Virus record (IMG/VR): IMGVR_UViG_3300037245_003639
Source of the DNA: a virus
Strand: one strand, 5' to 3'
DNA length: 64,000 nt
Part shown: piece by piece, positions 1 to 64,000 of the stretch
Layout: every line of letters starts with the position of its first letter
How positions within the stretch are numbered: the first letter of the stretch is position 1
The notes under the pieces: generated by a model
Database searches by the model: none
Told to the model about the DNA's origin: nothing
What the model saw: only the letters and a program-made list of their open reading frames with translations
Made by a program: the position numbers and the translations under genes

Positions 1-161
1 GCTGTGCGGCCCTTTAGAACGCTATAAGGAATGCCGCCAGGGCCTTCACCATAGTAATCAATCAGGGCCTGCACATCTTCTTGTTTGAGACGGGTAAGTC
101 CAACGTTTATCAACCGTTCGTAAATACCAACGAGTTTGGCTGCGAGTTGTTCTTTGTCCAT
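1..161 (-). CDS. hypothetical protein, N-terminal fragment (gene runs off the left edge)
   Basis: ATG at 161 reading leftward (MDKEQLAAKLVGIYERL...). A GGGGAG-type RBS lies just upstream, and the gene follows directly after the stop of gene 180..623. Confidence 0.4.
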   Translation of the reverse strand, partial: MDKEQLAAKLVGIYERLINVGLTRLKQEDVQALIDYYGEGPGGIPYSVLKGRT

Positions 162-179
162 GTTGGTTCTCCCCAAGTA

Positions 180-623
180 TCATGGAGTATCGATAATGGT
201 TGTTCCTGGGGGGAACTTTGGTGGCTCGCCGTCAGGATCAATAACCGAACCCGAGACATCGGTTATATAGGCTTCAAGAATTAGAGCGCCGTGAGTATCA
301 GTAACCTGATTGATAGCTTTGAGTTGTTCATCATAGTCGCTCCGAATACAATGCCAACAATGGTCATGCTGTCCCATGAATCGACGTTGCAACATTTCAA
401 AGCTGGTCAGCCCCAGTTCCAGAGCAAGGTCTTTATGTTTCTGAGTGGGTTCACTTTGAATTTGCAATTTGGATGGGTCGTCCACCAACTTTGCGAGACC
501 TATAGAAAGAGCGTTCAATTCGTCCGCCGAAAGCTCCAGAACAAACGTGTCATTTCCTGGATCGTCTTTACGAGCAACGAAGACACTGTGCTGTCTGTGG
601 GCGAGTTCGATAAACTTTCTCAT
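180..623 (-). CDS. hypothetical protein (147 aa, trimmed to the MRKF start)
   Basis: Six-frame ORF 180..716. The internal ATG at 623 forms an ATGA overlap with the stop of the upstream membrane ORF. No recognisable motif. Confidence 0.45.
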   Translation of the reverse strand: MRKFIELAHRQHSVFVARKDDPGNDTFVLELSADELNALSIGLAKLVDDPSKLQIQSEPTQKHKDLALELGLTSFEMLQRRFMGQHDHCWHCIRSDYDEQLKAINQVTDTHGALILEAYITDVSGSVIDPDGEPPKFPPGTTIIDTP

Positions 624-832
624 TGGCCATTCCTCTTCCTGCGTTCCCACACTGCATCCCAATAGAATAGAGAGTAGGCAATCACTCCCAGGACAAAGCA
701 AATCCATGCTTCCCATGGGATATGTTTGGCAATGAAGAGATCATAAGGTTTGCCCCAACACGCAATGAACCCGAGGACCACATAGATTCCTATCAATAAC
801 ACTCCAGTAATACCGAGACCATTACGAATCAT
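620..832 (-). CDS. small two-TM membrane protein
   Basis: 70-aa ORF with two hydrophobic stretches (GITGVLLIGIYVVLGFIA, ICFVLGVIAYSLFYW). Confidence 0.45.
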   Translation of the reverse strand: MIRNGLGITGVLLIGIYVVLGFIACWGKPYDLFIAKHIPWEAWICFVLGVIAYSLFYWDAVWERRKRNGQ

Positions 833-841
833 CTTTGGCTC

Positions 842-1330
842 CTATGACGTTGAGAGAGTTCCTTCAAAGTGATGGTGAAGCAGCACAACTTTGTCCTCAA
901 GACCGTCACAAGCCGCCTTGAAAGGACCGAACAGAGGCTTATGCATCAGAATGACGCAATCAGGCAAATCATCACCAATCAGCTTTTGCAGCGTCGTAAT
1001 CCTGTGCTCGTCGTCATCGAAGCCAGCGATAAAGCTGGGTTTTTCATTGCCTGGTTGGAACAAGTTGATATTCCAACGGCCCACGCCATTATCGCCGACA
1101 GTTTGGCCATGTTCCTCACCTCGTTGCATTTTGGCCCATTCCCATACATCGAGATGGTCAGAACTCTTGGAGTCGAGCGACATATAGCCCCATTTTGGAA
1201 AGGGCAGAGTATGATCATGAGGGGCGCCCGAGTCGAACATGAATTTGAATGAAACGCGACCAGTGAAGTCAATCTCATTGGCCGTAATGACTGAGATACG
1301 CTTGGGTTTCGTTTCTTCTGCGTCAACCAT
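842..1330 (-). CDS. hypothetical protein, possible metallophosphoesterase-like
   Basis: 162-aa ORF directly downstream of a consensus promoter and an AGGGAG RBS. The VVLLHHH and GDNGVGRW segments are weakly reminiscent of calcineurin-like phosphoesterases. Confidence 0.4.
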   Translation of the reverse strand: MVDAEETKPKRISVITANEIDFTGRVSFKFMFDSGAPHDHTLPFPKWGYMSLDSKSSDHLDVWEWAKMQRGEEHGQTVGDNGVGRWNINLFQPGNEKPSFIAGFDDDEHRITTLQKLIGDDLPDCVILMHKPLFGPFKAACDGLEDKVVLLHHHFEGTLSTS

Positions 1331-1353
1331 GAGTTATCTCCCTTATTCACCGT

Positions 1354-1382
1354 AGTATACAGGATGGCAGGAAGATTGTCAA
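1354..1382 (-). promoter_or_regulatory. sigma70-type promoter (TTGACA-17-TATACT) for gene 842..1330
   Basis: The minus strand reads ccTTGACAatcttcctgccatcctgTATACT, followed by aagggag and ATG at 1330. Confidence 0.7.
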
Positions 1383-1399
1383 GGCCCTTTAGAAGTGCT

Positions 1400-1600
1400 T
1401 TAACCCGCGGCTGTGGCCACGCCCCCTGAGATAAGTGTCAGGGCGAACCACCCGACAAGGACGCCGACGATGACTGACCATGCCATCAGGCCATTGGATA
1501 CGTCTTTGTCCTTATGCTGGAACTTGACGATGGTGATGTAACCAGCGAAGGGCAAAGCTATGGCTACGAACAGCAGGGTGATACCTGCGACCAATGGCAT
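1400..1600 (-). CDS. small membrane protein (2 TM)
   Basis: 66 aa, two hydrophobic helices. Confidence 0.45.
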   Translation of the reverse strand: MPLVAGITLLFVAIALPFAGYITIVKFQHKDKDVSNGLMAWSVIVGVLVGWFALTLISGGVATAAG

Positions 1601-1604
1601 TGCA

Positions 1605-1970
1605 TCACTCTGCTAACGACTGAGACACGATGACCAGCCGGATCTCTTCTTTGGTAACATCCGTTCCGTCGAAAATGGGGAACAGGGTATCTACCAACTT
1701 ATCCACGACTTGCTCAGCGGCATCCTGAAAATGCTCCTCAATCATTTGCTGGAGATTGGGATTGCTGGCCACAGCAGCAAATACTTCTTCTCCAACAGCC
1801 TCCTTGTAACCAACGAGACGTTCCGCCGCCGTGACCGGGAAACTCTCCGCAGTTTCCGCTTCGGCTTTCTGAGCCCCATCCAAGAACTTCTGAGCCCGTT
1901 CTTCATCGGCTTCGAGAACGCCTTCAACCTTCGCTAGGGCTGCGTGCATTTTTTCAGCAGATACTTTCAC
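1605..1970 (-). CDS. acidic hypothetical protein (GTG start)
   Basis: 121-aa ORF. TTAGGAG RBS lies 9 nt upstream of the GTG at 1970. Promoter at 2003..2031. Confidence 0.5.
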   Translation of the reverse strand: MKVSAEKMHAALAKVEGVLEADEERAQKFLDGAQKAEAETAESFPVTAAERLVGYKEAVGEEVFAAVASNPNLQQMIEEHFQDAAEQVVDKLVDTLFPIFDGTDVTKEEIRLVIVSQSLAE

Positions 1971-2002
1971 TTTTTGACTCCTAAAGCGATATCGCTCATG
2001 GT

Positions 2003-2031
2003 GTTATATCGGTTTCCTCACACATTGTCAA
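2003..2031 (-). promoter_or_regulatory. sigma70-type promoter (TTGACA-17-TATAAC)
   Basis: ccTTGACAatgtgtgaggaaaccgaTATAAC on the minus strand. Confidence 0.55.
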
Positions 2032-2034
2032 GGG

Positions 2035-2355
2035 TTATTCTCTGCTACCGTGAAACTTCTTACCCCGCCGTGCATTTCCTTTGTTGAGTGCTTCTAGCTG
2101 ACGTTGCTTGCGCATGTAGAGCATAATTTCCCACATGACAGCACAAGTGTAGCCCGCGTCGTCGAACCTGTGACGCATCGCCGCAGCGATGGCTTCCATC
2201 CCATTGGTATACGACAACCGGTCAAGCGGCGTATCCAACAGAATGTAGAGCGAATTGATAAAGTCTCGGCCTTTGTCACTAAGGGCCTTGAGGCGCAGAG
2301 TTTCCATATCAGACGATTGCATCACCAGACTCCTGTAGCCCTTTGAGCAAATCAC
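2035..2355 (-). CDS. hypothetical protein
   Basis: 106-aa ORF, no motif recognised. Confidence 0.4.
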   Translation of the reverse strand: MICSKGYRSLVMQSSDMETLRLKALSDKGRDFINSLYILLDTPLDRLSYTNGMEAIAAAMRHRFDDAGYTCAVMWEIMLYMRKQRQLEALNKGNARRGKKFHGSRE

Positions 2356-2361
2356 GCCAAA

Positions 2362-2895
2362 TCATTTCTGCCCCTTTTCGTAGCCGGGCCAACCCACCAA
2401 ATCGCAAGGCCGTAAACCATTTGGACGCTTCACGTTCGGGGCCTTATTGCCCGTATAAACCTTTGTTTTGGAATCAGCACCTTTGGAAAAGAGACTGAGG
2501 TGAAAGAGCACTTTACCATCAGGAACAATGCTTGCAGTAATGCGATAGCCGGTCCACTTCGTCTTTTTGAAGACTGGCCTTGTTGCGAACGTGCCGAGAC
2601 CCCACTCATCCAGTTCGAATAGATCTTTGAGCAACCGCATTACCGATGAGTGAGCATGGGTTTTTGACCAAGCTTTTAGTCCCAAGATTCCTCTTCTCAT
2701 CCGCCATTGACAAATCGAAATCATCGCAGTGTAATGCCGTTGCAAAAGGCGGTCGTGGTCTACGTCGAGCAGAACGTCACCGACATCTGTATCATAGACA
2801 TCAGGGAATTGATACTGACGAACCAGTTTATTACGAGCTTCGCCGAGTGAACTCAAGTCACCAGTCAAAACTGCTGGTCCTACTTGATACTTCAT
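2362..2895 (-). CDS. hypothetical protein
   Basis: 177-aa ORF whose stop overlaps the next gene (ATGA-type coupling). Confidence 0.45.
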   Translation of the reverse strand: MKYQVGPAVLTGDLSSLGEARNKLVRQYQFPDVYDTDVGDVLLDVDHDRLLQRHYTAMISICQWRMRRGILGLKAWSKTHAHSSVMRLLKDLFELDEWGLGTFATRPVFKKTKWTGYRITASIVPDGKVLFHLSLFSKGADSKTKVYTGNKAPNVKRPNGLRPCDLVGWPGYEKGQK

Positions 2896-3233
2896 TGCTT
2901 ACCTCCCAGTTTGATATAAGCCGCCTTGGCCCTAATGAACATCTTAGTGGCCTTCGCCTTGGCATCATCCCCTTGATGTTTGTCGGGATGCCATTTCAAC
3001 GCAGCAATCCGATAGGCTCGCTTGATTTCATCCATCGAGGCGCCATGTCCAATACCAAGAATAGCCCATGGCGAATCTTCGCCAACAATCTCTTCGACTT
3101 GTTCCTCGGAAAGAGCATCTCGAAAAGCGGCTCGCCACTGGTCAGCGGTCCAGCGAGGGCCAGAATATGTGCCGTAAGGACAAAATCCCTTCGCGAAGAT
3201 GCTAGGACGCTTTGGGCCTTTCTTACGTGGCAA
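2892..3233 (-). CDS. J-domain (DnaJ-like) protein
   Basis: C-terminal WAILGIGHGASMDEIKRAYRIAALKWHPDKHQGDD, with the diagnostic HPD tripeptide of J domains. Confidence 0.7.
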   Translation of the reverse strand: MPRKKGPKRPSIFAKGFCPYGTYSGPRWTADQWRAAFRDALSEEQVEEIVGEDSPWAILGIGHGASMDEIKRAYRIAALKWHPDKHQGDDAKAKATKMFIRAKAAYIKLGGKQ

Positions 3234-3513
3234 GTTTCTGCCTCCATTGCTTGCAAGCCAGACTACGCCGCTGTTTGCGTCCTGGGAGCCCCATTGCTGT
3301 TAAATGCTTACAGTTGCCGTGACGGATATTTCCTGGGCAGGAACAGGTCCAGTAACCCGCTCCAGGCGCAGCATCAAACGAGACCCGATAAACGCGTTCA
3401 GATGTACTAGAGCCAACGTCGAAACGGCATTTGAAACGCTGTGTATCGGGATGAGTTGCTAGAGCATATCGCTTGGCTCCCGGGACCACCGCTAAAGCAT
3501 TAGCCATTCTCAA
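3223..3513 (-). CDS. SWIM zinc-finger protein
   Basis: YWTCSCPGNIRHGNCKHLTAM matches the SWIM CxC...CxH signature. TTG or ATG start sits behind an AGGGAG RBS. Confidence 0.55.
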   Translation of the reverse strand: MRMANALAVVPGAKRYALATHPDTQRFKCRFDVGSSTSERVYRVSFDAAPGAGYWTCSCPGNIRHGNCKHLTAMGLPGRKQRRSLACKQWRQKLAT

Positions 3514-3534
3514 TCTCCCTTTCTTGCTACGCAG

Positions 3535-3563
3535 AGTATAACCGAAGCCAGGAAGATTGTCAA
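3535..3563 (-). promoter_or_regulatory. sigma70-type promoter (TTGACA-17-TATACT) with conserved leader
   Basis: TTGACAatcttcctggcttcggtTATACT, followed by the leader CTGCGTAGCAAGAAAGGGAGATTG that is shared with the promoters at 16654 and 23688. Confidence 0.7.
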
Positions 3564-3600
3564 GGATATTTTTAGGTTCAGACCTGGAGAGATGAGGGGT

Positions 3601-4098
3601 TTATCTCCACGGATGTAGTTTCATTTTATGGCAAATAGCACAGGTACCTGTGTGAGGGGTCTCACGACCCGTGCATTTACAATAGTAGTCATTACTTTGG
3701 AGAGCCTCGGGCTGTCCGTCAAGTTCCCGTTTCATATCCACGATATCAGAATATTCAAAGAGTTGCCCGCATAAAAGACAGCGGTCTTCTGGCAGGAGTT
3801 CGAAAGTATCCTGGTTTCGATTCACCAACAATATTCCAAATTTACACTGAGGGCAGTCGCTTCTGAACGGCGAATTTTCGCTAGCACGAGTCAAACTGGC
3901 GTGCTTGACCACCTGCTTGGGTTCATCGATATTCAAAACCCCCAGCAGTTCTTGAATGCGATGATTACCCTCGGGCGTTTTCTCATCTATGCGGTTGATT
4001 TCCTGCATGATGACTTTTCGTTGTTCAGGTGTCATTGATTTTTCTCGATGCTTGGAATTAACGAGGCAATAGCCCAAATGCATTTGTTCAGGCGTCAT
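3601..4098 (-). CDS. Cys-rich zinc-ribbon protein
   Basis: CPQC...CLLCGQ...CKCTG...CAICHK motifs. Confidence 0.45.
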   Translation of the reverse strand: MTPEQMHLGYCLVNSKHREKSMTPEQRKVIMQEINRIDEKTPEGNHRIQELLGVLNIDEPKQVVKHASLTRASENSPFRSDCPQCKFGILLVNRNQDTFELLPEDRCLLCGQLFEYSDIVDMKRELDGQPEALQSNDYYCKCTGRETPHTGTCAICHKMKLHPWR

Positions 4099-4405
4099 TT
4101 CTCTTCTCGATGCTTTGGATCAACGAGACAATGGCCCAAATGCAAGTCACACCCGCGTCAAGGGCTTCCGCTGCGAAGTCTTCAACGACATTCGTTTGGT
4201 GGGCATCAATGAGTTCTTTCCACTCCTCCAAGAGAATGCCCATTGACTCCGCAGGGCTGGCATGTTTGCCCATGCCGAACTTATCGATGCGGCGTTGGAG
4301 GTTGTGACGTAACAGATCGAAGGCCATCTCGATTTCTTCGGACGTGGCTTCCGTTCGCACTACAACTGGTTTCTTGTAAGTCGCTTTCAAGGTTGGTTCC
4401 TCCAC
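4088..4405 (-). CDS. hypothetical protein
   Basis: 105-aa ORF behind the promoter at 4424..4451. Confidence 0.45.
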   Translation of the reverse strand: MEEPTLKATYKKPVVVRTEATSEEIEMAFDLLRHNLQRRIDKFGMGKHASPAESMGILLEEWKELIDAHQTNVVEDFAAEALDAGVTCIWAIVSLIQSIEKRNDA

Positions 4406-4423
4406 AGGATGACCTTGATTTCA

Positions 4424-4451
4424 GTGTATACGATTCAGTAAGAAATGTCAA
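4424..4451 (-). promoter_or_regulatory. sigma70-type promoter (TTGACA with a TACACT/TATACA -10)
   Basis: cccTTGACAtttcttactgaatcgTATACAct, with a spacer of 15-17 nt depending on which -10 is used. Confidence 0.45.
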
Positions 4452-4535
4452 GGGAAATAGGAAGCCCCGTCCGTGATGTTATCCAAGCCGTTTCTCCCAG
4501 AGCGGGATTGAAGTGACGGACGGGGCTCATGGGAT

Positions 4536-4564
4536 ATGCTACAGGATTATCGGAGGATTGTCAA
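4536..4564 (-). promoter_or_regulatory. sigma70-type promoter (TTGACA-17-TAGCAT) upstream of the hairpin and tiny ORF
   Basis: TTGACAatcctccgataatcctgTAGCAT. The predicted transcription start coincides with a 12-bp perfect stem (4463-4474 with 4516-4527). Confidence 0.55.
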
Positions 4565-4600
4565 GGGTTTTTTCCTGAAACCAGTATTGTATGATCAGGC

Positions 4601-5437
4601 ATGAAACATGCAATTGGCTTAGTCATTCGCGACCGATGGGACTTGACAAAACAGACTCTCAAAAGCTTGCGAGCCAGCGCTCAGAAAAAATACGATCTGT
4701 ACCTTGTGGATAACGGTTCATCTGATGAGAATGTCAAAAAACTCCAGACCTTCATTGCAAAATCCAAATTACCCGTCAAGCATCTGTTTTTATTAGATGA
4801 AGTTCCTATATCAATAGCTTTCAATCTGACGTTATATATGGCCAGGGGTTATCAATTCCGCGTAAAAATGGACAATGATATTCTGATAGCTCACAGTCAG
4901 AAGAACTTTTTAGATATCATGGTCAAAACAATGCGGAGCAAACCCAAACGTCGTAAGCAACCGGAAATTGGGTTAGTTAGTGTCTTGCCGATAGCCACCA
5001 ATTGGACTAAGAACAAAACTCTCATAAAAAGATTTCGAGAAGAAGCTGCCACCTATCGAGAATTTGGTAAGCCATACATGTTCGCAGCCTGTCTGATGAT
5101 TTCAAAGGCGTGTTTTCAACAAGTAGGGTATTTCGACGAACGTTTATGGCGACGTATCGACGTTGATTACTGTCATCGGGCTCACTCCGCGGGCATCGGA
5201 CTTGCTTACGCCCATGATTATTGGATTGTGCATACAGGCGCTGGGACTTCCACGGAAGGGAAAGAAGAAGTTCGGAATAGGTACCGTCAAGCCAAGAAGT
5301 TTGCGCGGAGAGGCAAACGATCACATGGCACTATTTGGAAGGGACTCCAGGTACCTAACCAGCAGATTATTGACTGGCGGGGATTGTTACCCGAGCAGAT
5401 TGTGTCAGCCAATTGTGAGCCGCCCGAATCAACATAA
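4601..5437 (+). CDS. family-2 glycosyltransferase
   Basis: The N-terminal LYLVDNGSSDEN matches the GT2 D-N-G-S-x-D nucleotide-sugar binding motif. This is a lone plus-strand gene inside the minus-strand block. Confidence 0.6.
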   Translation: MKHAIGLVIRDRWDLTKQTLKSLRASAQKKYDLYLVDNGSSDENVKKLQTFIAKSKLPVKHLFLLDEVPISIAFNLTLYMARGYQFRVKMDNDILIAHSQKNFLDIMVKTMRSKPKRRKQPEIGLVSVLPIATNWTKNKTLIKRFREEAATYREFGKPYMFAACLMISKACFQQVGYFDERLWRRIDVDYCHRAHSAGIGLAYAHDYWIVHTGAGTSTEGKEEVRNRYRQAKKFARRGKRSHGTIWKGLQVPNQQIIDWRGLLPEQIVSANCEPPEST

Positions 5438-5933
5438 GAGCATCATCGTCTTTAGTCACCTGCCGCACTGTCGGACTGGCACATTCTGCCACAGCTTTGC
5501 GAGCCCACTGGCGAGACCTATGAGCATCCTTCATCGGATTTTCAAGTTTCATGCCCTGTTCGCCTAGAGCCTGACGTAGCATTAGCATTCGAGGATCATC
5601 AAGATCAAAAAACTTGAAATTAGCGCGTAAATCTTCGATGAGAACAATAATGAAGCGAGTAGGTTGCTGAATCATTTTGACGATTTCAAGTAATGACAGC
5701 GGCCCTGCCGTTTCTCCCGTAACCTTGAACATGAGGATAGGATTTTGTTCGAGATTGTGAAGCTCATGTTCGATATCAGCCTCGCACCAGCTTCTACCGT
5801 GGGTCTCAGGCATAACTTGGGGGTCAAAATAAGGCAGACCAATATGTTCTAGTTGAAGACGATAATAGTCTCGCCATTTTGACCCGCCGCAGGTTCCAAA
5901 AAGACCTACACAGTTTTTGGGATCGCTATCCAT
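5367..5933 (-). CDS. hypothetical protein, possible nucleoside 2-deoxyribosyltransferase-like Rossmann protein
   Basis: N-terminal VGLFGTCGGSKW resembles the glycine-rich start of the NDT/LOG-like fold. Weak call. Confidence 0.3.
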   Translation of the reverse strand: MDSDPKNCVGLFGTCGGSKWRDYYRLQLEHIGLPYFDPQVMPETHGRSWCEADIEHELHNLEQNPILMFKVTGETAGPLSLLEIVKMIQQPTRFIIVLIEDLRANFKFFDLDDPRMLMLRQALGEQGMKLENPMKDAHRSRQWARKAVAECASPTVRQVTKDDDALMLIRAAHNWLTQSARVTIPASQ

Positions 5934-6222
5934 GTTTCACAGAACCTCCAGCACCAACGTCGCCGCCCACGTCGCCACACTTTACGGAGCCCGAAGCGAC
6001 AACAGAGCCTTCCACGCTGCCGCATGTTACAGATCCACCCGCCTCCACGCATTCCCCGACGTTGTGACATGTTACCGAACCACCAGCATAAACAGGGCCT
6101 TGGACATTGTGACAAATCACGCTCGTGTTGGTCGTAAATGAATGAACATCATTTTCGACCTCAACGGTGATATCGTCACTGTCGATTTCGAGCGTTTGGC
6201 CGTTGATAGTCACTTTGGTCAT
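5926..6222 (-). CDS. small beta-helix-repeat protein (bactofilin- or hexapeptide-like)
   Basis: Degenerate six-residue GSV-rich repeats (GGSVTCHNVGECVEAGGSVTCGSVEGSVVASGSVKCGDVGGDVGAGGSV). Trimmed to the MTKV start. Confidence 0.35.
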   Translation of the reverse strand: MTKVTINGQTLEIDSDDITVEVENDVHSFTTNTSVICHNVQGPVYAGGSVTCHNVGECVEAGGSVTCGSVEGSVVASGSVKCGDVGGDVGAGGSVKHG

Positions 6223-6461
6223 AATAGTTCTTTTCCTACGTGATAGATGCCCACGCAGAAACAGATCAGACAAACGAGACCTATCAAAGCCACAGTAGTA
6301 CCTGCTACACCGTGGAAAACGCCGGATTCTTCTCTGTCTGAACTGATAGAACGACGGTCAGCCATATAAAACAGAATTGCCGCTACAAGTCCGCAGACCA
6401 GAGTTCCAATCAGATTCGTTACTGTGAACAACATCGGTCCTGACATTGTAAATCCCATCAC
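6219..6461 (-). CDS. small membrane protein
   Basis: 80 aa, two TM helices. Confidence 0.45.
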   Translation of the reverse strand: MMGFTMSGPMLFTVTNLIGTLVCGLVAAILFYMADRRSISSDREESGVFHGVAGTTVALIGLVCLICFCVGIYHVGKELL

Positions 6462-6471
6462 TTAACCTCCT

Positions 6472-6786
6472 TTATTCCTTGGTTAGAAATTCCAAAACTA
6501 CCCAGCCCCCGTTTTTGTAAACTTCCACTGCCTGTTCTACTGTAGTGACTTTGGGAGGCGTACAAAATTTACCCCTTGGTTCTGGAATTGAAGAATCTGC
6601 GTCCGCAATCTTCAAAGCGTTGGCGAGCAATGCTTCTTCACTTTCAGTGCTACCCATAACAACCATATTACGATAGCGAGAATCACCGTGGGCAGGACAA
6701 CCTCGAAAAACGCCGTGAGAAAGCCCTTCGACTTCCCCAACCTGCGCCTCTCCCGGTCGTGCTTCGATCACAAGAAACTGTCTCAT
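6472..6786 (-). CDS. hypothetical protein
   Basis: ORF 6472..6873 trimmed to the MRQF start. No motif. Confidence 0.35.
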   Translation of the reverse strand: MRQFLVIEARPGEAQVGEVEGLSHGVFRGCPAHGDSRYRNMVVMGSTESEEALLANALKIADADSSIPEPRGKFCTPPKVTTVEQAVEVYKNGGWVVLEFLTKE

Positions 6787-6802
6787 GCTAATTCTCCACT
6801 GT

Positions 6803-7138
6803 TCAACTGCAAGCGCAATTGTCAGATTGGTCGGCGTCTCGTGCAATGGATGATTGTTTGATAAAGCCCGCATCTAAGGCAGCCGCCTTATTCATCACGA
6901 ATGTCCGCCAATGCCCTGGATACAGCGACTTCTTAGCATCCCGACGATCCATCGCCCAGCGGATCTGTTCGTGGACCGCCTCGCCACTCTTTGCCCCAAC
7001 AACCTCCGCAAACTGGTCGCAGAATTGCGCGAACCCTTTCGGGCGAAGAGTCGTCCATGTCTCGTGCGGACCAAATTTCTTGACAAGCCTACGATACAAA
7101 AATGTCAAGTTCAACAACGTCCAAATCGTGCCATCCAT
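6803..7138 (-). CDS. hypothetical protein
   Basis: 111-aa ORF. Confidence 0.4.
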   Translation of the reverse strand: MDGTIWTLLNLTFLYRRLVKKFGPHETWTTLRPKGFAQFCDQFAEVVGAKSGEAVHEQIRWAMDRRDAKKSLYPGHWRTFVMNKAAALDAGFIKQSSIARDADQSDNCACS

Positions 7139-7163
7139 TGCTTTCTCCGTATTTCACCCACTA

Positions 7164-7475
7164 TCATCCAGCCATATCGAATGAAATAGCGTCATAGCCT
7201 TGAAAACCATCGAGCCCCGGCAGGATGTTTGTGGCGTGATAGCCAATCATCTCGGCCACGTCGCACATAATCCACGTTGGATCAGTTACACCCGGTATTG
7301 TGACTCTGATGGGCTCTGAAAGATCGGCTTTGGGGCATTTGAACACGTAGCCATGACGGCAGGTATGCTCAAACCCATCATCGGGAGCCGACTCTACTTG
7401 ACGGGGAGCCGAGCGGGGTTCTTCATGAAGAGGGGGACGAACCCACTTTCCTTCTGCGTTTTGGCCGTAAGGCAT
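7164..7475 (-). CDS. hypothetical protein
   Basis: 103-aa ORF. Confidence 0.4.
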   Translation of the reverse strand: MPYGQNAEGKWVRPPLHEEPRSAPRQVESAPDDGFEHTCRHGYVFKCPKADLSEPIRVTIPGVTDPTWIMCDVAEMIGYHATNILPGLDGFQGYDAISFDMAG

Positions 7476-7478
7476 AAC

Positions 7479-7814
7479 TCACTCCATGTTGTTCGCGACG
7501 ATTTCGATCCAACTGTCACGGATTTCCTCTTGGATTTCCTCATCGCAGTCTTCCCACGCGTCTTCGAGACCACTGCGCGAGCAGAGTTCCTCCATGATGG
7601 CATCAACGATTCGCTTTGCCGTCTTTTCGTTCTCTGACTCAGCAGGGAGCATGCCGCCAAAGGCTTTTAAGTTGTTCTCGACGACCTCCAGCCAAGACTG
7701 CCGGATTTCCTCTTGGATTTCCTCATCGCAGTTTTCCCACTCATCTCCAAGACCGCTACGGTCGCAGAGTTCGGTAATGATGGCATCGACGATTCGCTTG
7801 GCTACGTCGGTCAT
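7479..7814 (-). CDS. acidic protein made of two tandem ~50-aa repeats
   Basis: AKRIVDAI(I/M)(T/E)ELC(D/S)RSGL(G/E)D(E/A)WE(N/D)CDEEIQEEIR(Q/D)SW(L/I)E(V/I)V(E/A)NN occurs twice. The DNA duplication spans about 7486-7640 and 7650-7805. Confidence 0.5.
   Translation of the reverse strand: MTDVAKRIVDAIITELCDRSGLGDEWENCDEEIQEEIRQSWLEVVENNLKAFGGMLPAESENEKTAKRIVDAIMEELCSRSGLEDAWEDCDEEIQEEIRDSWIEIVANNME
7486..7805. repeat. about 160-bp direct tandem duplication inside gene 7479..7814
   Basis: The two halves of the ORF are about 80% identical at the protein level. Confidence 0.55.
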
Positions 7815-8194
7815 TTCTTCCCTTTCTTGATAACCCGCTTAATCTCGAATTCTGAGATGAAACAAATCTCAGGCCCAATAGAACCACGATCAGGCAGAGC
7901 AGGGTCTCCTCTTCGGGCCTTGCAACCCGCAGCCCCCTCAGCGATGGCGTCTGTCAAATGGGCAGGCGTCAGTTCGGCCCAAAACCGCCAACCGCATTCT
8001 TCGTCATACCAGCCCTTGACGATGGTTACGTGCCATTCTCGATGCTCGTCAAAAACAATGGTGCCACCAGCTTTATTGTAGCCACAGATCATTCCTTGGG
8101 CTGCGACTAAATCACCCAGTTTGAAGCGGCAATGATCCAAATCTGTGCAAGTTCCCATTTTATCCCCAAATCCATTTGAGGGCCGACAATACAA
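7811..8194 (-). CDS. hypothetical protein
   Basis: 127-aa ORF. Confidence 0.4.
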   Translation of the reverse strand: MYCRPSNGFGDKMGTCTDLDHCRFKLGDLVAAQGMICGYNKAGGTIVFDEHREWHVTIVKGWYDEECGWRFWAELTPAHLTDAIAEGAAGCKARRGDPALPDRGSIGPEICFISEFEIKRVIKKGKK

Positions 8195-8438
8195 ACGTCG
8201 TACCCGCCAGCCCCGATATTACGCAAAGAAATACTATGCTGGCCACCACTTTCGGGGAATCAGGTGCATATATGATTTCATAAGAGGCATGCGGCGAGTG
8301 CAGAACCGCTTCGCCTGCACACCTGAGAGCAATTTGAGCATCTGGCGTCAGATGACGGAATTTCACTGAATGGACGCTGTGGGTTTCCTTGTATCGCTTC
8401 CGAATATCACCGGGCACATACAGCTTCAAGTCCATCAC
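8160..8438 (-). CDS. small membrane protein
   Basis: C-terminal hydrophobic segment VVASIVFLCVISGLAGTTFVL. Confidence 0.35.
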   Translation of the reverse strand: MMDLKLYVPGDIRKRYKETHSVHSVKFRHLTPDAQIALRCAGEAVLHSPHASYEIIYAPDSPKVVASIVFLCVISGLAGTTFVLSALKWIWG

Positions 8439-8791
8439 TTTGACTCCAGTTGTTTTTCAGCCTTGTCTATCTTCTTGAGTTCTACTGCGATTTTCTGACG
8501 AGCCCATTCGCCATTGGCTCCATCAACAAACTCGCGGCAGAGTTGCATTACTTTATCCCTCCCGCGTTCCACTTTCGTATGCAAGTTCCAACGCAGGTCT
8601 TGATCTTTACTCTCTGCCTCCCATTTGGCGCTCCGCGCAGCCCTTCGTTTCTCGACTAGACTCGGAGCATGTTGCCAACAATAGAACTCTCCACCCTCTT
8701 TGATTGTGCCTGTCCGAATACACTGGTGATCCCACGGACCACTCAACAGGGTTGGGCTACTACATTGCGGCTTGTCTCTTTCGCGGGCCAT
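8435..8791 (-). CDS. hypothetical protein (leaderless mRNA)
   Basis: The ATG at 8791 lies 6 nt downstream of the -10 of promoter 8798..8826. Confidence 0.5.
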   Translation of the reverse strand: MARERDKPQCSSPTLLSGPWDHQCIRTGTIKEGGEFYCWQHAPSLVEKRRAARSAKWEAESKDQDLRWNLHTKVERGRDKVMQLCREFVDGANGEWARQKIAVELKKIDKAEKQLESK

Positions 8792-8797
8792 AACGGC

Positions 8798-8826
8798 AAT
8801 ATAGCCGTTTACCGAAAGATTGTCAA
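8798..8826 (-). promoter_or_regulatory. sigma70-type promoter (TTGACA-17-TATATT)
   Basis: ccTTGACAatctttcggtaaacggcTATATT. Confidence 0.6.
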
Positions 8827-8865
8827 GGATTTTAGAGGGAGTGTTTCAGGCAGCGAGAACGGCAT

Positions 8866-9147
8866 TCAGATGCGTACATGCGGGGCTATCTCGGTCTTGA
8901 CTTCAACGATATTGACGATGTTGCCGCGTGAACGGCCTGTTGGACCAAAGGAATTAACCCAGCTCTCAATATGGGCTTCGGTGGTCGAGGGACTTTCCAG
9001 CAGTTTCTTTGCCCCTTCTTCATTCTCAAGGATTGTGTTGTTATTGTTCTCTTCCAGCAACACGCGGAGGAGAGCGAACAGGTTGGCAAGGCTATATTCA
9101 TACGCATTGACATGGCCGTTGCTGTCTTGGATGATGATTGCTTTCAT
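8866..9147 (-). CDS. hypothetical protein
   Basis: ORF 8866..9249 trimmed to the MKAII start. It lies directly downstream of the U-tract terminator of ncRNA candidate 1. Confidence 0.4.
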   Translation of the reverse strand: MKAIIIQDSNGHVNAYEYSLANLFALLRVLLEENNNNTILENEEGAKKLLESPSTTEAHIESWVNSFGPTGRSRGNIVNIVEVKTEIAPHVRI

Positions 9148-9160
9148 CGTTCGTCTCGGA

Positions 9161-9446
9161 GAAAAAAATCTGCCATGATGCCGACTTACTTTGACTGTCT
9201 GCGAGCTACCGCTCTTGCGTGCTTCCGTTACACCACACCACATAAACACAATATATGCGTCTCATGGATGGACGGATTCGAACCGCCATTTCCAAACCAT
9301 CAAGACGGCGACTACGGAATCGAATCGCAGGAAGTTGGCGCTGCTGTGTAGCCGACCGCATTGTCTGCCGACAATGGGCGGGGTGGCCCTTCCTGGCGAT
9401 ATCCGTCCAAGGCCCGCTCATGGCTTCGACGGGCAGCCGTGTCTCA
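9161..9446 (-). ncRNA. structured small RNA candidate 1 (tRNA-like T-arm module)
   Basis: Promoter 9453..9481 predicts a start near 9446. The transcript contains GGCGGTTCGAATCCGTCC, a T-arm-like hairpin. A 7-bp long-range helix TGGACGG/CCGTCCA (+ coordinates 9403-9409 and 9269-9275) encloses about 141 nt, and there is an internal hairpin CATTGTC-GGCA-GACAATG. It ends with GATTTTTTTC (+ coordinates 9161-9170). Confidence 0.4.
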
Positions 9447-9452
9447 CTCAAT

Positions 9453-9481
9453 TTTATATCGGATAGCAGCCAGATTGTCAA
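9453..9481 (-). promoter_or_regulatory. sigma70-type promoter (TTGACA-17-TATAAA) driving ncRNA candidate 1
   Basis: cccTTGACAatctggctgctatccgaTATAAA. No ORF lies downstream for about 290 nt. Confidence 0.6.
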
Positions 9482-9647
9482 GGGAAATCTCAGACGACGG
9501 GAGCGGAGGGGTGGTCTATCATTGACGAGGCATCCCACGTTCATCGGGCCTTGCGAGCCCTCCAGTGGGCGGTATACGTCCTCTTCCACCTATTACTTTG
9601 CACTCCGCTCTTTCAGCAGCGTCCTGCCTAGTCGCCCGACCATGGTT

Positions 9648-10736
9648 TCACTTAGTTCGATACCCTCTACGAGCCTTCGTATTCACAGGCAGATCCGGTC
9701 TCACCGTAGTCTGCCCGAAAAACATCAACTTCACCATAGCTTTTCCTGGCCCGTGCCTGACCCAATGCCAGTGGGCTCCCCGCTGATGTTGGAAACTCAA
9801 TACTGAGCCATCTCCTGGCTCTCCTGAGCCCGTCTGACAGCCCGGAATGACGATTTCCCGCCCCATAGTCCAACCATGCTTGTGATTTCGTATGGCTCGG
9901 CTAATGATGCGCTCCTGAATCTCGGTATCTTCTTTTTGCTTCGCATCCAAATAGCGAAGTAGGTCTCTGTTTAGAACGTCACATTCGACGATTTTGTCTC
10001 CACCCGTGGCGAGAAAAGTTACGGCGACAGCAATCCTGTAACAGGCATCGATAACCGTGAGCGGGATGGGGATTCCACCATTAGCGACGCAATTGTCTTT
10101 GATATACAAACCCTTCTCTATATTCTTGCCCAAGACTTCTTCAACTGTCTGGGTCTCATCAGAGAACAACAACTGCTGATACGTAAGAATCGGATACTGC
10201 TGTTCCCCCATCGGCTCAAGTTCATTCACGTCTATAAAGATGATGATTTGGCGGAATTCACCCTCTACCACGCCCCCTTGAGGATTGCCGAATACTAACC
10301 CTGGATGCTTGCCTTGTTGATCACCGCCAACCAGGATGGTTCGAACGTAATGATTATCATCAATTTTAAGAACATCGACATTGTGTTCTTTAGGCAAGCG
10401 AATGATAAAAGCAGGAAAGGGTAAACGGAAGTATTCCGATGGAACATCCAGTTTGGTAGAGACAAAATACGGAAGCAAATCAGGATAAATTTTGTAATAG
10501 GGTCTCCGGTTCAGTTCCCAACTTCTCTCGCAGGTGTATTGGATATTGCCGAGAGTTGGTGTAAGCGTCTGCTCTATTGTAGCCTGCCCTCGTTTCTGGG
10601 CGTCAGACGACCTTAGAGCATCAGCAACTGTTCGTTTCAGCTCCTGATCATACCAATCGAGGGCAGACAGGGAAGTTCCCTTAAGCCGACGTATCAGATC
10701 GTAGATAGAAAGATATTCGTGAAATTCCATATGCAC
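9648..10736 (-). CDS. hypothetical protein (362 aa)
   Basis: Long clean ORF, no confident motif. Confidence 0.5.
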   Translation of the reverse strand: MHMEFHEYLSIYDLIRRLKGTSLSALDWYDQELKRTVADALRSSDAQKRGQATIEQTLTPTLGNIQYTCERSWELNRRPYYKIYPDLLPYFVSTKLDVPSEYFRLPFPAFIIRLPKEHNVDVLKIDDNHYVRTILVGGDQQGKHPGLVFGNPQGGVVEGEFRQIIIFIDVNELEPMGEQQYPILTYQQLLFSDETQTVEEVLGKNIEKGLYIKDNCVANGGIPIPLTVIDACYRIAVAVTFLATGGDKIVECDVLNRDLLRYLDAKQKEDTEIQERIISRAIRNHKHGWTMGREIVIPGCQTGSGEPGDGSVLSFQHQRGAHWHWVRHGPGKAMVKLMFFGQTTVRPDLPVNTKARRGYRTK

Positions 10737-10761
10737 AATCTAACAGGGGACAAGCAGAATG

Positions 10762-11577
10762 TCAAGAGCGTCTTCGCAACTCTTTGATTCCTTTCCAGAT
10801 ACCGACAAGGAATCCTATCCATACCCCAAAAGAAAACGCCCATCCGGTGGGTGTAAGTTCTGCTTGAAACAGACTGGCAGAACCGACCTTCAAAGTAAAA
10901 GCAGATGCAGTCTTCATGTCAAGCGAGCCAAAACTAAGAGCGTAAAGAATTAGCAAAATAGCCACGCCAAGAACGGCTCCGGAGGCGGTGTAGAATAACC
11001 ATGCCCCCAAACCGTTGGATAGTCGTCGTCCGAGGGTCTCTTTTGGTTGCCCGATAATCAGGATCTTTTCTGTTTCATCCATTTTTCTCTCCGTTGAAGG
11101 TTCAGGAGTATAACTCGGAACCCGGTCGTTCAGAATCCATCGGATAACTTTTCGCTGCCTGTCTGCGATATGATACTGAGTCCGCAGAATCGCCTCCAAA
11201 TGTCCTGTATCTGCGTCTTTCAAACGAATCCAACGTAACGGCCCAAGACCATCCTCGCCCATCGTTCCCCATAAGGCACAGTAAGCCAGTTCCTCAATTG
11301 TAGGATTATGAGTGACTAACGTTGCATTGGCTTCATTGACTTCATTGACCCCGTGGGTCTTATCAAGGTATTCAGGGCAGAACGCAGGATGATACAAAAT
11401 GACCCATTTATCTTCGGGAACATATCCTAACTTGATGGCCTCAGGAGCATAAACGCGGAAAGTTTTGTCTGCGACTCTGCAAAGGATATCTCCGGTGCCG
11501 GCGTGAGCGGGATCATCTACTTTGCAAACTCTACCCGCAGCGATAGCTGGCTGTCCGTATTTGTGGTTCGTTCTCAT
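10762..11577 (-). CDS. membrane-anchored hypothetical protein
   Basis: Soluble N-terminal part of about 180 aa, followed by 2-3 C-terminal TM helices. Confidence 0.45.
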   Translation of the reverse strand: MRTNHKYGQPAIAAGRVCKVDDPAHAGTGDILCRVADKTFRVYAPEAIKLGYVPEDKWVILYHPAFCPEYLDKTHGVNEVNEANATLVTHNPTIEELAYCALWGTMGEDGLGPLRWIRLKDADTGHLEAILRTQYHIADRQRKVIRWILNDRVPSYTPEPSTERKMDETEKILIIGQPKETLGRRLSNGLGAWLFYTASGAVLGVAILLILYALSFGSLDMKTASAFTLKVGSASLFQAELTPTGWAFSFGVWIGFLVGIWKGIKELRRRS

Positions 11578-11852
11578 TGGGTTTTACTCCGCACAATATT
11601 CCCGCCTTGCTTCACCACTTCTCCCGTTCCAGCCGCAGTATCACTGATACGTTCGGGCGAAGGCACCGTGCTCACTGTTATCTGATCGGCTTTCTCGTCC
11701 AACGTTTTACGCATCAAGCCACTTTGGAGAACTTCCTCATACCAATAATCAGGGTAATCGCCAAGAGCGGCTTTCACCTTGTCGCAGTTTTCATTCCACT
11801 CTTCGAGGCTGCGACTACTGGTCATCAGTTGAAGAACTTCTTCTTTGGTCAC
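11574..11852 (-). CDS. hypothetical protein
   Basis: 92-aa ORF overlapping its neighbours by 4 nt at both ends (operon-like coupling). Confidence 0.45.
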   Translation of the reverse strand: MTKEEVLQLMTSSRSLEEWNENCDKVKAALGDYPDYWYEEVLQSGLMRKTLDEKADQITVSTVPSPERISDTAAGTGEVVKQGGNIVRSKTQ

Positions 11853-12136
11853 AGTCTTACTCCCCGAAGGAACTTGAGACTATCGATAAACCAAGTCTTC
11901 TGGATGAGACGTTCCTCCGTGTCAGTATCCTCACCGTGATTCTCATCCATCAAACGTGCCACTATCTTTTTGATGGTGTCGAGATCCCTGTCAGGCGCGA
12001 CGATAGCGAAGGTAGTATTGCCCGTGAAAGTGGGTATAGTCCTATTTCTCTCGTGCTTGCGTTGCGAGGGAAAGTCAGAAATCATAGACCACTTAACTTC
12101 CACTTCAAACAGAAACTGTTCGTTCCGCTCGGGCAT
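11849..12136 (-). CDS. hypothetical protein
   Basis: 95-aa ORF. Confidence 0.45.
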   Translation of the reverse strand: MPERNEQFLFEVEVKWSMISDFPSQRKHERNRTIPTFTGNTTFAIVAPDRDLDTIKKIVARLMDENHGEDTDTEERLIQKTWFIDSLKFLRGVRL

Positions 12137-12137
12137 T

Positions 12138-12671
12138 TCAGTCCTCCACTTCCATTGGTTTCAGGCTTCCCGTCAAAAGGCCCCATTTCGTCAAAGCAAC
12201 GATTGTTTTGGCATCGGTAATTGTTCCGTCCGAAATCTGTTCGACAACATGACCGACAGACAGAGTAATCGGCTCAAATTCACGCTCACCCGGACAGACT
12301 TCCAATCCCCAAGCCAAATACAAGTGGATGACTTCGGAACAGAATCCGGGGGAAGGCAGCATCGTTCCCAAAGATGCTATGTGAGACGGCTTGTGGCCGA
12401 TTTCTTCCACCATCTCACGGACCCCCGTCATACTCAGGGCTTCGCCTGCCACGTCACAAGTCCCCGCAGGGATTTCGATAACGTCACATTCTGGCCCCGC
12501 TCGATGCTGACTACAGAGCAATATCAAAGAATCCTCTGCGCATGGCGGGGCTTGCCCTGCCTTGAGATCCTGTGAGCCCCATTTGAGCACAGGAATCACA
12601 GCGACGGAGCCAGGGTGATCAACGACGCTATAGCCGTTGTCACGGATAACAACTTTGAAGGGAGCAGGCAT
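12138..12671 (-). CDS. NUDIX hydrolase, ADP-ribose pyrophosphatase-like
   Basis: Nudix box GTCDVAGEALSMTGVREMVEEIGH (GX5EX7REUXEEXGU). The N-terminal SVAVIPV resembles the ADPRase family. Confidence 0.7.
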   Translation of the reverse strand: MPAPFKVVIRDNGYSVVDHPGSVAVIPVLKWGSQDLKAGQAPPCAEDSLILLCSQHRAGPECDVIEIPAGTCDVAGEALSMTGVREMVEEIGHKPSHIASLGTMLPSPGFCSEVIHLYLAWGLEVCPGEREFEPITLSVGHVVEQISDGTITDAKTIVALTKWGLLTGSLKPMEVED

Positions 12672-12673
12672 AT

Positions 12674-13006
12674 TTACATCCTTGTAAAACGACGCATTTC
12701 TCGAAATCGATGGCCCTGGTTAGCCAAATGAACCATCACTTCAATGCGTGAGCATAGAGATTGGCAAGGGACGCCACCCAAAACCATATCAGCAGGCACC
12801 CGCGCATCATCGAGGGCCTTTTCAATATTCTGCGTTCGCCTATGAGCGAAAGCGAGTCTCTTGCCAAGTTCTGCGCAGAGATTATCCAACTCCTCGCGAG
12901 AAAGAAACTCATCGACAATAAGTTTATCAAGAGCCGCTTTCGCTGCGGGATCTATGACAGCCTCTTTGCAAATTTTCGCGGCAACTGGGAGCAACGCTTT
13001 CTCCAT
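12674..13006 (-). CDS. hypothetical protein
   Basis: 110-aa ORF with its ATG directly behind promoter 13018..13046. Confidence 0.45.
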   Translation of the reverse strand: MEKALLPVAAKICKEAVIDPAAKAALDKLIVDEFLSREELDNLCAELGKRLAFAHRRTQNIEKALDDARVPADMVLGGVPCQSLCSRIEVMVHLANQGHRFREMRRFTRM

Positions 13007-13017
13007 TCACTGGATAC

Positions 13018-13046
13018 AGCATACCAGCAGACAAAAAGATTGTCAA
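13018..13046 (-). promoter_or_regulatory. sigma70-type promoter (TTGACA-17-TATGCT)
   Basis: ccTTGACAatctttttgtctgctggTATGCT. Confidence 0.6.
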
Positions 13047-13062
13047 GGAGAAATTCGAGTGC

Positions 13063-13371
13063 TTAGGCGGGTTCTGTTTCGATAAGATGACCGCATTGAG
13101 CGCAGCGGAGTAGTATTTGATCACTCTTTTTGCATCGAATTACATCCGTGGGAATGCGACAATGAGGACAATCGCTGCCATGTGGTAGTTCAAAAACAGC
13201 GTCTACATCGTCAAGAGCGTAATGAGTTTGGTGATTAATTGCAAAATGATAACCGTTCCAGCCCGCCACCATCCAACCGTCAGTAACATTGTAAATCAGA
13301 TATGGGCCAACGGTTAGTTGCCGGGCGTCAGTTTTCACTCTCCAAATGTTCATCGGATTCTCGACTTTCAT
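13063..13371 (-). CDS. zinc-ribbon protein, paralog of 13898..14203
   Basis: The C-terminal CPHCRIP...LLRCAQCGHLIETE is shared with ...CSCGLP...LLYCSQCGNLVEME in the paralog. Confidence 0.5.
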   Translation of the reverse strand: MKVENPMNIWRVKTDARQLTVGPYLIYNVTDGWMVAGWNGYHFAINHQTHYALDDVDAVFELPHGSDCPHCRIPTDVIRCKKSDQILLRCAQCGHLIETEPA

Positions 13372-13383
13372 TTATCCTATCCA

Positions 13384-13412
13384 AGTGTAGCGGATTGGCA
13401 TCCTGCTGTCAA
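13384..13412 (-). promoter_or_regulatory. sigma70-type promoter (TTGACA-17-TACACT)
   Basis: ctcTTGACAgcaggatgccaatccgcTACACT. Confidence 0.5.
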
Positions 13413-13579
13413 GAGTTTTATCACCCGTATAAAACTAAACATGCTTCTTACCTTCACAACGAGTGCATTTGGGGTTAGGAGTGGGAGAGCCGCACCATCC
13501 ACAAAAGTTTCTGCTCAATTGTGGTTTCTTCCATATGCCACCTACCATTTTCCGGTGCGGCGGACGCGGAGGCACAGGA

Positions 13580-13873
13580 TTAATCGGTCTTACCATGTTT
13601 CCACCAATCTCCCCCAAGACCGAATAAGTCGTCATCTTCGTCATCTTCGTCATCATCCTCGTCGCCTTTGCCGCATGCCATACGCATGGCTTTATATAGT
13701 GTTTCCGCATCTATGTCATGAAGTTTTGCAACCTTGTCGATCATACTCTCAACCATATCAAGTATAGAATGACCCAATTTCTCGGCGGTTATTTTATCCT
13801 TCAGATAAGCATCAAAAACTTTACTTAGATCCTGCGCAATTTGCAGAGTTATCCTTCTTAGTTCCGACTGCAT
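13580..13873 (-). CDS. hypothetical protein with poly-acidic tail
   Basis: 97 aa; C-terminal DEDDDEDDEDDD. Confidence 0.45.
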   Translation of the reverse strand: MQSELRRITLQIAQDLSKVFDAYLKDKITAEKLGHSILDMVESMIDKVAKLHDIDAETLYKAMRMACGKGDEDDDEDDEDDDLFGLGGDWWKHGKTD

Positions 13874-13897
13874 GTTTTATGTTGCCTCCACACATCT

Positions 13898-14203
13898 TCA
13901 TGATTCCATCTCCACCAGATTCCCGCATTGAGAACAGTAGAGAAGTTTTTGGTGGCTCTTTCTACAATAAACTGCGCTAAAGGGAAGACCGCAAGAACAA
14001 TTTCTCTGAGGGGATTCAAAATCGGGAATCTGGTCAATCCGCAAAAGATATGCACCGAAACCGAGATTCGCCGAAGACATCTCATCACTATGGATTTTGA
14101 GACATCTTTTCCATCGTCGCGTTGCCCTGTAAGTCAAGAACAAATCAACAATAGCAGGGATGATAGAAGCGAGCAAAATCCACCCCAGCCAATTGAACTT
14201 CAT
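13898..14203 (-). CDS. membrane-anchored zinc-ribbon protein (paralog of 13063..13371)
   Basis: Trimmed to MKFNWLGW because a TTGACA element (14233-14238) lies inside the longer six-frame ORF. About 101 aa, matching its paralog. Confidence 0.4.
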   Translation of the reverse strand: MKFNWLGWILLASIIPAIVDLFLTYRATRRWKRCLKIHSDEMSSANLGFGAYLLRIDQIPDFESPQRNCSCGLPFSAVYCRKSHQKLLYCSQCGNLVEMES

Positions 14204-14393
14204 GGTTGTCCAATTGCAGTTCAATGACGCCATTGTCAAGGCAAAAACAATGTAGATGGATTGCAAGTAACCGAAAAGTTTGTTTCTGCGAGTCATCTCG
14301 CACCTCTTAGAAACACTCTCATTGCGGTCAGTATACTCGATTTTCAAACCAATAGCAAGCAGGAGCCCAAATAAGATTTTCCGCAATATAGTT

Positions 14394-14918
14394 ATGAACT
14401 GGCTCCAAACACATTTGGCTCAAACCTCACCAATCTTTCCTGATGAGGTTGTCGAGAAGTATGTCAAAAACTTCTCTCCCGGCAAAGATAAAGTAACAGC
14501 GCTGTGCGAAAATTTCGATGATTCTAATGTCGCTGATTTTGGAGAGTGGATGCTACAAAATAGACCTGACATTTTCCCTGGATATCTGGCAGAGTTAGTT
14601 CAACAAATGGAGACAGAAGAGGCAGAGTTTCAAGCCCAAATGTATCCCGGCAAAGCACAACAGAGTATGGGATTCATCTTGGAGGCCATCATGAATCGAA
14701 CTCTTTCTTTCGATGATATTCCTAGCCCCGATGTTCGCCAAAAGTTAATTAACCAAATCAGACTTGATTACATCCCATCGTCTGCTGTAAGGCAGTTTAT
14801 GCTTCAAGACCCAGATTTCCGAACAGAAATTGAGAGAATTATTATCAACCATTCTACTTGGGATGGTGGTTTATTGAAAGATTTGGGCTTAGCCGAGGAC
14901 TTTCTCAATCGGACGTGA
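14394..14918 (+). CDS. hypothetical protein (plus-strand gene inside the minus block)
   Basis: ORF 14280..14918 trimmed to MNWLQTHL. TATACT and TATAGT boxes lie upstream on the + strand. Confidence 0.4.
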   Translation: MNWLQTHLAQTSPIFPDEVVEKYVKNFSPGKDKVTALCENFDDSNVADFGEWMLQNRPDIFPGYLAELVQQMETEEAEFQAQMYPGKAQQSMGFILEAIMNRTLSFDDIPSPDVRQKLINQIRLDYIPSSAVRQFMLQDPDFRTEIERIIINHSTWDGGLLKDLGLAEDFLNRT

Positions 14919-14922
14919 TGTT

Positions 14923-15040
14923 ATTTTTTACCGAGATAATGAATGAGAAGAAGCACTCCCCTCACTACGAGCTTCCACAGTAGCGCAGCTATAAAGAATA
15001 CCGCGATGACCCCCATGGCACCAATGATGGCTTTTACCAT
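14923..15040 (-). CDS. 39-aa hydrophobic peptide
   Basis: MVKAIIGAMGVIAVFFIAALLWKLVV... abuts the stop of gene 15041..15409. Confidence 0.25.
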
Positions 15041-15409
15041 TTACTTGTCCCTATCAGGATGAGCATTCCAAGCAGTCTCCAAACCTGTACCCCCGCCTTT
15101 TTCGCTCGGTTTCTTGGAATCAGAATGGAAAGCAAAAGGAACAATCTTCCAGGGAAATATCCTGGCATCAACGTTCTCGCATGCCCATTCCTCGGCATCT
15201 GACGGCATGTTGAAGGCTCCCACGATTCTCTCACTGTCACCCACGCGGATTTGCAGACAGTAACTTTTCTTAGCCAGGAGTTGTAGAGCTTCATGTAACC
15301 CCGTCTGAAAAGCCGTGTCTACCAATTTCCCGAGTTCACCAGACACTCGGCCCTCAAAGCGTTTTCGGTATGCAGCAGTAATCTCTGCCAGTTCTGCTTC
15401 TGATAACAT
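15041..15409 (-). CDS. hypothetical protein
   Basis: 122-aa ORF. Confidence 0.45.
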   Translation of the reverse strand: MLSEAELAEITAAYRKRFEGRVSGELGKLVDTAFQTGLHEALQLLAKKSYCLQIRVGDSERIVGAFNMPSDAEEWACENVDARIFPWKIVPFAFHSDSKKPSEKGGGTGLETAWNAHPDRDK

Positions 15410-15417
15410 AACTCTTC

Positions 15418-15735
15418 CTACCCTGAGCCGGATTCAGTTGTCTGTAAGTCCGCTGGTACTTCACTGCGCTCAAGCCAGCGTTCGGCCAACAGCTTGACAG
15501 CCGCTTGGCCAATCGTCTGAGCCATATGATGTCCATTCCCATGCACTTGTCCCGCATCTTCCAGCCGCTCGAACAGTATGGCTGCGGCATAGACTTGAGA
15601 TTCCAAGCTCGCTCGGGCAGTTTCAAAGGTCACTTTTGGAACTGACACAACTTTCTCCTGATTCAGACAGGCAAGCGTCCGCCAGCCACAGCGAACAGCA
15701 CTAGGAAGAACAACAGAACAAGCGCCACAATCCAA
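15418..15735 (-). CDS. hypothetical protein
   Basis: 105-aa ORF. Confidence 0.4.
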   Translation of the reverse strand: MDCGACSVVLPSAVRCGWRTLACLNQEKVVSVPKVTFETARASLESQVYAAAILFERLEDAGQVHGNGHHMAQTIGQAAVKLLAERWLERSEVPADLQTTESGSG

Positions 15736-15821
15736 CCAGCTAGCGGCAAGGTTAATGAGTACGTTTTACGCCAACGCATCTGCCTAGATTGGCTCTTTTC
15801 GTCCATCGTCGTTCGTTACTC

Positions 15822-16019
15822 CTATTCACGGCGGGGTGCGTCGCGACGGATCTGGGCGTGACGATAGCTCAAGTCCTTTTGAGCTTTGCGGAAACCAGTC
15901 TTATCGCACTTATGCTCAGTCCCGTCAGGATTCAGAGGACCGCCCCCTGCACCCCAGAGAAAACGTTGGCCACAATAAATGCAACGTCTAAGTGGCGGAG
16001 GCGGGCCTTTGCCGCTCAT
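15822..16019 (-). CDS. small zinc-ribbon protein
   Basis: CIYCGQRF...HKCDK. Confidence 0.4.
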   Translation of the reverse strand: MSGKGPPPPLRRCIYCGQRFLWGAGGGPLNPDGTEHKCDKTGFRKAQKDLSYRHAQIRRDAPRRE

Positions 16020-16034
16020 TTCGTCAACTCCTGG

Positions 16035-16625
16035 TTACAACCTGGGTTTACGCGCTCGGAGCATTCGTGGCCGCTTTTTGGCCTTTGTCACCTTGGCTGC
16101 CGCTTTGGCTATTGCTGCCTGTTTCTCAGGGCAATCAGCCGTATGCGTATAACCCCGTCCACGCCTCGGGCCACCGCATTTGGAGCATGTCACGACTGTT
16201 TTCTTCTTCTGCGTTGAGCAATCCGGCTTGTGAGCGTAGCCCTTGCCGCTCGCCGGGCCTCCGCAAGCCTCACAGGTCTTCACAGGTTTGTTGGCAGGCA
16301 ACGTGGAGCATTCAGCCGCATGGGCATAACCACGACCTTTGCGAGACCCACCACAATCAGGACAGGTCTCAGGACGATCATCATCTTTCGCGACGATGAC
16401 CCGAGGATCATATACAGGAAGGGAAGGAACCCAGTCGGTCTTGCAATCTTTGCAAGCAATGGCATCAACTGGATACGTCTTGTCCGGCACGTAGGTGTAC
16501 TTAGTCGCACAAACATCACATGCGCCGGGAGCAGTATTCTCATCGTCTGCGGTTGCAACGGTGACAAACCCAATCTTGCCATGCGGCGTTCTCGGGTCAT
16601 TCAAATGAGCCTGAATTACTTCCAT
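16035..16625 (-). CDS. protein with three tandem CxxCGG-(R/K)G(R/K)GY(A/T)H..(D/E)C zinc-binding repeats
   Basis: CPDCGGSRKGRGYAHAAEC, CEACGGPASGKGYAHKPDC and CSKCGGPRRGRGYTHTADC. Start trimmed to MEVIQ behind the conserved leader and AGGGAG. Confidence 0.5.
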   Translation of the reverse strand: MEVIQAHLNDPRTPHGKIGFVTVATADDENTAPGACDVCATKYTYVPDKTYPVDAIACKDCKTDWVPSLPVYDPRVIVAKDDDRPETCPDCGGSRKGRGYAHAAECSTLPANKPVKTCEACGGPASGKGYAHKPDCSTQKKKTVVTCSKCGGPRRGRGYTHTADCPEKQAAIAKAAAKVTKAKKRPRMLRARKPRL

Positions 16626-16653
16626 CGTCAAATCTCCCTTTTCTGCTGCGCAG

Positions 16654-16682
16654 AGTATATCACACTGGCGAGAGATTGTCAA
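16654..16682 (-). promoter_or_regulatory. sigma70-type promoter (TTGACA-17-TATACT) with conserved leader
   Basis: ggTTGACAatctctcgccagtgtgaTATACT, then CTGCGCAGCAGAAAAGGGAGATTTG. Confidence 0.65.
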
Positions 16683-16865
16683 CCGTTATTTATATGTTCA
16701 ATCTTGCCTTCAATCTGAAATTTCCCATTGGCCCAAATCCGTAAATGTAAGGTTTCCGGGCAAAGAACAAAACCACTTACCTGAATTTGATCAGGCATTA
16801 TCAGAATAGTGGTTTTGTCAAAGCGGCAATCTTTAGTAGGTCTCTGTTCCTTCTTGTTGGCCATG

Positions 16866-17303
16866 CTATAATTCCGCAATGATTAATTCGCACCGTTCAC
16901 AAACCTCATCCCCATCCTTAAGTTTGCAATCATCACAGCCGCAAGGATGCTCATGGGCAAAATGGTTGAATTTCAACCGCACACTACCCTGGTCCATGCA
17001 GATTTGGTCATTATCCAAAACACCGCAATGAGGACAGTAGCCAGCCTTTTGGGTGATAGCAATCTCAGCAAACTCTTGACAACGACGACAAAAAGCCGTC
17101 GCCAAATGCCAGTCAAATTCGATGAACGGTTTCTCGTCTGATGTTGTGATCCGAGGAGACATGTGAAGCCGCTTCGTTTCCTCGTCTATGCAAATAATGA
17201 TATTGTGAGAATCGTGATGCAGCATCGCTCCCAAGACAGGTTCTTCTTCAAGTGTGAACATGCCCGATCGAGAAGGTTGTTTGTATACAGCCTCGTATTT
17301 CAT
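16866..17303 (-). CDS. Cys-rich zinc-binding protein
   Basis: CRRC...CPHCG...CGCDDC...CERC. Confidence 0.45.
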   Translation of the reverse strand: MKYEAVYKQPSRSGMFTLEEEPVLGAMLHHDSHNIIICIDEETKRLHMSPRITTSDEKPFIEFDWHLATAFCRRCQEFAEIAITQKAGYCPHCGVLDNDQICMDQGSVRLKFNHFAHEHPCGCDDCKLKDGDEVCERCELIIAEL

Positions 17304-17621
17304 AACTGCTACCTTTCAGGGGCTTGAAGAATCGAGGCACTTCATCCCTCCCATCACCGTCATATCTAACAAAATATCATAGCTCCAGCGACAACCCACG
17401 GCAGGAGACACCTGTTCGTCCCTCGATTGAGCAGAATGACGATTCCGGCAAGACCTGCCAGCACCGCCATTGCGACCCCTGCCATAAAACAGGGTTGGCT
17501 TCCATTTATTTCTCGTTCATACCATGACCTCCATGTCAAACTACCGCATCCATGCTTTCTTTAGGGACTAACTCCACGGTAGAGTTTAGCCTTGAGCAAT
17601 ATAACGCATCAGCGAGAAAAA

Positions 17622-18494
17622 TCAACTGGAAGGACCATCTCCCCAACGAAATTTCGTAACTAGGTTATGCCAACGGGGATAATGGGGATTCTGCATGATT
17701 AGAGCGCGTTTCCGAGCGCTCCGCACTTCAAGAATATCCTGTGCATCAAGGTTAAAAACGTCCTGCCCGTCAACGACAACATCTGTTCCTTCATTGACTC
17801 GGACTGCCTCGATACGGATTTGGCTGTCAGCATCCACCACGATCGGGCAACAGTCAAAGGAATGGGCGTTGAGGGGATTGAGGATGATTCCTGGCATTCC
17901 AGGCATCATTACGGGGCCATGAGCGGACAGATTGTACGCTGTAGAGCCTGTAGGTGTCGCCACAATAATGCCGTCCCCACCGACCGTAGCAAGCTCGATA
18001 CCGTCCACAATCAGCTTTAGATAGACCATACGATGCGGGGCGCCAGCGTTGATAACCACGTCATTCAGCGCCCACTGCCACGGTCTCCAATCGCCCAGCT
18101 TGCCTTGAATCCGCATTTGCAGCATAAGTCGCCGTATAATGTTCGCATCTGTGAGTTCTGGCAGTAACTCTTTCAATTCCGCGACTGAAAAAGCGGTCAG
18201 GAATCCGACCTTGCCGAAGTTGACACCAATCAGCGGAACCTGACGTTCTTCCAACTGGCGGGCCACTGACAACATGGTTCCATCACCACCCAGAACGACG
18301 ATGCGGTCTGCATTGTACTTTGGCAAATCGCCAATAGTGAACTTGGAACCCTCCCCAACGGAGTCTACACAGACGAGTTCTCCAACAGACTTTACCAAAG
18401 CCAGAATTTCTGGGAGAGCATCTTGAACTTCTTGCTTCATGAGATTAGAGACAATTGCATATTTCATAGAGTTGCACTCGTGGGATGTTGCCAA
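17622..18494 (-). CDS. nadK: NAD+ kinase
   Basis: GGDGTMLSVARQ, NDVVINAG and DGIIVATPTGSTAYNLSAHGP are the diagnostic NadK/PpnK motifs. Confidence 0.8.
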   Translation of the reverse strand: MATSHECNSMKYAIVSNLMKQEVQDALPEILALVKSVGELVCVDSVGEGSKFTIGDLPKYNADRIVVLGGDGTMLSVARQLEERQVPLIGVNFGKVGFLTAFSVAELKELLPELTDANIIRRLMLQMRIQGKLGDWRPWQWALNDVVINAGAPHRMVYLKLIVDGIELATVGGDGIIVATPTGSTAYNLSAHGPVMMPGMPGIILNPLNAHSFDCCPIVVDADSQIRIEAVRVNEGTDVVVDGQDVFNLDAQDILEVRSARKRALIMQNPHYPRWHNLVTKFRWGDGPSS

Positions 18495-19507
18495 TGATAC
18501 GTGATATCCCCAGTATGAGGATCGAGTATTTCTGTTCGGATGGTATCAGGACTGTCAGAAACAGTCAAACAGTCAGCCAAACAAAGATTCTGGCCGTCGA
18601 TATCATAGACATGGAACTCGTGGTCACCGGCAGTGAAAGTATAGATACGAACACCGTTTTTCTTAACCCATGCCTCGATTATCTGTTCGTCTTGCGGTTC
18701 TAAACCATGTTTGTCAACCCATTCATCAGCCTCGGTCAGTTGACCCTCGGGCTTATGCTCAGGGCGACGGATTGGACGGATGGTAAGTTCTTCTATTCCA
18801 TATTTACGACACCAATGAACCGTTTGATTCACCGCATCAGATGAATCGACAAAACCCTTCTGCATCATCACGCAGATACGAACTTTGAATCCGAAACCAT
18901 GAAGGAACTGCACTGTCCGTTCGAGAGGCGGATACTCTTCATGCTCGCGGTGATGTAAATAAACTCTTTGATTCCATCCCTGGTGAACTCCCACCGTAGA
19001 AATGGCGATTTTGTTCAAACCAAGTTCTCTCCATTCCATCAATGCCCGATACAGACGTAATTGAGGCAAAGAAGCGCCCGTTTTAACTCCACGGTTCTCT
19101 TTCATCGCCACCTGGAACCGAGCCACTCCGTACTCTTCAATCAACTTGGCCAACCGGCCAATACGGATCGCATTGGTTTGTAGTTCCAGGATCGGGAAGA
19201 CAGGTAAATGAACTTTTTGGATTGGCTGCACTGACCCCGCAGGAGTAAACTCTACATCTTGTCCCATAGCTCGTAAAGCCCTGAGATAAGTTGTAATCTC
19301 TAACGGATAAAGTGTCGGTTCTCCCTTACCTGTCAGTAAGAGAGTTGTAGTTCGAGATTGTCGCGCTAATGCGACAGCCCTGCCAAACTCAGGCCAGTCA
19401 ATCCCAGCGGTGTCTTTTCTGTAACCGGTGCATTTCGAGATACAGAAAGGACAGCCGCCATCACAGGACGATGTACCTACCACAATAGAGAAGGTTGATA
19501 TCTTCAT
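18464..19507 (-). CDS. radical SAM enzyme (subfamily unknown)
   Basis: N-terminal CDGGCPFC (the CxxxCxxC cluster) and a GKGEPTLYP glycine-rich SAM motif. Trimmed to the MKIST start. Confidence 0.65.
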   Translation of the reverse strand: MKISTFSIVVGTSSCDGGCPFCISKCTGYRKDTAGIDWPEFGRAVALARQSRTTTLLLTGKGEPTLYPLEITTYLRALRAMGQDVEFTPAGSVQPIQKVHLPVFPILELQTNAIRIGRLAKLIEEYGVARFQVAMKENRGVKTGASLPQLRLYRALMEWRELGLNKIAISTVGVHQGWNQRVYLHHREHEEYPPLERTVQFLHGFGFKVRICVMMQKGFVDSSDAVNQTVHWCRKYGIEELTIRPIRRPEHKPEGQLTEADEWVDKHGLEPQDEQIIEAWVKKNGVRIYTFTAGDHEFHVYDIDGQNLCLADCLTVSDSPDTIRTEILDPHTGDITYHWQHPTSATL

Positions 19508-20034
19508 GCTGCCGCCCTCGGTTGTGCTAAAGTAAGGTTGTGTTCCCAAAAATAACGAGTCGGACTGTCGTCATCGAACTCGATTTCGTATGCTTGACAG
19601 CCAGGAGCAGGGAGACCAAACTCATTGTTGCGAGCTATCACTGTCCCTAGTTGGTCGTTCTTTGGACCGTAGGGGTACATAATTCCACTTCGCCCATTCA
19701 CGAAGACCCTATCTCCCACGTCGAACTTTCTGGCTGCCTCAGCCCGTTGCTTGGCAAGATCGAAGCCCTCTCGAATCAGGGCTTTCGGCGGGCCATAATC
19801 AGGATGTTTATTAGTTAGCCTGCAATGGCTGAATGAGACACAATTGTAATGACCACATTTCTTACAGAAGTAGCCAGAACCACAGCCGAGCATGTTGATT
19901 GTGGTATGACATTTGCCACAGCATTCACCGCTCCAACCATTGAAGCCCGGCCAACAAAGAGCATCGGCCACTTTCTCAATCGTCCAGCCCATAAGTCGGG
20001 CGAATCGGATAGCTGCTACTGCTGCACTTGCCAT
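19504..20034 (-). CDS. Cys-rich hypothetical protein
   Basis: CWPGFNGWSGECCGKCH...CGSGYFCKKCGHYNC. Confidence 0.45.
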   Translation of the reverse strand: MASAAVAAIRFARLMGWTIEKVADALCWPGFNGWSGECCGKCHTTINMLGCGSGYFCKKCGHYNCVSFSHCRLTNKHPDYGPPKALIREGFDLAKQRAEAARKFDVGDRVFVNGRSGIMYPYGPKNDQLGTVIARNNEFGLPAPGCQAYEIEFDDDSPTRYFWEHNLTLAQPRAAA

Positions 20035-20036
20035 GG

Positions 20037-21821
20037 CTAAATCCTCAATCTGCGGCAGCGTCTTTGCCGCTTGGACGCGGGCCGTTTCGCTTTGGGCGTT
20101 CGCTTGACCCCTGTACTGGCTGCTACTTTTGTTTTGTTCATGCCAAGCTTCTTCTGGCGCAATTCAAGTGCTTTTACTTCTCTCTCTTGGGCTTTGTCAT
20201 ACTTCTCGTCAATACGGGCGGTCTTCATTTCGTCACGAAAATAATTGATTCCAATTAACGGAGAAGTCAATGAATCATCATCAACGTCTCTGGCCCGGCC
20301 TTGTGACAAATCGTGATAAAGACGATAGAACTCCTCGGTGTGGATATGCGTTCGCCCTGTATCCTCATCGTGAGCCATTTCATGCGTCAGGACTGAGAAC
20401 AGTTCAACCATGCCACGTTCGCTGCCTGTCGCAACTCGCTTGAGCCATGTTTTACTCATGGCGATATACGTTCCGCCGTCAGTCCAAGCGGCGTAAGTAT
20501 CACTGACACCAACTGTCAAATGACGACCACGCCATAAATTGAAATACCCACCAACTTTATTCAAAACCCTGATAATGCGCCGTTCGGCCTCATTCCATTT
20601 ATCCTGAACCAAGATATAGGTAGACCGCGTGTAGGAACTCGACAAACCGCCGTAACCATCGAAAGGTCGAAACCATTTGCTGGACGGTTTGAAGGCATCG
20701 CCACCCGTGAGCCAAACGAAGAAATCAGCGGGGTCGCCCGAATAGCTCAACTCCGACAAGATTTGAGCGTTGATGCAGATAGCCCTGTCAAGCTGCATGA
20801 GTTTATCTGCGACTTCATCGTCCTGAGGAGCGAATGTCCACGGCGAGCGGTTCTTTCGTATTAGATCCAACGTCAGAGCCCGACCAGAACTCGTTTCGAT
20901 TAGAGAGATAGTTTTCCAGTCTGCGAATCTTTCAACGCCATCTCGCAAGTCGAGCAGCGTGGCAATTCGCTCATGCGGTTGGAGATATCCACGAGATTCG
21001 GTTCTTGTCCGTCTAACTCGATTCTCGCGGATAACTGCCTGAATGCACTTCCATACCGGGCAATCATATTGGATATCGTTGCGAGCGAAGTTCACCTTCA
21101 ACTGACGCTTCGAGACGACTACGCCGGTCACGCCAGCCGTCGAGGCGTCGATATCCTTACAGTGGGCTCCCAAGTTGTAAACGCTTAGATTGACGCCCCG
21201 CGCCCACAGATAGTAGGCGTAATCGTCCTCGTCATCCCAATCAAGTTCTGCGGGGTCAGTCGAAATCAGAGTCCCGTTGAAATAAACAGGGACAGCCACG
21301 AACTCAACTAGCTTCTTGATAGCCTCTTGTAGGGCATCCACTGAGGAATAGCCGTTGCCAATCGGATTCCTGTAAAGTTCAATGGCAATTTTGCACCCTT
21401 TAACAAGAGACTGTTTCTCTATCCAGTCAAAATCAGCAGTGCAATTTTCCTCATCAACCTCAATATTCCACTGTTCAATATCCACTACGAGCTTATGGGT
21501 TCCAGTGAGCCAAGTATTGACCCCGAAACTAAACAACTGTCCACGGCCAATGCGGAATTGAGCCCAAATCTTATGTTCGTCTGCTGTATGGGGCTGACCA
21601 ACCGAGGCGAAATACCGCATGATATCACGCTTTGTGATAATGCCCCCACCAGTATCGTCAATAGTTAGGATGGTTCCATCCAAACCTACATGCACAGCTT
21701 CAGAGCCCGCCTCAATAGCATTCATAACGCCTTCTAAGACGGCTTTAGCTAACGAACCAGCCTGCCGCCGAAAAGCGTCATAGATGAATTTCGGATGGAC
21801 TCTGAAAGCATGTTTTGCCAT
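20037..21821 (-). CDS. GHKL-type ATPase fused to an HExxH metallopeptidase-like region and a basic tail
   Basis: Bergerat motifs LEGVMNAIEAG (ExxxNAxDA) and DDTGGGI (DxGxG), as in MutL, Hsp90 or MORC. A distal THEMAHDED segment and a Lys/Arg-rich C-terminus follow. AGGAG RBS, promoter 21854..21882. Confidence 0.55.
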   Translation of the reverse strand: MAKHAFRVHPKFIYDAFRRQAGSLAKAVLEGVMNAIEAGSEAVHVGLDGTILTIDDTGGGIITKRDIMRYFASVGQPHTADEHKIWAQFRIGRGQLFSFGVNTWLTGTHKLVVDIEQWNIEVDEENCTADFDWIEKQSLVKGCKIAIELYRNPIGNGYSSVDALQEAIKKLVEFVAVPVYFNGTLISTDPAELDWDDEDDYAYYLWARGVNLSVYNLGAHCKDIDASTAGVTGVVVSKRQLKVNFARNDIQYDCPVWKCIQAVIRENRVRRTRTESRGYLQPHERIATLLDLRDGVERFADWKTISLIETSSGRALTLDLIRKNRSPWTFAPQDDEVADKLMQLDRAICINAQILSELSYSGDPADFFVWLTGGDAFKPSSKWFRPFDGYGGLSSSYTRSTYILVQDKWNEAERRIIRVLNKVGGYFNLWRGRHLTVGVSDTYAAWTDGGTYIAMSKTWLKRVATGSERGMVELFSVLTHEMAHDEDTGRTHIHTEEFYRLYHDLSQGRARDVDDDSLTSPLIGINYFRDEMKTARIDEKYDKAQEREVKALELRQKKLGMNKTKVAASTGVKRTPKAKRPASKRQRRCRRLRI

Positions 21822-21853
21822 TTCGACACTCCTCTTGTCTGACCACTAAGAGT

Positions 21854-21882
21854 AGTATACCAGAGCCGCCCATAATTGTCAA
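21854..21882 (-). promoter_or_regulatory. sigma70-type promoter (TTGACA-17-TATACT) for the GHKL-radical SAM-nadK operon
   Basis: cccTTGACAattatgggcggctctggTATACT. Confidence 0.65.
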
Positions 21883-21892
21883 GGGCATTTGA

Positions 21893-22675
21893 TTAGTTCA
21901 GATTATTTGCTTGCTCTCGTATCACCCGCAAACTATGTGGATGCGAGGCCAGTCTATGCAAAATGGCCGCATCATGCAAGGTGCCCGCATGTTTATACGG
22001 AGCTAGCTTATTGAAATGTTCGGGAAGTTCCTCGAAGAATTCGGGATGCTGACAGATGAGCCCCTGGAGGATATGCTGGTCACTGTGTCGCCAACCATCG
22101 ACGCCATTGACGGATTCCGCAGCCCATTTCAACAGCAATGGACTGGCCTGTCTGACCGCAATCACCCCCGAGTTGTAGAATTGTTCACTTTCTGGAATTA
22201 GGTTGTTTTCCCGTAGCTGCCGTCCCAAACGGGTCATATGAAAAAAGGGGTCACGGGCCAGAGCGAGTTTGTTCGCGTAATCGAAAAGGTCATCGATATT
22301 AGCTGCGACTTCGCAATCTAAGTCAATCCAGGCAATGCGTTTAAAGGGAGCATACAAGGGAGCAAAAGCTTTCCAGCCATGCTCAATACCGAATACTTTG
22401 TCATGCTCATCACCTTGGAGTAAAGAGCCCGTGAAGTCCAGAACACAGCCATGGGCCAAGCACCATTCGTGGCCCTCTCGGCTCATGCCTGCATTGACAA
22501 AAGCGACAGGATAGTCGTTGTGCTGACTGTAATGATACCACCACCATTTGAGCATCCATTCAAAGGCAGCGTTGCAACCGACCACCACGCCCTTCTCGGC
22601 TATTGTGCGGTTTTGGTTGAAGGCTTCAACTAAGTCAATAGGGTTACGAGCAGCAAAATGGTAGGTCTCATTCAT
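21893..22675 (-). CDS. GT8-like glycosyltransferase
   Basis: IDLDCEV (DxD motif) and YNSGVIAV are typical of the GT8 nucleotide-diphospho-sugar transferase fold. Confidence 0.5.
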   Translation of the reverse strand: MNETYHFAARNPIDLVEAFNQNRTIAEKGVVVGCNAAFEWMLKWWWYHYSQHNDYPVAFVNAGMSREGHEWCLAHGCVLDFTGSLLQGDEHDKVFGIEHGWKAFAPLYAPFKRIAWIDLDCEVAANIDDLFDYANKLALARDPFFHMTRLGRQLRENNLIPESEQFYNSGVIAVRQASPLLLKWAAESVNGVDGWRHSDQHILQGLICQHPEFFEELPEHFNKLAPYKHAGTLHDAAILHRLASHPHSLRVIREQANNLN

Positions 22676-22883
22676 TTAGGTATGCTTTCGCGCAGTCTTG
22701 GCAACAGTGATCTAAGTGCAGAGCACTGATTTCAACTTCCAAATCCCATGCCACTTTTCTGCCGCAAAGTGCATCAGTATCTGCCCCGCCCCCGGGTTTC
22801 CTCCCTTGAGAACTCAACGGGCGGATATGCCAAGGGCTGGTTCCTGTAGCTGTCACGGTTTCACAAAATGAATAATCACTCAT
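22668..22883 (-). CDS. small hypothetical protein
   Basis: 71-aa ORF. Confidence 0.3.
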   Translation of the reverse strand: MSDYSFCETVTATGTSPWHIRPLSSQGRKPGGGADTDALCGRKVAWDLEVEISALHLDHCCQDCAKAYLNE

Positions 22884-22897
22884 ATTGGATCATACCA

Positions 22898-23650
22898 TTA
22901 TTCAGGTTCAAGAGACAAACTTTCTCCGCTGGGTCGCACAATAAATACCTTATGTTCATCGTCCCAGTTCCCCCATTTACCATTGACAATCCCTCGCATC
23001 TTATCCATCGCATCAATGAAGGATTCAAGACTAAGAACTTGTCCGGGCTCCCACCCTTCCCACGCTGGTGCTATGTCATCATTCCAGTGGTTTTCAACCA
23101 CTTCGAACATATTGATAAGACGTTCGCCAAAACGAGGCAGGAACTTGCATTTGAGTTGAGGGAATCCGTCAGCGTAGACCGTTACCAAACCGTCTTTGGG
23201 AGAAGGAATAACCTTGCAAATCCACCAGAGAGTTCGCCCGATCTGGTTAAGGGGTTGGTAATACCAGGGAAGATCGTGTTCCAAAGTGGAGTTTCTGGAA
23301 TCGAGTTCTACACGGACGCTGTGCCACATGTCACGCAGGGTTTCACGGAACTCGGTTTCGTCCGTCCGCGACGCCTGTCCAGAGCAAATTTGTTCCGAAG
23401 CAGGAGTAGCAGGACAAACATTCACCAACTTGGCAAGATCGTCCGTTGTCACCGTAAATTCATGTTCGTCCATATCATGGATAAGCTGGTTCCCCGAAAA
23501 GACCTCCAGCCAATTGCCTGTGAGATTGACGATTTCCGTGGCGAAATCAACGTCAGGATGGGCCACAGCGTAACGCCGCAGACATTGTATATCCTGCAAC
23601 TGGAAGCGAATGACTTGGCTAACGCCATAGTGAAATCGGACGGTTTCCAT
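22898..23650 (-). CDS. hypothetical protein
   Basis: Trimmed to METVRF, which sits behind the conserved leader and AGGGAG. Confidence 0.5.
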   Translation of the reverse strand: METVRFHYGVSQVIRFQLQDIQCLRRYAVAHPDVDFATEIVNLTGNWLEVFSGNQLIHDMDEHEFTVTTDDLAKLVNVCPATPASEQICSGQASRTDETEFRETLRDMWHSVRVELDSRNSTLEHDLPWYYQPLNQIGRTLWWICKVIPSPKDGLVTVYADGFPQLKCKFLPRFGERLINMFEVVENHWNDDIAPAWEGWEPGQVLSLESFIDAMDKMRGIVNGKWGNWDDEHKVFIVRPSGESLSLEPE

Positions 23651-23687
23651 GAATTCTCCCTTTGGTGAAACCACGCTTTGCTACGCA

Positions 23688-23717
23688 GAGTATACAACGA
23701 AAAAGAGAGATTGTCAA
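23688..23717 (-). promoter_or_regulatory. sigma70-type promoter (TTGACA-17-TATACT) with conserved leader
   Basis: cccTTGACAatctctctttttcgttgTATACT, then CTGCGTAGCAAAG...AAAGGGAGAAT. Confidence 0.65.
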
Positions 23718-23735
23718 GGGCATTTTAGAGTGCGA

Positions 23736-25145
23736 TTAATCTTCGGACGTATCATCGTCCGACATTTTCACCAGTCGGGGATGGAAACAAGCGATAATGT
23801 CCACAAGGTCAGTCTGAGCGTCCATGACCTTCAAAATGTCTTTATACGCTCCTGGGACTTCATCCAATCCCGCGGAAATTAGTTTGACATTCCGGTGTCG
23901 TAATTGTTCTCGGACATCAGACCAGCGATACTTTTCCTTAGTTTTTGTTCTGCTCATCGCCCGCCCCGCACCATGCGATGCCGACGATAATGATGCAGCG
24001 TTACCTTTTCCCCGAACAAGAAAACCAGGCGTTGCCATTGAGCCCGGAATGACCCCTAGAACATCCACCCCAGCGGGAGTCGCCCCTTTGCGATGGACAA
24101 TCACAGTCCTGCCATCGTGTTCCTCTCGCCACGCAAAATTATGATGGTTCTCTACCTGTAGCAGAGCATCCCACCCCAATTCACGCAATACATGATAGTG
24201 AATCAGATTATGGTTTGCTGATGCATACTCTCCAGCGAGTTCCATCGCCTTCCAGTAAGCTATGCCATCTTCATCATCCATCGACAACCACGCCAGCCTT
24301 TTATACTGAGGCGGCAGCAAGGGATGTTTCGCTCCTGCAACACGGGTGAAGTGATTGGCCACCTTCGACCCAAGCCCGCGAGAACCGCTATGCGTCAAAA
24401 TGGCTACATACTTACCAGGAGGAACATCTCCAAATTGCTCAGTGAACTCTATTTCACCAACATCGAGGAAGTGATTCCCACTGCCTGATGAACCAAGCTG
24501 ATTCCACGCTCTGTCTTTATCCACAATCCCATCAAGGATAGACCAGTCCCGATCCATTACTTCGTGCTGGCGACGACCTGAACGTTGGAATGCGGCTCCC
24601 AGACCAAAGCGGGTATGCTTCTCGATTGCTTTCGTGATTACAGTTTCTTGCTGCTTGATGGGGTCTCCAGCCGTATCGATGGGGACCACAGATAGCATCA
24701 TGCGACATGCAATGTCTACGCCCACACCATAAGGCATGACAGCATTGTCCATAGCGAGCACGCCACCGATTGGCAAACCATAACCAAGGTGAGCGTCCGC
24801 ACATAAAGCCCCTCTTATCGCAGGCGGAATACTCAGAGCGCGGTTCATCTGATCGATGGTATTTTCATCGATGAAGTCTTTGCCCCAAATGGCTAAGGGC
24901 TTATCTTCGCGGAATGTATACAGTTCTTCTGGGTGGAGAATATTGTACCATAAAGACGCCGCTTCGCCAAAGTGCGCATCGCTTCGTAAAGATGCTGGGT
25001 TGCTAAACAACTCGCGAGCAATCTTCTTGCGAGTTTCAGCACCAACTCCTGCTGTCTTCGCGGATTCCTCGGCTTTCAGCAAAACACCAATCACTGGCCC
25101 TTGCTTGAAGCCAATATTGAGCAATCCTCGTGCCTTGAGTCCCAT
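23736..25145 (-). CDS. rtcB: RtcB-family RNA ligase
   Basis: Diagnostic ENHHNFAW motif, the HNLIHYH stretch, and overall length and composition consistent with 3-phosphate/5-OH RNA ligase. Confidence 0.8.
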   Translation of the reverse strand: MGLKARGLLNIGFKQGPVIGVLLKAEESAKTAGVGAETRKKIARELFSNPASLRSDAHFGEAASLWYNILHPEELYTFREDKPLAIWGKDFIDENTIDQMNRALSIPPAIRGALCADAHLGYGLPIGGVLAMDNAVMPYGVGVDIACRMMLSVVPIDTAGDPIKQQETVITKAIEKHTRFGLGAAFQRSGRRQHEVMDRDWSILDGIVDKDRAWNQLGSSGSGNHFLDVGEIEFTEQFGDVPPGKYVAILTHSGSRGLGSKVANHFTRVAGAKHPLLPPQYKRLAWLSMDDEDGIAYWKAMELAGEYASANHNLIHYHVLRELGWDALLQVENHHNFAWREEHDGRTVIVHRKGATPAGVDVLGVIPGSMATPGFLVRGKGNAASLSSASHGAGRAMSRTKTKEKYRWSDVREQLRHRNVKLISAGLDEVPGAYKDILKVMDAQTDLVDIIACFHPRLVKMSDDDTSED

Positions 25146-25157
25146 AGCTCTTCCGCC

Positions 25158-25616
25158 TCATTCGGTAAATTTCGACAATAACTCTATGGCCTCGGTCTTG
25201 TGGTATTTGAGGAAGCTATCAATCAAGATCGAAACTTGCTCGGCGGTCAGTGGACCGAGCGTATCAGCCCTCTCAGTCACGAGCTTCTTGAGCGTCTTAA
25301 GTCGCTCGGAACTGCTCGGCACCTGATCGATCAAGTCGTGGATTGTTTTCCATGACGACGGCATCGCGGCATACTCGTTTGCGCGTTGCTCAGCCTTCTC
25401 ACTCTCTTGTTGGGCAATGAGAACCGCAAAGAATACGAAGATGACGACCAGGGCCGAGGTGGCGGCCACGGGCTGCCACGCAATTCGCTGATACCAGCGT
25501 GGTGTTGCTCGTGTTGGCTGATACGCGTCAATCTTCTTTCCACAGCGATTACAGAACTTCGCCCCGGGAGTGACCACTGCGCCACAGGATTCGCAGTAAA
25601 GCGTCTTTGACTCCAT
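25158..25616 (-). CDS. membrane-anchored zinc-ribbon protein
   Basis: MESKTLYCESCGAVV...CNRCGKK, then a TM helix. Trimmed behind promoter 25660..25689. Confidence 0.45.
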   Translation of the reverse strand: MESKTLYCESCGAVVTPGAKFCNRCGKKIDAYQPTRATPRWYQRIAWQPVAATSALVVIFVFFAVLIAQQESEKAEQRANEYAAMPSSWKTIHDLIDQVPSSSERLKTLKKLVTERADTLGPLTAEQVSILIDSFLKYHKTEAIELLSKFTE

Positions 25617-25659
25617 CGCTCGCGTCCCTTCTGGTTGCCGCAGTCTTTGTCCAGTGAGC

Positions 25660-25689
25660 ATATTACCAGAGAGAGACCAGATTGTCAAG
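25660..25689 (-). promoter_or_regulatory. sigma70-type promoter (TTGACA-17-TAATAT)
   Basis: ccTTGACAatctggtctctctctggTAATAT. Confidence 0.6.
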
Positions 25690-25857
25690 GATTTTTGCAG
25701 GGTGCTTTACTACTTTCTTGTGTTTTCCAGAACAGTCACACTTCCATAACCTCGGTCGTCTGGGTCTATACTCTCTGCCGCTTCCTGAAACTGTGACAGC
25801 AGCAATAGTGCAACTACCACTCCAAGAAGCAGCAGGAAGACAAACCCTTTCCATACG

Positions 25858-26589
25858 CTATTCATTGTTTGTGCCCACCATGTTTAGGAATACCGCCAGT
25901 TGATTAAGAAACACATGTAGTTCCTTATCACTGGTAAAGACCAGTGTACTGGTATCACCTACTCCCCGTAGTTCTAACGCTGGCTTTCCCTTTGCTTTCC
26001 TTATCTCTGTAGTAGGTAGAAACTTATTGATTGTAGTAAGACTGTCGTTGATTGTACCTGCCCACTTGTCTACCGTTGCATTGCATACCTTGCAACCTGC
26101 CTGTTTCTTCATTCCGCATTTGCAAGGCACTTTGCCTTTGGTACAATCAATGCACTTGCCTTTGACTGTCCTACTCCCTTCACCTAAGCAACGGGGACAG
26201 ACGACAGTGCCTTGGTTGTTGCAAGTGGTGCAAGGTAGTTGTCCACGAGTGCATTTATGACAATCTGTCGTATACTTCTCTATCCACCATTCTCTACGGT
26301 TATATCGGTTGTAGCGTTTACGCGAAGTTGTTATACTGCCACTGCCGTTGCAGACTCCGCATTTCTTGCACCCTTTACCAAAGCATTTATTGCACCTAGC
26401 TATCCCCGCTCCATTGCAACCTGTATTCTCTGTACGCTTGCACGTTACTTGTCTCTCTACTCTGACCCAGTCACCCTTGCAAGTATTACAGATACTCTCG
26501 CCTGTGTTGTTGCAGTCTGTACAGACTTGTCCATGCGCAGGAACAACAACAAACGCCAGCAGCACAACGATTGTCAGTAACGTCCTCAT
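25858..26589 (-). CDS. secreted Cys-rich protein with DnaJ-type CxxCxGxG zinc-finger repeats
   Basis: Signal peptide MRTLLTIVVLLAFVVVPAHG, then repeated CxxCxGxG units (CNGAGIARCNKCFGKG, CGVCNGSGS, CTTCNNQGTVVCPRCLGEGS). Confidence 0.55.
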   Translation of the reverse strand: MRTLLTIVVLLAFVVVPAHGQVCTDCNNTGESICNTCKGDWVRVERQVTCKRTENTGCNGAGIARCNKCFGKGCKKCGVCNGSGSITTSRKRYNRYNRREWWIEKYTTDCHKCTRGQLPCTTCNNQGTVVCPRCLGEGSRTVKGKCIDCTKGKVPCKCGMKKQAGCKVCNATVDKWAGTINDSLTTINKFLPTTEIRKAKGKPALELRGVGDTSTLVFTSDKELHVFLNQLAVFLNMVGTNNE

Positions 26590-26607
26590 ATCTTATCTCC
26601 AGTCGTT

Positions 26608-28128
26608 CTAACGTCTATACACTCCTAACAACGCAGCCAAGTCCGAAAGGTCTACGTCTCCATCAAAGTCAAAGTCTCCCTCGGCTGGCGTCGTATCCCC
26701 GGTCTCTCTGTAGTGGCTGAGGAGTGCGGCGAGGTCAGAGAGATCTACATCCCCATCTCCATCCATATCACCAGGACGATGCGAAGCGTATTCATCGGCA
26801 CCCATGTCCACCAGCCAGCCAGACCCGCCATCCCAAACGCGCAATTGACCGTCCATATCACGCTCATAGAGTGAGTACAGAACATCAGGATCGCCGGTAT
26901 CAATACAGGGAGAACCTGACAACAGATGCCCCTCGCTGCCCAGTAGAGGGTCGAGAGCGATAGAAGTATCGTGGTCCCAAAGAAGCACGCCGCCCGGGGT
27001 GATAAAAACCCCATACCAGCCATATTCGACATCAGAATATGAGACTGTGACGGTGCCGGAACTGCTAATGGCTATTTCCGCCCCCTCATTTGCTGTATCT
27101 CCCCATAAAATCGAATTCACTAGATAAACATCGCCGCGGTAGTCGCAGTGGACGCCGCCGCCACGATCGAAAGCCGTGTTCCCCGTGATCGTGCAGTTGG
27201 TGATGGTTATGTCGGAGTAGTAGTCGCAGTGCGCCCCACCGCCGCCGTCGTCAGCCGTATTCCCACTGATTGTGCAGTTGGTCAGCGTCGCGCTGCTGTT
27301 TTCACTGCAATGGACGCCGGCGCCGGACCCGCCCATGTTGTCGCTGATCGTGCAGTTGGTCAGCGTCGCGCTGGAGGAGTAATAACAGCTAATGCCGCCG
27401 CCGAAGGAGCTTGCCGTGTTCCCCGAGATCGTGCAGTTGGTAATCACCGAGCTGGAGTCGCGGCAGTAGATGCCCCCGCCGTAGCCGTCTGCCGTGTTGT
27501 CGTTGATCGTACAGTTTGTGAGCGTGGGGCTGCCGATCCGACAGTAGACGCCGCCGCCGTAGACTGCCGTGTTGTCGTTGATTGTGCAATTTGTAATGGT
27601 CGGACTGGAGGAGTCGTTGCAATAGACGCCGCCGCCGTTTGTGCTTGCCGTGTTCCCAATTATTATGCAGTTTATAATAACCGGGCTGGATGAGTTGATG
27701 CAGCGGATACCACCGCCATAATCGCTAACCTGCCCATTAGTAATAGAAAATCCATTCACCACGGAATCAGGCCCTTCACCAAACCTGAAATAGAACCCCC
27801 TGCCATCACCTTCGCAATCGATGACGCAATTAGCAGCTCCGTTCTCGGAGCGCACCGTGACCGCCTTACCGCCAAAGTCCAGGTTTTTGTTGAAAAGCCC
27901 CGTATAACGCCCATTGGCCACCAGAACAGTATCGCCATCTTGACAAAGGAAGATAGCTTCCTGAATAGCATCGAACGGATGCTCGACAGAACCATCCTCC
28001 AGTGGGTCACTAACCATCGGATCGCCGGGACCGGGGTCACTGGGTGCATTGTCATCAACATACCAAGTGGTTTGGCTCCAGGCAGGAGCAATAACGAATA
28101 ACAAAACCGAAAGAGTGAGATATCTCAT
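26608..28128 (-). CDS. secreted parallel beta-helix repeat protein with C-terminal dockerin
   Basis: Signal peptide, NCTI(S/N)(G/D)NTA beta-helix repeats, and C-terminal DMDGDGDVDLSDLAALL plus DFDFDGDVDLSDLAALL (type-I dockerin Ca-binding repeats). Confidence 0.7.
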   Translation of the reverse strand: MRYLTLSVLLFVIAPAWSQTTWYVDDNAPSDPGPGDPMVSDPLEDGSVEHPFDAIQEAIFLCQDGDTVLVANGRYTGLFNKNLDFGGKAVTVRSENGAANCVIDCEGDGRGFYFRFGEGPDSVVNGFSITNGQVSDYGGGIRCINSSSPVIINCIIIGNTASTNGGGVYCNDSSSPTITNCTINDNTAVYGGGVYCRIGSPTLTNCTINDNTADGYGGGIYCRDSSSVITNCTISGNTASSFGGGISCYYSSSATLTNCTISDNMGGSGAGVHCSENSSATLTNCTISGNTADDGGGGAHCDYYSDITITNCTITGNTAFDRGGGVHCDYRGDVYLVNSILWGDTANEGAEIAISSSGTVTVSYSDVEYGWYGVFITPGGVLLWDHDTSIALDPLLGSEGHLLSGSPCIDTGDPDVLYSLYERDMDGQLRVWDGGSGWLVDMGADEYASHRPGDMDGDGDVDLSDLAALLSHYRETGDTTPAEGDFDFDGDVDLSDLAALLGVYRR

Positions 28129-28376
28129 GTTTTTCTCCGACCGCCCCGTTTACCCAATTCCAGTGATTTGTCAGGACCGTAGAAAATATACTGCACTACT
28201 TCGACGCTGACCGTGTGGCCATGTGCTTTGGCATGTCTCGCTGCAACGCCCTGAGCATTCAGACTGGACCATTCCTTCTCACAGTCTTGGCATACTGCAA
28301 AAATGCATCGGCGACCCAGTTTGTAGCTCATGTCAATCCTACCAGCTAATTCCGTAGTCTCCAAGCAAGTCGGCAA
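28125..28376 (-). CDS. small zinc-binding protein
   Basis: CIFAVCQDCEKEW...HAKAHGH. The start is uncertain because the ORF overlaps its neighbour. Confidence 0.3.
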   Translation of the reverse strand: MPTCLETTELAGRIDMSYKLGRRCIFAVCQDCEKEWSSLNAQGVAARHAKAHGHTVSVEVVQYIFYGPDKSLELGKRGGRRKT

Positions 28377-29115
28377 GGTCGCTTAGATCGACGCACCCAT
28401 CACCGTCGAAATCAGCGTCAGGGTTGTAGTCATCATCGCCGGTGCATGAGAAGTAGGCCGCTAACAGCGCGGCGAGGTCGGAGAGATCCACGTCACCGTC
28501 ACCATCGATGTCGCAGATCACAACGACTTCCAGATCATCTATCCATACATCATCATGATGTTCCGGTATGTAATTCCCAAGACTGAGTTCAACAGAGTAG
28601 ATAGCATTACCTTCCGTAGATATACCAAATCGCCGACTATGTCCGTCACCTCCTCTGGATGGTTGTATTTGATGAAGTGGGTTACCTTCGGCATCAAACG
28701 CAGTTATAAGAGTACCCCATCCCTCTGCTGATGCTTCGAGATCAATGAAGCTTGCGCTTACAGATTGAACTCCCCGTGGACTGCCGCTGATTGGATCGAC
28801 AAACCGTAACCGAAAAATCCCCGAAACCCAAACCTCGCCAGGGATGACCCCAATGGAAGGGGCTGGAATCAGTACGTGGCCCAAATACTCTCTACCATCA
28901 CCATACACATTTTGCATAGTTTGTCCATTTTGCACGGACGGCAGTTGAGACTCGTCAGGATCTCCCAGGTGAGAAATGGGTTCGAAAACGATTCCCACAC
29001 TCATCAACTGGTTCGCCAGGATAGTTCCCACGGGGAATGTATCAAAATTCACAGTTGTCGTCGAGCCTCCATAGGCCACAGCCGCGAGCAAGAACGATAC
29101 CAAAGTCGCTTTCAT
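28339..29115 (-). CDS. secreted protein with C-terminal dockerin
   Basis: MKATLVSFLLAAVAYGG signal peptide behind a GGAGG RBS. C-terminal DIDGDGDVDLSDLAALLAAY and DFDGDGCVDLSDLADLL. Confidence 0.65.
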   Translation of the reverse strand: MKATLVSFLLAAVAYGGSTTTVNFDTFPVGTILANQLMSVGIVFEPISHLGDPDESQLPSVQNGQTMQNVYGDGREYLGHVLIPAPSIGVIPGEVWVSGIFRLRFVDPISGSPRGVQSVSASFIDLEASAEGWGTLITAFDAEGNPLHQIQPSRGGDGHSRRFGISTEGNAIYSVELSLGNYIPEHHDDVWIDDLEVVVICDIDGDGDVDLSDLAALLAAYFSCTGDDDYNPDADFDGDGCVDLSDLADLLGDYGISW

Positions 29116-29167
29116 AGTTTGCCTCCAGAGAATCACAGAATCATAACCAGGACTACTGCCGAGATGT

Positions 29168-29196
29168 ATGCTACCAGAGATAGAGAAGATTGTCAA
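29168..29196 (-). promoter_or_regulatory. sigma70-type promoter (TTGACA-17-TAGCAT)
   Basis: ccTTGACAatcttctctatctctggTAGCAT. It lies in a roughly 47-bp block that is duplicated at 29684-29730. Confidence 0.6.
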
Positions 29197-29221
29197 GGCT
29201 TTTTTCAGGGTGCCTCATCTC

Positions 29222-29674
29222 TCAAGCACATTGGATACCAGCAACAATCGAGACCAGCACAATTACAGCCGCGACCCCGACGACTACCGGCGCATGTCGG
29301 CCACTCAATTCTCGACATCGGCGACATGCTACTTGGCCCTGCGCCTTCATAGCCGCCATCGCCCTCTGTCTGTTCTCCTTCCACTCCGCTCTCAGTTCAT
29401 TTTCTCTCTGGAGTTGCTCTTGGCATTCCCTTTGTTGTCGCGCCGCTTGTTCGTTATCTTGTTCCTTACGCTTCTTTATCACAGCATCCGGGATGGCGGG
29501 CACTGCCGCAATCGCGATGAGCGCAAGTAGACTAAAAAAGAATCCCACCGCAAACCACCCGCCAGGATCTCGGTTTTTCTGGCCTGCGATGTAGGCGCAA
29601 AACCCACCCATCACAACACCCCCAGCAAGCATTAGGATCAACAAGAGTCCTACCGGCAACTCATCCATAGCCAT
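29222..29674 (-). CDS. membrane protein
   Basis: Three TM helices and a Gln/Arg-rich coiled segment. Confidence 0.45.
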   Translation of the reverse strand: MAMDELPVGLLLILMLAGGVVMGGFCAYIAGQKNRDPGGWFAVGFFFSLLALIAIAAVPAIPDAVIKKRKEQDNEQAARQQRECQEQLQRENELRAEWKENRQRAMAAMKAQGQVACRRCRELSGRHAPVVVGVAAVIVLVSIVAGIQCA

Positions 29675-29684
29675 CCTCCAGTAA

Positions 29685-30245
29685 TTATATGCTACCAGAG
29701 ACAGACGAAATTGTCAAGGCTCTTTTAGAGTGTCCAATTTTCTCCATTAGTTTCTCCATAAAATCGGCCACTTTTCTTAGTTCCTCCGCCGTCGCATCAC
29801 TTTTTATAGTGTTCGCCCGATGGCTGATAATCTGAACATTTCCCTTAACGTATCCTTCTGATGGGACAATTCGATCCACTGTAGGAGAGTTGTGTCCGGC
29901 ACCACCTGAGTTGATTTCGAGTGTGTAACCAAGAACAGGACATTTTTCCGGAACCTTAACATCATCATGAGTCAAATTAAACGGAAGCCCTCGTTTTTTT
30001 GCCCGAGTCTTTGTTTGGTACAGCAGATAGGATTCAGGATTCCGCCTGATTTCTGCCCGCTTATACGCCCGCATAGCATCGGGATCTTTCTTATACTTAC
30101 CATTGTAGCTCTTTAGGGCTCTGGCAATCTCCTGGCCTCGATTTTCAACGTAATAACGTTTTAGATAATCCTTACACTTGGAACATGTTTTCAAACCATT
30201 GAAATCGGACTCTGGGCGGTCTTGTCCACATCTGGAACAAATCAT
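29685..30245 (-). CDS. HNH endonuclease
   Basis: CSRCG...CSKC zinc ribbon plus GHNSPTVDRIVPSEGYVKGNVQIISHRAN (the H-N-H core). Its last 10 codons overlap the promoter copy at 29688..29716. Confidence 0.65.
   Translation of the reverse strand: MICSRCGQDRPESDFNGLKTCSKCKDYLKRYYVENRGQEIARALKSYNGKYKKDPDAMRAYKRAEIRRNPESYLLYQTKTRAKKRGLPFNLTHDDVKVPEKCPVLGYTLEINSGGAGHNSPTVDRIVPSEGYVKGNVQIISHRANTIKSDATAEELRKVADFMEKLMEKIGHSKRALTISSVSGSI
29688..29716 (-). promoter_or_regulatory. sigma70-type promoter (TTGACA-17-TAGCAT), the duplicated copy
   Basis: ccTTGACAatttcgtctgtctctggTAGCAT. Confidence 0.55.
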
Positions 30246-30312
30246 GGCAATCTCCTGTCAAAAGCCTATTGATACTTAGGCTTTCGACGAAAGAGATGTC
30301 TGTTCCTTTATT

Positions 30313-31257
30313 TTATCCAAAAAAGTCATCGGCGTGGATGAATTGGAATCCGCATCGAGAGGCGAAGGTGCGATCTGTCGTCTGATCCCCCACCATTATT
30401 GAGTCACTCGGGGACAGGTTATGTTTCATAATGAACTGGACGCCCAATCCGCTCATTGGTTTGCGACAGTAGCAGTTGATGGGAGCAGGGTTATGAGGAC
30501 AGTAGGCATACTCAATGTCTACCTGGAGCTTCCTATTCGTAATATCAAAGCAAGCTCTAGCTTGCTCATCAGTTGGGCTCCCCTTGGCCACTCCGCTCTG
30601 GTTGCTGACGCCGAGTAAGGCGTAGCCCTCTTTTTCATACTTACGCAGGACAGCCGCCCGCCCTGGAAGAACCACAACTTGCTTCGGGTCTGTAGGCCAC
30701 TTCAACTCTGCCCCATTAGTATCTTCGCTTACCCGGAGAGTGCCATCGTAGTCCAAGATGATAGCGGCGTTCGTCCACTTTGCGGGAAAGCCCCGCATAA
30801 ACGGTCGCCTGTCAACTCGATGGAAGCCCTCAGCTACAGTGGGCGCCTGGAACTGCTTGCGGTAATTGAACAACACAGCAGTGGGAAACATATTTGGGCT
30901 GGAATGCTTTTTGATTTCCTCAGGCATCAACAGTCTGCCTTCACGCTCGATCATCCGCACGCAAGCGTTGAATTGAGCGTCTTCGATGGTGGCTGTGAGC
31001 CAGTCACAAATGACTGTAACATCGAATTTTTTGGCAGCCTCAAGGAAGGGTTTGCGGCTCTCGACTGTAGGGAAGGTGTTGTCGAGAACAACGTCTTTGC
31101 CCGCTTTGAGAGCGGCCACCATCTTGGGAACCAAATCAGCTACTTTGCCCCCGGCCTTATCTCGATTGAGATAGACAAAACCCTGCTCTGTATAGGCCGA
31201 GGCGATTGAGGACTTACCCGCAGCGGGATAGCCCATTACCATAACGACTCGTGGCAT
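30313..31257 (-). CDS. pnkp: T4-type polynucleotide 5-kinase / 3-phosphatase
   Basis: N-terminal P-loop GYPAAGKSS (kinase) and C-terminal ILDYDGTL (the DxDGT HAD-phosphatase motif), in the same order as T4 Pnk. Confidence 0.7.
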   Translation of the reverse strand: MPRVVMVMGYPAAGKSSIASAYTEQGFVYLNRDKAGGKVADLVPKMVAALKAGKDVVLDNTFPTVESRKPFLEAAKKFDVTVICDWLTATIEDAQFNACVRMIEREGRLLMPEEIKKHSSPNMFPTAVLFNYRKQFQAPTVAEGFHRVDRRPFMRGFPAKWTNAAIILDYDGTLRVSEDTNGAELKWPTDPKQVVVLPGRAAVLRKYEKEGYALLGVSNQSGVAKGSPTDEQARACFDITNRKLQVDIEYAYCPHNPAPINCYCRKPMSGLGVQFIMKHNLSPSDSIMVGDQTTDRTFASRCGFQFIHADDFFG

Positions 31258-31264
31258 CAGATTC

Positions 31265-31489
31265 TCACGTTGCAAAGTAGATGACGACAGTAACGACAGT
31301 AATCAAAGCAGCTAGTCGAACGTAGATGCGGGCTTCCATGCCATTCACGCCATTCACGCCATTCACGACTTCCGCTCGCAGTTTCTCGTAACAATCCGGA
31401 CTAATGTCGCCGTTGGCAAGAGCTTCGGCAAAATGCACCGTGTGGCCCGGTGACTGTATCGTCTCCGCAATCAGCTTCTGGCTGTCCAT
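31265..31489 (-). CDS. hypothetical protein
   Basis: 74 aa with a C-terminal TM segment. Confidence 0.35.
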   Translation of the reverse strand: MDSQKLIAETIQSPGHTVHFAEALANGDISPDCYEKLRAEVVNGVNGVNGMEARIYVRLAALITVVTVVIYFAT

Positions 31490-31890
31490 CAGTCTTCCTT
31501 TGAGGCTTTCACGATACGAGGCATGGTTTGGTCTGGAACTTTGTAGAAAGCGACGTAATACTTCTTGTCTTCTACCATGCTGTTGTAGAGTTCCAGGTCT
31601 GTGGTTTCTTCTGAGCCTTCACAGAGCCAAGTCTTTTGTTTGTCATCTACGACGAAGAATTGTTCCTTGTGCTCTCTCTTCTCGGCGATGGTAATGAAAC
31701 AACGCTGTAGATTCTGCTGGGCTTCCTCAACTTGTTCGAGTTCTCTTGCTCGATTGATAGAAGGGATGAGGATTGAAGCACAGAGCGCGACAATAGCCAC
31801 CACCACGATGAGTTCGAGTAGCGTGAAGCCTTTAGTCGGGATAGAGCTTTTGGCGTGCCTCATTGAGTTTCTCCGATACGAACTCAGCAA
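31489..31890 (-). CDS. prepilin-type (type IV pilin or pseudopilin-like) protein
   Basis: KGFTLLELIVVVAIVALCASILIP is the classic prepilin N-terminal cleavage and methylation segment. Confidence 0.6.
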   Translation of the reverse strand: MLSSYRRNSMRHAKSSIPTKGFTLLELIVVVAIVALCASILIPSINRARELEQVEEAQQNLQRCFITIAEKREHKEQFFVVDDKQKTWLCEGSEETTDLELYNSMVEDKKYYVAFYKVPDQTMPRIVKASKED

Positions 31891-32059
31891 GCAGACTGCC
31901 TTCTACATCTCCGTCGTAGAATTTGGCCAACAGTGCGTCATCCCCTGGCTCGTCCTCAGTTTCTGGGACGCCATCTCGTTCTAAAAGCTCCCAGCATTCG
32001 TCCTCGTGATTACAGCGGAAATACAGTTTGCGAACATCGTAGGTTTCTTGAAGTTTCAT
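31832..32059 (-). CDS. small acidic hypothetical protein
   Basis: 75-aa ORF. Confidence 0.35.
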   Translation of the reverse strand: MKLQETYDVRKLYFRCNHEDECWELLERDGVPETEDEPGDDALLAKFYDGDVEGSLLAEFVSEKLNEARQKLYPD

Positions 32060-32098
32060 TCTCGCCCTCAGTGATGGATGAATTCCTCGGGCGGAATG

Positions 32099-32184
32099 AA
32101 AAAAATCAACGTGGGAGATATGTTCCCGGCTACACCACCGACCCTATGGATCGAGCAGGATTCGAACCCGCCATCTTCTCCCAC
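32099..32184 (-). ncRNA. tRNA-like small RNA candidate 2 (74-nt cloverleaf-like core plus U-tract)
   Basis: Promoter 32191..32219 puts the start exactly at GTGGGAG. The RNA forms a 7-bp terminal helix GTGGGAG/CTCCCAC enclosing three hairpins, the first being GCGGG-TTCGAAT-CCTGC (a T-arm consensus), and ends in GTTGATTTTTTTC. It shares the motifs ATGGCGG(G)TTCGAATCC, GGTGTA(A/G)C(C)GG and GATTTTTTTC with candidate 1. Confidence 0.5.
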
Positions 32185-32190
32185 ATTTCT

Positions 32191-32219
32191 ATCATACCAT
32201 ATGTACCTGAGACTGTCAA
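32191..32219 (-). promoter_or_regulatory. sigma70-type promoter (TTGACA-17-TATGAT) driving the tRNA-like RNA
   Basis: ccTTGACAgtctcaggtacatatggTATGAT. Confidence 0.65.
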
Positions 32220-32234
32220 GGGAAATCCTGAGTG

Positions 32235-32804
32235 TTACGGGACTTCCGGAGCAGTGATAGTCACGAATTTCTTGAGCATGTCCGTGAGCGGCACAGACTG
32301 TCCCATGGCGGAACTATCGGAAAAAGCCTGATTGACAATGCGAGTGAAACCTGTCAAGCCCAAAGACGGAAGATCCTCGGCATTCTCCAGGAAAACGCCA
32401 AGCGTCAGCAAGCGGGCTTCTTGGTTGACGTAACCCTCCATCTCGCCCATGCTATCGTAGAGAACTTTCCACGCTCCCGGCAGATCATCATTCAACGCCG
32501 CTTCGCCAGCTTCGATGACGTTGCCGATGCAGAAGATAGCTCCACCCAGAATCACTGAAACCATCGTCACGGTGAACACGAGTCTGCCAATCACGCCCGG
32601 ATGCTCTTTCATGTAGGCTCGGGCTTTCTTGACGCGGAAGCCTACCACGCGCATGAATCCAGCCAGCAAAACCAGCCCACCAGCAGCCATCCAGCCCCAC
32701 GACAGGAAACCCTGCCATAGAGCCCGCATCGCAACAGGGTCAAACGCGATTTGTACCCCGTTCTCTGTCCATTCAGCGTCCATTTCGGAACTCCAAGTAG
32801 TCAA
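32235..32804 (-). CDS. membrane protein
   Basis: Several TM helices (WGWMAAGGLVLLAGFM, LVFTVTMVSVILGGAIFCIG). Confidence 0.45.
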   Translation of the reverse strand: MTTWSSEMDAEWTENGVQIAFDPVAMRALWQGFLSWGWMAAGGLVLLAGFMRVVGFRVKKARAYMKEHPGVIGRLVFTVTMVSVILGGAIFCIGNVIEAGEAALNDDLPGAWKVLYDSMGEMEGYVNQEARLLTLGVFLENAEDLPSLGLTGFTRIVNQAFSDSSAMGQSVPLTDMLKKFVTITAPEVP

Positions 32805-33090
32805 TTACAGTCCCAGGCAAGAGATGTTTCGGATCCCATCTCCACGTAACCAGTGCGAACATGGGCCAGCAACAGGCCCATAATATCAATGCTTCGGGAT
32901 ACATCAGGAAACTACGGATGAAATGCACAGAGAGCTTCTTCAACTCAAACTTACCTGAGATAGCTTCGTCGAGTCGGAGCATCAGAGCATAGCAGCGTTG
33001 CAAATAAGCAGCGGCTGCCAGCTTGACACAAACCCAACCGATAATCAGGCTGGCCGTTGAAAACTCGATGACAATGCGGTCTTCATCCAT
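32773..33090 (-). CDS. membrane protein (leaderless)
   Basis: Trimmed to MDEDRIV, 7 nt downstream of the TATTAT of promoter 33098..33126. Confidence 0.4.
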   Translation of the reverse strand: MDEDRIVIEFSTASLIIGWVCVKLAAAAYLQRCYALMLRLDEAISGKFELKKLSVHFIRSFLMYPEALILWACCWPMFALVTWRWDPKHLLPGTVIDYLEFRNGR

Positions 33091-33097
33091 AAACACG

Positions 33098-33126
33098 ATA
33101 ATACCCGTCTTTGAGAAGATTGTCAA
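33098..33126 (-). promoter_or_regulatory. sigma70-type promoter (TTGACA-17-TATTAT)
   Basis: gacTTGACAatcttctcaaagacgggTATTAT. Confidence 0.6.
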
Positions 33127-33833
33127 GTCTTTGAGTCTGTCTTTTCTTCATCTTCTGGCTCCCCTTCATAAAGAGGGGCAAGCTCGAAGGATGGCTCGGG
33201 TTGGCTCGGAGTGTAATCGTCCAACCTTAGCTCTCCATGGGCCTTGAGCCCCACAGCCCAAGTTTGGTTCAATGTCAAAAGTCGAGGGTCTACAATAACA
33301 TCTCCAACATCACGTTTGCATTTACTGCATTCCAAGACATGGATAAAAGGTCTACGGGCCACAATATCATCTCTTGTCCATGACTTCAATTGTTCCACAC
33401 CGCATTCGAGACATTGCCATTTGATATAGGCGGTAGGAATGGCTGGTTTATTGTAGTGAGGTTTATGATCCTCTACATATGTCGCGAGAATACGGGGCAA
33501 CTTGGATGGAGGGGTTTTATCAAAGGGATGGCCACAGACTGGACAGAACTTTACGTTCTTTTGGACAATGATGACGTTACAATTAGGGCAGCGTGGCTTA
33601 TAGCTGTCGATTTGCGGTATCAGTTCCGCAGCAAGTTGTTGGACAGTGGGCGGCGTCCACTTGGGTGGTTCCCAATCCGCTTTTTCCTCTAGCGCATTGA
33701 TTTTGTCGCGTAGCTCCCAATAATTCCTGGACTCCCTAGCAATCCGAGCAGTTTGTTTGGCGAGCACTACTGATACCGCGATGATAAACCCTACAAAGGC
33801 GGCAATAGAGAATCCTATCCACACGGCAATCAT
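33123..33833 (-). CDS. membrane-anchored protein with zinc ribbons
   Basis: N-terminal TM segment, then CPNC...CPVCGH and CLECG...CSKC. Confidence 0.45.
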   Translation of the reverse strand: MIAVWIGFSIAAFVGFIIAVSVVLAKQTARIARESRNYWELRDKINALEEKADWEPPKWTPPTVQQLAAELIPQIDSYKPRCPNCNVIIVQKNVKFCPVCGHPFDKTPPSKLPRILATYVEDHKPHYNKPAIPTAYIKWQCLECGVEQLKSWTRDDIVARRPFIHVLECSKCKRDVGDVIVDPRLLTLNQTWAVGLKAHGELRLDDYTPSQPEPSFELAPLYEGEPEDEEKTDSKT

Positions 33834-34011
33834 GGCTCTGCTCGTTTGAAATTCCGTAATACCGCACGTACTCGCAGTTGTAATCGAGACCACCGTGATC
33901 TTTGCCGCCTGGGTGGCTTATTTGCTCGGCATACAGCAAGCATCGTCAGCATCGGCAGGGCAAACGGTAAACGTTTGATCCGAGCCTCAAGTTCTTGATC
34001 ATTCATTCCAC

Positions 34012-34494
34012 TCATGGTTGCTCGTCATCAGACTTAGTTTTCCTGCCGGGCAGATGTGCTTTTAACGCATTCAAGGCTCCACGAGCGCCGCCTCGAATCC
34101 CGGCTCCCACGCCAGCAAGATTTGCGGCTCGCCGTTCGACAGTAAGATCGTCGCTTGTATATTCTTCTCCATCAGGCCCCCAAGACCGAACTTCAACGGT
34201 CTCCATTCCTCCACCACGAGAATACAAGGCCACAAGACTGTTACCCCACGGGTCTATCTCAGGCAGAATATGCTTTGGCTCATCATTGTCTGGTCGCTTG
34301 TAAACGCCAGCATCTGTTGTCTGGCTATCCAGATTGGCTGCCCATTTCGTGCAGAGATTCTTGGCGGTCTCAATTTGCGCAGCGTTCTTCGCGGCGTTCT
34401 CGTTCATCTTCCAAATTGCAGCGCAGCCAAAGACAAGAATCACAAGGACTGTGACCCCTAGAGCAGCGTAATGTTTGTTCCCGTCTTTGTTCAT
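34012..34494 (-). CDS. membrane-anchored GspG-like (pseudopilin-domain) protein
   Basis: A signal-anchor, then PEIDPWGNSL and SWGPDGEEY, which resemble the DPWGN and SxGxDG motifs of type II secretion pseudopilin GspG. Confidence 0.4.
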   Translation of the reverse strand: MNKDGNKHYAALGVTVLVILVFGCAAIWKMNENAAKNAAQIETAKNLCTKWAANLDSQTTDAGVYKRPDNDEPKHILPEIDPWGNSLVALYSRGGGMETVEVRSWGPDGEEYTSDDLTVERRAANLAGVGAGIRGGARGALNALKAHLPGRKTKSDDEQP

Positions 34495-34591
34495 CCTTAA
34501 TCCTCTAAAGCTTTGGACCAACTTGCCCTAAACGTATTCCCTTCGGGCAACATCTGATCTCGGGTATGGTGATACAGTTCTTTCCTTCTGG

Positions 34592-34771
34592 TCAGCTCGG
34601 AGTTTTCGTATCTTCATTGAGTTCTCTTGTGATCGCTTTGCGAACTAAATCCGACATCGTGACATCCGCATCTTGCTCAATGCTTTTCTTCCGCGCCAAT
34701 CGCTTGAGCCGATCACGGTCGTTCGGATCAACCAAAACCGATATCATCACTTTTCTGCTGTTTCTGCTCAT
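34592..34771 (-). CDS. ribbon-helix-helix (CopG/Arc-type) DNA-binding protein
   Basis: MSRNSRKVMISVLVDPNDRDRLKRLARKKSIE is the RHH beta-strand plus helix signature. Confidence 0.5.
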   Translation of the reverse strand: MSRNSRKVMISVLVDPNDRDRLKRLARKKSIEQDADVTMSDLVRKAITRELNEDTKTPS

Positions 34772-34841
34772 ATGAGGGAGTATACCATATGATGCTATGA
34801 AAGTCAATAATTGACGGCGATGATTTCAGATTGGTTTTCGG

Positions 34842-35477
34842 CTAATATCTTTCCGAAGTGATATCGCGATATTTAAGCTTGAATTGGCAACGCGACTTCT
34901 TCGAGCTATTTAGGTCAAGTTGCAACTTACCGCGTTTCTTCTTTAGCACAATGCCTTCGGTGAGATGCATTCCCATGCCACCTGCGATCCAGTCGTCCTT
35001 GAGTTCATTGAAGTGGCCAAAGAAATCATTCTCGCGGGTCTCGGCCAAACAGACATCCTGCCCGTTGGCAAGGTCTTGACAACGAGCCCAACGCTCGACG
35101 TATGGTTCATTGGGCAACCATGCGTCATCCCACGCCAAACAGTCGAAGATGTAAACCCGAGGTTCATGGCCTCCCCGTGGACCCACGAACTCAGCATCAA
35201 TGACTGTCTCATCAGGAATGGGCAGCCGCAGCAACTGTTGGATGATGACTTCGGGCATCTTCGATCTGGCACTGATAAAGCGCCCCACCCGAGACAGTAG
35301 CGACATACCGGCTGGAGTTTGACCATCAGGCAACAGGATCATACCTGCCGATTTGTAGATTTCCAAACGCCAGCCATCATATTTGTGCTGACTGAGCCAT
35401 TCATGGGGGCGCAGGGTAGGCAATAACTCTGGTGTGCATTCCTTGGGCTTATCTGGATGACGAAAGCGCTTGAGCAT
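34842..35477 (-). CDS. minimal ATP-dependent polynucleotide ligase (DNA-ligase-like nucleotidyltransferase)
   Basis: Motif I KYDGWR (KxDGxR), motif III VIDAEFV, motif IV EGIVLKKK and motif V FKLKYR. Confidence 0.6.
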   Translation of the reverse strand: MLKRFRHPDKPKECTPELLPTLRPHEWLSQHKYDGWRLEIYKSAGMILLPDGQTPAGMSLLSRVGRFISARSKMPEVIIQQLLRLPIPDETVIDAEFVGPRGGHEPRVYIFDCLAWDDAWLPNEPYVERWARCQDLANGQDVCLAETRENDFFGHFNELKDDWIAGGMGMHLTEGIVLKKKRGKLQLDLNSSKKSRCQFKLKYRDITSERY

Positions 35478-35810
35478 TTAGCATTTCCAAATAGGGGCCG
35501 TTAGAAGTTGATTGACAGTCGCCCCATCATAACCATCAGGCACTGGTTTGGTATGCTTTTGGTCAACGGCTAGGAACTTGACGCCAAGATTGGCTTCTAA
35601 TGCTGTCAGTAATTCTCGGTCATGTTCCGGCAGCACCGCAATGTCACAGATAGGATGCAAATGCCCTTCCGTAAAGCCGTGCCCCTCAGGAACAGCACAA
35701 TTCCCAAAGAGACAGGCGATCTTGCGTCCTGAACTATCGGGAGCATCCCCATATTGCCGGAATATCAACTGTCCCGTGATAACATGGTCTGTCTTGACTG
35801 TCTTGGCCAT
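35478..35810 (-). CDS. hypothetical protein
   Basis: 110-aa ORF with its ATG behind promoter 35817..35845. Confidence 0.45.
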   Translation of the reverse strand: MAKTVKTDHVITGQLIFRQYGDAPDSSGRKIACLFGNCAVPEGHGFTEGHLHPICDIAVLPEHDRELLTALEANLGVKFLAVDQKHTKPVPDGYDGATVNQLLTAPIWKC

Positions 35811-35816
35811 GCTGAC

Positions 35817-35845
35817 ACTGTAATAAATATCGGGGAGATTGTCAA
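35817..35845 (-). promoter_or_regulatory. sigma70-type promoter (TTGACA-17-TACAGT)
   Basis: ctaTTGACAatctccccgatatttatTACAGT. Confidence 0.55.
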
Positions 35846-35870
35846 TAGAAAAGGCCCGCCGAAGCGGGCC
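35846..35870 (-). terminator. intrinsic terminator (GGCCCGC-ttcg-GCGGGCC followed by TTTTCT) abutting the next promoter
   Basis: Perfect 7-bp GC stem with a tetraloop, followed on the minus strand by TTTTCTATTGACA. Confidence 0.6.
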
Positions 35871-35945
35871 TTGTTGGGTTCAAAAAGAACCGATGGGCAA
35901 AAGTTTGGACAGCGAGGATGCTGGCCGAGGCCAGCGGTTCACCAT

Positions 35946-36197
35946 TCAACTGGTTTGTACGCTGCTCCTGCTAGGCTGCTCATCGATTCTGTCCGAAGTA
36001 TAACCCATGTTTCCGTGGTTGTCAAGCCCTAATTCCGAAGAAATTACCGCATCCATTGCTGCATCCATTTTTGCCTTTGTCAAGTAAGTTCCGTTCTCAA
36101 TCTCGCTTCGAACTCTTGCTATCTTTTGAGCATCCATTAGCTGGTCTCCCTTACTAATAGATATCGGTAGTTTGCCTATCCGACTTGAAGTAAGCAA
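35946..36197 (-). CDS. possible FlgM-like anti-sigma protein (uncertain, contains an internal consensus promoter)
   Basis: KIARVRSEIENGTYLTKAKMDAAMDAV resembles the FlgM GTY helix. A perfect TTGACA-17-TATACT at 35997..36025 lies inside this ORF, so the region may instead encode a roughly 145-nt RNA that ends at terminator 35846..35870. Confidence 0.3.
   Translation of the reverse strand: MLTSSRIGKLPISISKGDQLMDAQKIARVRSEIENGTYLTKAKMDAAMDAVISSELGLDNHGNMGYTSDRIDEQPSRSSVQTS
35997..36025 (-). promoter_or_regulatory. sigma70-type promoter (TTGACA-17-TATACT)
   Basis: ggcTTGACAaccacggaaacatgggtTATACT. Confidence 0.55.
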
Positions 36198-36583
36198 TTT
36201 TCTTTGCGGATTTTTTGAAGGGCGATAAAGTGGATGCTCAGAGCGAGTTTATTGGGAAGCCCGACGACATGATCCCCGCCATTGGTAAGCCAAAGATGCC
36301 TCCCCACATCCTGTTCTATCTTCTCAATCGCCTCTATGGTTCGCTCGGCCTGGATGATGAACGTGCCTAAAATTTTGCCTCTTCCATCTTCTTGGGTGGC
36401 GACAAACCAGGAGGGATGAGGGATTTCACCCTGTAGTCTAATCCTATTCTGTAAAGCTGTGGATTCGATGATAGCATTGTCATTCCCCAATACCAAACCG
36501 CCGGGCAAGGCCCTTCTCCTGGCTGGCAGAGGAGGGTCTATGCACGGCGGTATGGGATGTCGTTTTGTCGTATTCGCTACCAT
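36176..36583 (-). CDS. hypothetical protein
   Basis: Trimmed to MVANTT behind promoter 36594..36622 (TTGACA-17-TACCAT). Confidence 0.4.
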   Translation of the reverse strand: MVANTTKRHPIPPCIDPPLPARRRALPGGLVLGNDNAIIESTALQNRIRLQGEIPHPSWFVATQEDGRGKILGTFIIQAERTIEAIEKIEQDVGRHLWLTNGGDHVVGLPNKLALSIHFIALQKIRKENCLLQVG

Positions 36584-36593
36584 TGTCTTGCCT

Positions 36594-36622
36594 ATGGTAG
36601 CAGAAAACATCCAGGTTGTCAA
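36594..36622 (-). promoter_or_regulatory. sigma70-type promoter (TTGACA-17-TACCAT)
   Basis: agcTTGACAacctggatgttttctgcTACCAT. Confidence 0.5.
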
Positions 36623-36631
36623 GCTATTTCT

Positions 36632-37453
36632 TTAGCGTCCATGCTGAAAAAAAGCATTTTTACTGAGTGACCCAGACGACACTCGGGCTTGGCTGGTCGA
36701 GATTACCGACTGCGAAACTGTACCGAAGACTCGACGAATACCCGTGCCATCCAAGCTTGAAGTTAGACGATGATGACGAGGGAACCCAATTTCATTAGCC
36801 GCTCCATCACCATCGTTCTCCTCGCCAAAGAACACGTAGGCCAGTACAAACTCCTGGGCCTTTAAAACATCCGCCGTCAGATTGCGGACTTTTGTCTGGC
36901 CCACCAGCGAGGCGTTCTCCCAGCCATCAGACAAAACGACCACAATCGATTTCGTGCGGGTTCCGTTGTCTCGCAAAGTCTGACCGTAGCTTACCAACCC
37001 GGTAATTCCCTTGAAAACCGCGTCAAACAGTGGGGTCATACCGTTCGGTTGATAATCAGCGTCGGTCAGTTCAGGACATTGAGGGACCGGCGTAAAACCA
37101 TGAATCAGCCGCACATTATCCTTGGGCTCACCGATACGAGAGAAAGCCCATACAGAGACCAAAATCGACTCAGCATTCTTGGCCCCCTTGAGCGGCTCAA
37201 GAAACTGTTCTTTGTACTGCTTGAGAACTTCGGCCTGATAAGGATTCATCGAATCGCTGGCGTCAAGCAGAACCACGACCAAGGTCACTTCTTCCGAATC
37301 GATCTCATCCACGTCCACGCCCGCGCATCCAGCCAGAGCGATATCGTCCAACTCTGTCTCGATGGCTGCTTGTGAAGCAGAACTGATGATACCCGCCGAG
37401 GCCGCATTCGCAAGCGTTGCGGCCACCTGGGGATTGCTTACAGATGAAACCAT
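36632..37453 (-). CDS. von Willebrand factor A (vWA) domain protein
   Basis: The MIDAS motif DASDS in VVVLLDASDSM, plus the downstream LSDGWEN. Confidence 0.65.
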   Translation of the reverse strand: MVSSVSNPQVAATLANAASAGIISSASQAAIETELDDIALAGCAGVDVDEIDSEEVTLVVVLLDASDSMNPYQAEVLKQYKEQFLEPLKGAKNAESILVSVWAFSRIGEPKDNVRLIHGFTPVPQCPELTDADYQPNGMTPLFDAVFKGITGLVSYGQTLRDNGTRTKSIVVVLSDGWENASLVGQTKVRNLTADVLKAQEFVLAYVFFGEENDGDGAANEIGFPRHHRLTSSLDGTGIRRVFGTVSQSVISTSQARVSSGSLSKNAFFQHGR

Positions 37454-37456
37454 GTG

Positions 37457-37801
37457 TCAAACTCCCTTCCAGTAACATTGGCCCTCTGCGGGCATGTAAC
37501 CCCGACGTTCCAAGAACGCTCTAAGTCGTTCGTTGTGAACACATTCAACAAAAACTACCAAACCCAACTCGGTAGCATAACTTTCCACCAACGCAATAAA
37601 GCGAGTAAACAAACCCTTACCTCGATATCGCTCTGGAATTTCAAAAGAGGCCAAGTCCAACGTCTCCACCCGACTTTCACCAAGATATCTTTTTGCTCTT
37701 CTTGTGTAAAGTCGGAGTTTGAAGGCTGGAAGCTCGATCCACGCATTGATAGGATACTGTTCGTATCCTTGAGCAAAATCAATAAGGGGTTGAATTTCCA
37801 T
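37457..37801 (-). CDS. GNAT-family acetyltransferase-like protein
   Basis: RGKGLFTRFIALVE...ELGLVVFVECV...FLERRGY matches the acetyl-CoA binding motif A (R/QxxGxG/A). Confidence 0.5.
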   Translation of the reverse strand: MEIQPLIDFAQGYEQYPINAWIELPAFKLRLYTRRAKRYLGESRVETLDLASFEIPERYRGKGLFTRFIALVESYATELGLVVFVECVHNERLRAFLERRGYMPAEGQCYWKGV

Positions 37802-38818
37802 TTACACGCCGATGGGGTCTGTGGAATTGACCAATTTCACGCCCAATTGTTCCAGTTCGGCAAGCCGAGCGTTGGCCATCTTATCAAACTCAATCTTGCT
37901 GCCATCAGGCAGGTCGATATCGGCCACACTGCTCATACAGTCTTGCAGAACGTGTAGCTTCTCCAGCAGGTGATTCTTTCCTTGATGCTGAAAAAGAGCA
38001 ACGACTTGGTTCAGCGTCTCGATGACGCAGTGCGATTTGGCCTGACCTGCAAAATAGACGCGATCGGCCTCTTCCCACTTGGCCAGAACTCTTGTATTGA
38101 GCCGAGTTTGCGGGTCTTCGGGAAACTCTACTTCGGCTTGCAGGACGCCGTAGTTCTCCGATAATGCCGACATTCCCTTTGTGGTCGCATCATATTGATT
38201 CGACCGAGCCGAGGAGTGAAACATAAGAGCCTCGGCGAAAGCCGGATCGAAGGCATGGCCGGGCGTGCCAAGTATGCAATGGATAGGCCAGATACAAAGG
38301 TTCTTTTTCGACTGTTGTTCGAGCTTATCGAGATACTGTTGCATCTTGACCGGATGACGCACTGGACGCCATACATCGTCCCGAACATCCTTGGCCGTAA
38401 TGATGGTAAAGGGGTCGGGATGCTCGTTCTGCTGATACACTACTCCGTTCGGCCGCGTCGTCGGCTTCGTCCCAGCAATCCAATTGAAGCGATGAAAAGG
38501 CTGGTACAGGAAATGTGAATCCAGCGAGCCAAGAACGTGAGAAATTCTGCCCACGTTCTCATACATGAAACGGCAGAGACGGTCGGTGTCTGCTACCGCC
38601 CCAGGGACCGGCAGGGCTCCCTCGGGATGAACAAAATCGACTTGGCAGTCGATCACTGACAGAATGATACCACCATCTTCATCATTCTGCCACTTTTGGC
38701 ATTTCTTGACGCCATGCTGCGCAGCAAAAGCGGCACCATCTGTAGCTGCCCGATCCAATTCGGGAAGTCGAAGAGTACCGCATCGGGATGCGTCATGCCA
38801 GGATGGAACGTTACTCAT
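37802..38818 (-). CDS. isochorismatase/nicotinamidase-family cysteine hydrolase (long form)
   Basis: ILSVIDCQVDF (compare LLVIDMQNDF) and AGQAKSHCV (the catalytic Cys motif GxxxxxCV). Confidence 0.55.
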   Translation of the reverse strand: MSNVPSWHDASRCGTLRLPELDRAATDGAAFAAQHGVKKCQKWQNDEDGGIILSVIDCQVDFVHPEGALPVPGAVADTDRLCRFMYENVGRISHVLGSLDSHFLYQPFHRFNWIAGTKPTTRPNGVVYQQNEHPDPFTIITAKDVRDDVWRPVRHPVKMQQYLDKLEQQSKKNLCIWPIHCILGTPGHAFDPAFAEALMFHSSARSNQYDATTKGMSALSENYGVLQAEVEFPEDPQTRLNTRVLAKWEEADRVYFAGQAKSHCVIETLNQVVALFQHQGKNHLLEKLHVLQDCMSSVADIDLPDGSKIEFDKMANARLAELEQLGVKLVNSTDPIGV

Positions 38819-38848
38819 AGGTCAGACCTCCATGTAGAGTCCATCAGT

Positions 38849-38889
38849 AGCTTACTCGATTGTCAAGGGTCTGTCAAGGCCCTGTCAAG
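38849..38889 (-). promoter_or_regulatory. promoter with a triple TTGACA array (tgtcaa at 38861, 38872 and 38884)
   Basis: gcTTGACAgggccTTGACAgacccTTGACAatcgag TAAGCT. The middle copy has a 17-nt spacer to TAAGCT. Confidence 0.5.
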
Positions 38890-38895
38890 CCAAAA

Positions 38896-39096
38896 TCACT
38901 CGTTTATGCAATCCCACACGACCAGTGACACGGTGATGAAAAGAAACGCCGCGCCAATGCCTAATCCCAGCCAGCCGCCGGTCGGCGGACGACGGGGCAA
39001 CCCCAACCCGTGCATCTCACGGGCATACGCATAGCCGTCCCATTCCTCCGGGGGCATACCTGGAGGGGGCGGACACGGGCCTATGGGTATCACCAT
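38896..39096 (-). CDS. small Pro-rich membrane protein
   Basis: PCPPPPGMPPEEW, then the TM segment GIGAAFLFITVSLVVW. Confidence 0.35.
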   Translation of the reverse strand: MVIPIGPCPPPPGMPPEEWDGYAYAREMHGLGLPRRPPTGGWLGLGIGAAFLFITVSLVVWDCINE

Positions 39097-39113
39097 ATCG
39101 TTTTACTCCAAAA

Positions 39114-41018
39114 TCACATAATCGTAAGATAGTTAATTGTCTTATCTCCAGTCACCAATAGGCCATCTCTATACTGGTCAATGGTATCGCTATCGGAGAC
39201 AAACTGTTCAGTTTCACTAATCAGTCCGAACTGGCTTTTCCCTGATAAGTCAATAATTTCCTGCACCACTCCGTCATCAGTTGGATGCAGAATAATGCCA
39301 TTTACGCCCTGTGGAACAGCAAAAGCCTTACCATGAATGTTCCTATGAGTATCCGAGGAGACCGCATCCACTCGGTAATGGCACTTGATTACGTCCTCAC
39401 GGATGATGAATACATGCGTGAATGTCTTTCCTTGGATTTCGGTTTTTAGCAACAATAGAATCGATGATCCCGCAAAACGGACAGATACATCGATAATAGA
39501 TTCATTGTCTTTGAGTTTTGTTTCAGCCGGTGGGTACCAGAGTTCACCTTGAGGCTGCTTGTCAAAACGATATACGAAGAACTTCAAGACATCAAAGAAA
39601 CGTTGCATTCCGAATAGCATGTCTCTGTGTGATGAGGCCGTAATCCAGGTTTGCTTACGGGCTACCGCGTTTATATTCCGCTCTTCCGTAGTAATGAGAT
39701 TCACTCGATAGAGGAACCCCTGAGAAACCCTGAATAAGTAACTCTTGCTGCTACTAAAAACGCGGGAGCCATGGAAGGAATCCACGGGCAGTCTGTTTGG
39801 TATTGGAGGATTATCGATAGCAATGAAAGAGAGATCGTCTCGCATACCGTCATTGATAACCAAATACCCTTGGCAGAGAGCAAAACGAGGTTTCCCCCTC
39901 CGTACCATCACTGGCATTCTGTGGGGAACCTTGTTGGGCTCAGAGTGATACAAGACGTACTGTGAGCCCTCCAGAGCAACAGCGTAGATGCTACGACCCG
40001 ACAGATGCCGCCAGACAAAGCTTCCAGGGGTCTCTAGCATCTTCTCGCAGTTCACCGTTCGCTTTCCTGGAACGACCTTGACCTTAACCTGCCGTTGGAT
40101 CTGTTGGGTATTGACTTTGGCACATTGCGGACAAGATGAATGCTCCGAAGGGTACATGGCCGCACATGAATGGCAAGTAACCAGCGAATCTCTGTATTCT
40201 TCTAAGACTTCCACAGGGGGAATGAAACGCTCACCCTTTTTGAACATTCTGTCAAATAACCCCTTCAAAGCATCACCCAACAAATCAGGATGGAAACCTG
40301 CTTTGGGATATTTTACATCAGGATCAAAAAAAGTAATGCGGGCCTCAGCTCTGTCTGGGACTGTCTTGAACTTCTTATGAACGCCACCGTATGGGTGGAC
40401 CATCAACAACGACCTAATATACATGACCAACCATGCATACCAGTCATGTTCCGGCTTGAAATACGGCTTAGTTGCAAGTTTCAGATTGTACAACTCTGGG
40501 GCCAGGAAATTCTCTGTTCCAACCATACAGGGATGCTGACCAAACTGAAAGCTATCAGCATCAATGAAAACCATACGGGTTTTCCAAAAAAGAGCGTTCA
40601 AATCGTTGTAGTCGCCGACAGTGATGCCCAAAGGGTGAAGGAGGCTAGTTGTTCTATGGGCATCCAAAAACAGGTCCGTCACCACCGCAGAAGTAAGGGC
40701 GGGATTACTCTGACGGAACTTTTTGCTGGCGAGCATCTGGATAACTTCAAACTGTGGAGAAACCATTTGCATCGCATAGCCAATGACCTTCTTACCCGAT
40801 GGGTCAAAAACCAAAGATGATGGCGCACAAATCGTTTTGGGGAGCCCAGTGATTTTGAGGAAATCTTCTAATTTCTCAGCGCGGGCTGAACTGGGTTTAT
40901 GGAATAGTTTGACCGCAGTTGATCCAACTTGCACAACAGTCGCTTCCCCACCTACGCCGAGAACGTCGCTCTGGCGGAGTTTTATCCGCTTCCCGTTAAG
41001 GAGTATGGTCTTCTGCAT
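39114..41018 (-). CDS. eukaryotic-like Ser/Thr protein kinase with C-terminal zinc-ribbon and extension
   Basis: GVGGEATVVQVG with TAVKLF (Gly loop and the VAIK lysine), DADSFQFG (DFG motif), GTENFLAPE (APE motif), then CHSCAAM...CPQC. Confidence 0.65.
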   Translation of the reverse strand: MQKTILLNGKRIKLRQSDVLGVGGEATVVQVGSTAVKLFHKPSSARAEKLEDFLKITGLPKTICAPSSLVFDPSGKKVIGYAMQMVSPQFEVIQMLASKKFRQSNPALTSAVVTDLFLDAHRTTSLLHPLGITVGDYNDLNALFWKTRMVFIDADSFQFGQHPCMVGTENFLAPELYNLKLATKPYFKPEHDWYAWLVMYIRSLLMVHPYGGVHKKFKTVPDRAEARITFFDPDVKYPKAGFHPDLLGDALKGLFDRMFKKGERFIPPVEVLEEYRDSLVTCHSCAAMYPSEHSSCPQCAKVNTQQIQRQVKVKVVPGKRTVNCEKMLETPGSFVWRHLSGRSIYAVALEGSQYVLYHSEPNKVPHRMPVMVRRGKPRFALCQGYLVINDGMRDDLSFIAIDNPPIPNRLPVDSFHGSRVFSSSKSYLFRVSQGFLYRVNLITTEERNINAVARKQTWITASSHRDMLFGMQRFFDVLKFFVYRFDKQPQGELWYPPAETKLKDNESIIDVSVRFAGSSILLLLKTEIQGKTFTHVFIIREDVIKCHYRVDAVSSDTHRNIHGKAFAVPQGVNGIILHPTDDGVVQEIIDLSGKSQFGLISETEQFVSDSDTIDQYRDGLLVTGDKTINYLTIM

Positions 41019-41805
41019 TTAATCTCTCCGCAGTTATGATGGAACAATCGTCCTCGAAATATCCCCTATCGGAACGACTGTTCATCCACTTCTTAAGCCC
41101 GAATTGACCCGTCTTTCCCCATTGTTGATTGAAAAGGACAGGCGTTAATTCGGAATGCTTCTGCATGGAGAGGCTAAGTTTATGTTCATTGTGATGGCTG
41201 AAACCATCAGAAGCCACCATGACCCGTTTGGTATTGGCATCGAATGATAGCGTTTCAAAAGCCATGGGAATTACATCAGGACCGACTCCCACACTGCCGG
41301 GGTCTCGCAAACAATGATAGGCCAGATAATGTGGAACATTCTGCTGGTCAAGCTCGTGGTGGTAATCGTCACAAGCGTAGATGCCGTCACCGCAATGGAA
41401 TATGATTCCGCTTCCTTCACGGGGGATAATGAACCCCATCATAGTAGCCAGCCAATGATGCTTGACGTAATAGGCGATTTGCTGAGGGGTCTCTATAGGA
41501 CATGCCAAATGCACCTGCATATCAACGAAACGGGTCAAACTCCCGAACAATGTGGTCACAATTTCATCAGAAGTAAACCCCATACGATGCAAGCGAGAGA
41601 CTTCGGACAAAGCAAAATTGCACAACATACGAGCGCCAACTTCGGAATAATCACCTGAACCGCAGCCATCACAACCTATGCCGCAGATAATTTCATCGGA
41701 AGCGAAAAAGTCAGCCGCATCTTGGCAGTTGGCTCCCTTGTAAAGGTGATGATGACCTACCTTGACAGCGGCACTCACTGTCCATCGGTCTGTATCAACT
41801 CTCAT
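40996..41805 (-). CDS. PP2C-family Ser/Thr phosphatase
   Basis: NCQDAADF, IGCDGCGSGD and VASDG are the PP2C metal-binding Asp motifs. Confidence 0.65.
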   Translation of the reverse strand: MRVDTDRWTVSAAVKVGHHHLYKGANCQDAADFFASDEIICGIGCDGCGSGDYSEVGARMLCNFALSEVSRLHRMGFTSDEIVTTLFGSLTRFVDMQVHLACPIETPQQIAYYVKHHWLATMMGFIIPREGSGIIFHCGDGIYACDDYHHELDQQNVPHYLAYHCLRDPGSVGVGPDVIPMAFETLSFDANTKRVMVASDGFSHHNEHKLSLSMQKHSELTPVLFNQQWGKTGQFGLKKWMNSRSDRGYFEDDCSIITAERLNAEDHTP

Positions 41806-41812
41806 CTAACAC

Positions 41813-42043
41813 CTATGTGCGAATGGCACGTTTAATGCTGCGGGTTCGGCGTTGTTTTGGAGTCACAGTTCTGGAACGGCTTCGCTTAACAGGGCGTCCA
41901 TCATTTAGGGCATCTTGATAAATCTGATGAGCCCTGGCACGAGAGACTCCTAGTTCGTCCGCGATTTCTCGGAAAGTCATTTTCTTCTGTGAACGCAGAG
42001 TCAGAACTTTTCGATACCTACGATTACGTTCGTACGGCTTCAT
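41813..42043 (-). CDS. small sigma-70 region-4-like HTH protein
   Basis: MTFREIADELGVSRARAHQIYQDAL resembles region 4.2. No region 2 is present. Confidence 0.5.
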   Translation of the reverse strand: MKPYERNRRYRKVLTLRSQKKMTFREIADELGVSRARAHQIYQDALNDGRPVKRSRSRTVTPKQRRTRSIKRAIRT

Positions 42044-42066
42044 GGAGCATCTCCATTTCCACTCCC

Positions 42067-42095
42067 AGTATACACGACCACAGGTAAACTGTCAA
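42067..42095 (-). promoter_or_regulatory. sigma70-type promoter (TTGACA-17-TATACT)
   Basis: ctaTTGACAgtttacctgtggtcgtgTATACT, then gggagtgg and the ATG at 42043. Confidence 0.65.
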
Positions 42096-42103
42096 TAGAA
42101 AAT

Positions 42104-42131
42104 GCCGCCTCAGGAACGTCCCGAGGCGGCA
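42104..42131. terminator. strong hairpin (GCCGCCTC...GAGGCGGC) with T-rich flanks on both strands
   Basis: 8-10 bp GC-rich stem. On the minus strand it is followed by ATTTTCTATTGACA. Confidence 0.55.
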
Positions 42132-42149
42132 TTTCCTTGCTCGTTATGT

Positions 42150-42857
42150 TTACTTCGCAAATGAAGGTTTCTGGAGCTTGCAGAGCCCATTCTCTTGCAG
42201 CGTTTTCCAACGCTTTGTCATCTTCGGATTGGTCATGGCCTCCGTCAAGAACGCCTCAGTCGGCTTCACCGAAGTTACAATCGTGAGAATGTCGGCATCC
42301 TCCCCAAGAGCATTGAGCAAGCGGTTGGCCAGCCCTTTACGCTCGTTGATCGCGGACACGTCGATCTCGAACTTCTGATCGGTGGCAAACAGCCGCTTGT
42401 ATTCCACGGGATCAGTGAACTCGGCCTCAAGTGCGGTCTTGGCGGCGTCAGTCATCTTGAGAAACTTGGCTGCTTGAGTACAGCGGACGCTGCCCTGGAA
42501 ATGCTTCTGAACAGGCTTGCCATTCTGGAGGACGGGACTTCCATCGGAGTCCACCTGAACGTATTCGCATTCGCCAGCAAGACGAACCGACTTGACCACT
42601 GAACCACTTTTGAGCGATCTCTCAGCCAAATCTTCCAATCCGATGTCGATGAGGGTTTCCTCGGCAGAGGCCATGAGGGATTCACCGGTCTTCTTCAACC
42701 GATGACCATTATGCCAATTCATGACCGCTTCGGCGTCGCCTGCATCGAGGGTGGTTGACTGAATCGTGCTCTTTTTGGCGGCTGTAGTGGGCTTTTTGCC
42801 CGCAGCGGCGGTAAGAGCAGCGAGAGCGTCAGTACCGGTACTCTTACGCTTTGCCAT
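42150..42857 (-). CDS. hypothetical Lys/Ala-rich protein
   Basis: 235-aa ORF with a GGAG RBS, behind the tandem -35 promoter. Confidence 0.45.
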   Translation of the reverse strand: MAKRKSTGTDALAALTAAAGKKPTTAAKKSTIQSTTLDAGDAEAVMNWHNGHRLKKTGESLMASAEETLIDIGLEDLAERSLKSGSVVKSVRLAGECEYVQVDSDGSPVLQNGKPVQKHFQGSVRCTQAAKFLKMTDAAKTALEAEFTDPVEYKRLFATDQKFEIDVSAINERKGLANRLLNALGEDADILTIVTSVKPTEAFLTEAMTNPKMTKRWKTLQENGLCKLQKPSFAK

Positions 42858-42917
42858 TGCTGCATCTCCTCTGTGATTTAAGACTTTGCGGCATACACAG
42901 CCGCTTTCATTACTCGT

Positions 42918-42958
42918 ATACTACTCGGTGTTGCTCCCTTTGTCAACCCTTTTGTCAA
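42918..42958 (-). promoter_or_regulatory. promoter with tandem TTGACA (tgtcaa at 42941 and 42953)
   Basis: acgTTGACAaaagggTTGACAaagggagcaacaccgag TAGTAT. Confidence 0.45.
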
Positions 42959-42989
42959 CGTTTTTCTGAGTTCTCTTTTTCTTTTCAGC

Positions 42990-43475
42990 TCATTTCCAAT
43001 TTGGAGGGATAAAAGAAAACAGTCTATTTCGACGCATTGGATGCTGCAAACTCCTAATGGCCTTGGCCTCAATTATCCGAACGGTCTCTTTAGACAGCCT
43101 GAACATCTCGCCTATTTCTCGTAAATTATGCGAGGAGCCACCGATGCCATATCGCAGCCTGATCACTTTTTGCTGCCTATATGTCAAGGTGCTGACCAGC
43201 TTGTCTATTATTTCTTTTAGTTCAGACGCGCAAATAGGGTCAACGGTATGATCATCAACAGCGAGGTGTTCAGCCGTTAATGCTCGCTGCATCAAACATT
43301 TGCTAGGGTCCAAGTCTTCGGGCCTACAGTCGCATAAGGCAGATATTTTGTTCAGAGTTTCTATCCCTACCGATAGCCGACCAGTTTCGATGCCATTCCA
43401 AGTCCCTAAAGCCGTTCCAGAAAGCAAAGCAGCGCAAGCTTGACTTAAGTTATAGTCCAAACGGAACGAAACCAT
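42990..43475 (-). CDS. XRE-type HTH fused to a sigma-70 region 4 domain
   Basis: N-terminal LSQACAALLSGTALGTWNGIETG...IETLNKISALC...PEDL (Cro/C1-type HTH). C-terminal LTYRQQKVIRLRYGIG...HNLREIGEMFRLSKETVRIIEAKAIRSLQHP (classic region 4.2). Confidence 0.6.
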   Translation of the reverse strand: MVSFRLDYNLSQACAALLSGTALGTWNGIETGRLSVGIETLNKISALCDCRPEDLDPSKCLMQRALTAEHLAVDDHTVDPICASELKEIIDKLVSTLTYRQQKVIRLRYGIGGSSHNLREIGEMFRLSKETVRIIEAKAIRSLQHPMRRNRLFSFIPPNWK

Positions 43476-43492
43476 GATTTTGTTCCGCGAAC

Positions 43493-44509
43493 TCATAAGA
43501 GCATCAAGGGCATCTCGCCCACCATGACTTCGAACTCGAAGCCTTCTTCCACAAAATTAGGATCACCTACCCACACCGGATGGATATAGCGCCGTGGAAC
43601 TTTGTTCATGTGGACCAAACGAATACGATCTGTGGGTCGCTCGGGCAAGAACATCCTATTGACGGGCGGAATGCCTTTTAGCCACAGATGCCGAATATGA
43701 CCATGCCGGAAATGAGAAGCATGAGGCTGCCCCTCATCGGACTTGCCATTGAGAACATGATACAACCGCTCATGCGGAATCACGCTGAAAATTGCTTTAT
43801 CGCGAGTAAGTCTCTTGATTTCCCCCGTGGGACCAAACCCTTTCTTGGGCTTACTGCGAAGCATGTAATGGCAAGGAATGGCAAGGTTTGCCAAGTAAGC
43901 CAGAAAATCCGCCGCCAATCCAGGTTTAGGCTGTTTGGACTCCTGTTCGAAAGCCACCCACGCAGAACAGCCTTTCTGAACCAAAACCCTACTGAGATAG
44001 TCTCGGTATCGCTCGGGAGTGGTTTCCGCTCCAATGCTTTTGCAGACTTCTTCCAGAATTGCGATGGTTTTGTTTTTCGATACATTAGGGTTTTTATCAT
44101 CGAAACGGTCAGGGTCGAGATGTTCTAACCAGTGGAGCGCAGGTTTAGTATGAACCAACCTGCCGTCAATCAGCATTACGGCTCCCACATAAACCAACTC
44201 CGAACTGTCAGGTCGAGCAAGCAAAACTTTCAGGTTCTTACTGTAGACCATCCAGACGAGGCTGCGAACTGTCTCATCTTTGCATATTAATGAGGCAGCT
44301 ACGTCTTCGGCCAAAATCACGCAAGCATCATCTGGCCAAGGAATCTGCTCGATTGCTTGAAGAGATTGCACTCCGAGCCCCACTCGTTCCACGTCGCCAT
44401 CGAAGGCAAAGTAATAGACTGGCAGTGGCTTTGCAAATTGGGTGCGGGGATTCCGATAGATCGTAATCAAGGCCTCTCGAATCAGCCGTTGCCAAATCTT
44501 ACCGATCAT
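43493..44509 (-). CDS. hypothetical protein (338 aa)
   Basis: Long ORF, no confident motif. Confidence 0.45.
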   Translation of the reverse strand: MIGKIWQRLIREALITIYRNPRTQFAKPLPVYYFAFDGDVERVGLGVQSLQAIEQIPWPDDACVILAEDVAASLICKDETVRSLVWMVYSKNLKVLLARPDSSELVYVGAVMLIDGRLVHTKPALHWLEHLDPDRFDDKNPNVSKNKTIAILEEVCKSIGAETTPERYRDYLSRVLVQKGCSAWVAFEQESKQPKPGLAADFLAYLANLAIPCHYMLRSKPKKGFGPTGEIKRLTRDKAIFSVIPHERLYHVLNGKSDEGQPHASHFRHGHIRHLWLKGIPPVNRMFLPERPTDRIRLVHMNKVPRRYIHPVWVGDPNFVEEGFEFEVMVGEMPLMLL

Positions 44510-44994
44510 CCTTCGACCTTCGTTTTTTTAGCCCGTTGGCGTTGCTCTTTACGTTTACGAGACTTAGACTTCTTAGACTCCGGCATTGGTGCCGGTAGCT
44601 CAGGTTCGCGCCCAAGGGCTTTCAGGGCCTTGATTTCCATACTCTTCTGAGAGCAGAGCTGAACTACTACATCGCACTCGATGACAGTCAGATACTCGAT
44701 ATGCATCTCGGGCGACGTTAGATTGAGTCGGTCGGCTAACCATTTGTATGCCTGCCCTCGCTTGAGCCATCGTTCTTGCCAGAGCGGATCAAATGCTGCA
44801 TGAGCCCGCTTACGAGCGTCCCGGGTGGACTGGTCCGAGATACGGAACTTCTTGTCATGCTGCGAAGTATCTCCAATGATATCACAGTCTGGCCATGCAG
44901 GACAACCGTAAAACGAGCCGTACCTCCCGCTGCGTAATTCCAAAGCGATGCTGTGATTCGGACATATACGTGAACTCGTTGTCGGTACCGGCAT
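44506..44994 (-). CDS. topoisomerase-type C4 zinc-finger DNA-binding protein
   Basis: CPNHSIALELRSGRYGSFYGCPAWPDC matches the Topo I C-terminal zinc-ribbon consensus. Basic tail. Confidence 0.55.
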   Translation of the reverse strand: MPVPTTSSRICPNHSIALELRSGRYGSFYGCPAWPDCDIIGDTSQHDKKFRISDQSTRDARKRAHAAFDPLWQERWLKRGQAYKWLADRLNLTSPEMHIEYLTVIECDVVVQLCSQKSMEIKALKALGREPELPAPMPESKKSKSRKRKEQRQRAKKTKVEG

Positions 44995-45672
44995 CTACAA
45001 CTTCGCTATATCATCCGCCTCAGCCGTCAACTCCTCGGGCTCTGGCGTGGTTATCGGTGCTGGAATTACATCGCCCTCATCAGGGGCAGCGGCCCCCAAG
45101 TCGGCTGTATCAGAAGGGGCAGAGACATAAGATTCCGCCGTCGTGTCATCAAACTCCCAGAGCGTGATATTCAGCTCCAGCGGCGTATCAGTATGTTCCT
45201 TGACCCACTTGGCAAACTTACTGCTGGTCTCGGTTCTCTTCTTCATTGCCTCGATGATTCCGAGAATCTTGGCTTTATCGCCACCTGCCAAACCACTGCC
45301 CATACCCGCCGGGATATGGACCTGATAGCCCAATCGCAAAGCTCTTAGAAACGTTACTTTCAAACAACGCTCCAAAGCTCTGTAATCAACCAGACAACCA
45401 GTACCGAGGGTTTGAGCGCACATGTTGGCGACAAACTTGCCCGTCTCGACTTCGACAAACTGTGTCTCCCCCATCGGAATGTCGCCCTGTGATTGTTCGT
45501 GCCACGCTTTGTAGGCCGCGACAGGAATGGGTGACATTTTACTCAGTGCCAAAACGAAGCCCCCACCCCAGGCACCCTTGCAGTTGACGATATGGGCAAT
45601 GATGACCCCATTTTTAGGAGTTCGAGAAACCGCCGTGGCATCTCCAGTTTTTATCTCAATCGGCATGGACAT
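44995..45672 (-). CDS. macro domain protein (ADP-ribose binding or hydrolase)
   Basis: VIIAHIVNCKGAWGGGFVLAL parallels the macro-domain (I/V)VNAAN...GGGGV motif. Confidence 0.6.
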   Translation of the reverse strand: MSMPIEIKTGDATAVSRTPKNGVIIAHIVNCKGAWGGGFVLALSKMSPIPVAAYKAWHEQSQGDIPMGETQFVEVETGKFVANMCAQTLGTGCLVDYRALERCLKVTFLRALRLGYQVHIPAGMGSGLAGGDKAKILGIIEAMKKRTETSSKFAKWVKEHTDTPLELNITLWEFDDTTAESYVSAPSDTADLGAAAPDEGDVIPAPITTPEPEELTAEADDIAKL

Positions 45673-45913
45673 ACCTTTCCAGTTCTTTTTTGTGACGACG
45701 ATAACAGGCCGAGCCAATCGGCCAAGCCCCAGCGTCATCTGACTGTTCAGCTTCGGCAGGCGTCAAGAAACGACAGTTGCCATCGCCAACGTAAACCCAT
45801 ACAGCCGCTTTGCCCTCATCTATTCCTTTACCACAAACGGCGCATGAAGTCTGGCTGTCTCCACAACGCCGTTCATTCTCGTGGTATCTCGGATGGCTAA
45901 AGGGCCTCAACAT
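45656..45913 (-). CDS. small Cys-containing protein (leaderless)
   Basis: ATG lies 6 nt after the TAATAT of promoter 45920..45948. Confidence 0.4.
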   Translation of the reverse strand: MLRPFSHPRYHENERRCGDSQTSCAVCGKGIDEGKAAVWVYVGDGNCRFLTPAEAEQSDDAGAWPIGSACYRRHKKELERYVHAD

Positions 45914-45919
45914 AGCTGC

Positions 45920-45948
45920 ATATTACATTCACACAGCCAGATTGTCAA
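45920..45948 (-). promoter_or_regulatory. sigma70-type promoter (TTGACA-17-TAATAT)
   Basis: ccTTGACAatctggctgtgtgaatgTAATAT. Confidence 0.6.
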
Positions 45949-45953
45949 GGATT

Positions 45954-46256
45954 TCACGCGACGATTCGCAGCTTCGGATGCTTGCCACTAGTCGAAACTC
46001 GACAAGCCCCATTCAGCACTTTCTGAGAGGAATCGTTTTCGCCTTTACGCCAATCACTCAGTTTGACGCCCTCTTCCTTGGCAACGCGATAGACTCGTCT
46101 GATCTCTGTATCGCTCGCCGTGTAGTTAGGATTCCCTCCACCAAAGATGCGGGCAGCAATGACCCGTCCATAGAAGCCATACTCTGCGAGCAAAGCAATC
46201 CGCCAGCGCTCCGAATCAGTCACTACTCGGCGTACGATTCGTTTGTTTCGACCCAT
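45954..46256 (-). CDS. hypothetical protein
   Basis: 100-aa basic ORF. Confidence 0.4.
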   Translation of the reverse strand: MGRNKRIVRRVVTDSERWRIALLAEYGFYGRVIAARIFGGGNPNYTASDTEIRRVYRVAKEEGVKLSDWRKGENDSSQKVLNGACRVSTSGKHPKLRIVA

Positions 46257-46283
46257 CGTGGTCTCCTGTTTATTAGGGTCTCT

Positions 46284-46889
46284 TTAGTCTGTTGCCAACG
46301 CTACAAGGATGCGAGTGAGACCCATAATAGCCTCAGCTTTCTTTTCATTCAACCGACGCAGAGAAAGAATCTCGGACGCTGCGGCAGACGGATCAAAGAC
46401 TTCTTCGGTCGGGTTTGGGAAGAGTCGGTTGGCATCCTTCTTGAGACCGTAAACTCCATACCCAATTCTTTGGATGTCGCCGCCGCCTTCGCGTGCTGCG
46501 GTCGATATGCGAGTGCGCACGGAATCGTCATTCCGGCTGTCGGTAACACCATTCTGACGAAGATCGTCCATGATTTCGGCGGTTGTGAGTTGGAGAGTAG
46601 GAGACCTGCGAAGAGCATCGATCATACCTTCCATGAAACGCCGCGAACTGACAGAAGATCTAACCCTTTTCCTTTTCACCACCTCCCTTTTTGGCTCCCT
46701 TAGCTCATCCCTTGGCTCCTGCGTCCCAGGAAAAGTTGGGAGTTTCTCACGATCATTCAAAAGGGCCTGCCAGTCTGTATCCCACTTCCCCAAGTCCTTA
46801 TGAACACGACTAAAATGGACTTGTGCGCCATGTGCCTTTTCAAACTTACGATTACAGCCAGGGGCAACGCATGGATACGGTTCCGCCAT
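46284..46889 (-). CDS. C2H2 zinc-finger plus HARE-HTH (winged-helix) protein
   Basis: CVAPGCNRKFEKAHGAQVHFSRVH (C-x4-C-x12-H-x4-H). C-terminal TAEIMDDLRQNGV...SVRTRISTAAR...IQRIGYGVYGL resembles the HARE-HTH / RNA polymerase delta subunit N-terminal fold. Confidence 0.5.
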   Translation of the reverse strand: MAEPYPCVAPGCNRKFEKAHGAQVHFSRVHKDLGKWDTDWQALLNDREKLPTFPGTQEPRDELREPKREVVKRKRVRSSVSSRRFMEGMIDALRRSPTLQLTTAEIMDDLRQNGVTDSRNDDSVRTRISTAAREGGGDIQRIGYGVYGLKKDANRLFPNPTEEVFDPSAAASEILSLRRLNEKKAEAIMGLTRILVALATD

Positions 46890-46933
46890 CGGTTTTCTCC
46901 TGTTGGCTACTCATGAATAGTAAATCACCATCG

Positions 46934-46995
46934 CATCCTAACTTATCGGGGCTTGATTGTCAAGTCCCTGTCAAGGAGATAATTTCGTGCTGTCA
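46934..46995 (-). promoter_or_regulatory. promoter (TTGACA-17-TAGGAT) with two extra upstream TTGACA copies
   Basis: tgtcaa at 46957, 46968 and 46990. The proximal copy gives TTGACAatcaagccccgataagtTAGGAT. Confidence 0.5.
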
Positions 46996-47164
46996 AACTG
47001 GCAGAAACAGCAGACACTACAAGGACGATAACCCCTGACACCCACAGACATTACGAAGTTTTAGTCCCCTGGCACGCCGTTTGCATGGATATTCAGTGCT
47101 ACTCGTTAGGAGTGGATTTAGAACATTTTGGAGGTATCTGAGGGCGTACCGTCCCTCTGTCTTT

Positions 47165-49861
47165 TTAGATCAACGGTTCTTCAGGCCCAGGCCCAGACAC
47201 TGGCATACCTGGATGAAGCGTCGGCCCAGGCCCTTGCTCTGCTATCGGAATGCCAACATTACGTGGATTACGAACAACCTGGCGCAATTGCTCCCAGAGT
47301 TCCTCGTCATCTTCATCCCAATCACCATCATCCTCTTCCATTTGATTGAAACCAAGCTTTATTCTGTCTTGGAACTCATTGCGATGACGATCAAAGAGTC
47401 TAAAAGTGCGTCCGGTATCAAGTTTTTTGTGACTAATGATGTCCAAAGCAAACAATTTGCGAATTTCTTCCATTTCCGCGAAAGTATAATCTTTTGTGCG
47501 TTCGGTCAGATCGCTTATATCCAAAACGCTCAACATGTCCTGTTGGAACCTCTCTGTAATAAACTGCGTCCGTAGTTTCTCTCCCGGGGCAGAGAATGGC
47601 AGCCACAGGTCAATACGCCCTGGACGCACAAACGCTTCATCCAATTCAACCATTTCGTTGGCAGTAAAAACGAAGACGATTCCTTCGGTCGGATAGATAC
47701 CATCCATGTTCGTCAGGAAGGGCAGAATCTCATAGTTGCCTGTCTTCCGATCTTTGATCATTACATCCAAATCATCAAAGAAGACAATAGCCGAACGATT
47801 GCGGGGCGGCGTGAATAACTGCCGAACTGAACCATGCCGTCTGACATCTTCATATTCTTCAAGCGTTATTACTCGATGGTAGAATCCATGTTCAATGGCC
47901 AGATTTCGCAGCCATTTGCAAGTCATCGTGTTATGATTTATAAAGCCACCCGCAGCGAAGGAGTGAGATTCTGGCACATAGAAGTCTGCGACAAAGTTCT
48001 GCGCAGAAACGTTGCTTTTGACCTGATCCCAGAAAATATCACCGCGAGCAATATTCCGCATTCTCGCAAGAACTTCTTTCCCAATTTTAGTTTCATCTAC
48101 AAGTTGAAGAAGGCGTTCAGACTTTCCATGAGACATTCTCTGAGTTCCGTCCTTGTATCTCTGGAACTCAGCGTGCATTCGACGATTGAAATTGCCACTT
48201 AATTTACATACATCTCTGAGCAAATCTGGATCATAGGGCACAATATCATAATTAGTGTTATACTTTTTCTCCTGGAATCTGATTTGTTTCCGTGCCACGC
48301 GGAATCCGATTTCGTCGAAGAAGCATTTAGCCTCCTTGCCATTTATATCTATAGCCCAAGCACCGTTATAATCATTGGGCTTATGACGCAATGATGAGAT
48401 AATACCAAAGTTGGTGAGCATCAGATGGACTGTTCGAGCTAACTCCTCAGAGTAGGAGTCAAAACCAACTCGACCCGTTGTATCTGCCCACCCGTCAGTA
48501 TCAAACAACCCCTGCAAAAACGCTCTTACACAGTCTTGCGGAGCCTCCAAAATACAACGTGGAACAGATTTTTGACATGCTCCCGCAGAACCAAGACCCA
48601 GGAGTTTGAGGAATCCTTTGATCTGAACGCTTTCAATGGTCACCGAAGTCAACCCATCGCGTCGTTTATCATCCTGCACATGAGGAGTTACCGAGAAGAG
48701 TCTGGAGAATAAAGCCACATATTCTCTCTCTAAGTCCGCCGTGGAGAATGCGATTCTGTTCTTGGTAGTTAAATTACCATCACCAGTAAGTAACCCCAGA
48801 AGATATGCGAGATCATCATCGAGAACAGATGGCAAGGAAACAGGGAGCCTACCAGAAGCCGTATGAGCATACGAGATATCTGTTTTGTACCCGAACAACA
48901 TCATCTTACGAGGAACAGCTACAAAATCGCCCTCTTCAATCTCGTCTAGCCTTTTCCATGTAATATCCTGTCCATCTGTTACAATGACGCGATGATTCCA
49001 CGTTCCTTCAAGTTGATAGCCAAAACGAGTGCTTATCTTTTTAGTGTCTCGCCATCCGCCATTGTAAATTTGGGCAGTTTCTTCTCGATGGCCATCTTTA
49101 TTCCATATAGTTACTGACTTGTCTGTGGCGTCATCAACTGCAAGATCTTCTATAAACTCGCCAATAGGCAGCAACCCGCTATTTGTAAATACAGGAGTAT
49201 CAAGAGAACAGCACTTTCCACATCCGGGTTTTCCGCACAACAAGGCTCCCCGTTTGTAAGGAATGTTGTACTTATCGTATTGGGCCTTCTTCTCTTTACC
49301 ATCCACTAGAAAACCAATAGTGTTTTTGTAAATATCAGTCAACATTCCACGAGGCAGGACAGGTGGTTCCAAGTTAGTAGCAGAGTGCTTCTCAATCTTC
49401 CTGGCGAATTTACGTAGACTAAAAAGGTTCCGTTTCTCCACAAATATGGAGAAACTAAGGGGATGATCGTCGAATTCACCGTTCCAATGCCAAAAACGAA
49501 CGGAATCACGTTCTCTTTGTGGACGGTTACGCTGATCAGGATTGAAGATAACGTATTCCCGCAACCCTACATCATAGCGGTCATACCATGAGCCATCATG
49601 TAATGCTGCCTGGGTTTGAACTATAAGTTTACCTTTTCCCTGGTCCTTTTTAGGCAACATTCCCATGGGCATGTCAATAGCGACAGGAATTCGCCTGATA
49701 TGTTTGACATCACGGGTTTCTTTAGAATTAGTAAGCTTGAGGCTTGCAGAAAATCTGCACATACAAAGGTCATCTTGTGAGAAGTCATATTCATCACAAA
49801 GGGCCTTAACAGCATATGCAAAAACAGCTTCGGGGTACTCAGGTTCAAAAACCATATTCAA
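47165..49861 (-). CDS. AAA+ ATPase (classic-clade type) interrupted by an intein
   Basis: The Walker A motif GKPGCGK|C...HN|T is split. The second region of homology is FTANEMVELDEAFVRPGRIDL. Acidic C-terminus. Confidence 0.7.
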   Translation of the reverse strand: MNMVFEPEYPEAVFAYAVKALCDEYDFSQDDLCMCRFSASLKLTNSKETRDVKHIRRIPVAIDMPMGMLPKKDQGKGKLIVQTQAALHDGSWYDRYDVGLREYVIFNPDQRNRPQRERDSVRFWHWNGEFDDHPLSFSIFVEKRNLFSLRKFARKIEKHSATNLEPPVLPRGMLTDIYKNTIGFLVDGKEKKAQYDKYNIPYKRGALLCGKPGCGKCCSLDTPVFTNSGLLPIGEFIEDLAVDDATDKSVTIWNKDGHREETAQIYNGGWRDTKKISTRFGYQLEGTWNHRVIVTDGQDITWKRLDEIEEGDFVAVPRKMMLFGYKTDISYAHTASGRLPVSLPSVLDDDLAYLLGLLTGDGNLTTKNRIAFSTADLEREYVALFSRLFSVTPHVQDDKRRDGLTSVTIESVQIKGFLKLLGLGSAGACQKSVPRCILEAPQDCVRAFLQGLFDTDGWADTTGRVGFDSYSEELARTVHLMLTNFGIISSLRHKPNDYNGAWAIDINGKEAKCFFDEIGFRVARKQIRFQEKKYNTNYDIVPYDPDLLRDVCKLSGNFNRRMHAEFQRYKDGTQRMSHGKSERLLQLVDETKIGKEVLARMRNIARGDIFWDQVKSNVSAQNFVADFYVPESHSFAAGGFINHNTMTCKWLRNLAIEHGFYHRVITLEEYEDVRRHGSVRQLFTPPRNRSAIVFFDDLDVMIKDRKTGNYEILPFLTNMDGIYPTEGIVFVFTANEMVELDEAFVRPGRIDLWLPFSAPGEKLRTQFITERFQQDMLSVLDISDLTERTKDYTFAEMEEIRKLFALDIISHKKLDTGRTFRLFDRHRNEFQDRIKLGFNQMEEDDGDWDEDDEELWEQLRQVVRNPRNVGIPIAEQGPGPTLHPGMPVSGPGPEEPLI
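47930..49213 (-). mobile_element. intein (about 428 aa) with a LAGLIDADG homing-endonuclease domain, inserted in the P-loop of the AAA+ ATPase
   Basis: It starts at Cys217 (CSLDTPV) and ends FINHN followed by Thr. It carries two LAGLIDADG motifs (LLGLLTGDGNL and LQGLFDTDGWA). Excising it restores GKPGCGKT. Confidence 0.65.
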
Positions 49862-49895
49862 TCCCAGTTAGCGGTCAAATTTCAGTCACAATTCA

Positions 49896-50909
49896 TTATA
49901 CAATTTTGACGAAAACCGATGCAGAAGCCGCGGAAGGAGCTATTGATGGAGGGCGCTTGCTTTTGCGGGCTTTAGCGGGAGCATAAGCGGCATCGAATTC
50001 CCGTATAGCAGTGGCTTCATCCACTCCTTGTTGCGCTCTTTGTTGCACCCACTCGGGTTTCCCTTTTCCTATGTTCCTTAACATTTGTCTGGTGGGAGTC
50101 GGAGCTTGTGGGGCCATTGGAGAAGCAGCAGCAGCCGGGGCTGTTTGGGGTGTAACTTGCTCTACAGGAGCAGCGGGGCCAAGATCCGCAGGCAGAGGCT
50201 GCTCGAAACCAGGCTGCGGAGCGGGTCGTGTAGCTGGCATTCCTGCCCCTCCAGCAGGTGCCGCTGCCCCTTCAGCAGGTGCCGCTGCCTGGGGTTCAGG
50301 AGTTACCCCGTAGGGCTCAATAGATGATTTTGGAGTGGGTGTTCCTACATCAGGCGCTGTTTGTGGAGCTACTTGTGGAGTTTCTTGTGGAGTTTCTTGT
50401 GGTGCCATACCTTGTAAAGCAGCATTTTCTTCAGGAGTTGCTTGCCCAATCGGCTTGCCTGTGGTTGGGTCCATCTGGCCTACTTCTCCCTGCATGCCCA
50501 AGGCCCCTGCGAGTTCAGTAACAGTCTGGTTGATATTCGACAAGACTTGGACATCCTGGTTTTCACCTTGTACAGCCTGATTCAGTGTATCAATCAACCC
50601 TTGTATTTTCTGAGCATGTTCACCAAGCAAGTTATTGTCAGGATCAACAGCCTTCATGGTTCTGATGATCATTTCAACGTGTTTGTAAGCTGCTTTGAGA
50701 GGTTGAATTTGCTGATTGTATAGATTGGCAAAGGTTCTCCAAGCAGTTCCCAGTTGCTGCGCCATTTCCTGCACATTTTGGAATTGCGGTGCCTGTGGGG
50801 TAGTGGGTTGAGTTTGTCCGCCAGGCATGAGACCACGCATTGTATCCATAAATCCTGCGGCTTCTTTGTAGCCAACTGTTTCTCGGGCTGTAACGAGACG
50901 CAATTCCAT
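49896..50909 (-). CDS. Pro/Gln/Ala-rich low-complexity protein
   Basis: Trimmed to MELRLV. Long PQ(A/T)P-rich region. Confidence 0.45.
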   Translation of the reverse strand: MELRLVTARETVGYKEAAGFMDTMRGLMPGGQTQPTTPQAPQFQNVQEMAQQLGTAWRTFANLYNQQIQPLKAAYKHVEMIIRTMKAVDPDNNLLGEHAQKIQGLIDTLNQAVQGENQDVQVLSNINQTVTELAGALGMQGEVGQMDPTTGKPIGQATPEENAALQGMAPQETPQETPQVAPQTAPDVGTPTPKSSIEPYGVTPEPQAAAPAEGAAAPAGGAGMPATRPAPQPGFEQPLPADLGPAAPVEQVTPQTAPAAAASPMAPQAPTPTRQMLRNIGKGKPEWVQQRAQQGVDEATAIREFDAAYAPAKARKSKRPPSIAPSAASASVFVKIV

Positions 50910-50965
50910 AATAAACCTCCTAGGCAGATAACTTATCTTCTTGATCCCAGGAGTTCGTTCCTTCC

Positions 50966-51244
50966 TCAATATATCAATTGTTCTGGCTCATGGTGACAGC
51001 GGCAAGCAGCCGCCAACATCCAGCCCGCATCCATGTCCAAAGGTTTCTCTATACTTTGTAACTCTTTCCAGGTCGCCTCTATATCTGGCAAAATCAGGTC
51101 AACCAGACCTTCTTTGTATTTCGTCACAAGTTCTGTGTGCGAAATACTTTGTATCACTTGTCCTGCTTCAGCAGGTTCAATCCCCAACTCCAATAGCTTT
51201 ATATACAGGGCCAACAAAATGTGGCTAGCGCGTCGAACACTCAT
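50966..51244 (-). CDS. hypothetical protein
   Basis: 92-aa ORF. Confidence 0.4.
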   Translation of the reverse strand: MSVRRASHILLALYIKLLELGIEPAEAGQVIQSISHTELVTKYKEGLVDLILPDIEATWKELQSIEKPLDMDAGWMLAAACRCHHEPEQLIY

Positions 51245-51743
51245 TGTGACTCCCTAACACTTTGCGGGGGTTAATGGTTGGCTGTTCAATTTTGCGATAG
51301 CCAAGGCTAATAAATAGCTCAAAAATCTCAGTCAATGAAGGAAAGGGCTTATTATTGAAATGCTTAAAGCCCTCGCAAGCCAGCACAAACTCGAAAGAAT
51401 CGCCTTCATATTGTCCAGTTTCAGCCGCCAGACGTTCATCACTGCGTCTGATGCCTGCTCCTCGCTTGCGAATAATTGTCTCAGGTAAATCTTCATCTGA
51501 CCGGTCATTGAATTTACCTTCTCCGAAGAAGAACCATGGGATACTCACTTCAATGGCATTGACTATCATCCACAATTGATTGAGGGACCGATACTGTTTA
51601 CCACCCTCAATATTAACGATGGCGCTTGTCTTAACCTGAGCCTGCTTGGCAATCTCTTCCACTGACAAACCGTGTATCAAACGGTAGGCTTTTATTCGCT
51701 CACCCACTTTGGTGAAATTCACTTTGTCTAGTTCTACTTTCAT
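51225..51743 (-). CDS. XRE-family HTH regulator (repressor-like)
   Basis: VGERIKAYRLIHGLSVEEIAKQAQVKTSAIVNIEGGKQYRSLNQLWMIVNAI matches the Cro/C1-type HTH. Confidence 0.55.
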   Translation of the reverse strand: MKVELDKVNFTKVGERIKAYRLIHGLSVEEIAKQAQVKTSAIVNIEGGKQYRSLNQLWMIVNAIEVSIPWFFFGEGKFNDRSDEDLPETIIRKRGAGIRRSDERLAAETGQYEGDSFEFVLACEGFKHFNNKPFPSLTEIFELFISLGYRKIEQPTINPRKVLGSHNECSTR

Positions 51744-51744
51744 T

Positions 51745-52053
51745 TTACATCTCGTCGATGAGCTGGTGCAAAATACTCTGACCATCAAGTTGGGCAGGGC
51801 GTCTGAAATCTACCAGTTCTCGGAGGCCATGGGGGAAACGGATGTACAAAGGATAGAATTCACCATCTTTAACCGCCCATAAGATAGCCTCTCTATCCGA
51901 TGTTATGACGATGGCCATCGTCAGTGTGTAATCGGGATGAACTGCAAAAACAGCTTCTCGATAGCATCCTGCTTTGTCGAGATATTCAATCTCGAAATTG
52001 AACCCATTGATTGCTCCCCCGAATAATTCGATGCCAGAATCTGTGATAATCAT
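51745..52053 (-). CDS. hypothetical protein (last minus-strand gene before the strand switch)
   Basis: GGAGAGG RBS. A TTGCAA-16-TAATAT promoter lies at about 52090-52117. Confidence 0.45.
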   Translation of the reverse strand: MIITDSGIELFGGAINGFNFEIEYLDKAGCYREAVFAVHPDYTLTMAIVITSDREAILWAVKDGEFYPLYIRFPHGLRELVDFRRPAQLDGQSILHQLIDEM

Positions 52054-52234
52054 CGTTCCTCTCCGTCACCTTTTCCGAGACGCTATGCTATATTAGCAGT
52101 ATGAAATGGGATTGCAAGCGGATTCAGGATAAAGTTCACCGTCCAGTAAATCATCGTCCTTTAACAAAAGCTCTGATAACGTTTCTCGACAAACCTTGCA
52201 GGAATTACATCACTTTCTGAGTTACACACATATC

Positions 52235-55200
52235 ATGGAGTCCCAAATGTCCTTCCGATATCAATTCAATAAAAAAGCCATGTTTGTCCATGGCGAAGGC
52301 GACCAAATTGTTGCTTACCGCGATAAAATATGGCTGCTGAGTCGTAACGACGACGAAGCCAATGTCCCTATTATGGAAGACATCGAGAAAACGCTCGCAT
52401 TTGAGCCATTAGGAGATGTCCATGATTTGCTGGGAGCTATTAGGGACAATCGCCCTGATGTTCTGACAGGTTTTATCGAAGGTGACCAGTTGAATATCAA
52501 CGTCGGTAGCGACTGGCGTTTTGGTCGAGGGTCTCACCTTCTTCAGAAAGTCATGGAGGAACTTGGACTAAGAGAAGTCATCTATACCAACCTTGAAGGA
52601 GAGGAATACGAAACCACTCACGGTTCAGAAATCACTGGCCAAATGCCCAAGTATCTCTATCATGGAACTACATCAGAGAACGCTTTCGGCATACTGCGTT
52701 TCGGACTCGCTCCTGACAGAGCCGATACAAATTACCCCAGTAAAGGCGGTAATCCACCCATTGAACATTATGACAAAGTATTCCTCACGGAAGATATCCA
52801 GAATGCTGAGTATCACGCTTTCAATGCGGTAACTCGCGATATCCAACCTGGAATGCCTGGGCAATATGACGTTAACAACCAAGGCCGAGGATTCCCGGTT
52901 ATCTTCCAGTTTCAAATTCCTGATCCAAATCTCTTAATCGCAGATTTAGATGTTGAACATATGTCGGATACTCCTACCGGGCACTATGATTATGTGCCTG
53001 AAAGGAGAGAGCACGATCCCCAAATTAAAGAATCCCCCGAGCAATTCTCTAAGCAAGTTGGGCTTCTGGGATATAAAGGTCGTATCCCTGCGAACTTCAT
53101 TACTGACATCATGGTCTGGATCGGCGACACAGAAAAAACCTATGGCTTTGATGAGGACAACTGGCAAAGAGTAGAGGCCGAGCAACTTGAACGAGCATTG
53201 GAGTGGGGCGACATTCAAGGCATCTATTACGATCCTGAAGAGGATGAAGACTACTGTGCTGAATGCGGTAGTATGCGTGATGATGAAGGCCGCTGTGAAT
53301 GCGAGGAACCTGAAGTTGAGTCCATAGCAAGACAAGCTATGGTCAAAACCGCTCGCACGAAAAAGATAGTTAATGCACTTGCGGAAACTAAAACCGAAAG
53401 TTATTTGATTCACGATATTGACCGCTACATCTCAGATGATATTGCCATCAATATTACTTTCCAAGAAACAAAGCATCGTTATTCCGTGGGCGTATACAGC
53501 ACTAACTATAAGGTTGGAGTTTCCGGCTATCAAGAATACTGGCATTATGATCGTAGCGACCGAGCGCAGGCCCTAAAGACTTACAACTCTATCGTCGCTG
53601 TGATAGCCGAAATGGTAGAAGAAATCGAGTTCAATGCTATCCCGCACACTTTGGCTAAGCCTTTTTTGGTAAAACGTCTCGATAAAATCGACGTGGAGCA
53701 CAAAGAACGAAGTGGCGTGTATCATTACAATTGGTTCGCCGCAGAGGCTGAAAAAGAAGAAGACTGGCGCTCAACCATTTATGGCAAACGGTATCCTGTT
53801 GCTCCTTACTTAGAGCGGTTAGACCACAACTGGAATGAGCCCGGGCAAAGCAGTGCTATTGAAACTAAAGGCCAAAGCAGGCACAAAACATATCAATTCC
53901 GTTATGCGTCAAGCAAGACAAGTCTGACTAAAGACGGAGGCAAGGGTCTAGGATTCTTACTCGGTTTGTCACCTGGATTATTGGGTGCCTTTCTAATGTG
54001 GGCTGCTCATATTAAGGGGCTACCACAAGAAGAAGTTATTCAGCAGGCCAATGAGAATCCTCAAATGCTCGCTCCTATTGTTCATGAGTTTAAGGAGTAC
54101 GCTGAAGTTCCCCTGTACGAGGAACCACTAGAAGCCATCACAGCCCCTACCGAGACCACTTCTTTTGACGATGCTTTAGCCGTCACATTGCAACATGAAG
54201 GTGGCTACGTCAAAAATGAGGTTGAGGAATCTTACCGAGGTGTTCGACGAATAACCTACGAGAGATATCTGGAGCAGCGGGGTTTACCGACTGACAATAT
54301 AGACATGCATAACATTCCAGAAGAGCATCTTCAGGATATTTATCGCACAATGTATTGGGATGCTTCAGGGGCAAACGAATTATCTCCACTTTTGGCTCAG
54401 CAAGTATTTGATTTTGCAGTCAATTCTGGCTCAGGCCGAGCAACACGTTATCTTCAAGGGATTATTGGAGTTGGTCAGGACGGGATTTTCGGCCCAAAAA
54501 CAAAAGCAGCCACAGAAGCCTATATCACCAAACATGGCGAGGAAGCCTTGGCCCAAGAGTACATTCATCGCCGTCGTGCTTTTATAACAGAGTCTGAGAA
54601 GATTCCTGACAAACTCAAGCCAGGGTTATTGAACCGTATTGATGCTATGGAACAATTGATTTCTCCCGCGAAAGAGATGCCCATCAAACCAAACTCTCCC
54701 GAACGTCGTTCCAGGGATGTTCCTGAACGTTTGATTCGTCCATTCTGGAGCAACCAGATTCATATACTGAATGATGGCAAAGAGGCTCAAGCCAAACCTA
54801 TGGCCTTAGAGCCAGGGGCTTACAAAGACGAGCCCATTCCGCACAGGTGGGTCAGCCATTTAGATGCCGCTCCGACGCCATATGGCATAATCCCTCAAAA
54901 ACAAGATCCGAAAGAAATTGAAGAGATGTATGCAGGCGTTCACGCTACTCCCAATATCAACATCGCCGCAATTTATGCGAACAACAGGGGGACAAAAAAA
55001 GATCCACCCGTTGTGATTGAGTTTGCCACTAAGCAATCTTGGGAACCTGACGTGGATATCGATACTCCAAGCGCTCGCGCTCAAATGGAGAGTATTCACG
55101 AACAAATTCAGGAAATCGATGGCCTTGGAGAACATATTGAGAGGTTCGAAGAGACCAACGAAATCGACTGGGAATATATCGAGGAGGTGTTCGATAAAAT

Positions 55201-55909
55201 CGAATCTAACGACGAATATCCCGATGTCTATGAGACCGATTATTCCAATTTTGATGTAAGTGACTACTTGCAAGAGAATGCTCAACGCGCTACACTCTCG
55301 GACTTGGCTGAGTTTTTCAGGACATTCTACGCGGAAGAAGATGACAGACAAGGCGTCTTTGATTTCCAACCTCCCCGGCACCTATTGGGTTTCTACGAAT
55401 GGTATCTAGCACCACTTTTCACAGGTCATGGAACCCTCGATGCGCGAATCGACGCTTGGTTTCTGAACCAGATGCGGTTTATGGACCCAATAAATGAGGA
55501 CGAAATCCTTGCTATTTACGAAGTTACCCGCTATAATCCAGAGGTATATGACTCCTGGAATCCCGAGACCGGCGAGGATGACGCTCGGGAGGAAGACGAT
55601 GAGGGTCGTCAGCTTGTCTCTCTGGAAGAAACGAATTATTGGGAACCGTCATTATCAAAGATTTGGGAATCGCCAACTGCCGATGCCAACCGCCAAAAAC
55701 AAACCTCTTACTACCATGGAACATCACTCAACCGAGCCCAAAAGGCCCTCAGTGGCATTCTTGATGTCCGCTCTGCCGCTTCAGAACTTGTGGTCAAACA
55801 TGGCCGGCATTGGGGAAAGATTGCCACGGAATTACGGCGGCGCGGCTTGCCCAAAACAGTGATAGCGAGCGTAAATGAGCAGTTTTTGAGAAATTTACGC
55901 ACCGCCTAA
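52235..55909 (+). CDS. giant multidomain protein with a GH108-type lysozyme and a peptidoglycan-binding domain, flanked by PARP-like (ART) segments
   Basis: The central LAVTLQHEGGYVKN...YRGV is the GH108 EGGY signature. It is followed by a PG_binding_3-like region (FDFAVNSG...GQDGIFGPKTKAA). YLYHGTTSENAFGILRFGL at the N-terminus and YYHGTSLNRAQKALSGIL near the C-terminus resemble the H-G-S/T...GIL catalytic start of the PARP at 59513. The start could be 52235 or 52247. Confidence 0.55.
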   Translation: MESQMSFRYQFNKKAMFVHGEGDQIVAYRDKIWLLSRNDDEANVPIMEDIEKTLAFEPLGDVHDLLGAIRDNRPDVLTGFIEGDQLNINVGSDWRFGRGSHLLQKVMEELGLREVIYTNLEGEEYETTHGSEITGQMPKYLYHGTTSENAFGILRFGLAPDRADTNYPSKGGNPPIEHYDKVFLTEDIQNAEYHAFNAVTRDIQPGMPGQYDVNNQGRGFPVIFQFQIPDPNLLIADLDVEHMSDTPTGHYDYVPERREHDPQIKESPEQFSKQVGLLGYKGRIPANFITDIMVWIGDTEKTYGFDEDNWQRVEAEQLERALEWGDIQGIYYDPEEDEDYCAECGSMRDDEGRCECEEPEVESIARQAMVKTARTKKIVNALAETKTESYLIHDIDRYISDDIAINITFQETKHRYSVGVYSTNYKVGVSGYQEYWHYDRSDRAQALKTYNSIVAVIAEMVEEIEFNAIPHTLAKPFLVKRLDKIDVEHKERSGVYHYNWFAAEAEKEEDWRSTIYGKRYPVAPYLERLDHNWNEPGQSSAIETKGQSRHKTYQFRYASSKTSLTKDGGKGLGFLLGLSPGLLGAFLMWAAHIKGLPQEEVIQQANENPQMLAPIVHEFKEYAEVPLYEEPLEAITAPTETTSFDDALAVTLQHEGGYVKNEVEESYRGVRRITYERYLEQRGLPTDNIDMHNIPEEHLQDIYRTMYWDASGANELSPLLAQQVFDFAVNSGSGRATRYLQGIIGVGQDGIFGPKTKAATEAYITKHGEEALAQEYIHRRRAFITESEKIPDKLKPGLLNRIDAMEQLISPAKEMPIKPNSPERRSRDVPERLIRPFWSNQIHILNDGKEAQAKPMALEPGAYKDEPIPHRWVSHLDAAPTPYGIIPQKQDPKEIEEMYAGVHATPNINIAAIYANNRGTKKDPPVVIEFATKQSWEPDVDIDTPSARAQMESIHEQIQEIDGLGEHIERFEETNEIDWEYIEEVFDKIESNDEYPDVYETDYSNFDVSDYLQENAQRATLSDLAEFFRTFYAEEDDRQGVFDFQPPRHLLGFYEWYLAPLFTGHGTLDARIDAWFLNQMRFMDPINEDEILAIYEVTRYNPEVYDSWNPETGEDDAREEDDEGRQLVSLEETNYWEPSLSKIWESPTADANRQKQTSYYHGTSLNRAQKALSGILDVRSAASELVVKHGRHWGKIATELRRRGLPKTVIASVNEQFLRNLRTA

Positions 55910-56032
55910 AACTTGAAGATAAGGGTGATAAAACAAGCCATAGGTAGTCTCAAACCCGTATACCACTAGTTATAGTGACCTTGTAGAAACTCAATGAATA
56001 CTACATTAAAGCTGGAAAGTGCAATAAAAAGC

Positions 56033-56061
56033 TTGACACGACTTGTCAAGCCCTGTAATGT
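56033..56061 (+). promoter_or_regulatory. sigma70-type promoter (TTGACA-17-TAATGT) embedded in the palindrome CTTGACAcgacTTGTCAAG
   Basis: gcTTGACAcgacttgtcaagccctgTAATGT. Confidence 0.55.
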
Positions 56062-56135
56062 CTATCGACGGGGTCAACGGGGGATTGGTAATAAGACCAA
56101 AAATGTAAGTTCATTAGGACGAACGGAGAAAGACG

Positions 56136-57113
56136 ATGGCGACGGCAATAAGGAAAAGAAAACAGCCCCCGGCTAAGCCCCAAATTCCTTTGCAAGGAAG
56201 AAGGGCCAACCGAATAGCTCTGGACTTTACAAGAGGTCAGGGACCAAATCGCCGCACATTTTACAAGTGCGGCGTACTCGAAGCCGCAAGACGGCATCAG
56301 CTTCCGCTAAGAGTGGTTGATAAGAATGGCGTTGTACACCTCATTCCGCCTGACCGCATGGTTCACCGACCCCAACTCGATGACAAATTCGGTGATGCCC
56401 ATGAATTGTCAGGACAGGGCAAATACATCGACAACGATGCCCTCAGCGGGCGAGGCCAAAACACAACCGTAACCGGCGCTCAATATGTCAACCCGTATCT
56501 GGCCGAAGACCGTTCCTACCATACCATCATTCAGTGCTTCCATCATCTTGCAAAACAGACCATCACCAGATTGTCGGCTCGCTTTGCGCGTGATCGCGTC
56601 AACGGTCAACATCTGCTGTGGCAAGGTAAATCCGCTGTGGACGGAGCAGTAGCTGTCTCACCCTGGATCACCGAGGACGAATTGTGGGAGCTGGCCAACA
56701 ACCTCAATCCGGGTTTGAAGGCTCTACTCCGCAAATCCAAAGCCGCCATCAAGAAGGGCGTCAAGAAGCATCAGACGCCGAGAGGCAAATTCGGCGACAA
56801 CCTAAATGTTCTTCGTCGTGCGCGACGGACATTCCGGACAGCGACAGGTGAAACCGAGTATCGCGGCGGTGAGACACCTTACGGAGTCCCGTTGGAGCAA
56901 TGTGGTTTTGCCATCGACATGTTCTTCCTCACGACAGGCTACGACGAGGGTCTAGAAGTAGGCGAATACCACTTCCGTCTCGCCTATGGTCGAAATACGC
57001 CGTGGATACTGTATTATCGTGACTGGCAAGGCATGGGAACCCAAGACCGCATCGCGTTCCTCAACAACAAAATCCGCACAGACGTAATCCAGCGATACGA
57101 TCAGCAGACTTAG
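56136..57113 (+). CDS. hypothetical protein (325 aa)
   Basis: GGAG RBS, no confident motif. Confidence 0.45.
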   Translation: MATAIRKRKQPPAKPQIPLQGRRANRIALDFTRGQGPNRRTFYKCGVLEAARRHQLPLRVVDKNGVVHLIPPDRMVHRPQLDDKFGDAHELSGQGKYIDNDALSGRGQNTTVTGAQYVNPYLAEDRSYHTIIQCFHHLAKQTITRLSARFARDRVNGQHLLWQGKSAVDGAVAVSPWITEDELWELANNLNPGLKALLRKSKAAIKKGVKKHQTPRGKFGDNLNVLRRARRTFRTATGETEYRGGETPYGVPLEQCGFAIDMFFLTTGYDEGLEVGEYHFRLAYGRNTPWILYYRDWQGMGTQDRIAFLNNKIRTDVIQRYDQQT

Positions 57114-57529
57114 TTGGGCTCGCCCGGTGATACGGCGTGTTCGCCGCCGGGCATGACTGCTACTGTTAGATGTAGTGGGACTAAAGGTTGTGCAGGCAAC
57201 CCAAGAGCCTGACGAATCTGCAATAAACCTTCACATTCTACCGGCAACCAGAGATGCTTGTCATTCGTGACAAGTTGGTGGGCATATCCAAACTGCATCT
57301 CTCTGTTCTGGTACGGTAGAATCTTTCCTTCCTCTACCAGTTCTTGTCTCATAACTGTAATATGCGGCCCCCATGCTGGAGGCATCATGGCCGCATAGCG
57401 ACAAGTGAACTTGCGACATAGGTAACGATGATACCGAGCAAGCTCAGTGCAACATTCCACGAGCATCCACCAGTAACCGGGTCTAGCCCGAGATGGAATC
57501 ACTTTAATGTTTCCGCTTGACAATCTCAT
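57110..57529 (-). CDS. 2H phosphoesterase superfamily protein (LigT/CPDase or Acb1-like fold)
   Basis: Two H-x-T-x motifs (GPHITVM and PLHLTVAV). This is a minus-strand gene inside the plus block and is leaderless behind promoter 57536..57564. Confidence 0.5.
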   Translation of the reverse strand: MRLSSGNIKVIPSRARPGYWWMLVECCTELARYHRYLCRKFTCRYAAMMPPAWGPHITVMRQELVEEGKILPYQNREMQFGYAHQLVTNDKHLWLPVECEGLLQIRQALGLPAQPLVPLHLTVAVMPGGEHAVSPGEPN

Positions 57530-57545
57530 GGCTACAGCGTATTCT
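57517..57545 (+). promoter_or_regulatory. sigma70-type promoter (TTGACA-17-TATTCT)
   Basis: cgcTTGACAatctcatggctacagcgTATTCT. Its -10 overlaps the -10 of the opposing minus promoter. Confidence 0.55.
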
Positions 57546-57564
57546 ACACGAGTAAGATTGTCAA
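57536..57564 (-). promoter_or_regulatory. sigma70-type promoter (TTGACA-17-TACGCT) for the 2H phosphoesterase gene
   Basis: ccaTTGACAatcttactcgtgtagaaTACGCT. Confidence 0.5.
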
Positions 57565-57577
57565 TGGAGACCTTAGC

Positions 57578-58054
57578 ATGGCTGTTGAATTTACACATGG
57601 CGGAAAGACCTACTCGGTGGTCTTTGACACAAAGCAACATCGAACCAGGAATCTCCAGAAAAGAGGGATTCTACAACCCCGCAAAACCCAAGCCAAGCGG
57701 ACTGCGGACCCGCTAACCCGCCGATGTACTCATTGCACCGTTAAGGATGGCGAAAAGCCGATTGCCAACGGGATGGCAGTCTGTAGTCCCACGGACAAGT
57801 TCGATAACAGGACTGGCCAGAAGATGGCATTACGGCGAGCGATTAGTCGGGCTCGACAAGACAGAACCCGTCAACTAATAGTTGACAGGACGCTGCCGAC
57901 TGCCGAAAACATTGTCTCTCTTGACAAGGGACTAACGCCAGTTTTAGATCGAGATTGGGCCGCAGAAGCGTGGCAAGCTCTATTTGATTCGCAAACCATC
58001 AACGCCAGAGCCGCGCGACAACGTGCAAAGAAACAGACCGAGAAACACGCTTGA
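57578..58054 (+). CDS. hypothetical basic protein
   Basis: GGAG RBS, 158 aa. Confidence 0.45.
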   Translation: MAVEFTHGGKTYSVVFDTKQHRTRNLQKRGILQPRKTQAKRTADPLTRRCTHCTVKDGEKPIANGMAVCSPTDKFDNRTGQKMALRRAISRARQDRTRQLIVDRTLPTAENIVSLDKGLTPVLDRDWAAEAWQALFDSQTINARAARQRAKKQTEKHA

Positions 58055-58079
58055 CTTTCTACAAGACTCCTGATAGTCT
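58051..58079 (+). promoter_or_regulatory. sigma70-type promoter (TTGACT-17-TAGTCT)
   Basis: cgcTTGACTttctacaagactcctgaTAGTCT. Confidence 0.45.
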
Positions 58080-58102
58080 ATATAGAGAGAAAGGATACAA
58101 GC

Positions 58103-58339
58103 GTGCCTAAGAACCAACAACCAACGCCCAAAAAACAGGCTCTTTGCATAGTCACCCAAGAGACCCAAAGGGGAGACAGGCTTGTTGCCACTACTGCTCT
58201 CTTCAATCCAAGATTGCGCGACGTTGACAACACCACTATCCTTGTGATGGCCAATTTCTTTGTCAAAACTCTTGCTAGAAGAGTGGGACCAGAACGAGCC
58301 CAAGAGCTTATCGCTGCAAGTTTGATGGGTAATTTATAA
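58103..58339 (+). CDS. hypothetical protein (GTG start)
   Basis: 78-aa ORF with an AGAAAGGA RBS. Confidence 0.4.
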   Translation: MPKNQQPTPKKQALCIVTQETQRGDRLVATTALFNPRLRDVDNTTILVMANFFVKTLARRVGPERAQELIAASLMGNL

Positions 58340-58343
58340 AATT

Positions 58344-58790
58344 ATGACAGACAGCAACGTGGATGACAGACAGCCTACGACCGTATTGGCTCGGCAGGCT
58401 ATCAAAAAAGCGCTCAAGGAAGTAGAATGGTGGAAACTTGTTCACGATGAAGTGAAAAAAGCCTTACATCTCATCATTGAACATATAGATACGCTTGGAA
58501 CACCTTTTCGAGATTCGTTTCGGGCAGCCTGTCAACTCGAAGCCATCCGTCGAGTAATACTCCAACAAAGCGGGGATGATAGCCCTAGTATCGTGTTCGG
58601 CTCAAAACTCCCAGAAGAAAAATACCAAAGCTCAAAGGCACCCGTAAAGTTATTGCTGGGATTAAATGACTGGTTTGATCCTAATGAAGCTGATGTTCAA
58701 TCTTGTTATTTAATCTGTGACCATGTGAACATTCTGGAACGACTAGATGTCATCGAAGGTCAAGATAAAAGCGGACCAAATGAAGAATAG
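58344..58790 (+). CDS. hypothetical protein
   Basis: 148-aa ORF. Confidence 0.45.
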   Translation: MTDSNVDDRQPTTVLARQAIKKALKEVEWWKLVHDEVKKALHLIIEHIDTLGTPFRDSFRAACQLEAIRRVILQQSGDDSPSIVFGSKLPEEKYQSSKAPVKLLLGLNDWFDPNEADVQSCYLICDHVNILERLDVIEGQDKSGPNEE

Positions 58791-58801
58791 GGAGCTTCCG
58801 C

Positions 58802-59443
58802 ATGATCAGCGAGGCCCAACTGCTCAAACAATGGGGAAACGACAGATTGGGTCTGGCAGCATTCCTGGGTTCAGCACTCAGTCACATTCCATCGTTAACC
58901 GATCCTTTTTGTAGCAGCTTCGGAGAAACTCTGTTTGCGAAACTAAGGATGTGCGAACGCATCGACCACTTGTACAACAAAATCGAACATCGACACAGAG
59001 AAAAAAAGGAGTTCCAAAAAACTGTAATATTCGGCTACCGAGATAAAATCGCATTCATCGAAGACAAAATCGGGGATTATGGTCATCTCTGCCTGATGAT
59101 GCTTCGCGATTTAGACCCTCCGAATCAAGTCTACGCTATTCGAATTTATACCGATGGCTCAGATTGTCCTCCTTTCTTATTGTCCACTTGGACTGACAAA
59201 TTTCCGACTTTCGAGAATGTCGCTGGTTATTGTAAACATGTGGTTCATAATAGCAGCAGTGAAAACGAAAGTGATTATGAACATGTTTGCGACCACGATG
59301 AAACCTTCTGGAATTTCGTATGCAATGACGAAGGTCTAAAAGTCTGGGAGCACTCCGAAGGGTTCATGGACTTACGTATGACCCGACGCATCGCCAAGCT
59401 TACCGAATGGACGAGCAATATGCTCGGATTCCAGGAAAGTTGA
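58802..59443 (+). CDS. hypothetical protein
   Basis: 213-aa ORF. Confidence 0.45.
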   Translation: MISEAQLLKQWGNDRLGLAAFLGSALSHIPSLTDPFCSSFGETLFAKLRMCERIDHLYNKIEHRHREKKEFQKTVIFGYRDKIAFIEDKIGDYGHLCLMMLRDLDPPNQVYAIRIYTDGSDCPPFLLSTWTDKFPTFENVAGYCKHVVHNSSSENESDYEHVCDHDETFWNFVCNDEGLKVWEHSEGFMDLRMTRRIAKLTEWTSNMLGFQES

Positions 59444-59457
59444 TTTTCTATAAAGGC

Positions 59458-59486
59458 TTGACAATCTTCCGAAAACTTGGTAATCT
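59458..59486 (+). promoter_or_regulatory. sigma70-type promoter (TTGACA-17-TAATCT)
   Basis: ggcTTGACAatcttccgaaaacttggTAATCT, then ggagatcctgcATG. Confidence 0.6.
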
Positions 59487-59512
59487 TCCGTAGTGTCAAT
59501 CGGAGATCCTGC

Positions 59513-61114
59513 ATGGCTACCAAACTTGGCAGAAAAGCGTATCCATCTGGCGTCAGCCCAGGCGATTTTGAGTGCTTTGGCCCAGTTGCTACAAAAGATG
59601 GTGAATTCGACGACGCCCGGCTCGCTGACCTGGGATGTTTCAACCAGGAAGGCGTAGATTCCAACAAATATTACCATGGGTCCATATGTAAAGCGAATGG
59701 CAAGTGGTATGTATACTTCCAGTGGGGACGGACGGGAGGCACGGGTGATTTCCAGTTCTTCGAGTGCTATGATGAGCATGATGCTCAGGAACAGTTCACC
59801 AAACAACTACGCTCGAAGAATGATAAACGGGGTGAATGGGTGATGAAAGGGGGACTCGGCAAAGTCCTCCGGGCCAAGCCCAATAAAGACTGCTATTTGG
59901 TTCGCCCGCTGGCTACCCGAGACGATACCAGCCCTGGATTGCCAGGAGCAATTGCTGTTACCACAGGTGACGTGAAGGTTAAGAAGACCGTCAAGAAAAC
60001 ATCGAAGAAGAAAACGAAAACTCCGTCTCGCACTTTCGATGCTGAAACGATCAGTCTCATGCGAGCAATGAATGTTGCTGCCGTCCAGTTTACAAAGAAA
60101 AGCATCCAAGGCGGCACCATTCCCACGCAAGCGTCTATCGAGGAAGCCCGAACGGTTCTTATCGAAGCCCAAAAACGGCTGGTCGTTGTAGGCGACAACG
60201 TAAAATCCCAAATCGCTGATACAGAGCTTCGCCAGTTGACCTATCACCTGTACGGCAGGGTTCCCAAAATCAAGCGGGTAGGAGCCCCCGAGAGCGAGTG
60301 GATTCTAAGCCAGGATAACATCTTTACTTGGACCGCTGACTTGGATGCGTTCGAAAACGCTCTGGCCGTTGCTACAGTCGAAATCGAGGAAACCCAAACT
60401 GACAAAGACCCGCTCGGTGGGATGAAGATCGACATGCGGCACCTGCCTCTCGGTGACAAGCAAGGTGATTTCATCCGTAAATGGATGCCTGACGCTTCGC
60501 TTGACCGCCATTCGTGGGTTGGGGACATGAAGATCAAACATGTTTGGGAAGTCACTCGCCACGATGACCCCAAACGATTTGCTGGAGCTATTGACCGAAT
60601 CACTAAGGGGCGAGTGGACACAAGGCATAAGCCAATCAAACAGCCCCGAAAGCGAATCGACTTGGACACTCAGGAAGCCAAGCGTTACGAGGCTGCCAAT
60701 GTCGGAATGCTTTTCCACGGCACTCGTAGCGTCAACGTCCCGGGCATCCTGCGCACAGGATTGCGTTTACCCAACCAACTTGTTGGCGTCGTCATTACAG
60801 GAGCCATGTTTGGCCCTGGTATTTATTGGGCTGACGACTGGAAGAAGAGTGCGGGATACACGAGCCTCAGTGGTTCATACTGGAGTTCTGGCAGCGGCGG
60901 GGTGCGCGGTCGCAAAGCATTTATGTTCGTGGCCGACGTTGCACTTGGGACTGCCCACGTAGCAAACGGATACCGTGGTTATACGGCGGCGCCAAGGGGC
61001 TGTCACTGTGTTTTCGGGAAAGCGGGTAGTAGCGGAGTTGCAAATAACGAGTGGATCGTCTATACTAACGAGCAAAATCGTCTTCGCTATCTCGTGGAGT
61101 TTGATGCCAAATAG
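59513..61114 (+). CDS. WGR-domain poly(ADP-ribose) polymerase-like protein
   Basis: WGR motif WYVYFQWGRTGGTG. The catalytic core LFHGTRSVNVPGILRTGLRLP...AMFGPGIYWADDWKKSAGY...NEWIVY parallels the PARP1 H-G-S / GKGIYFAD / YNEYIVY triad. Confidence 0.75.
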   Translation: MATKLGRKAYPSGVSPGDFECFGPVATKDGEFDDARLADLGCFNQEGVDSNKYYHGSICKANGKWYVYFQWGRTGGTGDFQFFECYDEHDAQEQFTKQLRSKNDKRGEWVMKGGLGKVLRAKPNKDCYLVRPLATRDDTSPGLPGAIAVTTGDVKVKKTVKKTSKKKTKTPSRTFDAETISLMRAMNVAAVQFTKKSIQGGTIPTQASIEEARTVLIEAQKRLVVVGDNVKSQIADTELRQLTYHLYGRVPKIKRVGAPESEWILSQDNIFTWTADLDAFENALAVATVEIEETQTDKDPLGGMKIDMRHLPLGDKQGDFIRKWMPDASLDRHSWVGDMKIKHVWEVTRHDDPKRFAGAIDRITKGRVDTRHKPIKQPRKRIDLDTQEAKRYEAANVGMLFHGTRSVNVPGILRTGLRLPNQLVGVVITGAMFGPGIYWADDWKKSAGYTSLSGSYWSSGSGGVRGRKAFMFVADVALGTAHVANGYRGYTAAPRGCHCVFGKAGSSGVANNEWIVYTNEQNRLRYLVEFDAK

Positions 61115-61180
61115 CGGTAGCGAGTGCGTCAGCGTAGACGGGCTCGTAGCGTTTTGTTTCACACAGCTTGGAGGTTAGTC

Positions 61181-62566
61181 ATGCCTTACGGAAATTCAGG
61201 ACCAGCAATCTCAAAACGCACCATTTTCGGAGGTGCAGCGGCAGTCTTCTGCATTATTATTTTAGTTGTCGTCCTCATAGGCGGCTTCGGGATGAACAAT
61301 CTCAGCGACTGGCAGGTCAAACAGAGCATCAATGGCCACATTACGGTCATTGACAACCCCGGCTGGTACATGAAGATGTTCGCCAGCGTTTGGACGTATC
61401 CCCGTGCCTATCAGACCGAATACGGCACTGGTGATGATGACAGCGGCAACCAGACAGTGCGGGTCACCTTCAACGACGGCGGTACGGCTCAAGTTAGTTC
61501 GATGATCCGTTTCGGCACGCCCAAGAGGGAAGAGACCCGCTTGCTCTCTCACCGAGAATTTGGCAGCATCGGAAACATTGCCTCCTCTGTGCGAGCCCAT
61601 CTGGTAAACTGCATGAAGGCGTCCGCGCCGTTGATGTCGTCATCGGAACACCAATCGGCGCGTAAAGCCGAGTTCACGCAGATTGTGGACGATATGCTCC
61701 GCAAGGGCATCTACCAGATGCGACAGGTCGAGACGCAACTGAAAGATCAGACAGACGAAACCGGTGCTCCAATCACAGTCATGGCTACCGAAGTCATACG
61801 TGATGAAAACGGCCTGCCAGAGATCGCCCAAACATCGCCGTTACTCACCTACGATATCGAAGTCTTGCAGTTTTCGATCACTTCGACCAACTATGACGAG
61901 ATCACCTTGCAGAAGTTCGCAGCCAAGAAAGAATCGTACCTGCGGGCTGAGCAGTCCAAGGCCGAACGTGAGGAAGAAGTTCAGCAGCGATTGATGGTTA
62001 TCGAGAAGGGCAAACGCGAACTCGCCGAAGTTGAAGCTGCGGCAAATAAAGAGATGATGACTGCCACAGTTAACGCCGAGCGAGACGCCAGCGTTGCCAG
62101 AATCGATGCCCAGAAGAAAGTCACAGTGGCAGAGCAAACTAAGCTTGAAGCTGAGACTGCTGCCAGTCAAAAGGTTGCAGTGGCCGAACTTCAACTCGCA
62201 GAGGCTAAGCTGATTGCCCAATCTGCTGATGAACAAGCCAAGGCCATCCGCGTCCTGGCGGCTGCTGAGGAAGAGAAGATTCAAAAGGGTGGAGCCATCA
62301 CCGAACACGAGCGTGTCCTCGCCCAAATCGAATGGGACGGACGAGCCAAGGTAATGGAAGCCTTCGCTCAGATGAGCCCAAACACGCTTGTTCCCAGCGT
62401 TATGATCGACGGCGGGGGCGGCGCGGGATCTGGTACCAGCATGAAAGATGATCTGATTGTTCTTAAGCTTCTGCAAGAACTTGGCATGCTCAATATGTCC
62501 CAGGCACGCCCTGGTGCTGGAAAGATGATTCCCAGCAGCGCGGCAGCTCCTGAGATCAGCGAGTAG
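61181..62566 (+). CDS. SPFH/flotillin-like membrane protein
   Basis: N-terminal TM helix, a band-7-like region, then a long Ala/Glu-rich coiled coil (EAE repeats) as in flotillin or YqiK. Confidence 0.55.
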   Translation: MPYGNSGPAISKRTIFGGAAAVFCIIILVVVLIGGFGMNNLSDWQVKQSINGHITVIDNPGWYMKMFASVWTYPRAYQTEYGTGDDDSGNQTVRVTFNDGGTAQVSSMIRFGTPKREETRLLSHREFGSIGNIASSVRAHLVNCMKASAPLMSSSEHQSARKAEFTQIVDDMLRKGIYQMRQVETQLKDQTDETGAPITVMATEVIRDENGLPEIAQTSPLLTYDIEVLQFSITSTNYDEITLQKFAAKKESYLRAEQSKAEREEEVQQRLMVIEKGKRELAEVEAAANKEMMTATVNAERDASVARIDAQKKVTVAEQTKLEAETAASQKVAVAELQLAEAKLIAQSADEQAKAIRVLAAAEEEKIQKGGAITEHERVLAQIEWDGRAKVMEAFAQMSPNTLVPSVMIDGGGGAGSGTSMKDDLIVLKLLQELGMLNMSQARPGAGKMIPSSAAAPEISE

Positions 62567-62587
62567 TAAAACACCTGGGAGGTTGCC

Positions 62588-62947
62588 ATGCGAATGTTCG
62601 CTTACCTTATACTGCTGGGAATCGCTGCTTTGATTTCCTTCCTGGCCTGGATTATTATCTTGGCCAAGAGAGAATATCAGTACAAGCGGCAATTCAGACA
62701 AGCCCTGGACCGTGAACAGTCGAAGCGTGATACCATCTGGAAAGAGGCGAGAGCCATTACGGATATGGTGAACCTGTACATGGGCGTGGTCTGCAAACAC
62801 GGCCCAAATTCGCCAACGGCAAAGGCTTTCCGCTTCGGAACAGATAGTAAGCTGATGAAGAAGCTCCACGGTGACGATGAGGCTATGGAGGCGTTCAATC
62901 AGCAATGTGACATCATTGACGCTACTTACCGACAAGCTGTGAGATGA
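62588..62947 (+). CDS. membrane-anchored hypothetical protein
   Basis: N-terminal TM, 119 aa, GGAGG RBS. Confidence 0.45.
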   Translation: MRMFAYLILLGIAALISFLAWIIILAKREYQYKRQFRQALDREQSKRDTIWKEARAITDMVNLYMGVVCKHGPNSPTAKAFRFGTDSKLMKKLHGDDEAMEAFNQQCDIIDATYRQAVR

Positions 62948-63333
62948 TGACAACGAACCCAAAAATCAAGTTCGTTTGTCCCACCTGTAGGGAAGATCGA
63001 ATTGTTGAACTTCGCTCTCAGGTGGACCTTAAAACCGAAGTGGCGGGGGTCTTTGTAACAAGAGACCCCGCCACCAATGGGACTAAGTGCAGTCTCGAAC
63101 AGGGTAATGAAGGCGGACGTACTGACGGAAAAGTAACTGGCTTCTGTTGTGACGCCTGCGGGTTTATCATCAAAACCCAACGACGACTTCTCGGGACGTG
63201 GCAGCGCAAACATTACAATAAGCCCGAGTTTTCAACCCCGAAACCAATTACCACCCCCAGAGGCTTGTATCTTTGGCTGAAACGCAACAATATGATCGAG
63301 GAGCCAGAAAATGCAATTGCAACTACCGCCTAG
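62944..63333 (+). CDS. zinc-ribbon protein
   Basis: CPTCRED...CCDACG. Confidence 0.45.
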   Translation: MMTTNPKIKFVCPTCREDRIVELRSQVDLKTEVAGVFVTRDPATNGTKCSLEQGNEGGRTDGKVTGFCCDACGFIIKTQRRLLGTWQRKHYNKPEFSTPKPITTPRGLYLWLKRNNMIEEPENAIATTA

Positions 63334-63559
63334 CGCCATCTTCGGGATTATTCTTTTCGCTCTATCATTCGTCCATTTAATTGCAGCCATAATAATGGGT
63401 CAGATAGCTGCCAAAAAGCAAGGGGAGCACGTAGGCGACTATGGCTGGACAATCGGCTGCGTTGTATCCGCTATCGGAGCACTAGTCTACGGGATTTTGT
63501 TTGCCCGGTTCCTGTACAACCTAGGCGAGAGTTTCTTTGGTCATTCATGTACAATCTAG
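63311..63559 (+). CDS. small membrane protein
   Basis: Two TM helices. Confidence 0.4.
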   Translation: MQLQLPPSAIFGIILFALSFVHLIAAIIMGQIAAKKQGEHVGDYGWTIGCVVSAIGALVYGILFARFLYNLGESFFGHSCTI

Positions 63560-63584
63560 GTCTGCGATTTCGGGCAGAAAATCC

Positions 63585-63613
63585 TTGACAATCTCTGGTT
63601 AATGTCTTAGTGT
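63585..63613 (+). promoter_or_regulatory. sigma70-type promoter (TTGACA-17-TAGTGT)
   Basis: atccTTGACAatctctggttaatgtctTAGTGT. Confidence 0.5.
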
Positions 63614-63651
63614 ATGCTCTGACGAAACATTACTCTAACCGGAGCGATACA

Positions 63652-64000
63652 ATGGACAGCGCGGTTCTCAAGCAGCGGGTTCGTGATGCGGTTTTTGAGA
63701 AGATCGAGGGCCGCGTGGCCTTCACGAACGTAGACATCAGCCATCCCATCATTTCCGACGATTCCAGCGTTCGTCACAGGGAAGTGCGGGCCGAAATCGA
63801 CGCTTTATGGGATGCCGGGGAAATCCAAAACGAAGAGTATACGGCATCCACCATCACAGTCTACCCGAAGCCCAGCAAGCCGGTTGGAGCGCGACTGTTC
63901 CACCCTGACGAGCCCGACTACGACCCCGACGAATATACCGCCACTAACCAGGAACTCCATCGATCTGGCTCTGGAACTTCCCCTACTCTCTCAGCCCCCG
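63652..64000 (+). CDS. hypothetical protein, N-terminal fragment (runs off the right edge)
   Basis: ATG at 63652 behind a GGAG RBS. No stop before the window end. Confidence 0.45.
   Translation, partial: MDSAVLKQRVRDAVFEKIEGRVAFTNVDISHPIISDDSSVRHREVRAEIDALWDAGEIQNEEYTASTITVYPKPSKPVGARLFHPDEPDYDPDEYTATNQELHRSGSGTSPTLSAP

Follow-up and report, generated by a model that had tools for sequence, protein, structure and literature searches.

What could a virus do with a Ser/Thr kinase, a PP2C phosphatase, a vWA protein, and a nicotinamidase-like hydrolase encoded side by side? The viral DNA analyzed here, a stretch of 64,000 nucleotides of a huge phage that we call the window, raises this question at positions 36632–42043. 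A first-pass annotation, made from the sequence alone, had described this block of six ORFs as a TerY-P-like triad lying together with nicotinamidase-family and GNAT genes. Its coordinates proved exact, with all six ORFs on the minus strand, and its family calls for all six stand on the basis of Pfam searches, alignments, and structural models. Our analysis suggests that the core of this block is an undescribed, switchable route to rebuild the cofactor NAD.

A Phosphorylation Triad with Intact Active Sites

The PP2C-family Ser/Thr phosphatase (269 aa, 40996–41805) matches Pfam PP2C_2 (E = 6e-13) and has all of its metal-binding aspartates: in 83 family members, conservation reaches at least 98% at D29, D46-G47, D140-G141, D200-G201, and D252-D253. 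Its gene overlaps that of the kinase by 23 nt (40996–41018), as first annotated.

The kinase gene (39114–41018) encodes a protein of three parts: a Hanks-type (eukaryote-like) protein kinase domain (residues 1–270, 40209–41018), a four-Cys zinc ribbon located by alignment (residues about 279–302, 40113–40184), and an all-beta propeller domain (residues 312–634, 39117–40085). Against Pfam Pkinase it scores 13 bits (E = 0.069), below the cut-off of 31.7 bits, and thus represents a divergent branch. In an alignment of 20 sequences, the G-loop glycines G21/G23/G24, K37, D136...N141, D153/D155, P174, and D192 are invariant, the catalytic Lys and Asp among them. No conserved alphaC Glu was identified in this alignment, where the corresponding position (E48 in the window) is variable. 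The AF2 model (pLDDT 89.5) has a protein-kinase fold, and Foldseek matches this domain to the kinase domains of AMPK, CaMKII, PknG, and ASK1. The zinc-ribbon cysteines C282/C285/C296/C299 are invariant in 20 sequences, and most full-length kinase homologs have a CxxC...CxxC in the corresponding position.

The propeller, which lies C-terminal to the zinc ribbon, had gone unnoticed in the first-pass annotation. The AF2 model predicts it confidently as an all-beta domain, with Foldseek matches to the propellers of DDB1, the clathrin N-terminal domain, Cdc4 WD40, and prolyl-endopeptidase. Only 127 representatives were found among 1.84 billion proteins, and the domain is almost exclusive to this kinase family. 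Full-length matches are ∼600–650 aa long with the domain at about residues 315–630; the remaining matches are shorter fragments. We presume that the propeller is a sensor or substrate-docking domain.

The vWA protein (273 aa, 36632–37453) carries a complete MIDAS. Its Pfam VWA match (E = 2.6e-6) exceeds the gathering score, it also matches phrog_7371 (E = 3.7e-15), and the MIDAS residues D64-x-S66-x-S68, T140, and D176 are 93–99% conserved in 70 family members. The best PDB matches of its AF2 model (pLDDT 92.4) are integrin alphaM I domains. Three serines, S247, S249, and S254, are invariant in the alignment and fall on the last helix of the model. Thus, the zinc-ribbon kinase, the PP2C phosphatase, and the MIDAS-bearing vWA protein of the original annotation are all borne out.

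The Fourth Gene Encodes a Predicted Nicotinamidase

The hydrolase gene (37802–38818, minus strand) specifies a 338-aa protein that we assign, from its family profile and its catalytic and metal residues, to a long PncA subfamily. Searched alone, this protein has no Pfam match, Isochorismatase included, reaches only E = 0.044 against NCBIfam PncA, and finds weak PDB matches (E = 0.03). However, a 22-sequence family profile retrieves from the PDB only nicotinamidases, with matches to yeast Pnc1 (2h0r, E = 3.2e-11) and Mycobacterium tuberculosis PncA (3pl1, E = 1.2e-7). The catalytic residues D57/K214/C264 line up with those of PncA and Pnc1; none of them varies among the 22 sequences, and in a set of 74 their conservation is at least 95%. 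The metal ligands D100/H102/H180 are likewise invariant in the 22 sequences and lie inside the LDSH and WPxHC motifs common to 3pl1 and 1im5. A 403-kb contig encodes a protein 100% identical to the 338-aa protein, with the annotation "nicotinamidase-related amidase." The isochorismatase/nicotinamidase-family hydrolase originally called here therefore has both its catalytic triad and its metal site intact.

In solved nicotinamidases, the Asp-His-His metal site binds the free pyridine nitrogen. The conservation of this site makes nicotinamide a likelier substrate than NMN or NAD, and the 338-aa protein would then supply the module's enzymatic output. At conserved positions, a single difference separates the cassette-linked nicotinamidases from the stand-alone ones (I56 vs. 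V), so the enzyme has no obvious module-specific regulatory motif. In Chloroflexota, the stand-alone relatives adjoin NrtR.

A Conserved Four-Gene Unit

Do these genes belong together? The four genes, PP2C, kinase, nicotinamidase, and vWA, have homologs grouped together in 50 of the 62 loci having at least 3.5 kb of sequence on either side of the kinase. Split by source, the counts are 26 of 28 for viral loci and 24 of 34 for cellular ones. This grouping is far beyond chance, and the synteny is conserved across phyla and phages. PP2C and vWA co-occur with the kinase homologs almost everywhere, and almost every surveyed locus has the vWA and nicotinamidase genes side by side. The median gaps within this core unit are −4, 18, and 29 nt, the first being that from PP2C to kinase (77 loci). 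Gene order exists in two circularly permuted versions, in both of which PP2C–kinase and nicotinamidase–vWA are each kept as pairs. The linkage of nicotinamidase and vWA also persists with a second kinase group, which has a different C-terminal domain.

Thus, the triad and the nicotinamidase do form a block, with the nicotinamidase as its fixed fourth member, but the GNAT gene that had been grouped with them lies outside the module. The short ORF of 114 aa at 37457–37801 (minus strand) is weakly supported as a GNAT: its Acetyltransf_1 match (E = 1.3e-4) scores 22.6 bits against a cut-off of 20.7 and covers only the C-terminal half of the profile. GNAT homologs occur at the module in none of 94 loci, and L095 and L096, the closest relatives, have their nicotinamidase and vWA genes abutting, with no GNAT gene. 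The GNAT gene is an insertion between these two genes, seen in the window only. The window copy also has a kinase-to-nicotinamidase gap of 295 nt, vs. a median of 18 nt elsewhere, and a consensus scan places within it a promoter-like TTGACA-18-GACAAT (10/12, 38859–38888, minus strand), upstream of the nicotinamidase gene. Because of this long gap with its own promoter-like site and the GNAT insertion, cotranscription of all four core genes is uncertain here.

Directly upstream of the PP2C gene lies the remaining ORF, whose initial reading as a sigma-region-4-like HTH gene is confirmed: it encodes a 76-aa Sigma-70 region-4-type HTH protein (41813–42043, minus strand; Sigma70_r4, E = 1.8e-9). 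Among the 94 loci, a 76-aa Sigma70_r4 gene was found, equally placed, only in the closest relative (L095). Upstream of the HTH gene, the consensus scan marks TTGACA-17-TATACT (11/12, 42067–42095, minus strand), a promoter-like pattern match only. The HTH protein may be a local regulator.

Outside the nicotinamidase-linked set, the nearest kinases belong to vWA–PP2C–kinase triads, some of them with ∼460-aa kinases that end in a zinc ribbon. The TerY-P-like label thus fits both by architecture and by kinship of the kinase to these triad-only relatives. They also bear on the possibility that the vWA protein is a metal-insertion or assembly chaperone of the nicotinamidase, with kinase and PP2C regulating something else, for instance a propeller-bound target, and with the operon serving for coexpression only. 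The retention of two separate gene pairs in both orders suits this idea. vWA/MIDAS proteins serve metal-center assembly in other systems, and the vWA protein has weak VWA_CoxE and cobaltochelatase similarities, which are hints only. Moreover, nicotinamidases function only with a metal bound and can rely on metallochaperone-like proteins (PMC6941528). However, the two pairs almost never separate among the surveyed relatives, and the triad-only relatives place the ancestral ties of the vWA family with kinase and PP2C, not with nicotinamidase. A MoxR-type ATPase, with which chaperone vWA proteins usually work, is also missing from the module. We consider such a division of labor improbable.

NAD Genes Surround the Module

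The neighborhoods of the module point to the process that it probably serves. Unbiased clustering of 799 flanking ORFs yielded, among its most recurrent families, NadE (15 loci), NrtR, a type-II phosphoribosyltransferase-like family (9 loci), NAPRTase/PncB (6 loci), and NAD kinase (4 loci). These families rank 1–4 and 8 among the clusters, and rank 5 looks like an antisense artifact over NrtR. NrtR, an ADP-ribose-sensing NAD regulator, was found in 24 cellular loci seeded on the kinase, where it mostly lies immediately upstream on the same strand; among viral loci it occurs only in L003. Published examples of nrtR–pncA operons exist (Rodionov et al. 2008, PMC2330246). Genes for NadE, PncB, and NAD kinase are also neighbors of the module in related phages. 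Locus L007 additionally carries PnuC, a NadR-like protein, an NMNAT–NAD kinase, and an ADP-ribosylglycohydrolase.

The 64-kb window holds no PncB, NadD, NadE, or NrtR gene, and searches of it with PnuC, NadR-like, and NMNAT seeds returned only an NAD kinase (290 aa, 17622–18494, minus strand; Pfam NAD_kinase_C, E = 6e-26, and NAD_kinase, E = 7e-17). This enzyme is homologous to the cassette-adjoining NAD kinases of L003, L007, L012, and L023. The window also encodes a PARP-WGR protein, which is a PARP-like ADP-ribosyltransferase, and a macrodomain protein (247 aa, 44995–45738, minus strand; PDB 5e3b macrodomain, E = 5.2e-22). The same macrodomain family is found in the cassette flanks of viral loci L069, L072, L083, and L087; in L072, no more than ∼100 nt separate it from the vWA gene. 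The window ORF is matched by an HMM of these viral-flank macrodomains (E = 1.5e-26). The macrodomain is a recurrent accessory neighbor of the module in huge phages.

Might the genes nonetheless lie side by side only because the phage genome is crowded, or might the hydrolase be another isochorismatase-like enzyme with no link to NAD? The poor outcome of the single-sequence searches with the 338-aa protein, and the breaking up of the window copy by the GNAT gene and the long gap, would fit. We give this reading hardly any credence, as it is already contradicted by the four-gene synteny, by the nicotinamidase profile with its six invariant catalytic and metal residues, and by the repeated adjacency to NrtR, PncB, and NadE.

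The first-pass annotation had spoken of a recurring signaling or conflict module. Its phosphorylation-triad make-up stands, but the NAD-synthesis genes and NrtR in the flanks point to NAD salvage more than to a generic conflict module. Elsewhere, TerY-P relatives belong to restriction and defense loci, which leaves some room for a conflict role. Here the kinase–propeller would sense infection or a host immune event, and the nicotinamidase would be an effector acting on NAD-based immunity: stripping nicotinamide could pull NADase or ADP-ribosyltransferase reactions forward, or could block nicotinamide-dependent reversal or signaling. On a phage, such a system would be an antidefense or superinfection-exclusion device. 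It would be consistent with kinship to triads that, as summarized in PMC11090510, accompany restriction systems and in one form constitute a stand-alone antiphage defense. The enrichment of carriers in Myxococcota, Cyanobacteria, Chloroflexota, and huge phages also agrees with it, as do conflict-type neighbors at some loci (bpMoxR/DUF5691/SWIM in L004 and Tox-REase-5 in Corallococcus loci) and the PARP-like ADP-ribosyltransferase and macrodomain of the window. However, the module has no toxic effector domain, and the conversion of nicotinamide to nicotinate is harmless to the cell. The recurrent neighbors are NAD-biosynthesis genes and NrtR, not variable defense-island genes, and the cassette enzyme is nearly identical at conserved positions to stand-alone, NrtR-linked nicotinamidases. 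In addition, PADLOC models, which we take to include those for TerY-P, gave no match to PP2C, kinase, or nicotinamidase at E ≤ 0.1, and the vWA protein gave an off-target 12-bit match to the Hachiman HamB helicase model (E = 0.006). We judge a conflict function rather unlikely.

A Proposed Switch for Nicotinamide Salvage

The reading that we favor, with somewhat better than even confidence, is that the module is a TerY-P-derived phosphorylation switch gating the first step of deamidating nicotinamide salvage, with which huge phages rebuild or manage NAD+. From the gene content, active sites, folds, synteny, and NAD-gene context described above, we infer what the enzyme acts on, which proteins are phosphorylated, in which direction regulation runs, and what the module does in infection, as follows. 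Nicotinamide is the product of every NAD+-cleaving enzyme. The nicotinamidase would convert it to nicotinic acid, the entry to the deamidating (Preiss–Handler) route of PncA, PncB, NadD, and NadE; since the last three are absent from the window, the later steps would fall to the host. Kinase and phosphatase would form a reversible switch. The propeller would pick up a protein or ligand cue, and the kinase would then phosphorylate the vWA protein, for which the invariant serines of the last helix are candidate acceptor sites, and/or the nicotinamidase. The vWA protein would bind the nicotinamidase via its MIDAS metal site and so gate or metallate the enzyme, and PP2C would reset the switch. The kinase target could instead be an unrelated host or phage protein.

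In bacteria, the operon would additionally be under NrtR, released by ADP-ribose. In the huge phage, where NrtR is missing, the module probably has one of two uses: nicotinamide freed by host NADase defenses or by the phage PARP-like enzyme might be recycled towards NAD+, or inhibitory nicotinamide might be cleared, with the module acting alongside the phage NAD kinase and macrodomain. Most likely, the module would have originated when a TerY-P triad joined an NrtR-controlled, long-form pncA gene. More speculatively, and with considerable doubt, huge phages and many bacteria may share a hitherto unrecognized, phosphorylation-gated NAD+ recovery, in which the propeller kinase detects NAD+ cleavage or infection stress and, through the vWA adaptor, switches on the nicotinamidase, which feeds NADase-released nicotinamide into the Preiss–Handler route. 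If true, it would amount to a fourth "NARP," regulated and deamidating, with which phages outlast NAD+-depleting immunity, and the first eukaryote-like kinase signaling controlling NAD salvage in prokaryotes.

Relation to Known Systems

The first-pass annotation held that coupling of the triad to an NAD-related hydrolase was not a described arrangement; indeed, the literature searched contained no description of the triad coupled to a nicotinamidase. Several known systems resemble the module in part. In Pseudomonas type VI secretion, PpkA–PppA–Fha1 combines a Hanks-type kinase, a PP2C, and a vWA domain in a posttranslational on/off switch. There, the vWA is the kinase's own periplasmic domain, the target is an FHA protein, and the output is secretion, whereas the module has a separate vWA protein and an NAD-enzyme output.

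NrtR-controlled pncA and pncA–pncB operons (PMC2330246) likewise place a nicotinamidase with NrtR, as the bacterial homologs do, with PncB or NadE in many loci. Control in those regulons is transcriptional only, whereas the module inserts a kinase/phosphatase/vWA trio between NrtR and pncA, and its phage copies are without NrtR. Like NARP1, NARP2, and NARP3 (PMC13464706) and jumbo-phage NAD-synthesis clusters (PMC11662467), the module links huge or jumbo phages to the recycling of NAD precursors. However, NARPs use ADPR-PP/Namat, Nampt/Nmnat, or PnuC/NadR, with no nicotinamidase and no kinase/phosphatase control (PMC13464706); the route proposed for the module is deamidating, and counterdefense is only proposed here.

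Finally, the TerY-P triad of Anantharaman, Iyer, and Aravind (2012), summarized in PMC11090510 and PMC4978471, is made up, by the definition quoted in PMC11090510, of three proteins: a Ser/Thr kinase whose C-terminus is fused to a zinc ribbon, a PP2C, and a MIDAS-bearing vWA protein. The module encodes the same components together, and its nearest triad-only kinase relatives sit in the classical vWA–PP2C–kinase order. Unlike TerY-P as so defined, it has the nicotinamidase between kinase and vWA, a permuted gene order, and an internal zinc ribbon followed by the 320-aa family-specific beta-propeller. Where these summaries place TerY-P among tellurite-resistance, McrBC/CoCoNuT, and other DNA-processing genes, the module is flanked by NAD-salvage genes and NrtR; we thus find four core genes in NAD-dominated surroundings rather than three in a tellurite-resistance or restriction context. 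The stand-alone antiphage system of Gao et al. (2020), as outlined in PMC11090510, shares the three-component logic of vWA, PP2C, and kinase; its kinase is fused to an OB fold, whereas the module kinase ends in zinc ribbon and propeller and is accompanied by the additional nicotinamidase. Relative to TerY-P, then, the triad itself is known, and the module differs in the nicotinamidase as a fixed fourth member, the kinase propeller, the NAD-salvage setting, and the occurrence in huge phages.

Results

An ORF listing placed the six genes of the first-pass annotation consecutively on the minus strand, at exactly the coordinates given there, and bore out the 23-nt overlap between the genes for the PP2C phosphatase (40996..41805) and the kinase (39114..41018). 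Profile matches agreed with the calls of PP2C (PP2C_2, E=6e-13), an HTH protein (41813..42043; Sigma70_r4, E=1.8e-9), a vWA protein (36632..37453; Pfam VWA, E=2.6e-6, with a full MIDAS kept across the family), and a GNAT (37457..37801; Acetyltransf_1, E=1.3e-4, only the C-terminal half of the profile being covered). The kinase and the 338-aa "isochorismatase" (37802..38818) required family-level alignments because single-sequence evidence was nil or marginal: Pfam gave Pkinase at only E=0.069 for the former and no match for the latter, and each protein singly against Pfam, NCBIfam, and the PDB returned nothing or marginal matches only.

A database search for the kinase returned 86 full-length homologs of about 590–655 aa, several of them on contigs of 480–580 kb. 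In the family alignment, the Gly-rich loop (G21, G23, G24), K37, the catalytic loop D136...N141 with its canonical D+5 Asn spacing, D153/D155 at the DFG position, the APE-like P174, D192, and a four-Cys ribbon (C282, C285, C296, C299) are all invariant. The invariance of the catalytic K37 and D136 and of the four Cys sustains the earlier description of a Hanks-type kinase with a zinc ribbon. The AlphaFold2 model built from this alignment is confident (pLDDT 89.5); its N-terminal half matches protein-kinase structures, and residues ∼312–634 form a beta-propeller matching those of DDB1, clathrin-NTD, Cdc4, and prolyl endopeptidase. When the propeller alone was searched exhaustively against 1.84 billion representatives, only 127 proteins were retrieved, the full-length ones being of ∼600–650 aa with the propeller at residues about 315–630, and the shorter ones looking like fragments. 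Thus, judging from these matches, the propeller appears private to this kinase family. Among annotated phage genomes, tblastn with the kinase found only three huge-phage records, themselves unannotated, in each of which the N-terminal domain alone matched.

The 338-aa protein has 663 relatives in two tiers. The first tier, of ∼335-aa proteins, shares its large contigs with the kinases and includes a 100% identical copy on a 403-kb contig; the second consists of ∼307-aa cellular proteins, often annotated as nicotinamidase. Across 22 aligned sequences the catalytic triad (D57, K214, C264) and the metal ligands (D100, H102, H180) are invariant, and the family profile matches only nicotinamidases in the PDB (Pnc1, E=3.2e-11; PncA, E=1.2e-7), which supports the isochorismatase/nicotinamidase-family assignment. 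In the known nicotinamidase structures the free pyridine nitrogen is a ligand of the metal, and the predicted substrate is therefore likely nicotinamide rather than NMN or NAD. A search for a regulatory motif distinguishing cassette-linked from stand-alone nicotinamidases yielded one conservative difference, I56 vs. V. Stand-alone members of the same subfamily adjoin the gene for NrtR, the ADP-ribose-sensing NAD regulator.

Of the two remaining proteins, the PP2C has metal-binding aspartates that are all at least 98% conserved, and the vWA a complete MIDAS that is 93–99% conserved in 70 homologs. The vWA profile had no sequence match in the PDB, and only the fold search was informative: the model (pLDDT 92.4) has an integrin-I-domain-like fold, with S247, S249, and S254, invariant in the curated alignment, on its last helix.

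The same four genes, checked by tblastn, recur in the same order around diverse kinase homologs. We surveyed 60 cellular and 26 viral kinase-seeded loci, searching their ORFs with iteratively built HMMs and counting co-occurrence only where 3.5 kb or more of sequence flanked the kinase on each side. PP2C, nicotinamidase (Nam), and vWA all lie within 7 kb in 26/28 viral and 24/34 cellular loci, so the vWA-kinase-PP2C association recurs as the first-pass annotation had held. The order PP2C-Kin-Nam-vWA is found in 39 loci, and a second order, Nam-vWA-PP2C-Kin, is its circular permutation; PP2C stays with the kinase and Nam with the vWA in both, so that each two behave as a fixed pair. The intergenic gaps have medians of −4, 18, and 29 nt. 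With this arrangement and the invariant catalytic residues in view, mere adjacency or a misassigned enzyme is a very improbable account. It is also improbable, if less so, that the vWA is a metallochaperone and the kinase has an unrelated target, a reading that would fit the pairing of the vWA with a metal-dependent enzyme and would leave the equally fixed PP2C-kinase pair apart from it. Three loci with ample flanks (L008, L029, L055) carry full-length or related kinases and no nicotinamidase or vWA, and may be decayed or re-purposed versions; L008 has only PP2C and kinase, beside a giant TLC/HEAT/cNMP-binding protein.

The GNAT, which the first-pass annotation had placed in the block, is present there and is not part of the module. 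Neither it nor the HTH protein found a match in 94 loci; the closest relative (kinase 75% identical) has the order Sigma70_r4-PP2C-Kin-Nam-vWA, and a relative with 61% identity likewise lacks the GNAT. We therefore rejected the GNAT outright as a member and regard it as an insertion seen only in this window; the HTH gene was kept only as a clade-specific neighbor. Also seen only here is the distance of 295 nt between the kinase and Nam genes, unusually large against the ∼18 nt of other loci. This gap is filled by a 66-aa Pro/Gly-rich ORF (38896-39096, minus strand) with a C-terminal hydrophobic helix, missing from the closest relative, which could be a small membrane-protein insertion or spurious.

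The module lies in NAD-related surroundings. The first neighborhoods examined held NadE, NAD kinase, NrtR, PnuC, a NadR-like protein, and an ADP-ribosylglycohydrolase. Seeded searches found NadE in 14 loci and NrtR in 24 kinase-seeded cellular loci, usually immediately upstream of the module on the same strand, as would fit a bacterial operon of five genes (NrtR-PP2C-kinase-pncA-vWA); complete Corallococcus chromosomes are among these loci. In an unbiased clustering of 799 flanking ORFs, the families that recurred most included NadE, NrtR, a type-II phosphoribosyltransferase-like family, NAPRTase/PncB, and NAD kinase. Downstream of one cassette on a 79-kb contig (L007, 11287-15884) lies a dense NAD/ADP-ribose island: a second, canonical isochorismatase, two LSDAT_prok (SLOG-like) proteins, an NMNAT-NAD kinase fusion, and an ADP-ribosylglycohydrolase. 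The 64-kb window has no PncB, NadE, or NrtR. It encodes an NAD kinase (17622-18494, minus strand; NAD_kinase_C, E=6e-26), adjoined by radical-SAM-like (18464-19549) and GHKL-type ATPase-like (20037-21821) ORFs, and a macrodomain protein (44995-45738, minus strand; PDB 5e3b, E=5e-22; no Pfam match) whose family recurs in the cassette flanks of four other huge-phage loci (L069, L072, L083, L087). A 545-aa protein with WGR and PARP catalytic domains (59477-61114, plus strand; PARP, E=9e-21) has a eukaryote-style architecture and is a possible internal source of nicotinamide.

Coverage analysis divides the kinases into three groups. Group A comprises full-length relatives that have both the zinc ribbon and the propeller and are linked to Nam and vWA; Group B are alike only in the kinase domain and are still linked to Nam-vWA-PP2C; Group C belong to vWA-PP2C-kinase triads without Nam, some being ∼460 aa with the zinc ribbon at the end. 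PADLOC defense models assigned none of the window proteins to a system. Considering the triad kinship on one side and this result and the NAD-salvage neighbors on the other, we find a conflict or effector role for the module unlikely.

A huge phage is the apparent source of the window: a 403-kb contig carries the identical nicotinamidase, homologs lie on 200–545-kb IMG/VR contigs and in deposited huge-phage genomes, and the window encodes RtcB, PHROG-only families, and a lysin-domain protein of 1237 aa. Neither a capsid nor a terminase gene was found within it, and a tape-measure match was weak. The cassette-bearing contigs of P0017/P0098/P0218 (557 kb) and of P0018 were submitted under MAGs named "Promethearchaeota archaeon" and "Bacteroidales bacterium"; they resemble huge-phage contigs that binning has wrongly placed in cellular genomes.

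Several other features accompany the module. An RNA/DNA-end repair set (23736-25145, 30313-31275, 34842-35477, all minus strand) comprises an RtcB ligase (E=4e-78), a polynucleotide kinase/HAD-phosphatase fusion, and a short ATP-dependent ligase-like protein. An AAA ATPase gene (47165-49861, minus strand) is split by an intein with a LAGLIDADG homing-endonuclease domain; the similarly placed gene of the closest relative apparently has no intein. A right-handed beta-helix protein (26608-28128, minus strand) with Chlamydia-PMP-like repeats and a C-terminal dockerin-type domain adjoins an EF-hand-containing ORF (28339-29196) and may bind the host surface or act as a depolymerase. A stretch of 1.7 kb on the minus strand encodes two sigma-70 region-4 proteins (41813-42043 and 42990-43496), of which the larger (168 aa) also has a Cro/C1-type HTH in its N-terminal part; a full sigma factor (regions 2–4) was not seen. 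Promoter-like minus-strand sites with perfect TTGACA and a 17–18-nt spacer (42095-42067, 36025-35997, 42946, 38888, 36622, 35845; 12 vs. 7.1 ± 2.4 expected), two of them identical (TTGACA-17-TATACT), may mark phage early or middle promoters.

Discussion

PP2C, kinase, nicotinamidase, and vWA form a conserved, tightly packed four-protein module with intact sites, found in NAD-salvage contexts. We lean toward a model in which kinase and PP2C would act as a TerY-P-type reversible phosphorylation switch gating the first step of deamidating nicotinamide salvage, with the vWA as the phospho-regulated partner of the nicotinamidase and the propeller as the input domain of the kinase. In the phage, the module would recycle or clear nicotinamide that NADase defenses of the host, or the PARP-like enzyme encoded by the phage itself, set free.

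Bacterial immunity makes central use of NAD+ depletion, through TIR, SIR2, and NADases related to them, and the cataloguing of pathways by which phages reconstitute NAD+ has only begun. First, the module would add a nicotinamidase-based route to such reconstitution. Second, the enigmatic TerY-P triad would gain a concrete, assayable enzymatic output, so that what these triads sense and phosphorylate, a question of long standing, could be tested directly. Finally, cultivable Corallococcus strains, such as those of C. coralloides or C. exercitus, carry the same operon behind NrtR and provide a bacterial model that is tractable.

The first-pass annotation judged the coupling to an NAD-related hydrolase not to be a standard described arrangement, and the literature searched (nicotinamidase/PncA with PP2C, vWA, TerY, NrtR, or huge phages) contained no description of the module, although an earlier passing mention is possible. 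Nicotinamidase and PP2C both go unmentioned in a 2022 survey of viral NAD+/ADPr systems, and the Nudix-TF/ARG/vWA system (Iyer et al. 2022), considered as a prior description, is a different one without nicotinamidase, kinase, or PP2C. Parts of the arrangement are familiar. The nrtR-pncA operons, already classical (PMC2330246), are matched by the stand-alone nicotinamidase relatives adjoining NrtR. As two secondary accounts summarize it, TerY-P joins a TerY-like vWA and a PP2C to an STK that ends in a zinc ribbon (PMC11090510; PMC4978471), the architecture of our Group C triads. The phage pathways NARP1-3 and the jumbo-phage NAD clusters are without a nicotinamidase-kinase unit; unlike any described pathway, the route proposed here would be hard-wired to a kinase, phosphatase, and vWA switch.

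Follow-up and report, generated by a model that had tools for sequence, protein, structure and literature searches.

The window analysed here, a 64,000-nucleotide stretch of viral DNA, encodes a very large protein with a lysozyme domain in its centre and an HGT segment towards either end, which raises the question of whether these terminal segments belong to ADP-ribosyltransferases (ARTs) and at which stage of infection such a protein would act.

Gene and domain layout

The gene lies in a single unbroken ORF on the plus strand (52196–55909), which spans 1237 aa when counted from the TTG at 52196. The ATG at 52247 was taken as the likely start, giving 1220 aa, because a GGAG motif (52238–52241) sits 5 nt upstream and because all full-length homologues, like the public gene call P0001, have an N-terminus that matches this start. 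An earlier note on this DNA had placed the start at 52235 with a product of 1237 aa; the reading frame is real, but translation from 52235 yields 1224 aa and the longer product needs the upstream TTG. The source contig (403 kb) contained PHROG-only families and jumbo-phage homologues, and its source is an uncultivated huge phage of roughly 400 kb. Pfam and PHROG annotation of the neighbourhood revealed an HTH regulator, an AAA ATPase, chaperones, a PARP and RNA-repair genes; synteny of the gene with a 2H-SAK gene and with the neighbouring WGR-PARP gene (59513–61114) is conserved. The following features, all on the plus strand, were assigned:

52247–55909, plus strand: whole gene, 1220 aa, 100% identical to P0001 on a 403,172-bp contig
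52271–52627, plus strand: N-lobe of the N-terminal domain, beta3-alpha2-beta2-alpha-beta2 (AF2, pLDDT mostly >90)
52628–53176, plus strand: N-terminal ART-fold lobe, with the key elements LYHGT, F-x10-H, DxD and GYKGRIP
52655–52708, plus strand: LYHGTTSENAFGILRFGL, containing strand 1 (LYHGT) with H156 (ORF numbering)
52778–52828, plus strand: F-x10-H element of the N-domain, VFLTEDIQNAEYHAFNA
52895–52957, plus strand: PVIFQFQ...DLD of the N-domain, with the invariant DxD
53069–53101, plus strand: GYKGRIP of the N-domain
53255–53302, plus strand: putative Cys4 knuckle, C-x2-C-x10-C-x-C
53336–53941, plus strand: middle domain, common to P0007, P0020 and an ART-less 693-aa SLT protein of locus L008
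53945–54013, plus strand: Gly/Ala-rich hydrophobic helix, GLGFLLGLSPGLLGAFLMWAAHI (Kyte-Doolittle), conserved in homologues
54179–54430, plus strand: GH108 N-acetylmuramidase domain (Pfam and PDB matches), EGGY at 54197–54208
54440–54589, plus strand: PG_binding_3-like peptidoglycan-binding module
54785–55750, plus strand: C-terminal ART-fold domain, circularly permuted (profile searches, conservation)
54935–54985, plus strand: GVHAT...AAIYANN (H-x10-Y) of the C-domain
55004–55063, plus strand: PPVVIEF...DVD of the C-domain
55067–55465, plus strand: 130-aa helical insert of the C-domain
55466–55483, plus strand: NQMRFM of the C-domain
55709–55762, plus strand: YYHGTSLNRAQKALSGIL, containing from 55709 the YYHGTS strand with its helix, last in order in the C-domain
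55751–55906, plus strand: C-terminal three-helix tail, common to P0012
56136–57113, plus strand: partner gene unk325, 325 aa, always directly downstream of the scaffold protein

The central muramidase and the hydrophobic helix

The central domain belongs to GH108, with a Pfam Glyco_hydro_108 (PF05838) match at E 3.5e-15 (56.7 bits, cut-off 21.2), matches to the PDB GH108 proteins 7dnp, 2is5 and 2ikb at E 2e-11 (7dnp) to 3e-8, and a HEGGY motif with the essential Glu of GH108 at ORF residues 667–671. The adjoining module scored 24.0 bits against PG_binding_3 (PF09374; cut-off 24.6) in the window protein and 35.9–39.2 bits in the homologues P0002 and P0003, so that the EGGY signature named in the earlier note is borne out and the peptidoglycan-binding module is probably present. 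The canonical DxGGxT stretch following EGGY is replaced in the phage protein, a loss that speaks against the explanation preferred below. About 60 residues ahead of the lysozyme domain lies the hydrophobic helix (residues 567–589 of 1220), the sole such peak in the protein (Kyte-Doolittle 19-residue mean 1.73) and transmembrane-like, with a Lys-rich upstream and an acidic downstream flank. SAR domains lie at protein N-termini, and although the composition of the helix is SAR-like, about 565 residues precede it, so an assignment as SAR endolysin was rejected.

The N-terminal domain has an ART fold

At the fold level, the N-terminal domain shows the split beta-sheet core of the ART superfamily with a strand-1 His followed by a helix. 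Its segment LYHGTTSENAFGILRFGL shares 12 of 18 residues with LFHGTRSVNVPGILRTGL of the neighbouring PARP (pairwise E 0.001), in line with the resemblance seen in the earlier note, but neither terminal domain belongs to the PARP family: against PARP (PF00644) the N-domain reached 15.1 bits (cut-off 26.7), with Phe179 in place of Tyr and no conserved strand-5 Glu, and the C-domain gave no match, with His53 in place of Tyr and again no conserved strand-5 Glu. Sequence comparison points to Tpt1/KptA as the nearest ART relative of the N-domain. Membership of that family (PF01885) was rejected, the window protein having no PTS_2-RNA match and its relatives scoring 12.8–21.5 bits against a cut-off of 26; the PDB Tpt1 matches span strand 1 and helix 1 only, and the Tpt1 Arg-His-Arg-Arg tetrad was not identifiable in the N-domain alignments. 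ART-PolyVal/Tox-ART-HYD2 (PF18760) likewise had no match in the window protein, and among relatives P0014 alone carries a separate ART-PolyVal-like domain (29.7 bits, cut-off 31.2).

The N-lobe, in which RPD and GSxLL motifs are conserved among homologues, is possibly a substrate-binding lobe. The Cys4 knuckle downstream of the domain, conserved in homologues and of low pLDDT in the AF2 model, is a putative small linker that may bind zinc. Elsewhere the N-domain is fused to PolyA_pol+HD, PcfJ, DSPc, an ART-PolyVal-like domain or an ABC1-like kinase. A homologue stands alone in Vibrio schizo-T4 phages amid early-type genes, a setting that counts against delivery from the virion.

The C-terminal domain has a circularly permuted ART fold

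The C-terminal HGT does not vary among the 38 family members. When all six frames of the window were considered, ORFs of 100 aa or more (32,508 aa) contained just three instances of [FY]HGT, namely at the N-site, at the C-site and in the PARP. By BLAST, YYHGTSLNRAQKALSGIL alone gave no significant match to the PARP or to the N-domain (pairwise E about 3), although its HGT is invariant. Nor is this HGT the catalytic start for which it had been taken: about 60 residues remain after it, and it belongs to the last strand-helix of a domain that starts about 310 residues upstream. A de-permuted profile in canonical order (A6) found Exotoxin A ARTs among PDB sequences in 14 of 14 matches (best E 0.0095), pairing H311, H53 and Y64 of the C-domain with Exotoxin A H440, Y470 and Y481, whereas the native-order controls, namely the full profile (A5) and the same pieces with the insert removed (A8), gave no ART match. 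Taken singly, these E-values are marginal (best 0.0095). An hhalign comparison of the N-domain with the C-domain returned two local matches, in permuted order. Together the alignments indicate an ART fold with a circularly permuted chain order. With permutation allowed, the C-domain has the ART core, and both HGT segments of the earlier note fit the ART fold, the second by way of the permutation.

Among the 38 sequences, whose mean column identity is 19%, H/G/T, Y64, DxD and Q229 are invariant. The family comprises 72 cluster representatives, including many stand-alone proteins of about 300 aa that have no signal peptide, and fusions to NUDIX (one protein) and topoisomerase IB. No Pfam model covers it, tblastn against 50,697 GenBank phages left the C-domain unmatched, Foldseek against the BFVD viral predicted structures gave no match at E <= 0.001, an IMG/VR scan for relatives produced zero confirmed loci, and a search of the literature at hand found no earlier description of a circularly permuted ART. 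The C-domain family is an undescribed ART-fold family, a natural example of an ART core that tolerates re-wiring. It escapes Pfam, PHROGs and order-dependent sequence searches, and current surveys therefore undercount NAD+-using enzymes in phages.

A conserved scaffold and its partner gene

The middle domain had no match in Pfam, PHROG or GenBank phages (tblastn, 50,697 phages), and the partner gene unk325 had no relative in Pfam, PHROG or PDB, also when searched by a 15-sequence profile. At L008 the scaffold carries an SLT domain and lacks ARTs, and the partner gene again follows it. The C-terminal tail is missing from stand-alone C-domain proteins; a similar tail seems to be present in the SLT protein of L008, and this protein and P0012 carry other wall hydrolases. 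The middle domain, the hydrophobic helix, a wall hydrolase, the C-terminal tail and the partner gene form a backbone conserved in related huge phages, to which the ART domains are exchangeable add-ons. The recurrence of this backbone and its partner gene, with or without ARTs and with varied wall hydrolases, suggests a modular device for delivery or lysis that is specific to 400–580-kb phages.

Delivery from the virion or lysis

We tentatively prefer, while giving it somewhat less than an even chance, the explanation that the protein is a polyvalent multi-enzyme protein in which a conserved scaffold for breaching the envelope has acquired two accessory ART-fold domains that bind NAD+. The protein would travel inside the virion until infection releases it. 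The muramidase would open the wall locally, the hydrophobic helix would engage the inner membrane, and the ART domains would enter the cytoplasm, where they would draw on host NAD+ at an early stage of infection. The leaderless stand-alone C-domains and the cytoplasmic-type NUDIX fusion argue that the region C-terminal of the helix is not meant for the periplasm. Delivery from the virion is plausible. No virion, late or packaging genes were recognised among 34 ORFs of the window by PHROG and Pfam scans, nor near L002, L003, L008 and L009, a weak test in the window and at these loci alike as most neighbours are unannotatable; the surroundings of stand-alone family members gave no indication either way; and the protein contains no MuF, portal or processing-peptidase domain. 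A lone membrane helix would leave the two ARTs separated by a membrane, which counts against the delivery model.

A more far-reaching combination of the results, which we regard as doubtful, is that the C-domain represents the first circularly permuted ART clade, an active NAD+-using family, and that the protein is at the same time a new huge-phage entry device. The permuted clade would then be widespread in uncultivated phages as stand-alone proteins of about 300 aa or as NUDIX and topoisomerase fusions, the scaffold and its dedicated partner protein would ferry exchangeable effector modules into the host, and the motif NW[YLF][KQ]K, which recurs at N-termini and junctions, would be a shared packaging or processing tag.

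It is unlikely that the protein is instead a lysis enzyme, an endolysin of unusual size joined to ARTs that act in the cytoplasm. In this case it would be produced in the infected cell and build up in its cytoplasm, and its GH108 domain would meet the wall late, through holin lesions. GH108 with PG_binding_3 is a standard endolysin architecture, the best PHROG match is phrog_315 "endolysin" (E 8e-28), no structural genes are nearby, two small membrane proteins encoded 6.7–7.4 kb downstream (62588–62947 and 63311–63559) are possible holins, and both ARTs would lie in the NAD+-containing compartment. Endolysins are usually small, however, and this explanation leaves the strictly conserved hydrophobic helix, the middle domain and the tail without a role, while a fixed scaffold with swapped hydrolases and effectors is what virion-associated lysins and polyvalent proteins typically show (PMC5512222).

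Proposed chemistry of the ART-fold domains

Both ART-fold domains keep the pocket signature, a strand-1 His and an aromatic/His-x10-aromatic/His pair with the spacing of Exotoxin A Y470/Y481, and the pocket residues (H, H/F-x10-Y/H, DxD, Q, R) are near-invariant in highly divergent sequences. Both are predicted to bind NAD+. The canonical strand-5 catalytic Glu is absent from the alignments of both domains, and no Glu or Asp could be assigned a catalytic place in them, which counts against the preferred explanation. In relatives, the partners by fusion or linkage are NUDIX, 2H phosphoesterase, CCA-type nucleotidyltransferase-HD and phosphatase domains, and the NUDIX fusion and the 2H-enzyme linkage suggest that ADP-ribose products are made. 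Because of these partner domains, the missing strand-5 Glu and the proximity of the N-domain to Tpt1/KptA, we favour ADP-ribose transfer to phosphate or nucleic-acid ends, or NAD+ cleavage, over an Alt-like modification of protein arginines.

A reading in which the ART-fold domains have no catalytic activity and serve for binding or structure, for instance in reading ADP-ribose or nucleotides or in assembly, with the muramidase as the sole enzyme, seems to us decidedly improbable: the lost Glu, the replacement of the strand-2 Tyr by Phe (N-domain) and His (C-domain) and Pfam ART models that missed or stayed below threshold would fit it, but the pocket residues are retained despite wide divergence, ADP-ribose production is suggested by the linked enzymes, and Tpt1/KptA and Arr-type ARTs are active despite missing the strand-5 Glu. 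We think it very unlikely that the protein is membrane-anchored and SAR-like, with the helix N-in/C-out, the N-ART and middle domain cytoplasmic and the GH108 domain, C-domain and tail periplasmic for local wall remodelling or lysis, since the Gly/Ala/Ser-rich composition of the helix, its position shortly before the lysozyme domain and flanks that fit the positive-inside rule are set against about 565 cytoplasmic residues that would block release of an N-terminal-type SAR domain, a C-domain family that is otherwise leaderless with one NUDIX fusion, and a periplasm that would offer the C-domain no NAD+.

ARTs are central weapons of phage-host conflict, as in T4 Alt, ModA/B, DarT and NAD+-depleting defences. 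The stand-alone N-domain homologues of cultivable Vibrio schizo-T4 phages, such as phiGrn1_0023 of Vibrio phage phi-Grn1, and the small stand-alone C-domain proteins can be studied directly.

Comparison with known systems

The GH108 endolysins of the N4 gp61 family share the EGGY catalytic motif with the phage protein, but are small and single-function. T7 gp16, phiKZ gp181 and cyanophage A4 gp28 also carry a wall hydrolase within a large protein that has several domains and segments that interact with membranes, but sequence kinship is absent outside the hydrolase domain. Unlike Tpt1/KptA, the N-domain stays below the Pfam PTS_2-RNA threshold and has no identifiable Arg-His-Arg-Arg tetrad, its N-lobe has another order of strands and helices, and 20 residues are inserted between strand 1/helix 1 and strand 2. 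With the H-Y-E ARTs (diphtheria toxin, Exotoxin A, PARP) the domains share the strand-1 HGT and the x10 spacing of the nicotinamide-clamp positions; they differ in that the first clamp Tyr is Phe (N) or His (C) and the second clamp of the N-domain is His, a search for a strand-5 Glu found none, Pfam PARP stayed below its cut-off, and the chain of the C-domain is permuted and includes a helical insert of 130 residues.

T4 Alt is an ART of the R-S-E clade with an N-terminal capsid-targeting sequence; it is lysozyme-free, and its packaging is proven. The concept of a phage ART that arrives with the DNA and acts at once on host targets is also the one proposed here, and to this extent the analogy with Alt drawn in the earlier note stands. 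It is a loose one, since the domains here are H-type, have no evident catalytic Glu and are fused to a lysozyme. Membership of the T4 Alt/ModA/ModB (R-S-E) group was rejected on the strand-1 His of both domains and the lack of an Alt-type PHROG or Pfam match.

Phage polyvalent proteins, which are predicted to be injected, typically combine a lysozyme with ART domains, often several per protein (PMC5512222; PMC9503650). Unlike those described, the present ARTs fall outside the ART-PolyVal/Tox-ART-HYD2 (H-Y-D) family and one belongs to a circularly permuted family, the protein has no MuF, portal, MPTase or N4-RNAP anchor domain, the gene is unlinked to late or virion genes within the window, and the arrangement of scaffold and partner gene was not found among the architectures of PMC5512222. 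As in that class, described for phages and conjugative elements (Iyer, Burroughs, Anand, de Souza & Aravind 2017, PMC5512222), a very large polypeptide carries unrelated activities, lysozyme and ART being among the commonest modules and often present in several copies, and domains are extensively shuffled in relatives (PcfJ, kinase, phosphatase, nucleotidyltransferase, topoisomerase, NUDIX). With a muramidase and two ART folds, one phage polypeptide holds at least two unrelated activities, which defines polyvalent proteins, and the protein fits this known class.

A muramidase, a membrane-type helix and two ART folds in one polypeptide

The protein studied combines, in one phage polypeptide, a GH108 muramidase, a membrane-type helix and two ADP-ribosyltransferase (ART) folds bearing NAD pockets, referred to here as the N-domain (ART lobe, 52628..53176) and the C-domain (54785..55750). 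It is encoded by an unbroken ORF (52196..55909, + strand; 1237 aa from TTG), so that the gene proposed in an earlier note exists, although the start (52235) and length (1237 aa) given there were mutually inconsistent. Translation most probably begins at ATG 52247, a start favoured by a GGAG at 52238-52241, by the N-termini of every full-length homologue and by the public gene call P0001 (1220 aa, 100% identity to the window protein, on a 403,172-bp contig). As that note had proposed, a GH108 muramidase with its EGGY motif occupies the protein centre (Pfam E 3.5e-15), and the solved GH108 protein 7dnp matched at E 2e-11. The PG_binding_3-like module after GH108 scored 24.0 bits against a cut-off of 24.6, which homologues pass. 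In the window protein and two relatives (P0003 and P0006), the DxGGxT stretch following EGGY is swapped for EESYRG with the essential Glu kept: 54197-54260 (+) reads EGGYVKNEVEESYRGVR where the canonical form, retained in P0002, P0004, P0005 and P0020, is EGGYxNxPxDxGGETxxGIT.

The sole strongly hydrophobic segment, GLGFLLGLSPGLLGAFLMWAAHI (Kyte-Doolittle mean 1.73), is highly conserved, lies ~60 residues ahead of GH108 and is flanked by a Lys-rich stretch upstream and an acidic one downstream. A Cys4 knuckle stands C-terminal of the N-domain, a middle domain of ~200 residues had no detectable relatives outside this protein group, and the C-domain is followed by a three-helix tail (~52 residues) that also occurs in proteins without a C-domain.

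The C-domain is a circularly permuted ART fold

Both HGT peptides previously quoted were found in the protein and, together with that of the neighbouring PARP, make up the three [FY]HGT sites in long six-frame ORFs of the window. The C-terminal one had been likened to the catalytic start of the PARP; this did not hold, since just ~60 residues follow YYHGTS, which therefore cannot open an ART domain. Residues 864-1237 (ORF numbering), searched as a profile against 1.84 billion representatives, matched 72 proteins, none of which has a Pfam model. Most are stand-alone proteins of ~300-340 aa starting with GVHxT..AAxYAN, DPPVVIE and DxDA and ending with YHGT[ST]LSRAKxA; fusions to NUDIX and to topoisomerase IB were found once each. 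The family had no tblastn match in 50,697 GenBank phages, and Foldseek against BFVD returned nothing significant. The AF2 model of the C-domain (38 sequences) was confident, with a pLDDT of 88.9 and a pTM of 0.84.

Order of elements in the AF2 model of the C-domain
1: strand GVHAT, helix AAIYAN, strand PPVVIEF
2: 130-residue helical insert, strands NQMRF and ILAIYEV, more strands
3: final strand YYHGTS plus its helix

In native order, the C-domain profile found no ART among PDB sequences. With the HGT strand-helix placed first and the insert cut out, all 14 matches were Exotoxin A-family ARTs (best E 0.0095), and the pairs H311-H440, H53-Y470 and Y64-Y481 with Exotoxin A spanned the artificial junction; a control profile of the identical three pieces and linkers in native order matched no ART. 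Aligning the two ART domains with hhalign gave two local matches in permuted order. Taken together, the rearranged-profile matches, the native-order control and the hhalign result show the C-domain to be a circularly permuted ART fold, for which a full-text literature search found no earlier account. Its pocket signature (His / His-x10-Tyr) is intact, DxD and Q229 being invariant and R231 nearly so.

A conserved scaffold and its partner gene

Modules shuffle freely among relatives. The N-domain is elsewhere joined to PolyA_pol and HD, to PcfJ and a second PARP-like region, to DSPc and a Tpt1-like region, to an ART-PolyVal-like domain and to an ABC1-like kinase. P0020 has another N-terminus, after which middle domain, helix, GH108, C-domain and tail are all kept; in P0012 the N-domain, helix and tail enclose a hydrolase-like centre of a different kind. 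The scaffold (middle domain, helix, wall hydrolase and tail) also occurs without ARTs: a 693-aa protein of L008, a 483-kb phage contig, has the middle domain (39% identity), the hydrophobic helix, an SLT lytic transglycosylase, no ART and a C-terminus that looks like the tail of the window protein.

A homologue of the downstream 325-aa ORF is the next gene in all four lineages.

Partner gene, directly downstream of the scaffold protein
Window: 56136-57113 (+)
L002: 11517-12473
L003: 12595-13761
L008: 8001-9053

It is retained in L008 although the scaffold protein there carries SLT, not GH108, and no ARTs. Its PLEQCGFAID motif is invariant, relatives were absent from Pfam, PHROG and PDB, and its product may be a functional partner, e.g. 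a chaperone, immunity protein or co-enzyme. Since it adjoins the scaffold in four lineages, one of them without ARTs, scaffold plus partner are the conserved unit and the ARTs accessory modules. Synteny with L002 extends to a 2H-SAK phosphoesterase, three small ORFs, a WGR-PARP and a ~460-480-aa membrane protein (phrog_11908), and with L003 to the partner, two of the small ORFs and the WGR-PARP.

Other genes of the window
57110-57640 (-): 2H 'Swiss-army-knife' phosphoesterase-like gene between partner and PARP, on the opposite strand (weak Pfam match, E 6e-4; phrog_12204; conserved in L002)
59477-61114 (+): WGR-PARP, likely start ATG 59513
23736-25145, 30313-31275, 34842-35477, 44995-45738 (all -): RNA-repair-type genes, namely RtcB ligase (E 6e-88), PNK-like ATPase, ligase-like ORF and phosphatase
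47165-49861 (-): AAA ATPase split by an intein with a LAGLIDADG endonuclease
62588-62947 (+): 119-aa membrane protein, one N-terminal TM helix
63311-63559 (+): 82-aa membrane protein, two TM helices

The WGR-PARP, which seems to have a complete H-Y-E signature (LFHGT, GIYWAD, NNEWIVY), is conserved in three huge-phage lineages (78% and 56% identity), where its distance downstream from the scaffold gene is 3.5-4 kb. The 2H product could process cyclic-phosphate ADP-ribose or RNA ends. The 457-aa L002 orthologue of the AAA ATPase has no intein, which is therefore an insertion polymorphism. L009, a 580-kb phage contig, encodes the PcfJ-N-domain fusion P0010 and, ~6 kb away, an ADP-ribosylglycohydrolase (19222-20088, -), a further sign of ADP-ribose turnover in such genomes.

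Most C-domain proteins that stand alone, and N-domain fusion proteins, carry the motif NW[YLF][KQ]K at the N-terminus, and it recurs inside proteins where domains meet; in the window protein it is degenerate (MSFRYQFNKKAM). Three successive, mutually BLAST-dissimilar ART-like genes of locus L005 (7363-8175, 8172-8996, 8993-9970) each start with (M/L)NWLQK. The motif could be a common packaging or processing tag, or a gene-fusion scar.

Sites of NW[YLF][KQ]K in relatives
P0008: 380
P0011: 198, 540
P0014: 2, 344
P0015: 3, 556
P0063: 340, 514

Proposed function and comparison with known systems

Three propositions on mechanism follow in decreasing order of confidence. Both ART domains are predicted to bind NAD+, since their pocket residues are invariant across very divergent sequences. 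Their chemistry is probably not Alt-like or PARP-like: both domains lack the strand-5 Glu, Tpt1/KptA comes closest to the N-domain, and the C-domain shares that clade's His/His pattern. Fusion partners and neighbouring genes (NUDIX, 2H, CCA-type nucleotidyltransferase-HD and phosphatase, with RtcB and PNK-like genes at other places in the window) point the same way, such enzyme types being part of the ADP-ribose and RNA-end processing network in phages (PMC9503650). Finally, and tentatively, the favoured reading is that the protein may be a virion-carried polyvalent effector (cf. PMC5512222), which would breach the wall during entry and deliver the ARTs to the cell interior. Two points chiefly count against this: no virion genes were recognisable near the protein, and no packaging or processing domains were found in it. 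That it is an outsized endolysin, holin-dependent and fused to cytoplasmic enzymes, is clearly less probable; the 119-aa and 82-aa membrane proteins, which could be holin- or spanin-like, bear on this alternative. Inactive ART modules, lacking the strand-5 Glu and keeping the pocket residues, are unlikely. A signal-anchored muralytic protein is the most doubtful reading, and a topology in the membrane of the producing cell is less favoured than virion carriage chiefly since the C-domain family is otherwise leaderless and has cytoplasmic-type partners, yet stands here C-terminal to helix and lysozyme.

Large phage proteins with a lysozyme and one or more ARTs, predicted to be injected, have been known since 2017 (PMC5512222). 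New here are the ART families, one Tpt1-like and two-lobed, the other circularly permuted, previously undescribed and bearing a large helical insert; the middle domain-helix-hydrolase-tail scaffold of 400-580-kb phages together with its dedicated partner gene; and the conserved linkage of the scaffold gene to a WGR-PARP.
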